Shown: one piece after another, positions 1 through 20,468 of the stretch
Numbering within the stretch: the stretch's first letter is position 1
How the letters are laid out: every line of letters begins with the position of its first letter
Assembly (NCBI GenBank): GCA_041750675.1
Contig: JBGSYY010000408.1
Location: 1 to 20,468 of the forward strand
Origin: Isosphaeraceae bacterium
GTDB lineage: Bacteria > Planctomycetota > Planctomycetia > Isosphaerales > Isosphaeraceae
Direction of reading: 5' to 3'
DNA: 20,468 bases
Translations under genes and position numbers: made by a program
The notes under the pieces: generated by a model
Databases searched by the model: none
What the model saw: the letters and a program-made list of their open reading frames with translations, nothing else
What the model was told of the DNA's origin: nothing

Positions 1-21
1 TTCAACACCCCCCGGCCGACT

Positions 22-131
22 TCCCGGCGACCATACCGGCGGGGCCACACCCGTTCCCATCCCGAACACGGCCGTTAAGCCCGCCGGGCCTATGATAGTG
101 CCTCTGGCGCGAAAGTCGGTTATCGCCGGGT
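22..131 (+). rRNA. rrf: 5S ribosomal RNA
   Basis: Sequence cccggcgaccataccggcggggccacacccgttcccatcccgaacacggccgttaagcccgccgggcc...tcgccggg aligns along its length to bacterial 5S rRNA (E. coli rrf). Helix I closes with cccggcga/tcgccggg. The internal loop C/loop E region (ccgaacacgg...gtta) is conserved. It is followed directly by a terminator. Confidence 0.85.
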
Positions 132-143
132 CCTATACCCACA

Positions 144-192
144 AGCCGCCCCGGCTTCACCATTCCAAGGTGAGGCCGGGGCGGCTTTGTTT
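144..192 (+). terminator. Rho-independent terminator of the rRNA operon
   Basis: Perfect 12-bp GC-rich stem agccgccccggc / gccggggcggct, extendable through tcacc/ggtga, with loop attccaa. It is followed immediately by a T-run, tttgttt (186-192), 12 nt downstream of the 5S rRNA. Confidence 0.7.
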
Positions 193-288
193 GCGCGCTT
201 GACACAGATGGCTTGTTCTCCGGCTACAAAAAAAGCTCTCTCCGCCGCATCTGTGGCGAAGAGAGCCTTCATTGAGCCATTTCATGAC

Positions 289-1395
289 TCAGAGCAGGTT
301 CAGCACACGGTCGGCAAAGCCCTTCTCGCCCAGCACGACCTTCAGCTCACCGCTCATGGCGATCTTCTCCAGAACCTCCAGTTCACGCATCCGCATCAGT
401 GTGGGGTTCTCGGCCAGCAGTCGCGCCGTGTTGGCCTGGCTGCGCAGGGCAGCCGTCTCTTCCCGTCGCGTAACGAGGTTAGCTTCGGCGGCCTTCTTGG
501 CCTCCGTCACCTTGTTCATCAGGTCCTTCATATCGCCCGGCAGGATCAGGTCGCGGATTCCCAGCAAGGCAACCTCCAGCCCCAGGCCCGAGGCGCGGCT
601 TGCCAGAATCGCGGCCGCTTCGGCGGCCACGGCGTCCTTCTCCGAGAGCAGCATGTCCAGCTCGCGGCCGTTGACGACCGCGCGAAGGGCGAGCTGCGCC
701 TCGCGATACAGCGCCTGCTTGAAGTCTTCCGTCGCGCAGACGGCTCGACGCGCGTCGACTACCCGATACGTCGCAACGGCGTTCAGCCGCAGCGTCACCT
801 TATCGGCGCTCATCAAGTCCTGGCCCACAAGGTCGAGCGTTAACTCGCGTACATCCACTTCAACGACCCGAACGTCCGCCGCACCCTTCCAGAACGCCCA
901 CGGGCCTGGGTCGAGCGTCTCGATGTAACGGCCGTCCAGGAACAGCACACCCACGCAGCCGCGATTGACCGCGCCCAGCTCAAGCTGCTCGCGAGCCGTC
1001 GGGCTACGCAGGATCGTCTTCAGATCGGCGTGCTCAAAGCGTTCGCACTGGACAGCCACCACCTCAACACGCACGTCGCGGAAGTTCGTCCAGTAAACGT
1101 GCAGGCCCGGCCCCAGAATCCGCGCAAACCGGCGGTCGATCCAGACCAGCGCGCGCTGATCGTCGCGCAGGTCGACGACCTGCGCCAGACCCTTGAGCGC
1201 GCCCGACTTGACGATCATGTCAAGCTTCTCGTGAACGAGGAACGGCGCACGCTGATCGACAACAACCACGGCCAGATCATCGAACGGATCAAGGAACCGG
1301 TGAATGCCGGCCTCAAGTAAGCCCTGAAACACGCCGTCGCGGTGCAGAAGGCCGATCTCGGAATCGCGGATCTTGAATCGCTTGAAACAGAACAT
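289..1395 (-). CDS. slipin / SPFH (band 7, stomatin-prohibitin-flotillin-HflK/C) family protein
   Basis: 368-aa ORF. The central region has an SPFH-domain profile (…VVEVDVRELTLDLVGQDLMSADKVTLRLNAVATYRVVDARRAV…EAQLALRAVVNGRELDMLLSEKDAVAAEAAAILA…GLEVALLGIRDLILPGD…) followed by a C-terminal coiled-coil/Ala-Glu-rich tail typical of stomatin-like proteins. Codon bias matches the other genes here. Confidence 0.8.
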   Translation of the reverse strand: MFCFKRFKIRDSEIGLLHRDGVFQGLLEAGIHRFLDPFDDLAVVVVDQRAPFLVHEKLDMIVKSGALKGLAQVVDLRDDQRALVWIDRRFARILGPGLHVYWTNFRDVRVEVVAVQCERFEHADLKTILRSPTAREQLELGAVNRGCVGVLFLDGRYIETLDPGPWAFWKGAADVRVVEVDVRELTLDLVGQDLMSADKVTLRLNAVATYRVVDARRAVCATEDFKQALYREAQLALRAVVNGRELDMLLSEKDAVAAEAAAILASRASGLGLEVALLGIRDLILPGDMKDLMNKVTEAKKAAEANLVTRREETAALRSQANTARLLAENPTLMRMRELEVLEKIAMSGELKVVLGEKGFADRVLNLL

Positions 1396-1882
1396 GAAAC
1401 GGCCTCCTGGTTGAAATCTCCACCCTTTCTGAAAAGACGACTCGACGCAGGTGGATCGATCGGACGAGTCGGGAATGATGAGCTATCATCAACGAGAACG
1501 AAGCGGACAAAATCAGACCTTGGGAGACGGACGACCGTCGGCCACGCGTCAACGACGCGGAGCACCACATGAGCCATAGGCTCCAGAGCCGTCATCGCGG
1601 CGGACCGAAGACCACTCGGACGCGCGGGGCTTGTCCCGCACCAAACGCCCAAGGGCCGCCGGACTCAACGCGATTCATGCAATGGAACGAAGTGGATTCC
1701 GTGGGCTACAGGGCGTCGATTCGCGCTGAACGCGTGCGCCGGACCGCCACGGTGAGGTGCAACCCCCCTCGTAACGTCCCTCTCACGCGGACAGGCCAGC
1801 CGTTCGTCCGTCTCCTTCCAGTCATCAATGAGCGAGATGTGTGCACATCCCGTTGAAGGTCGGCCGAGGCCGACCAACGGCG

Positions 1883-1957
1883 TGTTGTGGGCGGGAGTCG
1901 AACCCGCGACACCCAGGTTAATAACCTGGTGCTCTATCCAATTGAGCTACCACGAAC
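1883..1957 (-). tRNA. tRNA-like gene with an anomalous anticodon loop (uuAUUaa, anticodon AUU) and a bulged acceptor stem; possibly a pseudo-tRNA
   Basis: The reverse complement shows a canonical D-arm (ta gctc aattggata gagc), anticodon stem ccagg/cctgg with the 7-nt loop ttattaa, variable region gtgtc, T-arm gcggg ttcgact cccgc, and 3' acceptor ccacaac + a. The 5' acceptor gttCgtgg needs one bulged C to pair. The anticodon AUU is not used by normal bacterial tRNAs. Confidence 0.45.
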
Positions 1958-2067
1958 CGACTCCGCCCCGGTTTTCATCCCCTTCACGGAACACGCCCCA
2001 CCGATCGCCAAAAGAGACGAGGCGAGCGCGCCGCGGGCCTGACGAAGCCAGCCGCTTGCTTGCAAAG

Positions 2068-2139
2068 AGACGCCGGTGGGAGTCGAACCCACTTCAGACC
2101 GGTTTGCAGCCGGCCGCCTGACCGTCTGGCTCCAGCGTC
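2068..2139 (-). tRNA. tRNA-Cys (GCA)
   Basis: Reverse complement gacgctg ga gcc agacggtca ggc g gccgg cuGCAaa ccggt ctgaa gtggg ttcgact cccac cggcgtc t. The 7-bp acceptor includes one G.U pair, the T-loop is TTCGA, and the discriminator is U73 as expected for Cys. Position 8 is G, which is atypical. Confidence 0.75.
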
Positions 2140-2157
2140 GTTTCGATCGAAAATCCA

Positions 2158-2228
2158 TGTCCCCGCCAGGAGTCGAACCTGGCCCTCGACCTTCGCAGGG
2201 TCGTGTGCATCCGACACACCTCGAGGAC
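2158..2228 (-). tRNA. tRNA-Arg (GCG)
   Basis: Reverse complement gtcctcg ag gtgt gtcggat gcac a cgacc cuGCGaa ggtcg aggg ccagg ttcgact cctgg cggggac a. The cloverleaf is complete and the discriminator is A73. The anticodon GCG, with G34 in the CGN box, is unusual for bacteria. Confidence 0.7.
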
Positions 2229-2252
2229 GTCGGCAAAACCAACCACCGTCAA

Positions 2253-2325
2253 TGCCCTCGCCAGGAATCGAACCTGGTCTACGGCGTTCGAAGCGCCGCG
2301 TGCGACTCCGGCACACTCCAAGGGC
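2253..2325 (-). tRNA. tRNA-Arg (UCG)
   Basis: Reverse complement gcccttg ga gtgt gccggagtc gcac g cggcg cuUCGaa cgccg taga ccagg ttcgatt cctgg cgagggc a. The D-stem gtgt/gcac is the same as in the neighbouring Arg gene. Confidence 0.7.
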
Positions 2326-2350
2326 GTTTCCTTCCATATAGAGGACTCAG

Positions 2351-2420
2351 CCGGGACGCGAGGATTCGAACCTCGTAGACGGGTTTTGGAGGCCCGCGGC
2401 TCTCCCAAGAGCACATCCCG
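2351..2420 (-). tRNA. tRNA-Trp (CCA)
   Basis: Reverse complement cgggatg t gctc ttggga gagc c gcggg(c) cuCCAaa (a)cccgt cta cgagg ttcgaat cctcg cgtcccg g. The anticodon loop cuCCAaa and discriminator G73 fit Trp. There is a C.A mismatch at positions 31-39 and the D-region is short. Confidence 0.65.
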
Positions 2421-2444
2421 AATCGTCATTGAGCTGTCAAAAGG

Positions 2445-2532
2445 CGGAGGGCGGGGGATTCGAACCCCCACGCCCGCGAACGGGCGCACTCGCTAGCAAC
2501 GAGGCCCGGCCAGCCGTATCCGGCTACCCTCC
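2445..2532 (-). tRNA. tRNA-Ser (GCU), type II with long variable arm
   Basis: 88 nt. Reverse complement ggagggt ag ccgg atacggctgg ccgg g cctcg uuGCUag cgagt gcgcccgttcgcgggcgt ggggg ttcgaat ccccc gccctcc g. It has a long variable stem-loop and G73. Confidence 0.8.
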
Positions 2533-2547
2533 GTAAGCGAACAGAAG

Positions 2548-2618
2548 TGGACCGCCGGGGAGTCGAACCCCGATTTCCGGGTTGCAAGACCGGTGTCTTT
2601 CCCTTGGACCAGCAGCCC
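2548..2618 (-). tRNA. tRNA-Ala (UGC)
   Basis: Reverse complement gggctgc tg gtcc aagggaaa gaca ccgg(t) cuUGCaa (c)ccgg aaat cgggg ttcgact ccccg gcggtcc a. The acceptor carries G3:U70, the Ala identity pair, and the discriminator is A73. Confidence 0.7.
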
Positions 2619-2652
2619 ATCGAACCAAAACCTCCAGCGCGAAAAAGGGGAG

Positions 2653-2725
2653 TCATCCCGGCAGGACTCGAACCTGCGATCTCCTGTTTGTAAGACAGGG
2701 GCCTTCGCCTCTAGACGACGGGACG
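2653..2725 (-). tRNA. tRNA-Val (UAC)
   Basis: Reverse complement cgtcccg tc gtct agaggcga aggc c cctgt cuUACaa acagg agat cgcagg ttcgagt cctgc cgggatg a. U8 and A73 are present. Confidence 0.8.
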
Positions 2726-2751
2726 AGTGAGGCAGCAGCAACAAGCGCGAA

Positions 2752-2819
2752 TCCCAGGCCCCGGTATCGATCCGGGCGGCCAGGCTCATGAGGCCCGGCG
2801 GAGCACCTGCTCGCCTGGA
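2752..2819 (-). tRNA. degenerate tRNA-like element with a CAU anticodon loop (Met/initiator-like remnant?)
   Basis: 68 nt: tccaggc|gagc aggt gctc|c|gccgggc cuCAUga gcctggc|cg|cccgg atcgata ccggg|gcctggg|a. The acceptor pairs well apart from U1.G72, and the anticodon stem is 7 bp. It lacks nucleotides 8-9, has a 2-nt variable region, and carries a non-canonical T-loop (ATCGATA). Confidence 0.35.
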
Positions 2820-2841
2820 GAGCAGCGAAGTGGTGAGAAAG

Positions 2842-2929
2842 TCGCCGGGGGGAGGGTCGAACTCCCACGCCCGCTGGTGTGGGCACGAGTTTCTGAGACT
2901 CGCGCGTCTGCCTGTTCCGCCACCCGGCG
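2842..2929 (-). tRNA. tRNA-Leu (CAG), type II
   Basis: 88 nt. Reverse complement cgccggg tg gcgg aacaggcagac gcg cgagt cuCAGaa actcg tgcccacaccagcgggcgt gggag ttcgacc ctccc cccggcg a. Strong similarity to canonical bacterial tRNA-Leu (tggcggaa…agacgcg), with A73. Confidence 0.85.
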
Positions 2930-2958
2930 ATCATTCGAGAACCAAGGCAAAAGTCGAG

Positions 2959-3033
2959 CGCCCCCGGTGGGATTTGAACCCACGGCCTTCTCCTCGACAG
3001 GGAGACGAGCACTCCGGACTGCTCCACGAGGGC
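2959..3033 (-). tRNA. tRNA-Asp (GUC)
   Basis: Reverse complement gccctcg tg gagc agtccggagt gctc g tctcc cuGUCga ggaga aggcc gtggg ttcaaat cccac cgggggc g. It has G73. Confidence 0.8.
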
Positions 3034-3059
3034 GACACACGGCTTCGGACACCAGACAG

Positions 3060-3143
3060 CGGAAGGAGAGGGAGTCGAACCCTCAAGGCTCATCGCTCGG
3101 TCGTTTTCGAAACGACTGCCGTCACCCATCGGCTTGCCCTTCC
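3060..3143 (-). tRNA. tRNA-Ser (CGA), type II
   Basis: 84 nt. Reverse complement ggaaggg ca agcc gatgggtgac ggc a gtcgt uuCGAaa acgac cgagcgatgagccttg aggg ttcgact ccctc tccttcc g. It has a long variable arm and G73. Confidence 0.75.
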
Positions 3144-3150
3144 CAGAAAG

Positions 3151-3225
3151 CTCCGGCGGCAGGAATCGAACCTGCGGCAACCCGGTTAACAGCCGGTCGC
3201 CCGTACCAGCACAAGCCCCGCCGGA
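3151..3225 (-). tRNA. tRNA-Asn (GUU)
   Basis: Reverse complement tccggcg gg gctt gtgctggta cggg c gaccgg cuGUUaa ccgggt tg ccgcagg→ T-arm gcagg ttcgatt cctgc cgccgga g. It has the classic cuGUUaa loop and G73. Confidence 0.7.
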
Positions 3226-3242
3226 AAAGCACAACGAAACAG

Positions 3243-3315
3243 TCGGGGCGGCCGGATTCGAACCGGCGGTCTCCTGCTCCCGAAGCAGGCGGATTTCCAG
3301 GCTCTCCCACACCCC
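3243..3315 (-). tRNA. tRNA-Pro (CGG)
   Basis: Reverse complement cggggtg tg ggag agcctggaa atcc g cctgc uuCGGga gcagg agac cgccgg→ T-arm gccgg ttcgaat ccggc cgccccg a. It has C1:G72 and A73, both Pro-typical, and an AGCCTGG D-loop. Confidence 0.8.
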
Positions 3316-3391
3316 GAATCCAATCGTGCTGATTGCTGGATGTTGAGACAAAATCGTCACCCGTGACTCACAATTCAGCAACCCCAAGAAA

Positions 3392-3463
3392 AGTGCCCAG
3401 CGGGATTCGAACCCGCGCTTCCGCCATGGCAAGGCGGCAGGCCAACCGCTACCTCATGGGCAC
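3392..3463 (-). tRNA. tRNA-Gly (GCC)
   Basis: Reverse complement gtgccca tg aggt agcggttgg cct g ccgcc uuGCCau ggcgg aagc gcggg ttcgaat cccgc tgggcac t. It has U73, which is Gly-typical. Confidence 0.8.
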
Positions 3464-3501
3464 TTTTGTGGATGCGACATATTGTCAAAGAATCGGACGA
3501 G

Positions 3502-3573
3502 AGCACCGGGCGGGCCTCGAACCCGCGTCTCCGCGTTACGAAAGCGGAATCCTGCCCATTGGACGACCAGTGC
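3502..3573 (-). tRNA. tRNA-Thr (CGU)
   Basis: Reverse complement gcactgg tc gtcc aatgggca ggat tccgc(t) uuCGUaa (c)gcgga gac gcggg ttcgagg cccgc ccggtgc t. There is a U.C mismatch at positions 31-39. Confidence 0.7.
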
Positions 3574-3597
3574 AACCATCTCGGTGAATCTTCCGAA

Positions 3598-3670
3598 TGG
3601 GACCCGAGGGACTCGAACCCTCACCACCCTGGTTAAGAGCCAGGTATGCTGCCGCTAGCACCTGAGTCCC
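3598..3670 (-). tRNA. tRNA-Lys (CUU)
   Basis: Reverse complement gggactc ag gtgc tagcggca gcat a cctgg cuCUUaa ccagg gtggt gaggg ttcgagt ccctc gggtccc a. It has A73. Position 8 is A. Confidence 0.75.
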
Positions 3671-3700
3671 CTTTCATCCGATCTCTGTCCTTCATGAAAG

Positions 3701-3772
3701 TCGGCCCGGGAGGAGTCGAACCTCCGCCTGGCGGTTATCGGCCGCCGGTTCTGCCGTTAAACCACAGGCCGG
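3701..3772 (-). tRNA. tRNA-Ile (GAU)
   Basis: Reverse complement cggcctg tg gttt aacggcag aacc ggcgg ccGAUaa ccgcc aggc ggagg ttcgact cctcc cgggccg a. It has A73. Position 33 is C. Confidence 0.7.
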
Positions 3773-3808
3773 ACGATCAAACGTCGGCGCGCAGCGGGAG
3801 CGCGGAAG

Positions 3809-3880
3809 TGGGTCGGGTGGCGCTCGAATCCACGTCTGCGGCTTTTCAGGCCGCCGCTAGACCATCTCAGCTACCGACCC
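3809..3880 (-). tRNA. tRNA-Phe (GAA)
   Basis: Reverse complement gggtcgg ta gct gagatggtct agc g gcggc cuGAAaa gccgc agac gtgga ttcgagc gccac ccgaccc a. It has A73. There is an A.G mismatch at positions 53-61. Confidence 0.7.
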
Positions 3881-4243
3881 GCGCGTCATTTCGATCAGAC
3901 AGGTAACAAGCACGGCCGGACGTCCCTTGGTAAAGACGCCCGGCCGTCCCGGGTCTCATCGAGATGTCCCGTGGAGGCGATTAGGCGTCAGGGTTCATCG
4001 CAAAACCCGCCGCGCACGCTGGTCGTCGATCCGCCGTAAAACTGGCGATCCGCCGTATCTGCCGTGGCTGGGTCCAACTCGCTCTCAGCGACGCCCACAT
4101 CACAACCTCCGTCTCTTCCTTCAAACCTTTGTCGATCCCCGCGAATGCTTCCCGGCCCGAGGTCTCACAGCCGGCACGCCCATGCAGACGCCGCCGCCTC
4201 TCAAGATGTTCGCGCGTTTCCGTGAATTTTTTGAAGCGTCCTC

Positions 4244-6802
4244 TCAGGGCTGACCGGCCGACGCGGGCTGGCCTGCCGGTACGGGTTCCAGCGCGACCTC
4301 AAACGCCTCATCCAGCATCTCGGGAAAGTGAAAACGAAGCTGCGAGCGAACTTCCTCCGGGATGTCCTCAATGTCGGCCTCGTTCGCCTTGGGCAAGATG
4401 ATCTCGGTGATCCCCGCTCGGTGCGCTCCCAGAACCTTCTCCTTCACGCCGCCAATCGGCAGAACCCGGCCGCGGAGCGTGATTTCCCCCGTCATCGCCA
4501 CATCTCGACGCACCGGCCGACCCGACATCGCCGATGCCAGCGCGGTCGCAATCGCCACGCCCGCCGATGGTCCGTCCTTGGGAATCGCCCCGGCCGGAAC
4601 ATGGATATGCACCTCAATCGATCCCAGCCGATCACGTGCAATTTTCAAGTCGCTGGCGTGAGTGGCGGCATACGTCAGCGCCGCGCGGGCCGATTCCTTC
4701 ATCACATCGCCGAGCTGCCCGGTCAGAATAAGGGCCACCTGTCCCCAGCCGGTCGCTTGCGTAATCGTCTCGGCCGTTGGCGGAGGGGGCAGGGGGGATT
4801 CCAGTCGGCGGATGGCCGCCTCGACGAACATGATGTCGCCGCCCGCCGGCGTGTAATACATCCCCGTTGCCACCCCAATCTCATTCACTTCACCGATCCG
4901 CTCAGGATGCACCCGTGGCCGACCCAGTAGCTCACGTACGTCGGCCGGCTCGATCCGCGCGTCCACCTTTTCGTCCGACGCAAGCTTCCGCGCCAGCTTC
5001 CGCGTGACCGCGCCGATCTGCCGCTCCAGTTGACGCACCCCCGCCTCGCGCGTGTACTGGCTCACGATCGTCATTACGGCGTCGTCGCTGAACACGATCT
5101 TGTGGTCCGATAGCCCTGCTTCCTCGACCTGTCGCGGTATCAAATACGACTTGGCGATCTCCGCCTTTTCCCGCTCCGTGTAACCGGCGAAATCAACCAC
5201 CTCCATGCGGTCGAGCAACGGCCCCGGAATGTTCTGCAGGAAATTCGCCGTGGCGATGAATAAGACCTCGCTCAAATCAAACGGTATGTTCAGATAGTGA
5301 TCCGTAAACGTATCGTTCTGTGCGGGATCAAGAACCTCAAGCAACGCGCTCGCCGGATCGCCCTGAAACGAGACCCCAAGCTTATCGACCTCGTCAAGCA
5401 GGAAGACCGGATTCTTCGTCCCCACTTGCTTCATTCCTTGGATGATCCGTCCCGGCATCGCCCCCACATAGGTCCGGCGGTGGCCTCGAATATCCGCTTC
5501 ATCGCGCACGCCACCTAAAGCCGCACGAACATACTTACGCCCCAACGAGCGAGCAATCGACTTCGCGATCGACGTTTTGCCCACACCCGGAGGACCCACG
5601 AACAGCAAAATCGGCCCCCGCGCCATGGCCCGCGCCTTCACCTCCGCCTGGTCGGTAATCATCTTTCCAGGTTCATTGTTCGAACCCTTCAGCGAGGGAT
5701 TCGCGGTGTCGCGCGTCGCCATCAGACGGTCAAGCGGGCACTCGCCATTGCGGTCCACCTCTTCCGCCAGTTGCCGGGCCCGAAGCTGCCGCACCGCCAG
5801 GAATTCCAGTATCCGGTCTTTTACGTCCTGCAGGCCGTAGTGGTCCTCATCCAGCACCTTCGCTGCGTGCCGCAGGTCGAGATTGTCGTCCGACCTCGCG
5901 TTCCAGGGCAGTTCGGCAATCCACTCCAGATACGTGCGGATGACCTGGGCCTCCATCGACTCCCGCCCCGCTCGCTCCAGCCGCGCCAGCTCACGCTCGA
6001 CCTCGACCCGGGCCTCGCTCGGCAGCTCCAGCTTGGTCAATTTCTCCCGCAACGCCACGATCTCACGATTCTGGTCGTCCTCCCCCAGCTCCTTCTGGAT
6101 CGCCTTCAACTGCTCGCGCAAAAACATCTCTCGCTGACGCTGGCCCAGCTCTTCCTGCACTTGCGACTTAATCTCCTCCTGCGCGACGAGCATACCGATC
6201 TTTCGCTGAACCTGGACCAGCACCCGACGCAGCCGCTCCTCGACTCCGAGCGTCTCCAGCAGTACCTGCTTCTCATCCACCGGCAGCTCGATATACCCCG
6301 CCACGAGATCCGCGAATGGACCCGGCTCGACGACCGAATCCATCACGTTGTGCAGCACCTCCTCCGGCATATCCCGCAGTTGACCCAGATCCATCGCACG
6401 CTCGCGTGTTTCGCGATACAGCGCCGCGAAGGCGGCGTCCGCTTCATCCGCGGGCGGAATCTCGGCCACCGGGCTGACGTCTGCTCGCAAATACCCCTCG
6501 CTACTGTTGTACTGTGCGGCCGTCGCCCGCGCCTCACCCTGCAGCAGAAGCTGGACGCCGCCCAGCCCACGCTGAATCTGCCCGATCCTCGCGATGACGC
6601 CCATCCCATAAAGCTGGTCCGGGGTCGGCTCCTCGGCCGTGTCACGCTGCGCAACGGCGAAGATCAGGCCATTCCCCTTCTTGACCGCCGCCTCGATCGC
6701 CCTCAACGTCCCAGGCCGTCCCACACCGATCGGTGAGGTCACTCCCGGAAAAATCACCGAACCACGCAGCGGCAAAACCGGGAGCGTTTGTTGCTCAAAC
6801 AT
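4244..6802 (-). CDS. lon: ATP-dependent Lon protease (endopeptidase La)
   Basis: 852-aa ORF with the Lon N-terminal domain ([42 protein letters not shown]…), an AAA+ module with Walker A ([15 protein letters not shown]) and Walker B (LLDEVDK), and a C-terminal protease domain with the catalytic Ser motif ([19 protein letters not shown]). Confidence 0.95.
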
Positions 6803-7044
6803 CGCGTCGTCTCTCCGATCAGCGATCCCAGCACCCGCCGCCCGAGCGTTCCGCGCGCGGTGAAGCGATCAGACCTAGAATTGTCTCTCCTTCTATCCGT
6901 ATTCCACGGCAGCCGAAAAGTCCAGCACGCAACCCGCCTCAACCCATGCTCTCTCATCGCCTGCACACTCATTCTCCCCTCACGCGTGAACTGCCGGATC
7001 GGATAACATCTGAAAGTCCCGCACGCCTTCTCGAGGCCATCCGT

Positions 7045-8478
7045 ATGCCGTTCTCGATAACCGCAGGACTTATCCTCGCCTTCTGCCTTGCAGCCGACGG
7101 AGGCACTCCCTCCTTCCACGCCGGAGCTTCGGCCGTCGAGATCACACCACCCGTCGGCTGGCGTCTCGCCGGCAGTTTCCAGGACGAGCCGAGTTCCCGC
7201 GTCCGCGATCCTCTCCACGCTCGTGCGCTGGTTCTCCAGCAGGGCGAGCAACGCATGGCCCTTGTCATCTGCGACCTGACTGGCCTACCCCGCGAAGTCG
7301 CCCATCGCGCGCGACGTCTTGCCTCCCAACGCACGGGCATTCCCGCCGATCAAATCGTCATCGCCGCGACCCACACCCACGGCGCACCGCTCTTCTACGA
7401 TCACCGCCGCGAGCGATTCCACATACAAAACCTCAAGCAACATGGTCGTGATCCTGCCGAGCCGACACTCGACTACGCCGCCTTGCTCGTCGACCGCTGC
7501 GCCGAGGCCGTCGTCCTCGCCCAACGTACCGCAGCCCCCGCACGAATCCGATCCGGATCGATCGACGTCCCCGGCCTCGCCTTCAACCGGCGCTTCAAGA
7601 TGCGCGACGGCTCGGTGCGCTTCAACCCCGGCAAGCTCAACCCCGAGATCGTCGAGCCTGTGGGTCCCGTCGATCCCACCCTGCGCGTCGTTCGCTTCGA
7701 CCATCTCGCCGACGATCGGCCCATCGCCGCCCTCAACGTCTTCGCCATCCACGTCGCCGTCCACGGAGGTCCCGAAATTTCCGCGGATTTTCCTGCCGTG
7801 ATCGAAAAACGCCTCCAAGCCCGGTTCGGCCCCAACTTCGTCGCCCTCTTCGGCGAGGGAACCGCCGGCGACGTCAATCATATCGACGTCCAATCCGCCT
7901 CCCTCCAGCCCCCCGAAACCGAGCCAGCCCGGATCGGCAACGCCTTGGCAGAGGCCTGGCTGGCCCTGGAACCGAATCTCCACACCGCCGACAGCCCTTC
8001 GCTGGCCGTCCGCTCCGCTACGATCCAAGCCCCTCTCCGCCCCGCAAGCCCCGACGATGGTCGTCGTGCCCGGCACATCCTCGATCAGGAGAACCCGCCC
8101 GCCGAGTTCCTCGAGATTGTCGAGGCGCACCGAATTCTCGATGTCCTCGACGCCCGTCGCATCCATGGCGAAACCCTACCGATGGACGTCACGACGGTTC
8201 GGCTCGACGACTCCACGGCCCTCGTCTGTTTACCACACGAAATCTTCGTCGACTTGGGCCAGGCAATCGCCCGCGAGTCCCCCTTCCCGAACACGCTCGT
8301 CATCACCCTCTGCAACGGTGTCGACTTCTACGTCCCCACCGCCCATGCGTACGCGGAGGGTGGCTACGAGGTTGTCAACTCGCGAGTCGAGCGGGGTGCC
8401 GGCGAGGCACTTGTGGAAGCTGCCCTCACACAACTCCGCGCCCTGGCGGCGAGTCGTCCGTCAGGACCAGGCGGTTGA
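7045..8478 (+). CDS. secreted hydrolase, neutral/alkaline ceramidase-like N-terminal domain family (putative)
   Basis: The ORF runs to the stop at 8478. The ATG at 7045 gives an N-terminal signal-peptide-like segment, MPFSITAGLILAFCLAADGG. The extension upstream to 6733 overlaps the lon start on the opposite strand and is Pro/Arg-rich junk. Motifs VEITPPVGWRLAG and AATHTHGAP resemble the neutral-ceramidase-like hydrolase family. The assignment comes from motif memory only. Confidence 0.5.
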   Translation: MPFSITAGLILAFCLAADGGTPSFHAGASAVEITPPVGWRLAGSFQDEPSSRVRDPLHARALVLQQGEQRMALVICDLTGLPREVAHRARRLASQRTGIPADQIVIAATHTHGAPLFYDHRRERFHIQNLKQHGRDPAEPTLDYAALLVDRCAEAVVLAQRTAAPARIRSGSIDVPGLAFNRRFKMRDGSVRFNPGKLNPEIVEPVGPVDPTLRVVRFDHLADDRPIAALNVFAIHVAVHGGPEISADFPAVIEKRLQARFGPNFVALFGEGTAGDVNHIDVQSASLQPPETEPARIGNALAEAWLALEPNLHTADSPSLAVRSATIQAPLRPASPDDGRRARHILDQENPPAEFLEIVEAHRILDVLDARRIHGETLPMDVTTVRLDDSTALVCLPHEIFVDLGQAIARESPFPNTLVITLCNGVDFYVPTAHAYAEGGYEVVNSRVERGAGEALVEAALTQLRALAASRPSGPGG

Positions 8479-8544
8479 AAGTCACTCCCGGCTAGGCCAT
8501 GCATTGACGTTTCGATGGGTCGTCCATGATCGGCGTTCTCACCC

Positions 8545-8760
8545 GTCATCCCCGCGCAGAAATGCGTTGATCCAGCCGGCCTCGATCGATCATAGAGGCT
8601 CAGTTTGTCCGGTTCCGTTGGTGTCATCCCCGCGCAGGCGGTGATCCAGAGGTCAACGAACTGACCGACAAAGCCGTCCCGACTGAAGTCATCCCCGCGC
8701 AGGCGGGGATCCAGAGTGTTCGCCGCTCTCTCGCCGGATCACCGCCTGCGCGGGGATGAC
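8545..8760. repeat. Cluster of 29-bp palindromic repeats matching the type I-E CRISPR repeat consensus; degenerate mini-array or REP-like, with no cas genes in the window
   Basis: Two near-identical direct copies: 8623-8651 gtcatccccgcgcaggcggTgatccagag and 8688-8716 gtcatccccgcgcaggcggggatccagag, separated by a 36-bp unique spacer. One degenerate direct copy lies upstream at 8545-8575 (the first 15 nt and the gatccag tail are conserved). One inverted degenerate copy lies at 8736-8760. The repeat has an internal 8-bp stem, atccccgc/gcggggat, and fits the I-E-like consensus GTnnTCCCCGCnnnnGCGGGGATnnnnnn. Confidence 0.5.
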
Positions 8761-9069
8761 TCGTGGTAAGGCGGAGACGAACCGAACAACCTGAGGCTCA
8801 ATCGCCTTGGCTCGCTCCGAACGGCAGAGTCAACACCACGCCGCCACGACCGCGGTCAACCACCCACGCCACACACGCAGGAAAAATGATAAGGCGGCCA
8901 AACCACGCTCGCGACCCATCTTCAAGCTGGTCTAGCAACACCAGATCGGATTCGAGTATGATTCCAGTATGTAGAGCTTTGAATTCGATGGCACGCCTCC
9001 CGTGGCCATTCCGAGTGATCGCCTGTTCGTGATACCCGATTCTCCAAGGCGATCCACCCAGGATCTCCC

Positions 9070-9444
9070 ATGAACTTCGCCACACTGGTCCTCTTTGCCT
9101 TGCTCGCACCAGTGTCGTCGCTTCATACCCCTACGGATTTGTCGATCGCGCCGGCAACCCGGACCTCTCGGGTCGATTCATCCGCCAACAGCATTTCGAT
9201 CCCGTTGCAGGTCTCTGGCCGAGCCACCTCGAAAGACACGGACGCCCCCGAGCCCACAAGCCCCGTCGATCTCTGCGAGAGGCTGTCTCTGGACGAGCCG
9301 GGCGAGCCGGAGTCACAGTGCCTTGCCCCTCTGAGCCACGACCATTCGCGCGTTCTCCGATTCGCCATGCACCGGAGCACGGCGGGTCGCCGCGACGCTT
9401 GCACGCCTGCCCGCCGGCAGGGAATCCTCTGCTTACGCTGTTGA
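9070..9444 (+). CDS. hypothetical small secreted protein (weak call)
   Basis: 124-aa ORF opening with a signal-peptide-like hydrophobic segment, MNFATLVLFALLAPVSSLH. It lies in an otherwise gene-poor 1.3-kb interval. Codon bias is weaker than in the core genes and there is no clear RBS. Confidence 0.25.
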   Translation: MNFATLVLFALLAPVSSLHTPTDLSIAPATRTSRVDSSANSISIPLQVSGRATSKDTDAPEPTSPVDLCERLSLDEPGEPESQCLAPLSHDHSRVLRFAMHRSTAGRRDACTPARRQGILCLRC

Positions 9445-9818
9445 GCCTGCGCCGAGGCAGGTCGGTCTGAAACCCTGGCTGCGGTACATCACGCCTGCGC
9501 GGTCTACATCAACTTCGACGAACCAAGCCGCCATTCCCTGGCATAGGTACGCAGCCGAGTCGCCACTCGGCCCTCGTTTCCCGTGCGGGGTTGGTCCTGC
9601 CCCAAATCCCGCCTTTCTTCCGCAAATGGTCTCTGTGGCGACTCGCTGGCTTGCCCCTTCAGGCAGCAGCGACCCCTGACCACGGAAATCGCCACCGCGA
9701 CACCGTCGGTCGATCTCACTCGTCGGCATTCGCGAGCGAGGCTCTCTATCCAATGAAGCCTCCGGGTCGATCGATCTCCTCCTCCACACGATGATCTCCT
9801 GCACAAGGCGACCAAACC

Positions 9819-11735
9819 ATGCACACCGTATCAGAACCGGCCCCCCGCATTGCGCCGGCGTCCCCGCCGATCCCCGGACGCCCCGATCTCATCGCAGGCT
9901 TCCTCGTCTTCTTGATCGCGTTGCCCCTCTGCCTGGGGATCGCCCTGGCCAGCGGCTACCCCGCGGTGGCAGGCATCCTCGCCGCCGTGGTCGGCGGCCT
10001 CCTCACACCCTGGATCAGCGATTCGGCGTTGACAATCAAGGGTCCCGCGGCAGGGCTGATCGTCATCGCCCTCGGGGCCATCAACGAATTCTCAGCGATC
10101 TATGGGCCTGACCGCGCCTATCCACTCGCTCTGGGCGTCGGCGTGGCTGCGGGATTGATCCAGATCCTGTTCGGGCTGAGTAAGTCCGGAAAGCTCGGCG
10201 AATTCTTCCCCACGACCGTCGTTCATGGAATGCTCGCCGCAATCGGCGTCATCATCATGGCCAAGCAGATTCATGTGACGCTCGGCGTCATGGATACCCA
10301 CGGCGAACCGCTGGAACTCATCCGGGAAATCCCCAACTCGATCGCGCGGCTCAATCCCGAGATCGCCCTGATCGGTGGGATCAGCCTGCTGATCCTGTTT
10401 GTCATGCCCATGATAAAACACCCGCTGATCAGAAAAATTCCATCCCCACTCGTCGTCATCCTGGTCGCCGTGCCGATGGGACTCTACTTCGGCCTCACCG
10501 AGGAGCATACCTACTCCTTCGGTGGACACGACTACTCGCTCGGGGAACGCTTCCTCGTGCCCGTGCCGCAAAACCTCCTCAAGGCGATCACCTTCCCGGA
10601 TTTCTCAGGACTTCGCACCCTCGTCGCCTGGAAATGGGTGGCGCTGTTCGCGCTGATCGGATCGCTCGAGTCCATCCTCAGCGCCAAGGCGATTGACCTG
10701 ATGGACCCGTGGCAGCGAAAGACGAACCTCAATCGTGATCTCATCGCGATCGGTATCGGCAACACCGTTGCGGCCGGCATCGGCGGTTTTCCCATGATCT
10801 CCGAAATCGTGCGCAGCAAGGCCGCCGTCGACAATGGAGCGCGCACCCGGTTCACCAACCTCTTCCACGGCTTGTTCTTGCTCGGCTTCGTCGCACTCGT
10901 CCCAGGCCTGCTCCACCGTATCCCGCTCGCCGCCCTTAGTGCCATGCTTGTCTACACGGGCGCTCGGCTGGCCTCGCCACGCGAGTTCCAAAACGTCTCG
11001 CGCATTGGCAAAGAGCAATTGCTCATCTTTGTCATCACCCTGGTCGGAGTTCTCGCGACCGACCTCCTGGTCGGAGTCGGCATCGGCATCGCTGCCAAGC
11101 TGGCGATTCACGTCCTCAACGGCGTGCCGATCCTCTCCCTCTTCCGGCCCTACCTCGACATCGAGCCCCTCGATGACAACACCTCGCTGATTCGCGCTCG
11201 CCGATCGGCGGTCTTCAGCAACTGGATCCCATTCAAGAGTCAGATCGAGCAGATCGGACTGGTCCAGCATACGAACCTGGTGATCGACCTCTCCGAGGCA
11301 AAATTCGTCGACCATCATGTCATGGAAAAGCTGCACGAGCTTCAGGTCGATTTCGAGAACCAGGGCCTCTCGCTCGAACTCGTCGGCCTCGAGACGCACA
11401 AGAAACTCTCCAGCCACGAACACGCCGCACGACGCCAAGGCTACGATCGGTCACGCAGGATCACCGTGATCATCGATGCAGCCGCGGGCGGGCCGCTCTG
11501 CGAGGAACTCGTCGCCCAGGGTGCCGACCGCTACACCCTCACGCCCTGCCTCGCCGTCGGCGGGACCGTCGAAAACGGCTCCTTACCTTCCTCCAACGGA
11601 GTCCAGTGGGTCCGGTGCGAGATCCACGTCCCCACCGCAAACGTCGATCCCGTCATGAGGCGAGTCCGCCGCGCGCTCCGTGAGGATCGCGTCCACAGCG
11701 TCTCGGCCGAGACAATCGAACGCATCGAAAGCTGA
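9819..11735 (+). CDS. SulP-family inorganic anion (sulfate/bicarbonate) transporter with STAS domain and a C-terminal PII-like domain
   Basis: 638 aa. There are multiple TM helices with SulP/SLC26 signatures (…GFPMISEIVRSKAAVDNGARTRFTNLFHGLFLLGFVAL…). A STAS domain follows (…TNLVIDLSEAKFVDHHVMEKLHELQVDFENQGLSLELVGLETHKK). The last 92 aa or so (nt 11457-11735) show a beta-alpha-beta-beta-alpha-beta pattern like GlnB/PII proteins: ITVIIDAA…LCEELVAQGA…YTLTPCLAVGG…VQWVRCEIHVP…VDPVMRRVRRAL…VHSVSAETIERIES. Confidence 0.85.
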   Translation: MHTVSEPAPRIAPASPPIPGRPDLIAGFLVFLIALPLCLGIALASGYPAVAGILAAVVGGLLTPWISDSALTIKGPAAGLIVIALGAINEFSAIYGPDRAYPLALGVGVAAGLIQILFGLSKSGKLGEFFPTTVVHGMLAAIGVIIMAKQIHVTLGVMDTHGEPLELIREIPNSIARLNPEIALIGGISLLILFVMPMIKHPLIRKIPSPLVVILVAVPMGLYFGLTEEHTYSFGGHDYSLGERFLVPVPQNLLKAITFPDFSGLRTLVAWKWVALFALIGSLESILSAKAIDLMDPWQRKTNLNRDLIAIGIGNTVAAGIGGFPMISEIVRSKAAVDNGARTRFTNLFHGLFLLGFVALVPGLLHRIPLAALSAMLVYTGARLASPREFQNVSRIGKEQLLIFVITLVGVLATDLLVGVGIGIAAKLAIHVLNGVPILSLFRPYLDIEPLDDNTSLIRARRSAVFSNWIPFKSQIEQIGLVQHTNLVIDLSEAKFVDHHVMEKLHELQVDFENQGLSLELVGLETHKKLSSHEHAARRQGYDRSRRITVIIDAAAGGPLCEELVAQGADRYTLTPCLAVGGTVENGSLPSSNGVQWVRCEIHVPTANVDPVMRRVRRALREDRVHSVSAETIERIES

Positions 11736-11745
11736 GACCCACCGC

Positions 11746-12285
11746 TCAGTTCTCACCAGCCACCCGTTGGGATTCGTCGGATCCAACCGCCGCCGATCCC
11801 AACGGCGTGGACTTGTGGATCGTCTGCGCGACCACGCAGTACCGTTCCGTCAGCTCAAGCAGCTTCGCGACCTGGGCTTCGTCGGCGTCGGTGTCGAGTT
11901 GGTACCGCAGTCGAATCGCCGTGAAGCCGACCGGCGTCGTCTTGTCCACTCCCAGCGTGCCCCGGAAGTCGAGGTCGCCCTCGGCCTCGATCTTCCCGCC
12001 CCGCAGCGTGATTCCCAGTGCAGTGGCGACGGCCGTCAGGGTCACCCCGGCACACCCGACAAGTGCCTGGAGAAGCATGTCACCGGGGCAGGCTCGTGTG
12101 CCGTCACCCCCGGCGGCTGGATGCAATCCGGCTTCGACCGGGCCAATCTCGGTGGTCACTCGGCAGCCGGGATAGGTCGTGTCGAGGCTCCCTTCCGCCT
12201 TCAGGGTCCGAACCGCCTCCTCCGGGCGTTCACGATAGAGCGCTTTCCAGGGGGCTTGCCGCGCACGCAATTCCTCGCCGTTCAT
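11746..12285 (-). CDS. osmC: OsmC/Ohr family peroxiredoxin-like protein
   Basis: OsmC-like core: …CPGDMLLQALVGCAGVTLTAVATALGITL…GFTAIRLRYQLDTDADEAQVAKLLELTERYCVVAQTI. The start is placed at the ATG at 12285 (protein begins MNGEEL…), which is preceded by a strong GAGGAG Shine-Dalgarno 9 nt upstream. An in-frame ATG at 12324 would add 13 aa. Confidence 0.8.
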   Translation of the reverse strand: MNGEELRARQAPWKALYRERPEEAVRTLKAEGSLDTTYPGCRVTTEIGPVEAGLHPAAGGDGTRACPGDMLLQALVGCAGVTLTAVATALGITLRGGKIEAEGDLDFRGTLGVDKTTPVGFTAIRLRYQLDTDADEAQVAKLLELTERYCVVAQTIHKSTPLGSAAVGSDESQRVAGEN

Positions 12286-12556
12286 CGCATCACGCTCCTC
12301 TGTCCTCAATACCTCACGGCGCATCCCACTCGACCGACTAAAATCATCCTAGCCGACTCCAAGCCGCACTCGCGATAAGACCGCGGTCGATCAACCTGCG
12401 TTCTTCCCAGGGCGCTTACACGCGACCCGACAAGCTCGTTAGAATCAGGAGTCGAGTTCAGTCGCGGCGGCCCGGACCGATCCACGGCAAGACGTTGCCG
12501 GCTCCGCGCACAATCGGGTAAATCGGCGCTGCCCGTGTACGACGGCCAGAGGATGG

Positions 12557-13966
12557 ATGAACCCCCGCATGGCCGACCGTTACCTCAGCCGCCTCGACGC
12601 CCTCTACGGGCGCTTGAACTACGAACGCTCCGGCATGCCTCGTTCCAGCGACCTGCGCCTGGGCCGGATGCGGCGGTTCCTACGGCACCTGGGCGATCCC
12701 CACCGCAACCTTCGCATCATTCACGTCGCCGGCACAAAGGGCAAAGGCTCGACAGCCACCCTCATCGCCGCCGCACTCTCCGGCTCCGGCGTACGCACCG
12801 GATTGTTCACCTCTCCCCACCTCCATCGCCTCGAAGAACGGTTCCAGATCGACGGCCGCCCCATCGAGCCAGACGCACTCAGCGACCTCATCGACGTCAT
12901 CTGGCCCGCCGTTCAGGCGATGGACGACCTCGACGCCGATCCCTCGCCCCGCCGGCCGCTCACCTTCTTCGAGATCACCACCGCGATGGGCCTGGTCCAC
13001 TTCGCCCGCCAAAAGACCGGCGCTGTCGTGCTCGAAGTCGGCCTGGGCGGACGCCTCGATTCGACCAACGTCGTTCGCCCCCTCGTCTCCGTCATCACCT
13101 CGATCTCCTACGACCACACCCGCCAACTCGGCAACACACTCAGCGCGATCGCCTCCGAAAAGGCGGGAATCCTCAAACGCCAAGGCGTCGCTGTCAGCGG
13201 AGTCGCCGGCCTCGATGCGCGCGCGGCGATTCAATCCGTCGCCAAGCAACGCCAGGTCCGGCTCCACGCCCTCGGTGTCGATTTCCAGACCCGCTATCAA
13301 GCGCCGAGCTTCCCCGTCGCCACGCCCACCCCAGGAACCCTCGAAGTCCAAACCTGGCGACGTCACTGGGGCCCGCTCTCCGTCCCCTTGCTCGGCTCTC
13401 ACCAGGCGCGAAACGCCGCCGTCGCCCTCGCCACCCTCGATGCCCTCGCCGACCAGGAACCCTCCCTCAACCTCGACGAGCCGACCGTCGCCCACGCCTG
13501 GCGCAGCCTGAGCATCCCCGCCCGCGTCGAACTCCTGCCGGGTTCGCCCAATCTCCTCCTGATCGACGGCGCACACAACAACGCCTCCGCACGCGCCCTG
13601 GCCGACACCCTGCTCACTCACTTCCCCCCCTCGCGCCGACTCCTCATCTTCGGCACCACCCGCGACAAGGACCTCCTCGGCCAGCTCCGCTGGCTCCGCC
13701 CGCTCTTCCATGTCTTCATCGCCACCCGCTATCGCGAAAATCCACGCGCCGTCATGCCCGAGGAGATCACCGCCGCCGCCTCAGAGCTGGGATTCCCTTC
13801 CATCCACGCCACCGATAGCCCCGCCGAAGCGCTCCAATTGGCCAGGCAGCTCGCCCAACCACCCGACTCAATCTGCGTCACAGGTTCCCTATTCCTGGCC
13901 GCCGAAACCCGTGCCCTCGCCCTGGGCCTGCCGCCGGTCCCTCGGCCCACCGCCGTTGGCGTCTGA
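12557..13966 (+). CDS. folC: bifunctional folylpolyglutamate synthase / dihydrofolate synthase (Mur ligase family)
   Basis: 469 aa. It has the P-loop HVAGTKGKGST, the …SPHLHRLEERFQIDG… motif, the FolC middle-domain motif …ITSISYDHTRQLGNTLSAIASEKAGIL…, and the C-terminal Mur-ligase domain. Confidence 0.9.
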   Translation: MNPRMADRYLSRLDALYGRLNYERSGMPRSSDLRLGRMRRFLRHLGDPHRNLRIIHVAGTKGKGSTATLIAAALSGSGVRTGLFTSPHLHRLEERFQIDGRPIEPDALSDLIDVIWPAVQAMDDLDADPSPRRPLTFFEITTAMGLVHFARQKTGAVVLEVGLGGRLDSTNVVRPLVSVITSISYDHTRQLGNTLSAIASEKAGILKRQGVAVSGVAGLDARAAIQSVAKQRQVRLHALGVDFQTRYQAPSFPVATPTPGTLEVQTWRRHWGPLSVPLLGSHQARNAAVALATLDALADQEPSLNLDEPTVAHAWRSLSIPARVELLPGSPNLLLIDGAHNNASARALADTLLTHFPPSRRLLIFGTTRDKDLLGQLRWLRPLFHVFIATRYRENPRAVMPEEITAAASELGFPSIHATDSPAEALQLARQLAQPPDSICVTGSLFLAAETRALALGLPPVPRPTAVGV

Positions 13967-14020
13967 GCCTCGCTCGCGCCCCGGCTCCCATTCGCTCCAA
14001 TCCTGGGAGTTTCTCACATC

Positions 14021-14467
14021 ATGTCTGGTTCAACCTGGCTTCAAATCGGTGCCGTCATGGGCTTTCTCTCGGTCGCACTGGGTGCGTTCGGCGCACATGG
14101 ACTGGACGCGCGGATCAAGGCCGAGCCGGCCGCCGCCACCGCCGCCGACCCAGGCGCTCGCCGTCCCGTCACCCCCGAACGCCGTCTCGAAGTCTTCGAA
14201 ACCGGCGCTCGTTACCACGCCATTCACGCCCTGGCTCTCGTAGCCTTGGGCCTGCTCGCGCTAGTCCACGCCGCACCAGGCCTCGCCGTCCAGGTCGCCG
14301 GCTGGTCCTTCCTGGTCGGAATCCTCTTGTTTTCCGGTAGCCTCTACGCCCTGGGCTTCTCCGGAATCGGCCTCCTGGGCGCGATCACCCCGTTCGGCGG
14401 AGTCGCTTTCCTGATCGGCTGGATCGCGATGGCCGTGGCCGCGGGAGGCGGCCGGAGCGTCGGCTGA
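14021..14467 (+). CDS. DUF423 (YgdD/TMEM256-like) small membrane protein
   Basis: 148 aa with four predicted TM segments. It has DUF423 motifs GAFGAHGL … FETGARYHAIHALAL … GSLYALGFSG. An SD-like GGGAG lies 11 nt upstream. A roughly 35-aa Ala/Pro-rich segment is inserted after the first helix. Confidence 0.8.
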   Translation: MSGSTWLQIGAVMGFLSVALGAFGAHGLDARIKAEPAAATAADPGARRPVTPERRLEVFETGARYHAIHALALVALGLLALVHAAPGLAVQVAGWSFLVGILLFSGSLYALGFSGIGLLGAITPFGGVAFLIGWIAMAVAAGGGRSVG

Positions 14468-14572
14468 CGAATCTTCACAAGCCCAGAGGCCGATGCGTGG
14501 CCGGGCCTCAGCGAGTACGTAATCTTGGCCGACTCGCTCGCCAGGCCCCGCGCGGCGATCGCGCAAGTTGAC

Positions 14573-14758
14573 TCACTCCGTCGATTTCTTCGACTTCTTC
14601 CCCGCCGCCTTCTTCTTCGTCCCCTCCTCGGCCTTCACCGGGGCGTTTGCGACATCGTCCCCGCTGCTGCCCTCCTCAACGCCGTGCTCGATCTCCTTCT
14701 TCCCGAAAATCTCCTCATGATTCGGGAAGCCGTATTTTCGAATAATCGGTCCGCTCAT
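14573..14758 (-). CDS. hypothetical small Lys/Glu-rich protein (weak call)
   Basis: 61-aa ORF from the internal ATG: MSGPIIRKYGFPNHEEIFGKKEIEHGVEEGSS…KKKAAGKKSKKSTE. It has high GC3 consistent with coding and GGAG 12 nt upstream. The longer ORF to 14803 adds an Arg-rich N-terminus. Confidence 0.35.
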   Translation of the reverse strand: MSGPIIRKYGFPNHEEIFGKKEIEHGVEEGSSGDDVANAPVKAEEGTKKKAAGKKSKKSTE

Positions 14759-14810
14759 CGGTCGTCGTGCTCCGGGTGTTCTTCTCGACTCTCGATCGTC
14801 CATCCACCTC

Positions 14811-14952
14811 TATTATACGGATCCCAGGTAACTGTCGCGGACCGATCGCACGATGCCCCCCGAAAGAGTCATTCCCGCGAACCCGGGGATCCAGCGCAAA
14901 CAGCTTGGCCGCTCACCTCGTCCCGCGAACAAATCTTGGGACCCGTATTATA
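14811..14952. mobile_element. MITE-like small element: imperfect 15-bp terminal inverted repeats (TIRs) enclosing a degenerate copy of the I-E-like 29-bp repeat
   Basis: tattatacggatccc (14811-14825) is mirrored by gggacccgtattata (14938-14952), matching 13 of 15 as reverse complement. These are unusually AT-rich ends for this genome. Inside lies gtcattcccgcgaacccggggatccagcg (14866-14894), a 24/29 match to the 8623/8688 repeat. There is also a direct repeat tcccgcgaac at 14871 and 14921. Confidence 0.4.
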
Positions 14953-15108
14953 CATTGCCCGGTTATCGATCGCAGACAAGTCTCCCTGCCTGCCGCCGCC
15001 CGGAAGGCAGCAATCCACTCCCAGGAACCGAAGCACGAACGCGCGCCGTTTCCCTGTTCCGGATCGCACTCTCGACACGCGCTCAGTTTTCCCCAGCCCG
15101 GGCCCAAA

Positions 15109-15840
15109 TCAGCCCTTCTTTCTACGTTTGCCCTTGGGCTTGGCCGCCAATCTTGTCGGCGACGCTTCCACATGCGGAACTCTCGCCACGACCCCACGCA
15201 AGTCCATCAGAAAACCAAAAACCTGGATCTCCCAATCGCGGGAATGAGGAGGTCTCAGATAACGATCAGCATAAATTCGACCGACCAATTCCGCGAGCGG
15301 CTTCGTCCCGTTCGTGCCAACCATCGTCCGAAACGGATGGCAAGCCGTCCCACGAAGACCAGCCACCGAAGTTTCACCGGCCATGGGAATCCCTCGCGGA
15401 TCATCACGTCTGAGCTGCGCATAGTCCAGGATGTCCGCTCGCAACTCGTTGATGATCACCTCATGATGGGCCGAATCCTCAGACCGGTCCTGACCGTATT
15501 GAGCAAATCCGGATGCGTATCGGTGCGCGCCGCAATCAAAGTGATCAATGATGTAGATATACTTGATCTCATGAAGCGCCACGGCCAGCTCGAGGTGGTC
15601 GTAAAACGCGTTCCGACATGCCGCAAACGCGTCTGAATCGCTCAAACGCGGCCGCTTCAGGCTCACGGACGGACCCGCCGAGACGAACTGGTCATACCGG
15701 TTGGTCAGATTCTCCCCTTCCATGAACGCAACTACATTATCCAGCAGCCTCAAATCCATGCACGTGACCAGCAGCACATTTTTCGAGGCGAGCGGAAGCG
15801 CCCCGGTCGCCTGGTCCAGAATGTCGATTTGCTTGTTCAT
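15109..15840 (-). CDS. beta-class carbonic anhydrase-like protein (Rv1284-like clade) with C-terminal extension
   Basis: The start is set at the ATG at 15840 (MNKQIDILDQ…), with GAGGGA 6 nt upstream. The upstream part of the listed 300-aa ORF is an Arg-rich artefact. It has the beta-CA zinc-ligand motifs CxDxR (LLVTCMDLRLL) and HxxCG (IIDHFDCGA), which resemble the CMDAR / HTDCG motifs of Rv1284-type beta-CAs. A roughly 80-aa Lys-rich C-terminal tail follows. Confidence 0.55.
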   Translation of the reverse strand: MNKQIDILDQATGALPLASKNVLLVTCMDLRLLDNVVAFMEGENLTNRYDQFVSAGPSVSLKRPRLSDSDAFAACRNAFYDHLELAVALHEIKYIYIIDHFDCGAHRYASGFAQYGQDRSEDSAHHEVIINELRADILDYAQLRRDDPRGIPMAGETSVAGLRGTACHPFRTMVGTNGTKPLAELVGRIYADRYLRPPHSRDWEIQVFGFLMDLRGVVARVPHVEASPTRLAAKPKGKRRKKG

Positions 15841-15859
15841 TGTCCCTCGCCTTTCAGCT

Positions 15860-16870
15860 TCACGCCTTGCTCGCCTCAGAAAACGCCGAGTCGAACAAGC
15901 TCGCCGGCGCGTCGAAACCCATCGTTTTCTTGGTGAACGCACACGCCTCCGCCGCGCCGTACTCGCGCTCCATGCCAGGGTCTTCCCACTCAATCGAAAG
16001 CGGCCCGGCATAGCCGATGCTGTTCAACGCCCGGGCAATCCCGTCAAAATCCACCTGCCCACGCCCCGGCGAGCGGAAGTCCCACCCCCGACGTGGGTCG
16101 CCGAAGTTCAAATGACTGCCCAAAATGCCCGTCCGCCCGTTCAGCGTCCGTGCTGCGTCCTTCACGTGGACGTGATACATCCGATCCGGGAAATACCGGA
16201 TAAACTCCACCGGGTCCACCATCTGCCAGAGCAGGTGGCTGGGGTCGTAGTTGAAGCCGAATTCCTTGCGGCCGTCGAGCGCCTTGAGCGCCCGCTCCGC
16301 CGAATAAACGTCAAACGCGATCTCGGTCGGATGCACCTCCAGCCCAAACCGCACGCCTTCCGTCTTGAACACGTCCAGAATCGGATTCCAGCGGTCCGCC
16401 AAATCCTGATACCCCCGATCAATCATCGCGTCGGAAACCGGCGGAAACGAATACAGCAGGTGCCAGATCGAACTGCCCGTGAATCCATTGACAATCTGCA
16501 CTCCCAATTTCGCCGCCGCCCGCGCCGTGTCCATCATCTCCTGCGCGGCCCGCTTCTGAACGCCCTTCGGTTCGCCGTCGCCCCACACGTGATCGGGCAA
16601 GATCACCTTGTGCCGCTCGTCGATCAGATCGCACACCGCCTGCCCCGCCAGATGGTTCGAGATCGCCCAGCACTTCAGGCCATACTTCCCCAGCATCGCC
16701 TTGCGACCTTCGCAATACCCCGGCTCCTTCAGTGCCTGCTGCACATTGAAGTGATCGCCCCAGCACGGCAGCTCGATCCCGTCGTAGCCCCATTCGCTGG
16801 CCTTCTTGCAAAGCGTCTCTAACGTCATGTCGGCCCACTGGCCGGTAAAGAGCGTCACGGGGCGCGCCAC
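15860..16870 (-). CDS. sugar phosphate isomerase/epimerase (xylose isomerase-like TIM barrel) family protein
   Basis: TIM-barrel AP-endonuclease 2/xylose-isomerase-like profile: …[26 protein letters not shown]…[11 protein letters not shown]…GFTGSSIW…FGLEVHPTE…YHVHVKD…IEWED…. The start is set at the GTG at 16870 ([12 protein letters not shown]…), which has a strong GAAGGAGAG SD 8 nt upstream. The longer ORF up to 17257 overlaps the divergent HAD gene. Confidence 0.8.
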
Positions 16871-17017
16871 GGTCGTCTCTCCTTCAAGGAATTCGCGATT
16901 CAGCGGCCACAAAGCCGGTTTGGCGCGAACATAAGGGGCCGCGCCGGCGAAGTCAACGCCTTGACGCCCGTCGCCGCCATCCCCCATGATCGCCCCGTAC
17001 CTAGGGAGTTGCCCCAC

Positions 17018-17722
17018 ATGTCCGCCCGGTCCAGGATTCAGGCCGTGCTCTTCGACTTCGACGGCGTGCTCGTCGATTCCGAGAACCTCCACGTCGCCGC
17101 CTGGGAACGCACTCTCCACCGCATGGCCTGCGACATCCCACCCGCTCGCTGCGCCGAGGCCGCCGAACGCGACGATCGCCAGTTCCTGGCCGACCTCCTC
17201 GCCGAGCTTGGCATCAATGACGCCAACCTCGACGGCTGGGTCGCCATCAAGCAGCAAATCGCCGCCCCTCTCTTTGCCGACGGAGCCGCCCCCCTCTATC
17301 CCGGCGCTTCGGCCCTCATCGCGGCTCTCAAAAACCGCGGCCTCCGCCTCGCCATCGTCTCGGGCTCCTGGCGCGCCAACATCGAAGCCGCTCTCACCGC
17401 CTCAGGTCTGTCCCACGCCTTCGATCTCATCATCGCCAAGGACGACCTGCCCAACCGTAAACCCGACCCCGCTCCCTATCTCCTGGCCCTCGATCGCCTG
17501 AGTCTCAAACCTGCTCAGGCAATCGCCCTCGAAGACTCACCCAACGGACTCGCCTCCGCTCGCGCCGCCGGTCTCCGCGTCGTCGCTGTCGGCCACCGCC
17601 GAGCCTCCGACGACTGGGTCGGTGACTCCACGTATCTCCCCGGCTTCACTCCAATCGAAGCCGCCCTCGCCGCCCTGGGTGCCGCCCCCCACCCGCCCAG
17701 CACCAAAAGCAACCCAGCATGA
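17018..17722 (+). CDS. HAD-IA family hydrolase (beta-phosphoglucomutase/phosphatase-like)
   Basis: HAD motif I is [14 protein letters not shown], motif II is LAIVSGS, and motifs III/IV are K…[22 protein letters not shown]. The ATG at 17018 is preceded by GGGAG at a spacing of 9 nt. Confidence 0.85.
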
Positions 17723-19212
17723 CCCTCAATCACGACTCAACCAACAACGACGCCTACGACATCATCGTCATCGGCTCCGGACCCGCCGGCGAACTCGGCG
17801 CCGTCACCGCCGGCCTGTTCGGCAAGCGCGTCGCCATCATTGAGAAAGCTCCCCATCTCGGCGGCGCATCCGCCAACACCGGCACTCTGCCCAGCAAGAC
17901 TCTCCGCGAAACCGCACTCGCGATCTCCGGCCTTCGCGCCCGCGACCTCTACGGCGTCGATCTCTCGATCCGCCGCGAGGCCACCATCACCGATCTCATG
18001 TACCACGAGCGTCACGTCACCTCCAACGCCCGCGAGCGCATCCGCCGTAACCTCGCCTCCGGTCCCATCGACCTCATCCGCGGCGAAGCGCGATTCGTCG
18101 ACCCCCACTCCATCGCCGTCAAGCCGACCACTTCCGAAGGCGAAACCCCATCATCCGAGCGGCTCCTCCGCGCCGATTACATCCTTATCGCAACCGGCTC
18201 CTCGCCCCTGCGACCCGAAATCTTCCCGTTCGACGACGACCGCGTCCACGACTCCGACCAGATCCTCCAGCTTACTCGCCTTCCCAAGCGCATGATCGTC
18301 ATCGGTGCCGGCGTCATCGGCTGCGAATACGCCTGCACTTTCGCCGCTCTCGGCGTCCAGGTCACGATCGTCGACGGCCGCCGCGAACTGCTCCCCTTCC
18401 TCGACTGCGACATCTCGACCGCCCTCGAATCGGCCATGCGCACCCATCTCGACATCGAATTTCTCTGGGGCCGCTCGGTCGTCCACTGCGTTCCCGGAGC
18501 CAATCCCAGCGACCCCGTCGTCCTCCATCTCGAAGACGGCTCAACCCGCGAGTGCGACGACGTCCTGGTCGCCGCCGGTCGAAAAAGCAACATCGAGGCC
18601 CTCAACCTCCCCGCCGCCGGCATCACCCCAGGTCCGAAGGGAAAGCTCGAGGTCGACGCCCATTACCGCACCAGCGTTCCCCACATCCTCGCCGCCGGCG
18701 ACGTCATCGGCTTCCCCGCGCTTTCGGCCACCAGCATGGAACAGGCCCGAGTCGCCGTCTGCCACGCCTTCGACGAAACCGCATTCAAAAACAACATCGC
18801 TCCGCTCCTGCCGACCGGTATCTACACCATCCCCGAAGTCAGCATGGTCGGCGTCGCCGAGGAAGACCTGGCGGAAAAAGGCATCCGCTCCGTCATCGGC
18901 CGTGCCGATTATTCCCGCAACGCACGTGGCGAGATCGTCGGCGACCGCTTCGGCTTCCTCAAGCTCATCTTCGACCACGACACCATGAAGCTCATCGGCG
19001 TCCATGCCATCGGCGAGCAGGCCACCGAACTCGTCCACATCGGCCTGGTCGCCATGCTCTGCGACGCCGGCGCCGATCTCTTCAACAAAGCCTGTTTCAA
19101 CTACCCCACTCTCGGCGACCTCTACAAGGACGCCACCTACGACGCCCTCGTCCGCCGCGCCCGCATTCAAACCGGCTCCCTGCTCGGTCAGTCACCGGTC
19201 ACCGAACCCTGA
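17719..19212 (+). CDS. sthA: soluble pyridine nucleotide transhydrogenase (class I pyridine nucleotide-disulfide oxidoreductase)
   Basis: 497 aa. There is near-colinear similarity to E. coli SthA/UdhA: the FAD-binding YDIIVIGSGPAG, GTLPSKTLRETA, ARFVDPHSIAV and IYDSDQILQL; the NAD-binding GAGVIGCEYA; and AAGDVIGFPALS, TGIYTIPEVSMVG and NYPTLGDLYKDA. The start overlaps the HAD stop by 4 bp (ATGA). Confidence 0.9.
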   Translation: MTLNHDSTNNDAYDIIVIGSGPAGELGAVTAGLFGKRVAIIEKAPHLGGASANTGTLPSKTLRETALAISGLRARDLYGVDLSIRREATITDLMYHERHVTSNARERIRRNLASGPIDLIRGEARFVDPHSIAVKPTTSEGETPSSERLLRADYILIATGSSPLRPEIFPFDDDRVHDSDQILQLTRLPKRMIVIGAGVIGCEYACTFAALGVQVTIVDGRRELLPFLDCDISTALESAMRTHLDIEFLWGRSVVHCVPGANPSDPVVLHLEDGSTRECDDVLVAAGRKSNIEALNLPAAGITPGPKGKLEVDAHYRTSVPHILAAGDVIGFPALSATSMEQARVAVCHAFDETAFKNNIAPLLPTGIYTIPEVSMVGVAEEDLAEKGIRSVIGRADYSRNARGEIVGDRFGFLKLIFDHDTMKLIGVHAIGEQATELVHIGLVAMLCDAGADLFNKACFNYPTLGDLYKDATYDALVRRARIQTGSLLGQSPVTEP

Positions 19213-19230
19213 TCACCACGATCCCTTCGC

Positions 19231-20193
19231 TCAAACACCCCGACGCCACGCCACATAACGCCGCAACCCCTCATCCAGCCGCGTCCGTGGGTCGTAACCC
19301 AACTCCTCACGCGCTCGGCTGATGTCCGCGTACGTCTGCTTCACGTCCCCCGGCTGCTCCGGAAACCGCTCGATCTTCGGCGTCTTGCCCAGCGCATCGC
19401 CCAGCGTGGCGATCATCTCGTTCAGGGCAACCGGCTGCGAATTCCCCAGATTATACAAATGGTGCCCCGTGCATCGGTCGATCGCCCGCACCACGCCGTC
19501 GACAATGTCGTCGATAAACGTGTAATCACGACGCGTCGACCCATCACCAAACATCGGCACCGGACGATCGTCTTCAATCAACGCCGCAAACTTCGCAATC
19601 GCCAGATCGGGACGATTCCTCGGCCCATACGCCGTGAAAAATCGCAATCCCGTCACCGGCAGCCCATGCAAATGATGAAACGCATGTGCCAATAGCTCGC
19701 ACCCCTTCTTCGTCGCCGCATACGGGCTGACCGGATGATCCACCGCATCCGTCTCGCGAAACGGAACTGTATTCCGGTCGCCATACACGCTCGAACTGGA
19801 CGCATACACAAACCGCGGCCGCCCCTCGATCCGACTCGCCGCTTGCAACAAATTGGTCGTCCCGGTCACGTTCACATCGGCATACAACGCCGGCTGCTCG
19901 ATGCTCGGCCGAACCCCCGCGCGCGCCGCCAGGTGAACCACCGCGTCCGGTCGAATGTCCTCACAGAGACGACCGATCCCCTCCGCGTCGCGAATATCCA
20001 TTTCAACCAGCCGGAACGCCTCATGCCCCGCCGCCGCGCGCAAATTCGCTCGCTTCAAATCCGCCGAGTAAAAATCATCCAGACTATCGACGGCAACCAC
20101 CTCGCGTCCCTCGGCCAGCAGCCGATCGACCAGATTCGATCCAATAAACCCGGCACCGCCGGTGACCAAAATTCGCTGAGGCATGGAGGGCAT
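19231..20193 (-). CDS. NAD-dependent epimerase/dehydratase (extended SDR; UDP-sugar 4-epimerase-like)
   Basis: 320 aa. It has the Rossmann motif ILVTGGAGFIGSNLVDRL, the catalytic SSSSVYG…YAATKKGCE (YxxxK), and a C-terminal substrate-binding domain. It is convergent with sthA. Confidence 0.9.
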   Translation of the reverse strand: MPSMPQRILVTGGAGFIGSNLVDRLLAEGREVVAVDSLDDFYSADLKRANLRAAAGHEAFRLVEMDIRDAEGIGRLCEDIRPDAVVHLAARAGVRPSIEQPALYADVNVTGTTNLLQAASRIEGRPRFVYASSSSVYGDRNTVPFRETDAVDHPVSPYAATKKGCELLAHAFHHLHGLPVTGLRFFTAYGPRNRPDLAIAKFAALIEDDRPVPMFGDGSTRRDYTFIDDIVDGVVRAIDRCTGHHLYNLGNSQPVALNEMIATLGDALGKTPKIERFPEQPGDVKQTYADISRAREELGYDPRTRLDEGLRRYVAWRRGV

Positions 20194-20468
20194 GTCATGT
20201 CATCGTCGGCCAGAGATTTCGTCGATTCCCAGAGCTACAAGTCTAGTTTAGCGAACGCTCCCGTTCGAGACACCACGCGAGCCGGAAACCAGGGGATTGC
20301 CGGTGCCCTGCGAGACGCTACGATGATTCCTGGCGACGTTCATCATCACCCGGCCGAATTCCTTTCTGACGCCCCACCCGAGGGTCCAGAGGCCATGACG
20401 CGACGACAAATGGCCCGCGGCCGCTCCGGCTGGCCCCGCCAATCCAGGCCCGCCGACGGAACCCGTCC

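Follow-up and report, generated by a model that had tools for sequence, protein, structure and literature searches.

Background

A tRNA array used on demand has a precedent in the L-array of Anabaena, which is silent and is induced by translational stress (PMC8421152). Some Isosphaeraceae carry 47-53 tRNA genes in total (PMC5352709). The window analyzed here, i.e. the whole stretch of 20,468 nucleotides from an Isosphaeraceae bacterium, contains a dense tRNA array. Lon and Mur ligase similarity also makes an Isosphaeraceae planctomycete its probable source. With a probability of about 0.72, positions 1833-4216 of its minus strand are one cassette, a reduced copy of such an L-array or tRNA array unit, which would provide leader-switched backup tRNAs of phage origin. 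The attenuator layout of the leader is new; the leader ORF and attenuator, the structured tail RNA and the phage link are all absent from the initial annotation of this DNA.

The tRNA genes of the window

Nineteen tRNA or tRNA-like genes on one strand, each with a different anticodon, had been proposed in the initial annotation. With default settings, ARAGORN returned 18 cloverleaf tRNA genes between 1882 and 3880, each of them on the minus strand (Table 1); their anticodons match the earlier list exactly and none is duplicated. The nineteenth gene, previously described as CAU-like, is a conserved 68-nt tRNA(CAU), so that the array comprises 18 intact cloverleaf genes and one mini-D-arm tRNA. 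As announced, the array is flanked by the Lon and SPFH/Band-7 genes, with a 5S rRNA on the opposite strand. It is non-periodic and has a density of 9 tRNA genes per kb. The spacing agrees with the earlier description: spacers of 6-36 nt plus two long gaps of 74 nt (3317-3390) and 110 nt (1957-2066) in ARAGORN coordinates. The ARAGORN drawings show all the identity features named earlier: Ala has G3:U70 and Pro C1:G72, position 73 is U for Cys and Gly (U73), and Asp, both Ser, Asn(GUU) and Trp carry G73. CCA is encoded in no array gene.

With the Rfam model RF00005, 13 array genes were above the gathering score and an E-value run added Leu(CAG) and Arg(GCG). Arg(UCG) scored just under the gathering score, both Ser genes matched the tRNA-Sec model only and tRNA-Trp had no Rfam match. 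The scores of the array are about 12 bits under those of 11 E. coli tRNAs. For every member, other arrays have a homologue of 72-96% identity in the collinear slot, which excludes a chance origin. Together with the ARAGORN folds and the compensatory stem changes described below, this bears out the view that these are real tRNAs.

Table 1. Features of the array region and its neighbours, in order of transcription of the minus strand (related loci are designated by L numbers).
Feature	Position	Strand	Structural traits	Detection; Rfam score	Family comparison
Lon	4244-6802	-			
34-nt box	4183..4216	-			common to window and nearest relative L108
Leader ORF	3981..4100	-	39 codons, MWASLRASWTQPRQIRRIASFTADRRPACAAGFAMNPDA; stop TAA 3981-3983; GGAGG at 4106-4110, 5 nt ahead of ATG		
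TGACGCC box	3984..3990	-	at leader ORF end; candidate antiterminator strand		
Leader hairpin	3912..3947	-	13-bp stem ACGGCCGGGCGTC / GACGTCCGGCCGT; 31 nt before tRNA-Phe		
tRNA-Phe(GAA)	3808..3880	-	first array gene	ARAGORN; 57.4 bits	86-90% to first gene of L141, L101, L114, L147, L149
tRNA-Ile(GAU)	3700..3771	-	C1:G72	ARAGORN; 56.4 bits	nearest: Ile(UAU) of L114 and L101, 76%
tRNA-Lys(CUU)	3598..3670	-	A8	ARAGORN; 51.2 bits	93% to L101; A8 in 5/7 family members
tRNA-Thr(CGU)	3501..3573	-		ARAGORN; 49.8 bits	same slot (after Lys-CUU) in L108, L147, L148, L149; 84% to L147
tRNA-Gly(GCC)	3391..3464	-	Rfam boundaries 3392-3463	ARAGORN; 59.3 bits	89% to L108
tRNA-Pro(CGG)	3242..3316	-		ARAGORN; 58.8 bits	89% to Pro(UGG) of L108 (anticodon switch)
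tRNA-Asn(GUU)	3150..3225	-		ARAGORN; 30.9 bits	88% to L108
tRNA-Ser(CGA)	3059..3143	-	class II, C8	ARAGORN	92% to L114 and L099; C8 in 11/11 family members
tRNA-Asp(GUC)	2958..3033	-		ARAGORN; 59.1 bits	13 pairs with compensatory change in family
tRNA-Leu(CAG)	2841..2929	-	class II, C1:G72	ARAGORN; 46.8 bits	C1:G72 in just one other family copy
tRNA(CAU), non-canonical	2752..2819	-	68 nt	ARAGORN -ps90 only; no Rfam match	82% over 56 nt to Met(CAU) of L109
tRNA-Val(UAC)	2652..2725	-	C1:G72	ARAGORN; 57.5 bits	89% to L108
tRNA-Ala(UGC)	2547..2618	-	G3:U70	ARAGORN; 51.1 bits	88% to L097
tRNA-Ser(GCU)	2443..2532	-	class II, A8	ARAGORN	89% to L105; A8 in 14/14 family members
tRNA-Trp(CCA)	2350..2420	-	G73, C1:G72	ARAGORN	A1:U72 in relatives; 10 compensatory pairs in family
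tRNA-Arg(UCG)	2253..2325	-	G8	ARAGORN; 26.7 bits (below cut-off)	88% to L100; G8 in 48/51 family members
tRNA-Arg(GCG)	2158..2228	-		ARAGORN; 45 bits	96% to L105
tRNA-Cys(GCA)	2067..2139	-	G8, U73; last standard array gene	ARAGORN; 49 bits	95% to L100, 92% to phage contigs L089 and L143; G8 in 22/23 family members
Structured RNA element	1957..2066	-	110 nt; long irregular hairpin between Cys and terminal gene	no Rfam match	80% to L108; also in L137, L144, L100
Terminal tRNA-like gene (AUU)	1882..1956	-	acceptor stem mispaired	ARAGORN; 55.9 bits	homologues in L108 (GUU) and L137 (UUA)
Two GC-rich hairpins	1833..1875 (1858-1875 and 1833-1852)	-	directly 3' of last gene		hairpin at equivalent spot in L108 and L137
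SPFH/Band-7 gene	289-1395	-			
5S rRNA	23-131	+		79 bits	

The tRNA(CAU) folds with a 7-bp acceptor stem (U1.G72), a T-loop AUCGAUA and a mini D-arm made of a 4-bp stem and an AGGU loop without G18G19. The Met(CAU) genes of L109 and L108 have an identical architecture and an equal array position, and their acceptor and T stems flip compensatorily. Judged by this conservation, the gene is a genuine, non-canonical member of the array.

A family of collinear arrays under selection

Homologous arrays were searched for with the anticodon arm of Arg(GCG) as family probe. The 52 metagenomic loci recovered are all tRNA arrays (52/52, 597 tRNAs), to which several tailed-phage contigs are added. These relatives are collinear, with the common order Phe...Lys-Gly-Pro-Asn-Ser...Leu-Met-Val-Ala-Ser...Trp-Arg-Arg-Cys, and they comprise between 18 and 34 genes. 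The copy in the window keeps this order in a reduced form, without the genes for Glu, Gln, His and Tyr found in relatives. As these genes have been lost from the window copy, the corresponding tRNAs must be encoded elsewhere; it is from their absence only that we infer a redundancy of the array with canonical tRNAs. Orthologues switch anticodon freely, e.g. Pro CGG/UGG at 89% identity.

Each orthologue set contains 4-13 compensatory pairs, and the window copies have 0-1 stem mismatches. Between the window and its nearest homologues, 22 pairs are changed on both sides, 12 on one side but kept (wobble-compatible) and 5 are broken. Since the stem changes are mostly compensatory, the cloverleaves are under selection, and this substitution pattern shows that it is purifying selection that acts on the array stems. 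The presence of G8, A8 or C8 instead of U8 in Cys, Arg, Lys and Ser is conserved family-wide, so the non-canonical features pointed out earlier are indeed present, as family traits and not as signs of decay. The family also uses Arg-GCG and, in relatives, Ile-UAU. The Arg anticodon GCG is unusual in bacteria, ACG being the usual one; Arg-GCG, Ile-UAU and a missing U8 are all atypical for primary bacterial tRNAs.

The 3' end of the cassette

The comparison of related loci shows that both ends of the cassette are conserved, the 5' end as a leader and the 3' end as a structured RNA followed by a tRNA-like element. The 110-nt RNA element has 34 pairs, of which 92% are paired across the homologues and 9 are changed on both sides; its score was reached by 0/500 shuffles and slid controls gave 0-2. 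In the terminal AUU gene, the acceptor stem is mismatched at U1.C72 and C3.A70, the other three arms (D, anticodon and T) being intact. The acceptor stems of both homologues are likewise mispaired, and the mispairing is therefore a family trait. The two hairpins that follow (fold z = -4.2; 0/200 shuffles equally stable) probably mark the end of the transcription unit.

The 5' leader: ORF, box and hairpin

Eight loci retain the array 5' end, seven of them with a complete leader ORF. All seven (7/7) have a corresponding ORF, 32-44 codons long, whose end coincides with the box and lies 37-57 nt ahead of the hairpin motif. A strict Shine-Dalgarno sequence was seen in 3 of the first 4 leaders examined (shuffles: 0.6-5% per locus). 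L114, L147 and L149 encode leader peptides that resemble each other, and a C-terminus [YFH]P[LK]RL is kept via synonymous changes (Arg CGT, AGA, CGC); the window peptide is barely similar to the others and that of L141 is also without clear similarity. AGA, ATA and CGA-CGA are present as rare codons in the leader ORF.

The 5' arm of the hairpin contains GGCGTC, to which the TGACGCC box is complementary. Both strands paired in the nascent-RNA folds of the 5/5 leaders folded and in 8/8 duplex calculations, with energies of -14 to -26 kcal/mol. The antiterminator core pairing is 94% kept, with double-sided changes in 2/8 pairs; GUGAC to GUAAC is matched by GUCAC to GUUAC and the stop codon is kept (TGA to TAA). 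For the 8 related sequences with a hand-registered core, the pair count was reached by 32/500 shuffles. In the window, the TGA of the box itself is out of frame and the ORF ends at a TAA just after the box. The hairpin is kept in 8/8 arrays with a 5' end, despite differing flanking genes, and the window leader fold has z = -4.0. Its U-run is good in six relatives and poor in the window and L108, where the hairpin may not be an intrinsic terminator because no U-run follows it. In the six relatives the U-run abuts tRNA-Phe, leaving no room for a promoter between them. This predicted layout seems to be that of a ribosome-sensing attenuator, a candidate switch.

Further upstream, the 34-nt box is 27/34 identical to that of L108 (blastn, E=3e-4 in a tiny search space) and its distance to the leader ATG is 83 nt (window) or 79 nt (L108). 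Tentatively, it may be a promoter or a regulatory site. A sigma-70-like promoter for the cassette was searched for and none was found.

Probable horizontal spread and phage link

The initial annotation had considered an accessory, possibly horizontally acquired array, and the comparison of loci points in the same direction. The array was absent downstream of lon at 80/80 related lon loci, including the closest one (85% Lon identity), none of these loci has any tRNA, and synteny with L001 is retained upstream of lon only. The flanks of related arrays vary (PSCyt/PSD, DUF1501/DUF1800, WD40, Hen1, Schlafen-like, Ro60). The absence at the 80 lon loci and these variable flanks fit a horizontally spread L-array. 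Homologues are also found on phage contigs: terminase S and L, ParB-methylase and serine recombinase genes are carried by L089, L126 and L143, and tape-measure and tail-fibre genes by L148, phage genes being confirmed for L089, L143 and L148 only and some UViGs being "viral" by IMG/VR prediction. Gene order does not differ in the phage arrays, which include the window subtype Lys-Thr-Gly-Pro-Asn-Ser. Members of the array family pass between tailed phages, some of them temperate, and chromosomes that carry genes of planctomycete type. In the window itself, phage genes, mobility genes and flanking repeats were all absent, and the GC content of the array equals that of its flanks.

Proposed mechanism

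A single precursor would be transcribed from a promoter upstream of the 39-codon leader ORF, whose end overlaps the UGACGCC box able to pair with the 5' arm of the hairpin before tRNA-Phe. A ribosome that gets as far as the stop codon would cover the box; the hairpin would then form and transcription would stop or pause, leaving the array off. With a ribosome stalled early or absent, the box would be free to form the antiterminator and the array would be transcribed; translational stress, tRNA shortage or cleavage, or rare codons could trigger such a stall. Cleavage of the precursor by RNase P and 3' processing enzymes would follow and, as no gene encodes CCA, CCA must be added after processing. 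As spares, the products would decode about 55% of the codons of the host, and they include types without need of anticodon editing (Arg-GCG for ACG here, Ile-UAU in relatives). The cassette is thus most likely an on-demand backup tRNA set, phage-derived, kept and trimmed by the host.

Alternative explanations

An ordinary housekeeping tRNA operon, vertically inherited or built up, which holds the main isoacceptor copies and from which phages took theirs, is quite unlikely. Such an operon would be compatible with intact cloverleaves under selection, with lon, SPFH and the 5S rRNA that ends an rRNA operon as neighbours, with a window devoid of mobility genes and with a GC content identical to the flanks; a block of 18 genes would also be a large share of a 47-53-gene set (PMC5352709). 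Against it are the 80 lon loci without array, collinear arrays of variable membership in many unrelated contexts and in phages, the loss of the genes for Glu, Gln, His and Tyr, Arg-GCG, Ile-UAU and the missing U8, and a terminator-like hairpin right before the first gene, an odd feature if the operon were constitutive. It is very unlikely that the array is the decaying relic, without function, of one borne by a prophage, with the phage genes gone and the tRNA genes lost singly. The remaining genes have 0-1 stem mismatches despite a divergence of 4-25% from the nearest homologues, their stem substitutions are mostly compensatory, the leader is preserved in its three parts (ORF, box and hairpin) and the mispairing of the terminal gene is common to L108 and L137, whereas decay would explain that 18-19 of up to 34 genes are left, that the terminal gene combines an AUU anticodon with two mismatches in its acceptor stem, that the hairpin U-run is lost and that Trp and Arg(UCG) are under the Rfam cut-off.

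Concerning the leader, it is possible but doubtful that the hairpin is a mere insulator or terminator of upstream transcription, or a stabilizing 5' structure, the short ORF being incidental and no ribosome-sensing switch existing. Open frames of 30-40 codons are common at 60-69% GC, the peptides of the window and L141 stand apart, the promoter search was negative, the window lacks both an in-frame box TGA and a U-run, and the antiterminator covariation is limited to two pairs. Against this, an ORF of the same length class ends 37-57 nt ahead of the hairpin in 7/7 complete leaders, with Shine-Dalgarno sequences in 3 of the first 4, synonymous C-terminal codons and three similar peptides; G:C to A:U changes keep the box-hairpin pairing, one of them retaining a stop, and the U-run abuts tRNA-Phe in six relatives. 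That codon-usage tuning is the main role, with C34/G34 decoders serving G/C-ending codons and no stress or phage link, is unlikely, and the tuning to GC-ending codons suggested in the initial annotation is weakly supported. The part that stood is that, in the eight window genes (GC3 0.79), the C34 members read CTG, AAG, ACG, CCG and TCG, first or second most used in their families; in addition, Lys-CUU, Leu-CAG and Thr-CGU are kept in the window, which lost the U34 partners that relatives have. Against it, the top Leu, Thr, Val and Ala codons (CTC, ACC, GTC, GCC) and the second most used Pro codon (CCC) are unreadable by the array, Val-UAC and Ala-UGC are kept instead, just 55% of the codons of these eight genes are covered and anticodons switch freely. 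The proportion of U34 genes, 3/18 here versus 11/34 in L114, is a small difference, and the same cassette is found across genomes of 53-70% GC.

Composition of the tRNA array

The initial annotation had described a dense array of 19 tRNA or tRNA-like genes on one strand. ARAGORN detected 18 tRNA genes between 1882 and 3880, every one on the minus strand and with the anticodons named in that annotation; with a non-canonical tRNA(CAU) the total is 19 (18 standard genes and one non-canonical), and the density of 9.0 genes per kb over 1882-3880 confirmed the dense array. The order is Phe-Ile-Lys(CUU)-Thr(CGU)-Gly-Pro-Asn-Ser(CGA)-Asp-Leu(CAG)-tRNA(CAU)-Val-Ala-Ser(GCU)-Trp-Arg(UCG)-Arg(GCG)-Cys, followed by a terminal tRNA-like gene. 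The single strand and the spacing of 6-110 nt are operon-like: spacers measure 6-36 nt, with the exception of one of 74 nt (3317-3390) and one of 110 nt after tRNA-Cys. The array is non-periodic, each anticodon being used once; repeats are limited to a generic resemblance of the T-arms and to the two Arg paralogues (76%). The identity features assigned previously were found again on cloverleaf drawings (G3:U70 in Ala; C1:G72 in Pro; U73 in Cys and Gly; G73 in Asp, both Ser, Asn-GUU and Trp).

The Rfam tRNA model (RF00005) scored 13 of the 18 ARAGORN genes above its gathering score. In the Rfam E-value run, Leu-CAG reached 46.8 bits and Arg-GCG 45 bits, and tRNA-Trp gave no match; Arg-UCG (26.7 bits) was slightly below the cut-off, and both Ser genes matched the tRNA-Sec model only. 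A 3' CCA is encoded by none of the 19 genes. In 12 of them the discriminator base is directly followed by CT (CTT, CTC or CTG), which may be a shared 3'-processing signal. Two extra 'tRNAs' proposed by relaxed ARAGORN settings (8691-8758 and 14955-15035) were dismissed as both fall within coding regions.

The gene previously noted as 'CAU-like' was called only with relaxed ARAGORN settings. It measures 68 nt and combines a 7-bp acceptor stem, a 5-6-bp anticodon stem and a 5-bp T stem with a miniature D-arm (4-bp stem, 4-nt loop) devoid of a normal D-loop. Such a gene could be read as the dead remnant of a Met tRNA. This was rejected, since the Met(CAU) genes of two related arrays, L108 and L109 (L-numbers designate related loci or contigs, metagenomic or viral, from database scans), have the same unusual build at the matching array position. 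The copies moreover show compensatory differences at acceptor pairs 2:71 and 4:69 and in the T stem, and the nineteenth gene is a genuine array member. The miniature D-arm is accompanied by an altered T-loop in all three arrays; other arrays carry a 77-78-nt version of tRNA(CAU) with U1:A72 and an initiator-like acceptor stem (UGCGGAG...CUCCGCA-A).

Features of the window and of related loci
Feature	Locus	Position	Strand	Remark
5S rRNA	window	23-131	+	
SPFH/Band-7 gene	window	289-1395	-	
19-nt direct repeat	window	1785-1803 / 4261-4279		79% identity
Two GC-rich hairpins after last gene	window	1833-1875	-	fold z = -4.2
Terminal tRNA-like gene	window	1882-1956	-	Rfam tRNA 55.9 bits
Terminal tRNA-like gene	L108	7391-7465		
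Terminal tRNA-like gene	L137	318-391		
110-nt element between Cys and last gene	window	1957-2066	-	
110-nt element	L108	7466-7575		
110-nt element	L137	392-500		
110-nt element	L144	3225-3334		
tRNA(CAU), miniature D-arm	window	2752-2819	-	
tRNA(CAU), miniature D-arm	L108	8434-8503		
tRNA(CAU), miniature D-arm	L109	3746-3817		
Leader hairpin	window	3912-3947	-	
Leader ORF	window	3981-4100	-	
Leader box	window	3984-3990	-	
34-nt box	window	4183-4216	-	
34-nt box	L108	10163-10196		
Lon	window	4244-6802	-	other housekeeping genes beyond
Ceramidase-like ORF	window	6733-8478	+	
PSCyt/PSD proteins beside array	L105, L116, L132			planctomycete-type
DUF1501, DUF1800 beside array	L101			
WD40 proteins beside array	L109, L129			
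Ser/Thr kinase beside array	L121			
Hen1 RNA-repair methyltransferase beside array	L108	1880-3568	-	E = 1e-111
AAA_21 ATPase beside array	L108			
Schlafen AlbA_2 protein beside array	L114	4236-5357	+	
Ro60/TROVE protein	L129	6885-8501	-	directly after array
Cys-like tRNA, UCA anticodon	L107	3389-3462	-	ARAGORN call SeC

The array belongs to a collinear family

The search for homologous arrays suggested by the initial annotation returned collinear arrays in metagenomes and phage contigs. The anticodon arm of the window Arg(GCG) gene, scanned against viral contigs, matched contigs with tRNA clusters; one of them, L089, reads Trp...Arg(UCG)-Arg(GCG)-Cys as in the window order, its Cys gene being about 90% (89-92% by alignment) and its Arg-GCG gene 84% identical to those of the window. 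With a slightly longer Arg(GCG) probe, 52 loci were retrieved from metagenomes; 52 of 52 were tRNA arrays, with 597 tRNAs. A second probe, taken from the Phe gene, added the viral contigs L147, L148 and L149, which hold 25, 32 and 18 array genes in the family order, including the window subtype Lys-Thr-Gly-Pro-Asn-Ser, and whose genes are 73-90% identical to those of the window. A Cys 18-mer probe was discarded, its two matches in viral contigs (L091 and L092) being chance matches on contigs devoid of tRNAs. The Arg(GCG) anticodon arm also occurs in differently ordered, often lower-GC clusters (L095/L085, L110/L081 of 59.8 kb, L104, L112, L113, L124, L138, L139 and L142), some with both Arg-ACG and Arg-GCG; L095/L085 is a 266-kb putative jumbo phage contig with four consecutive Arg tRNAs.

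The fullest order is that of L114 (34 genes): Phe-Glu-Ile-Lys-Ile(UAU)-Lys(CUU)-Gly-Pro-Asn-Ser(CGA)-Gly-Gln-Gln-Leu-Asp-Leu-Tyr-Glu-Leu(CAG)-Leu-Leu-Pro-Ala-Ser(GCU)-Arg-Val-Ser-His-Trp-Thr-Arg-Arg-Arg(GCG)-Cys, Met(CAU) following Leu(CAG) in other copies. The window array is collinear with its relatives but reduced, lacking Glu, Gln, His, Tyr and many second isoacceptors, and each of its genes is matched at the collinear place by homologues of 72-96% identity. It has the subtype order Lys(CUU)-Thr(CGU)-Gly-Pro-Asn in common with L108, the nearest array. Anticodon switches are found among orthologues (Pro CGG/UGG at 89% identity; Val UAC/CAC; Ala UGC/CGC/GGC), and the closest homologue of the window Ile-GAU is the Ile-UAU of L114 and L101.

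Selection and non-canonical traits

In alignments of the orthologue sets, 4-13 base pairs per tRNA were changed on both sides with the pairing kept, and the window copies showed 0 or 1 stem mismatch. Between the window and the nearest homologue, 15 genes accumulated 62 stem substitutions; 22 of the affected pairs were changed on both sides and still paired, 12 on one side and still paired, and 5 were broken. This substitution pattern indicates that the window array genes are under selection. The departures from textbook tRNA are family traits. U8 is replaced in the window Cys, both Arg, Lys, both Ser and Asn-GUU genes, and in the family position 8 is G in 22 of 23 Cys and 40-48 of 51 Arg genes, A in 5 of 7 Lys and 14 of 14 Ser-GCU genes, and C in 11 of 11 Ser-CGA genes. 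C1:G72 was seen in Leu and Val of the window and of one further copy per family, and in Trp of the window only. RF00005 scores ranged from 27 to 59 bits in the window, from 29 to 66 in relatives and from 53 to 75 in E. coli, the latter a small, single-species baseline (n = 11).

A predicted attenuator in the leader

The 5' end was available for eight arrays (window, L108, L141, L114, L101, L147, L148 and L149). A stable hairpin lies immediately before tRNA-Phe in 8 of 8 leaders despite differing upstream genes. It is followed by a run of 5-6 T in six of them (L141, L114, L101, L147, L148 and L149), and the run ends 3-4 nt from the tRNA in L141, L114, L101 and L147. A T-run so near the tRNA, together with the hairpin, has the shape of an intrinsic terminator and leaves no space for a promoter in between. 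The T-run is degenerate in L108 and after the window hairpin (GUGCUUGUUACC). A hairpin pattern based on GGGCGTCA gave no match in viral contigs; the phage copies, found via the Phe probe, carry a covarying GGTGTCAC or GGTGTTAC version of the hairpin.

An ORF of 32-44 codons precedes the hairpin in all seven complete leaders. Each begins with an ATG; the window has GGAGG, 5 nt, ATG and 39 codons. The sequence before the ATG is GAAGAG in L141 and GGAGG, GGAG or GAGG in the window, L114 and L108. Between stop codon and hairpin motif there are 37-57 nt. The stop is a TGA within the conserved box TGTGACGC in L108, L141, L114, L101, L147 and L149, and a TAA in L148, where the box reads GGTAACAC; in the window a TAA lies just past the box. 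In shuffled sequences, an ORF of 25-45 codons preceded by a Shine-Dalgarno sequence and ending with that stop arose in 0.6-1.5% (simple shuffles) or 2-5% (context-preserving shuffles) of cases. L114, L147 and L149 have clearly similar leader peptides (...EQI...GQP.NTLPV[YH]PLRL). The C-terminal codons differ synonymously, Arg being CGT, AGA or CGC. Among the codons of the window ORF, AGA (1 of 297 for Arg in eight window genes) and ATA (4 of 224 for Ile) are rare, as is a tandem CGA-CGA.

Box and hairpin 5' arm are reverse complements of each other. When leaders were folded without the 3' arm, the box paired with the 5' arm in four of five; for L114 this fold was uninformative, and its full-length minimum-energy fold uses the box-arm pairing. 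Duplex energies of box and arm were between -14 and -26 kcal/mol in all eight leaders. The two strands covary: GUGACGC:GCGUCAC in L114, L101 and L141, GUGACAC:GUGUCAC in L149 and GUAACAC:GUGUUAC in L148, with a G.U intermediate in L147. In the hand-registered core of eight rows, 94% of the cells pair and two of the eight pairs are changed on both sides; the covariation score was reached by 3 of 500 shuffles, and slid controls paired at 18-56%. Blastn of the window upstream region against the other arrays gave no match, so that the leader is kept in layout and not in sequence.

The predicted leader has the anatomy of a trp-type ribosome-mediated attenuator. A ribosome at the stop codon would cover the antiterminator strand and let the terminator form; a ribosome stalled earlier, or absent, would leave this strand free and transcription would read on, making the array respond to slow translation. 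We infer this mechanism from comparative sequence data, and it is testable. Ribosome-mediated attenuators are known from the leaders of trp, his and pheST and from the antibiotic-sensing ermC and mef/mel leaders. The array leader resembles these in its short ORF, preceded by a Shine-Dalgarno sequence, and in the predicted antiterminator and terminator-like helices downstream, which exclude each other; a ribosome terminating on the ORF would cover the antiterminator strand. Unlike the known cases, the predicted targets are tRNAs instead of enzymes or resistance genes, a single regulatory codon run gives way to dispersed rare codons and Arg doublets, and the terminator-like hairpin of the window has no U-run. 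In the literature searched, no paper joins a tRNA array with a leader-peptide attenuator, and none describes leader-peptide attenuation of a tRNA operon.

A sigma-70 promoter scan returned no site, and a terminator scan none on the minus strand. A 34-nt box (CGCGCGAACATCT.G..AGG..G..GCGTCTGCA), identical at 27 of 34 positions between the window and L108, precedes the start of the leader ORF by about 80 nt in both and is a possible promoter or operator.

The tail of the array

The 110-nt element between tRNA-Cys and the last gene is 80% identical to that of L108 and recognisable in L137, L144 and L100. Its fold is a long, irregular hairpin with 34 pairs (92% paired). Among only four sequences nine pairs are changed on both sides, a value reached by 0 of 500 shuffles, slid controls giving 0-2. 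It has no Rfam match, and tRNA-processing enzymes could cut it out as a small RNA. In the terminal tRNA-like gene, the D, anticodon and T arms are intact and the acceptor stem is mispaired in all three copies examined; the anticodon is AUU in the window, GUU in L108 and UUA, of the ochre-suppressor type, in L137. An ordinary decoding role is improbable for this gene; it may act as an RNase P handle for the release of the 110-nt RNA. The last gene is followed by two GC-rich hairpins in the window, and a hairpin occupies the matching position in L108 and L137.

Flanks and horizontal spread

The context agrees with that described in the initial annotation, with 5S rRNA, SPFH and lon genes around the array. 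Pfam assigned the 20 window ORFs to Lon, SPFH, a ceramidase-like protein, SulP, Mur ligase and similar proteins, with no phage structural or integration gene beside the array. The window Lon is 85% identical to that of the Isosphaeraceae MAG L001 and 75-79% to those of other planctomycetes. Upstream of lon, L001 and the window have a small ORF and the Mur ligase in common; downstream they share nothing. The window accordingly derives, in all probability, from an Isosphaeraceae planctomycete. No tRNA gene was detected at 80 related lon loci, in agreement with our own ARAGORN run. The array side of lon is a breakpoint specific to the window lineage. After the few planctomycete matches (75-85%), the next closest Lon proteins are those of dozens of Gemmatimonadaceae MAGs (L005-L080; 71-78%), a closeness unexpected across phyla that may reflect lon transfer or mis-binned contigs. 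The ceramidase-like ORF and the 5' end of lon, on opposite strands, have about 70 nt in common, probably as one of the two start codons was called too far upstream.

No convincing pair of direct repeats flanks the window array. A weak 19-nt direct repeat brackets the whole cassette; it was judged a chance occurrence, yet it is the sole candidate for a target-site duplication. GC content showed no difference between the array and its flanks and is therefore uninformative. Phage genes adjoin the array in the homologues L089, L143 and L148. L089, L126 and L143 represent one phage type (95-99.9% identical) that encodes a large serine recombinase, a ParB-methylase, and small and large terminase subunits adjoining the Cys end of the array; in L148, tape-measure and tail-fibre genes lie immediately upstream of it. 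The distribution is patchy, the array being missing at the 80 lon loci and collinear copies being found in unrelated contexts and on phage contigs.

Genes tied to tRNA damage, repair and RNA quality control adjoin three of the arrays (Hen1 in L108, Schlafen AlbA_2 in L114 and Ro60/TROVE in L129). Rfam on nine related loci returned the tRNA family only, and no Y RNA near the Ro60 gene of L129 at the gathering score.

Comparison with known tRNA arrays

A tRNA array unit was defined by Tran et al. 2016 as at least 20 tRNA genes at a density of at least 2 tRNA genes per kb (PMC4758250). With 19 genes the window array is below the first threshold, its density is above the second, and its relatives have up to 34 genes. 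Published search criteria pass over arrays with fewer than 20 genes, whose number may therefore be underestimated. Surveys place Planctomycetes among the phyla with rare long arrays and favour horizontal transfer (PMC4758250, PMC8421152). L-arrays, as long non-periodic arrays are called, are delimited as lying on one strand with operon-close genes, non-periodic, patchy and horizontally transferred, and supernumerary (PMC8421152).

The L-array of Anabaena sp. PCC 7120 (trn operon) and other cyanobacterial arrays (Puerto-Galan and Vioque 2012; PMC8421152) are alike in being long, confined to one strand and non-periodic, with about one gene per isoacceptor, an order common to carriers, a patchy distribution indicative of horizontal transfer and a proposed role as a spare set apart from the housekeeping tRNAs. 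In normal growth the Anabaena array is silent; translational stress induces it, and its control has been ascribed to direct repeats in the promoter (PMC8421152). Stress induction is the behaviour that the predicted leader attenuator would give the window array. The window family differs from the Anabaena array by its leader ORF with predicted terminator and antiterminator, its sharing with tailed phages, its structured tail RNA and its phylum. Blastn of the whole array against PLSDB plasmids, the replicon kind of the Anabaena array, and INPHARED phages gave single-tRNA matches only (Ser-CGA, Pro-CGG, Ala and the terminal gene), so that no link was found to the described cyanobacterial or mycobacterial arrays.

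The Mycobacterium array units G1-G5 (Morgado and Vicente 2018) include one type that occurs in chromosomes, prophages and free phages, and their tRNAs are mostly unlike those of the host (PMC5966550). They resemble the window family in that isotype order defines the type, GC content is host-like and non-coding RNAs lie within the arrays (PMC5966550). Order and sequences are different, the window array contains neither an HNH endonuclease nor any other ORF, and a leader attenuator is undescribed for the mycobacterial arrays. The array of Acidithiobacillus ferrooxidans and A. ferrivorans is likewise supernumerary, in Gram-negative hosts, and syntenic with non-syntenic flanks, with gene loss and translocation (PMC4758250). 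It is located on an integrative conjugative element, whereas phages are the only mobile carriers seen for the window family.

In lytic phages (T4, T5 and others), tRNA clusters replace tRNAs cut by host defence nucleases. Relatives of the window array are also phage-borne, and some chromosomal ones stand beside tRNA-damage or repair-type genes; unlike the lytic-phage clusters, the window copy is chromosomal and adjoins neither phage nor defence genes.

Role of the cassette

The identity of the array is well supported, and the cassette (~4216-1833) is most likely a trimmed copy of a phage-disseminated long tRNA array that is still under selection. It is probably transcribed as one unit, gated by the predicted leader. 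Three points suggest a spare set: relatives are without the array at the lon locus, membership is variable, the window copy having lost the genes for four amino acids, and the array tRNAs have conserved non-canonical traits. As the window copy has lost Glu, Gln, His and Tyr genes kept in other copies, these tRNAs must be encoded elsewhere, and from this loss we infer redundancy with the housekeeping tRNAs.

The array had also been supposed to be tuned to GC-ending codons. The 17 standard genes read 55% of the codons in eight window genes. Tuning finds slight support in that several of the most used G-ending codons are read, but CTC, ACC, GTC, GCC and CCC are unreadable. Arg-GCG and Ile-UAU are used in the array family; decoding by these two would not depend on anticodon modification by TadA and TilS.

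A broader reading, to which we tentatively give a probability of about 0.35, makes the cassette a self-regulating, mobile 'emergency tRNA supply'. The leader switch would sense ribosome stalling, for instance if host tRNAs run short, if defence nucleases cut them or if translation is poisoned, and only then admit RNA polymerase into the 18-34 spare tRNA genes, among them decoders that would bypass the TadA and TilS modifications. The tRNA-processing enzymes would also free the 110-nt RNA from between a tRNA and a tRNA-like handle. Tailed phages would carry the cassette as a counter-defence tool, and planctomycetes would have domesticated trimmed copies. The leader architecture is compatible with a silent, then stress-induced behaviour. 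If true, the supply of spare tRNAs would be directly coupled to the state of translation in the cell or phage, and tRNA arrays would be linked to tRNA-cutting defence systems and phage counter-measures.

It was already known that long accessory tRNA arrays exist, spread horizontally and occur in phages, and that Planctomycetes are among the carriers. What appears to be new is a planctomycete and phage array family with conserved ends, a putative leader-peptide attenuator ahead of a tRNA operon, a structured RNA with a tRNA-like element at the array tail, and a tRNA(CAU) with a miniature D-arm. The use and timing of long accessory arrays are little known, the Anabaena array being the only one with a functional study in the literature searched. 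The present family offers a concrete and testable candidate control element, kept in phage and chromosomal copies: a leader ORF, an antiterminator box overlapping its stop, and a terminator before the first tRNA. It also offers an uncharacterised structured RNA embedded between tRNAs and natural examples of minimal or unusual tRNAs (the mini-D-arm tRNA-CAU, conserved non-U8 bases, Arg-GCG and Ile-UAU decoders, UCA or UUA anticodons). The UCA anticodon is that of a Cys-like tRNA at the Cys(GCA) position of the related locus L107, which could be an opal-suppressor variant arisen by anticodon switch.

Follow-up and report, generated by a model that had tools for sequence, protein, structure and literature searches.

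Repeats resembling the type I-E CRISPR repeat downstream of a ceramidase-like gene: a probable small group of CGTC-1-type REPs

Results

Genes and repeats at the locus

The stretch of DNA analysed in this work (the window) is a complete contig of 20,468 bp from a metagenome-assembled genome, and all statements on the presence or absence of genes cover these 20.5 kb only. Its GC content is about 63%, and the genes identified were ordinary chromosomal ones: genes for a Lon protease, a SulP transporter, a Mur ligase, a HAD hydrolase, an epimerase and a pyridine-nucleotide-disulphide oxidoreductase. Among the homologues of the ceramidase-like gene upstream of the repeats, the few with a named source were mostly from Planctomycetota, with one labelled Verrucomicrobia, which tentatively points to a host of the former phylum. 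Every 500-nt bin of the contig showed a negative GC skew irrespective of gene orientation, which fits a contig located entirely on one replichore strand.

Four repeats of a 29-base type were located at 8544-8761, three of them direct and one inverted, at the positions where an earlier note on this DNA had placed them (8545-8760). The cluster begins 67 nt past the stop codon of a ceramidase-like gene and sits between unidirectional ORFs. A fifth copy, absent from the earlier note, was found 6 kb from the cluster, between a DUF423 gene (14021-14467, + strand) and an ORF of the opposite orientation (15109-16011, - strand), and the contig holds two separate repeat loci (8544-8761 and 14867-14894). 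The features are as follows:

7045-8478, + strand: neutral/alkaline ceramidase-like gene (477 aa), upstream neighbour of the cluster
8544-8575 (repeat 8545-8575), + strand: R1', decayed copy, CGTCATCCCCGCGCAG-aaat-GCGTTGATCCAG
8622-8651 (29-mer 8623-8651), + strand: R2, 29-mer GTCATCCCCGCGCAGGCGGTGATCCAGAG, tag TGTC
8652-8687, + strand: unique 36-nt stretch between R2 and R3, described earlier as a spacer
8687-8716 (29-mer 8688-8716), + strand: R3, 29-mer GTCATCCCCGCGCAGGCGGGGATCCAGAG, read as AGTC-ATCCCCGC-GCAG-GCGGGGAT-CCAGAG
8687-8761, no strand assigned: R3/R4 head-to-head dimer (tags outside), can fold into one long hairpin
8732-8761 (29-mer 8732-8760), - strand: R4, inverted copy, AGTC tag, tail CCG in place of CCA
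9070-9444, + strand: small ORF (124 aa) with no Pfam family, downstream neighbour of the cluster
14867-14894, + strand: R5, fifth and solitary copy, AGTCATTCCCGCGAACCCGGGGATCCAG, T-variant type, AGTC tag, decayed stem

The unit is composed of a tag, (C/T/A)GTC, followed by ATCCCCGC-GCAG-GCGGGGAT and then CCAG. Three matches with up to 3 mismatches were detected in the window, vs. none in 100 dinucleotide-preserving shuffles. R3 is the only intact unit, with an 8-bp stem, a 4-nt loop and a CCA tail. R2 differs from it at one base, a G>T change that leaves the fourth stem pair as a C-T mismatch; the two good direct copies separated by a unique 36-bp stretch that had been reported earlier are R2, R3 and the stretch 8652-8687. 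R1' conserves a proper CGTC tag and CCAG tail, and its degenerate character was also recognised before; the change is better described as an insertion of 4 nt (AAAT) plus two G>T changes, which break the 3' arm, than as 9 nt replacing 5. R4, the inverted copy mentioned in the earlier note, is a 25/25 match to R2 and carries its G>T change of the 3' stem arm as well. R2 and R4 consequently form a perfect 25-bp inverted repeat (8623-8647 and 8736-8760), 88 nt apart and enclosing R3. Because both copies carry the same private, stem-breaking G>T, the sequences imply that R2 and R4 would be related by local copying (duplication or gene conversion) and not by independent insertion. Start-to-start spacing within the cluster was 78, 65 and 47 nt.

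None of the sizeable ORFs of the 20.5-kb contig contained a cas domain, in agreement with what had been stated before. A RAYT (Y1 transposase) domain was likewise absent from the window, and hmmsearch of all six-frame ORFs gave no GIY-YIG/Ssn-like gene. A cas or ssn gene might be located in another part of the genome.

Folding of the repeats as single-stranded DNA

The internal 8-bp hairpin that had been attributed to these repeats was clean in R3, but the stems of R1', R2 and R4 are broken. As single-stranded DNA, R3 folded into the 8-bp stem and 4-nt loop with -9.7 kcal/mol (z = -4.2), whereas the folds of R1', R2, R4 and R5, whose stems are broken, were no better than those of shuffled sequence. 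The R3/R4 dimer (8687-8761) formed a long hairpin of -37.4 kcal/mol (z = -10.3).

Comparison with type I-E CRISPR repeats

The similarity to type I-E repeats, which was the starting point of the earlier note, was considerable. The array located beside cas3 on a plasmid of Streptomyces sp. RLB1-9 (fetched locus L123, 956-1899; repeat GTCCTCCCCGCGCAGGCGGGGGTGAGCCG) was used as a control. R3 was identical to the control repeat at 22 of 29 positions, and at 21 of the first 22 bases, loop included; the likeness extends to the length (29 nt), the GTC start and the identical CCCCGC-GCAG-GCGGGG hairpin. The 3' end was different: the handle of R3 is ATCCAGAG vs. GTGAGCCG in the control, the last 8 nt (the crRNA 5' handle) are unlike, and 5 of the last 7 positions mismatch.

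Under the reading as a decayed or miniature orphan type I-E array, R1', R2 and R3 would be the repeats, 8576-8622 and 8652-8687 the spacers, and Cas6e would be encoded elsewhere. The 29-nt unit, the identity of R3 with a cas3-adjacent repeat, the uniqueness of both intervening stretches and an Rfam match to CRISPR-DR28 are in line with it, although the latter was on the opposite strand and sub-threshold (17.6 bits, half the gathering score of 35). No CRISPR-DR family of Rfam reached its threshold, and the other Rfam matches (miRNA hairpin models) were sub-threshold and meaningless too. The arrangement of the copies points in the other direction: in the control array at least 12 copies follow one another at a strict 61-nt period and in one orientation, whereas spacing in the window is irregular, the fourth copy is inverted, and TRF detected no array at the cluster. 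There is no AT-rich leader on the upstream side, where the ceramidase-like gene ends 67 nt before R1'. The AT-richer patch noticed earlier exists but is modest (GC of 0.60 at 8501-9000 vs. about 0.63-0.65 around), and "leader-like" does not suit it, as it lies on the wrong side, 3' of the last repeat.

The putative spacers did not favour an array either. The stretch 8652-8687, for which a search against phages and plasmids had been proposed, gave no convincing phage match (best E = 0.4); an exact match of its 24-nt core was absent from viral and metagenome contigs, it was not repeated in the other fetched loci, and the plasmid search, which spanned both intervening stretches, aligned repeat parts only. 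No protospacer-grade match was obtained for the intervening stretches in phages, viral contigs or metagenomes. The lack of a spacer match is common for genuine CRISPR spacers as well. The 29-mer is dispersed: more than 100 genomes carry it singly or in inverted pairs, and the window itself has the solitary R5. None of the multi-copy loci found elsewhere is a CRISPR array, as L039 and L095 proved to be plain tandem duplications, with the "spacers" duplicated too. Together with a contig lacking cas domains and a 3' handle unlike that of the control, these observations leave the orphan array extremely improbable, and this reading can be considered already largely refuted.

Comparison with the CGTC-1 REP family

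Tagged REPs were described by Di Nocera, De Gregorio and Rocco (2013; PMC3733652). According to these authors, a CGTC-1 REP has a CGTC tag (often TGTC, also CCTC). Its 8-bp stem, with A and T as positions one and two, encloses a loop of 4 nt, the tail is CCA, and head-to-head dimers predominate, their units being separated by about 20-100 bp. R3 (ATCCCCGC-GCAG-GCGGGGAT-CCA) conforms to this stem, loop and tail, and R2 and R4 do likewise with one stem mismatch. The tags were CGTC in R1', TGTC in R2 and AGTC in R3, R4 and R5. R3/R4 and R2/R4 both have their tags outside, as in CGTC-1 dimers. Intragenic CGTC-1 units encode VIPAKAGI or DSRFRGND (PMC3733652, Additional file 3), and R3 read in frame gives VIPAQAGIQ, matching the first of these peptides. 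The location was also typical of the family as described in PMC3733652: intergenic, near the 3' end of the upstream ORF and between unidirectional ORFs.

Azospirillum lipoferum 4B is a CGTC-1 host in which three plasmids carry 3 singles and 2 dimers, 1 single and 4 dimers, and 1 single and 1 dimer (PMC3733652). In a plasmid BLAST search with the cluster region, which aligned through the repeat parts only, matches were obtained at 7, 8 and 3 places on these A. lipoferum 4B plasmids, in agreement with the published counts of 7, 9 and 3 units (PMC3733652), and R3 was identical at 28 of 29 positions to a unit of a head-to-head dimer on plasmid p5 of this strain.

Three differences from the published family were observed. 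Three of the five tags in the window are AGTC; a small direct group together with a dimer is a rare arrangement according to PMC3733652; and Planctomycetes, the probable phylum of the host, are not listed in that article among the phyla bearing CGTC repeats. The same article reports that a dedicated transposase for CGTC REPs was not found.

GTAG REPs are likewise short, tagged, intergenic palindromes that often form inverted dimers folding into one long hairpin, and such dimers (REPINs) have been proposed as their mobile unit (work cited in PMC3733652). The tag in the window is of the CGTC type, not GTAG, and a RAYT-type REP was ruled out by this wrong tag and by the absence of a Y1 transposase in the window.

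Distribution of the repeat in other genomes

A scan for the 22-nt core ATCCCCGCGCAGGCGGKGATCC, with one genome per species, recovered at least 119 genome stretches, nearly all with one or two copies and with unrelated flanks. The hosts were Alpha-, Beta- and Gammaproteobacteria, Planctomycetota, Bacteroidota, Elusimicrobia, Saccharibacteria, Gemmatimonadota, Desulfobacterota and others, many of them metagenome bins, so that single taxon assignments carry some risk. The element had conserved edges in these stretches, with (C/T)GTC preceding the core and A(G/T) following it. The earlier note had named dozens of copies, scattered and in either orientation, as what would make the repeat a REP-like element, and in substance this is what was found, in more than 100 unrelated genomes and at 14867 in the window. 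From the three candidates listed in that note, the REP-like palindrome family was retained and the decayed CRISPR array and the miniature orphan array were discarded.

The family format (GTC, an 8-bp stem starting with A(T/C), a loop of 4-5 nt and a complementary arm in which 1 mismatch was tolerated) was then searched in the 812 kb of these stretches, giving 226 units vs. 5 in shuffled sequence. Among the units listed, the tag was CGTC in 161 and TGTC in 49 (210 combined), with AGTC as a minority form (7 units); the CCA tail was present in 200 of 226, and the loops were GCAG, GAAG, GAAA or GGAG. Neighbouring units among the matches listed were arranged head-to-head in 62 pairs, tail-to-tail in 7 and directly in 9. 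In the units lacking the search core (n = 110 among the matches listed), the third stem position co-varied with its partner (ATTCCCGC/GCGGGAAT in 34, ATGCCCGC/GCGGGCAT in 4 and ATACCCGC/GCGGGTAT in 2), which may reflect selection on the hairpin, though as weak evidence, because the search itself demanded pairing. The entire R3/R4 dimer aligned at 75-83% to dimers of many other genomes.

Viral contigs contained 10 singleton copies of the repeat. In metagenome contigs the G>T variant of R2 and R4 was present only as 13 unrelated singletons, and it was rejected as a propagating subfamily. The same result bears on the reading of R2 and R4 as the ends of a self-contained, 138-bp MITE- or REPIN-like element moving as one unit. 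The complementarity of R2 and R4 (25 of 25) at a distance of 88 nt, the private G>T common to both, the folding of the region as one long hairpin and the precedent of the inverted dimers of GTAG REPs would all suit such an element. Its interior would not: the 36-nt stretch had no match elsewhere, and for the 19 nt between R3 and R4, alignments to the fetched loci did not extend past the repeat units. Positions 8623 and 8760 are not flanked by a target-site duplication, the variant is found only as singletons in the 13 metagenome contigs, and the "terminal repeats" are simply family units. An element bounded by R2 and R4 is therefore very unlikely, and it was rejected as the primary reading for want of a second copy of the interior and of a target duplication.

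A side observation concerned the flanks of full units in other genomes. Extra 5' half-copies in the same orientation were located directly upstream of 11 of 112 full units, vs. 2 downstream. Loci with upstream copies were L004, L005, L010, L019, L026, L053, L068, L102, L115 and L116; L039, also among the 11, has a complete unit in a tandem array, while the other ten show one to three truncated copies stacked, each consisting of a few flank bases plus GTCATCCCCGC... This stacked pattern is not described in the parts of PMC3733652 and PMC11893778 used here. It could result from slippage at the hairpin, or mark sites at which DNA was cut and repaired immediately upstream of the tag.

Relationship to NTS, SRM and Ssn nucleases

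The CGTC-1-type element, named dRS3/NTS in Neisseria, was redefined by Chenal et al. (2025; PMC11893778) as a 28-nt NTS (CGTCATTCCCGCGMAVGCGGGAATCYRG) and a degenerate Ssn-related motif (SRM). SsnA, a GIY-YIG nuclease of 94 aa, binds the hairpin only as single-stranded DNA and only on one strand (top), cuts a few bases upstream of the tag and does not bind the RNA form; in Neisseria, cutting by Ssn lowers the integration of repeat-bearing transforming DNA, and ssn genes (GIY-YIG, cd10448) are often flanked by the repeats (PMC11893778).

R3 differs from the NTS at the tag base and at one compensatory stem pair (T-A to C-G), which places it outside the strict definition used in PMC11893778 (at most 1 mismatch). 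The SRM pattern, HGTCWYN(0-2)YYVSBRHN(0-5)WNVSBRGN(0-2)RNCYNB, was matched by R3 and R5, vs. a mean of 0.2 matches per window in 200 shuffles; R1', R2 and R4 were unmatched, the latter two only through their shared G>T.

Four of the fetched loci (L007, L021, L034 and L068) contain an Ssn-like GIY-YIG gene (PF01541) of about 95 aa that is flanked by the repeats. In L034, from a Phycisphaerae bin, the gene is surrounded at 3560-4153 by an exact NTS, a C-variant unit as in the window, a longer-stem variant and truncated copies. The window thus resembles the NTS/Ssn system in having a near-NTS unit (R3), two SRM-conforming copies (R3 and R5) and relatives that flank Ssn-like genes in other genomes. 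It differs in carrying no ssn gene and no strict NTS at R3, and cleavage of these repeats in this organism, like any effect on DNA uptake, would be hypothetical.

Folding of the cluster as RNA

Folded as RNA, the cluster region gave -123 kcal/mol over 251 nt (z = -5.5). This strong fold, the location of the cluster 67 nt past a stop codon on the coding strand, and the argument that many REPs are transcribed (PMC3733652) are consistent with hairpins maintained chiefly for a role in the RNA of the upstream gene, working as a 3' stabiliser or a transcription attenuator and independently of any nuclease. The failure of SsnA to bind the RNA form (PMC11893778) was counted against this reading, together with several features of the locus. 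The promoter/terminator scan gave nothing relevant and was negative for terminators on the + strand at the cluster, the hairpins are not followed by a T-tract, and the stems are broken in four of the five copies, a sign of decay and not of selection. The two closest homologues of the ceramidase-like gene (58-60% identity) lack such a cluster, although their downstream neighbours are unrelated, so that presence and absence are not comparable. A selected role as a terminator is argued against because the T-tract is absent and most copies have decayed, and maintenance mainly as an RNA element is on the whole unlikely, if less so than the two readings discussed above.

Discussion

The repeats in the 3' flank of the ceramidase-like gene are very probably a small group of CGTC-1-type REPs (= dRS3/NTS, SRM), a conclusion based on what other genomes show about the family and on the contig's second locus (14867-14894). 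The element is of an already known kind that mimics the type I-E CRISPR repeat, and the cluster very probably has no CRISPR function.

As members of the CGTC-1 family, R3 and R4 would represent the family-typical head-to-head dimer, R2 a further copy related to R4, and R1' a decayed one. The copies presumably arrived by whatever process spreads the family, with duplication or gene conversion acting locally in addition. All but R3 now appear to be decaying, and the cluster would be a passive group. If the host encodes Ssn, R3 alone is likely to be a good substrate. If the cluster is co-transcribed with the upstream gene, R3 and the long hairpin of R3/R4 or R2/R4 might constitute a stable RNA structure at the 3' end.

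The closeness of the hairpin to that of genuine type I-E repeats may simply reflect convergence on a stable GC hairpin, which is also compatible with the evidence. A common origin of I-E repeats and CGTC-1/NTS units, or the binding or cutting of unit-bearing transcripts by Cas6e in hosts with a type I-E system, is a highly improbable explanation; were the proposal on Cas6e true, small direct clusters such as R2-R3 could serve as decoys or as seeds of new arrays.

The findings have little significance for the locus itself, whose sole curiosity is the similarity of its hairpin to that of genuine type I-E repeats. For the family, they add Planctomycetota-like genomes to the hosts of SRM, including one Phycisphaerae locus with a repeat-flanked, Ssn-like gene. 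In length, hairpin and even local spacing, clusters of CGTC-1/NTS-type REPs can be mistaken for type I-E repeats, and for orphan "mini-arrays" with this core, dispersal and inverted dimers should be checked before a CRISPR is called.

Follow-up and report, generated by a model that had tools for sequence, protein, structure and literature searches.

Does a SulP-type anion transporter of a planctomycete carry its own PII-like signalling domain, and if so, what might such a tethered sensor regulate? The question arises from one gene in the 20,468-nucleotide stretch of Isosphaeraceae DNA analysed here (henceforth the window). A first-pass annotation, made from the sequence alone, had read residues 547–638 of its product (nucleotides 11457–11732, followed by the stop codon at 11733–11735) as a C-terminal PII-like domain of the SbtB/CPII type, and had considered such a fusion unusual. 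To our knowledge, PII-like regulators of inorganic carbon (SbtB, CPII) have so far been known as free-standing trimers, from cyanobacteria and chemoautotrophs.

Architecture of the fusion protein

The gene and its parts are listed in the table below. Its transport core (residues 23–407) matched the Sulfate_transp profile PF00916 in a Pfam profile search with an E-value of 1.9e-58. The nearest solved chain in the PDB was 6ki1 (E=1.3e-20), which we take to be BicA, followed by SLC26Dg (5da0), and other relatives of the core included prestin and SLC26A6. Among the NCBIfam models, the fusion protein scored 151 bits with TIGR00815 (sulP), 140 with DauA and 118 with BicA, all far under the respective cut-offs; given that the BicA equivalog NF050096 has a cut-off of 880 bits, the protein is not a BicA equivalog. 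The source annotations use the label 'sulfate permease-like'.

Downstream of the core, Pfam matches to STAS and STAS_2 remained below cut-off (17 bits, E~0.005, residues 465–526), and the AF2 model displays alternating strands and helices over residues 446–527. The linker that follows is modelled with a pLDDT below 50 in the full-length prediction (residues 529–541), and it is exactly at this position that the relatives without a tail terminate (...SARR).

Features of the SulP-PII fusion gene in the window (coordinates are positions in the window)
Feature	Residues	Position	Strand	Basis
Complete SulP-PII fusion gene	638 aa + stop codon	9819..11735	+	single uninterrupted ORF
SulP/SLC26 membrane transport core	~21–433	9879..11117	+	PF00916; AF2 helices 21–433
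STAS domain	~446–527	11154..11399	+	weak Pfam matches; AF2 model
Basic, flexible linker HEHAARRQGYDRSR	~529–542 (~13 residues)	11403..11444	+	AF2 confidence
PII-like (SbtB/TTHA0516-type) domain	543–635	11445..11723	+	profiles, AF2, Foldseek
T-loop equivalent	578–596	11550..11606	+	low-confidence loop between beta2 and beta3

The C-terminal tail is a PII-like domain

The last ~93 residues of the SulP protein are a real PII-like signalling domain, and the covalent fusion of a SulP/STAS transporter to such a domain is borne out by profile, fold and family evidence. Taken alone, the window tail scored 22.6 bits with the Pfam P-II profile (PF00543, cut-off 25, E=1.4e-4), in an alignment of near full length (tail residues 13–102 against profile positions 3–98 of 102), and a phmmer search of the PDB with this single tail matched no PII protein. 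All 38 aligned homologous tails, on the other hand, matched PF00543, with a best E-value of 7e-16, and an HMM built from 37 homologous tails, leaving out the one from the window, retrieved the window tail with 65.4 bits (E=1.7e-18).

Searching the PDB with the family profile also placed the tail within the superfamily. The closest solved relative was TTHA0516 of Thermus thermophilus (2cz4, E=2.5e-18 over the full length), followed by SbtB7001 (6mm2, E=1.6e-7, end to end), Synechocystis SbtB (~3e-5) and canonical PII proteins (1e-5 to 1e-3), while CPII (5d4n and 5d4l) reached an E-value of only ~1. By sequence, then, the tail is of the SbtB/TTHA0516 type; the CPII half of the earlier label did not hold.

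The predicted fold agrees with this placement. DSSP applied to the full-length AF2 model gave strand 543–553, helix 554–566, strand 571–577, loop 578–596, strand 597–605, helix 606–621 and strand 625–635, i.e. the order beta1-alpha1-beta2-(T-loop)-beta3-alpha2-beta4 that had been read from the sequence, with the domain starting four codons earlier than first noted. The pLDDT was 86.6 for the tail modelled alone and 86.8 for the full-length protein, in models that lean on the family alignment. The best Foldseek matches of the tail were 2cz4, SbtB and CPII (probability 1.00, TM 0.65–0.70); of the 50 matches listed, only 5 were to chains other than those of TTHA0516, SbtB or CPII. The third codon positions have a GC content (GC3) of 0.83 in the tail and 0.80 in the rest of the gene, against a flat ~0.62–0.65 in the upstream intergenic stretch, which indicates that the tail is read in frame. 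We also considered a frameshift that could hide a better tail, and rejected it: tblastn with the consensus and the tails of three relatives matched frame 3 only (11361/11424–11732).

Could an unrelated C-terminal extension have come to resemble PII by chance, through a ferredoxin-like beta-alpha-beta pattern? The score below the Pfam cut-off and the failed phmmer search of the window tail might be explained in this way. This reading has a negligible probability and is refuted by the family profile, PF00543, Foldseek and leave-one-out results: the tail is homologous to a family that reaches 7e-16 on PF00543 and 2.5e-18 on a solved PII-like protein, the spacing of its signature residues is exact (see below) and its fold matches are overwhelmingly PII-like.

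Among the free-standing relatives, TTHA0516 (about 119 aa) is an uncharacterised structural-genomics 'putative PII-like signaling protein', and it was not named in the papers covered by our full-text literature search. Synechocystis SbtB has a C-terminal CGPxGC redox hairpin. No such hairpin was seen in the tail family, which otherwise shares with SbtB the fold and superfamily branch as well as the motifs G-A-S-G-Y-T and G-x-G-(S/R)-R. CPII, which is associated with carboxysomes and whose ADP binding is enhanced by bicarbonate, is a good fold match (PDB 5d4l-5d4p, from Thiomonas and Halothiobacillus) from another PII branch by sequence. In canonical GlnB, the glycine-rich B-loop T-G-x-x-G-D-G-K(-I-F) helps to bind Mg-ATP/2-OG; between alpha2 and beta4 this loop is absent from both the window tail and the family consensus (...xxxxHxVTACVETVEV).

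Distribution and genomic context of the fusion

The architecture is not the oddity that it had been taken for: our homologue survey shows that the fusion is the majority form of its SulP clade in Planctomycetota. The tail was present in ~105 of the 120 best homologue clusters, nearly all of them from Planctomycetota, and the gene was fused in 51 of 80 species-level genome loci, 49 of these 51 being assigned to this phylum by record title. The anammox genera Kuenenia and Scalindua have it as well. A rough NJ tree places fused proteins among tail-less ones and vice versa, and the tail must therefore be dispensable. Neither the fusion nor DAB operons of Planctomycetota were described in the papers covered by our full-text literature search, an earlier mention being possible in Selim & Alva 2024 and Wheatley et al. 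2016.

Among the neighbours of the related genes, the three most recurrent families were DabB1, DabB2 and DabA. Of 50 assessable loci with the fused gene, 32 have it immediately next to a dabA-dabB-dabB operon, which encodes the DAB inorganic-carbon pump; the fused gene follows the operon in 31 of them, as its last cistron, and precedes it in one. Loci L002/L003 and L004, for example, have the order dabA (PF10070), Proton_antipo_N/M, Proton_antipo_M and sulP-PII, with a 5-nt gap or an overlap of 8 nt. In 17 fused loci, that of the window among them, dab genes are missing from the neighbourhood. Tail-less members of the clade are DAB-linked too (~21 of 29, including Nitrospirota, Acidobacteriota and Proteobacteria), in four other phyla, and the clade as a whole is DAB-linked across five. 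In Nitrospirales, where the SulP of this clade is tail-less, a true orthologue of CPII (matching 5d4n at E=6e-32) lies directly beside dabA. In about eight planctomycete loci that are DAB-linked but tail-less, no PII partner is encoded within 10 kb. None of the fused loci carries an additional free-standing PII-like gene. As for the tail itself, three free-standing relatives (P0142, P0145 and P0163) are encoded immediately after Sbt_1 genes, i.e. bicarbonate transporters of the sbtA family. An inorganic-carbon role had been proposed from the start, and it is supported because relatives sit in dabA-dabB operons and free-standing relatives of the tail follow sbtA genes.

This context supports the role far better than the evidence first offered, a supposed Rv1284-like carbonic anhydrase downstream. 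That gene (ORF 15109–16011) lies on the opposite strand, beyond three unrelated genes (OsmC, FolC-like and DUF423), and none of 85 related loci contained a homologue. It also had no significant match in the PDB chain library, Rv1284 included, and its sole database support was a borderline match to PF20393 (30.4 bits, cut-off 30). We have accordingly rejected the carbonic anhydrase link as evidence for an inorganic-carbon role, there being neither a homologue at the related loci nor a relative in the PDB.

No dab genes or remnants were found by tblastn with DabA, DabB1, DabB2 and the HTH_17-EIIA regulator from L002 and L004 (best E~0.4), which makes the window copy solitary, with no dab within 20 kb, and rules out the 1.3-kb gap upstream of the fusion gene as a decayed dab operon. 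The window has no Sbt_1 gene and no synteny with related loci except for scattered ceramidase-like matches. Upstream of the gene, we found no sigma-70-like promoter, and searches for a riboswitch or other known RNA (Rfam gathering thresholds over the whole window, plus an E-value scan of 8400–9900) gave a spurious palindrome match only.

A degenerate ligand pocket in the window copy

Most tails of the family carry a nucleotide-pocket signature, G568-x-x-G571-x-T573 (in beta2) ... G579-x-G581-R582 (at the base of the T-loop), which is 90–98% conserved and whose spacing is exactly that of G24/G27/T29/G35/G37/R38 in GlnB, where these residues contact ATP. The window tail lacks it, having the changes G571R, G579A and R582G at the equivalents of GlnB G27, G35 and R38. 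At two of these columns the family residue is found in 96 (G579) and 95 (R582) of 105 sequences, and the base of the T-loop, G-A-G-R-R in the family, has degenerated to A-V-G-G-T. Arginine at 571 and at 635 is unique to the window tail, which is also shorter at its C-terminus and lacks the terminal ...P-D-x-F of the family. By HMM score it ranks 52 of 57, and its ratio of tail to core identity, 0.39, is the smallest among 69 proteins, the family averaging 0.60.

With three of the most conserved pocket residues lost, ligand sensing by the window copy is doubtful. Fold and reading frame persist in the window tail, but its ability to sense nucleotides is probably reduced or gone. More probably, the domain in the window has a structural or autoinhibitory role that is independent of ligands, or is being shed; loss of the tail has occurred repeatedly among close relatives of the window protein. 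On inspection of the HMM scores, both well conserved and degenerate tails were seen at loci with dab genes and at loci without them.

A proposed tethered regulator of bicarbonate transport and its alternatives

We lean towards the view, which we regard as fairly probable, that the typical members of this family are bicarbonate-type SulP transporters with a tethered SbtB-type regulator whose sensing is probably weakened in the window copy. The transporter would move bicarbonate, complementing the CO2-hydrating DAB pump, and in typical members the PII-like domain would bind adenine nucleotides in inter-subunit clefts. By analogy with the action of SbtB on SbtA, the T-loop may then respond to energy or carbon status by turning the transporter, or else its STAS domain, off or on, with the fusion holding the regulator at a fixed 1:1 stoichiometry with the transporter. 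Several observations count against this explanation: the BicA cut-off is missed widely, 17 fused loci have no nearby dab, the tail is dispensable, and in the window it lacks the pocket signature and falls below the Pfam cut-off, in addition to which the models depend on the alignment.

Known systems resemble the proposed one in part. SbtB likewise has an inorganic-carbon transporter as its partner, but it is free-standing and acts with the trimeric SbtA, whereas the tail is covalently fused to a member of the dimeric SulP/SLC26 family, usually in the context of a DAB operon and not of sbtAB, and in hosts that are mostly heterotrophic Planctomycetota and not cyanobacteria. CPII is also PII-like and genetically tied to DAB-type pumps, but free-standing, as is TTHA0516. 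Regulation of BicA, the cyanobacterial SulP-type Na+/bicarbonate transporter, is thought to act via STAS; BicA is of the same superfamily and has the same core plus STAS, but it is not an orthologue of the fusion protein and has no PII domain. The classical pair GlnK-AmtB also joins a PII-family protein to a transporter, but as separate polypeptides, both trimers, which respond to a nitrogen signal through a sensor with a canonical B-loop and a 2-oxoglutarate site. In this pair, which PMC13249358 cites as an analogy, the T-loop of the PII-family protein blocks the transporter according to nucleotide state. SulP transporters are also known to be tied to inorganic-carbon functions by C-terminal fusion or close linkage: PMC6458275 discusses SulP-carbonic anhydrase fusions and sulP-can operons (e.g. 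M. tuberculosis Rv3273), a precedent in which the fused module is an enzyme and not a signalling domain.

The same genomic data could be read differently. With ~64% of assessable fused genes co-operonic with dabA-dabB-dabB, a true CPII orthologue beside dabA in those Nitrospirales whose SulP has no tail, and no fused locus with an extra PII-like gene, the tethered domain might mainly regulate the DAB pump (DabA/DabB) in trans, as the planctomycete counterpart of CPII, with SulP mostly its membrane anchor and co-transporter. We consider this unlikely, in view of the fused loci without dab, some of which have well conserved tails (L001, L006 and L008, 128–138 bits), of a tail sequence that is SbtB-type and not CPII-type, and of the tail-less DAB-linked planctomycete loci that do without a nearby PII partner. 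Very unlikely, in our opinion, is a transporter of sulfate, dicarboxylate or another anion with a PII-like domain that reports nitrogen/2-oxoglutarate in the manner of GlnB/GlnK. The best NCBIfam matches (generic sulP and DauA, both sub-threshold), the source annotations and the match of the family profile to canonical PII would fit it. Against it, the clade is linked to DAB operons throughout its five phyla, and the tail resembles SbtB/TTHA0516 more closely than GlnB, has its nearest free-standing relatives encoded after sbtA and lacks the canonical B-loop in its consensus; among solved transporters, 6ki1 is the nearest chain.

For the window copy alone, one may ask whether the tail is a decaying relic, a former sensor that drifted neutrally after the gene left its DAB operon and is now functionless. 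As the most divergent of 69 tails, with unique substitutions at positions conserved to 90–95%, a truncated end, no dab genes or remnants around it and close relatives (72–75% core identity) that have lost the entire tail, it would suit such a history. Against this stand 92 codons that stay open in frame with gene-like GC3, an alternating hydrophobic pattern kept in all four strands and both helices, the 65 bits against the family model and an AF2 confidence that is high, though alignment-driven, and we think the relic reading rather improbable.

The favoured reading, a bicarbonate-type SulP with its regulator in tow, has a geometric difficulty of its own. SLC26/SulP transporters are dimers, while PII proteins are trimers with their ligand sites in inter-subunit clefts, so that a plug in cis like that of SbtB is not geometrically obvious. 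Higher-order membrane assemblies, in which for example two PII trimers bridge three dimers and DabAB may take part as well, or PII signalling without trimerisation, are a tentative way out, possible but far from assured. If true, either would add a mode of PII signalling that has not been described before.

Implications

The fusion bears on the regulation of BicA and other SulP-type bicarbonate transporters. It offers a ready-made, stoichiometrically fixed pair of regulator and transporter for structural and transport work, one that poses the symmetry puzzle of dimer versus trimer, and the repeated loss of the tail, together with degenerate copies such as that of the window, provides natural controls for the function of the domain. 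In its usual setting the fusion brings DAB, SulP and PII together in a single operon, and it would extend regulated carbon uptake to the Planctomycetota, anammox bacteria included. If the higher-order assemblies, or PII signalling without trimers, are borne out, these mostly heterotrophic and anammox Planctomycetota would possess a three-part module for inorganic-carbon uptake, made up of a DAB pump, a SulP transporter and its tethered sensor.

A PII-like domain at the C-terminus of a SulP transporter

The SulP-PII gene is a single uninterrupted frame of 638 aa with the PII-like tail at its 3' end. Pfam recognized the Sulfate_transp core (residues 23–407, E=1.9e-58), gave weak matches to STAS (residues 465–526) and aligned P-II (PF00543) nearly full-length over residues 547–636, but below threshold (22.3–22.6 bits, E~1.4e-4 for the isolated tail; cut-off 25 bits). 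Only the generic SulP, DauA and BicA models of NCBIfam responded, each far under its cut-off (BicA, 118 bits against 880). GC at third codon positions is 0.83 in the tail and 0.80 in the remainder of the gene, and flat at ~0.62–0.65 in the upstream intergenic stretch; the gene-like value of the tail, unlike that of the intergenic stretch, indicates that it is read in this frame, and no better match to the tails of relatives was found in another frame. The first-pass annotation had proposed this domain at 11457–11735, which is right to within four codons. An AlphaFold2 model of the whole protein (pLDDT 86.8) resolves the domains listed in the table.

Whole-protein searches retrieved SulP relatives in the thousands, and 105 of the 120 best clusters (57–67% identity) carry a collinear C-terminal extension, most of them with a precomputed PF00543 match. 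We aligned 38 diverse tails (alignment A1); all 38 match PF00543 singly (best E=7e-16), and for 22 there is a match to DUF3240 as well. With the window sequence left out of the model, a family HMM still recovered its tail with 65.4 bits (E=1.7e-18), although the window tail alone found no PII protein in the PDB with phmmer. Modeled with A1 (AlphaFold2 models depend on the family alignment), the tail folds as strand, helix, strand, disordered loop, strand, helix, strand (pLDDT 86.6), and its best Foldseek matches in the PDB were TTHA0516 (2cz4), SbtB (6mmo, 6mm2) and CPII (5d4p), with probability 1.00 and TM 0.65–0.70. Profiles and predicted fold together indicate that the tail is genuinely PII-like, as first proposed. 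Chance resemblance to PII, which we also considered, is refuted.

Affiliation within the PII superfamily

Against all PDB chains, the A1 profile matched TTHA0516, a Thermus 'putative PII-like signaling protein', at E=2.5e-18, SbtB of Cyanobium PCC7001 (6mm2) end-to-end at 1.6e-7, Synechocystis SbtB and many canonical GlnB/GlnK at 1e-5 to 1e-3, and CPII only at E~1. Of the GlnB, SbtB and CPII types initially entertained, the sequence supports SbtB: the tail is of the SbtB/TTHA0516 kind and not of the CPII or classical GlnB kind.

The glycine-rich B-loop of canonical PII is absent from the tail family, which retains G-A-S-G-Y-T ... C-x-G-A-G-R-R. The spacing of G568/G571/T573/G579/G581/R582, each 90–98% conserved among 105 tails, is exactly that of G24/G27/T29/G35/G37/R38 in E. 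coli GlnB, residues that line the ATP site. Two cysteines also recur, one where beta2 ends, immediately ahead of the T-loop (C577, in 101 of the 105) and one in beta4 (residue 629, motif ACVETVEV, in 85; Ser in the window). SbtB has a redox hairpin, and by analogy this pair might be redox-sensitive.

Searched exhaustively with the profile, 1.84 billion cluster representatives yielded 596 proteins at E<=1e-3, among them many free-standing proteins of ~100 aa with the same motifs. Of four whose gene context was looked up, P0142 and P0145 lie directly 3' of Sbt_1 (SbtA-family) sequences (gene fragments for P0142), P0163 follows an Sbt_1 gene as the downstream member of a tandem PII-like pair, and P0151 follows a CBS-domain gene, not Sbt_1. 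Two loci hold tandem 101-aa SbtB-like genes behind one SbtA-family gene. In another protein, P0222 (342 aa), an apparent Sbt_1-like membrane region (by eye) is joined directly to the same domain; the domain may have become fused to carbon transporters on more than one occasion, unless P0222 is an artefact of assembly or of a frameshift.

Association with DAB operons

In the closest full-length relative (P0002, loci L002/L003) and in a Pirellulales genome (L004), sulP-PII closes an operon, after dabA (PF10070, ~1040 aa), a Proton_antipo_N/M gene (~460 aa) and a Proton_antipo_M gene (~485 aa); the last two genes overlap by 8 nt or are 5 nt apart. Scanning one genome per GTDB species (80 loci), we found the fused form in 51, of which 49 are labelled Planctomycetota, including Pirellulales, Planctomycetaceae, Isosphaeraceae, Schlesneria and the anammox Kuenenia and Scalindua. 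The two others, from a Methylococcaceae bin (L026) and an Alphaproteobacteria bin (L084), may be explained by horizontal transfer or by mis-binning of the contigs. Among the 50 fused loci whose flanks are long enough to judge, 32 have the dab genes directly adjacent on the same strand: 25 under a strict criterion, six more with overlapping ORF calls and one with dab downstream. In 17, the window among them, there are none. The neighbour families that recur most are DabB1, DabB2 and DabA; lower-ranked clusters look like antisense shadow ORFs of dab genes, a two-component system or rarer families.

The large DabA followed by two separate antiporter-like subunits recurs in ~30 loci beyond L002 and L004. 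The characterised DAB system of Halothiobacillus has a single DabB, and the planctomycete one may be a distinct subtype. A gene combining HTH_17 and PTS_EIIA_2 recurs beside inorganic-carbon uptake loci of the DAB, SulP and SbtA kinds, and its product is a candidate dedicated transcription regulator. Upstream of dab/sulP-PII in L004 lie genes for a response regulator of the OmpR type and a HAMP histidine kinase; homologues of the two occupy upstream positions in 9 and in 7 other loci, respectively (ORFs of L009, L010, L014, L019 and L026–L029), some without dab genes.

DAB linkage also extends to members of this SulP clade without a tail (~21 of 29 loci), in Nitrospirota, Acidobacteriota, Gamma- and Alphaproteobacteria. 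Three Nitrospirales genomes carry a stand-alone PII-like gene of 111 aa that adjoins dabA, ~1.4–3.8 kb from the tail-less SulP; its similarity to 5d4n (E=6e-32) identifies it as a true CPII orthologue, extending the CPII–DAB linkage to Nitrospirota. Since the Nitrospirales loci carry free CPII and the planctomycete ones an SbtB-type domain fused to SulP, DAB/SulP loci have recruited two different branches of PII.

The divergent copy in the Isosphaeraceae contig

The window core is 64–74% identical to its relatives and the tail 21–38%, a tail/core ratio of 0.39, the lowest of 69 sequences (family mean 0.60); by family HMM score the tail ranks 52nd of 57. Its substitutions include G571R, G579A, R582G, V635R and C629S, the cysteine being largely conserved elsewhere; both arginines occur in the window only, and the terminal ...P-D-x-F is missing. 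With the equivalents of G27, G35 and R38 lost, nucleotide sensing by this protein is doubtful. In a rough neighbour-joining tree of the core, fused and tail-less forms interleave within Planctomycetota; among the window's closest relatives (72–75% identity) are tail-less proteins whose sequence stops exactly at the linker (...SARR). Evidently the tail has been lost repeatedly or, less likely, gained. A neutral relic was considered for the window tail; we favour a ligand-independent or decaying module.

No inorganic-carbon genes were found adjoining the transporter in the window. The first-pass annotation had cited an Rv1284-like carbonic anhydrase downstream as consistent with an inorganic-carbon role. 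That ORF is borderline for PF20393 (30.4 bits, cut-off 30) and shows CxDxR (CMDLR) and HxxC (HFDCG) motifs by eye, but the Rv1284-like label is unsupported, with no significant match in the PDB chain library searched; it lies on the opposite strand and has no homologue among 85 related loci, and we therefore do not count it as evidence for function. Because its annotated 5' end runs into an adjacent TIM-barrel gene, the true start probably lies inside the ORF.

Nothing recognisable as a gene, an Rfam family or a sigma-70-like promoter turned up in the gap before the transporter gene, where codon-position GC is flat. The gap contains a palindrome with a spurious mir-789 match on both strands and a 124-aa ORF with a hydrophobic, signal-peptide-like N-terminus (by eye). 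Elsewhere, ARAGORN predicts 18 tRNA genes within 2 kb (12 at Rfam gathering score), including an unusual tRNA-Asn with anticodon ATT beside a normal GTT copy.

Coordinates of features in the window and in related loci
Feature	Location	Strand	Remark
5S rRNA gene	23–131	+	very start of contig
tRNA array	1882–3880	-
Ceramidase-like gene	6733–8478	+
Gap	~8479–9818		~1.3 kb
Palindrome	8671–8774		~100 nt
124-aa ORF	9070–9444
SulP-PII gene	9819–11735	+
Membrane helices	residues 21–433		full-length model
STAS-like alpha/beta domain	residues 446–527		full-length model
Linker	residues 529–541		full-length model, pLDDT <50
PII-like domain	residues 543–635		full-length model
T-loop	residues 578–596		full-length model
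C577	11547–11549
Residue 629	11703–11705
OsmC gene	11746–12324	-	convergent
FolC-like ligase	12557–13966	+
DUF423	14021–14467	+
Putative beta-carbonic-anhydrase-like ORF	15109–16011	-	Pro_CA_2
dabA and two antiporter-like genes	L002 909–6855; L004 1974–7995
CPII orthologues	L068 13053–13388; L071 14772–15107; L077 15419–15754	-
HTH_17 + PTS_EIIA_2 gene	L002 106–828; L006 1065–1763; L039 18717–19424; L086 4569–5264
Response regulator and kinase	L004 1–1659	-	opposite to dab/sulP-PII
Tandem SbtB-like genes	L091 1962–2610; L092 718–1366

Possible function and relation to known systems

Beyond the architecture, homology, fold, operon association and tail lineage demonstrated here, we propose that the clade moves bicarbonate in parallel with the DAB pump, which hydrates CO2. 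The SbtB-type domain tethered to typical members would read adenine-nucleotide status, possibly carbon status too, and its T-loop would gate the transporter, in the way that SbtA is gated by SbtB and AmtB by GlnK (see PMC13249358 for a summary). We also considered that the tail regulates DAB in trans, and that the SulP substrate is something other than inorganic carbon. The main puzzle is one of symmetry: SLC26 proteins are dimers and PII proteins trimers.

Among the nearest known systems, SbtB–SbtA shares the domain lineage of the tail and differs in its partner and in being unfused, whereas CPII–DAB shares the genomic theme and uses another PII branch. BicA belongs to the same transporter superfamily as the window core but is not an orthologue; the solved chain nearest to the window transporter is 6ki1, which is BicA. 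SulP–carbonic anhydrase fusions are also known (PMC6458275). In the full-text literature that was searched, we found neither SulP-PII fusions nor planctomycete DAB operons described. The architecture is already visible in precomputed Pfam annotations, and public names read only 'SulP family inorganic anion transporter'. We regard the SulP-PII family as being of moderate interest, and the degenerate, solitary copy in the window as of less.
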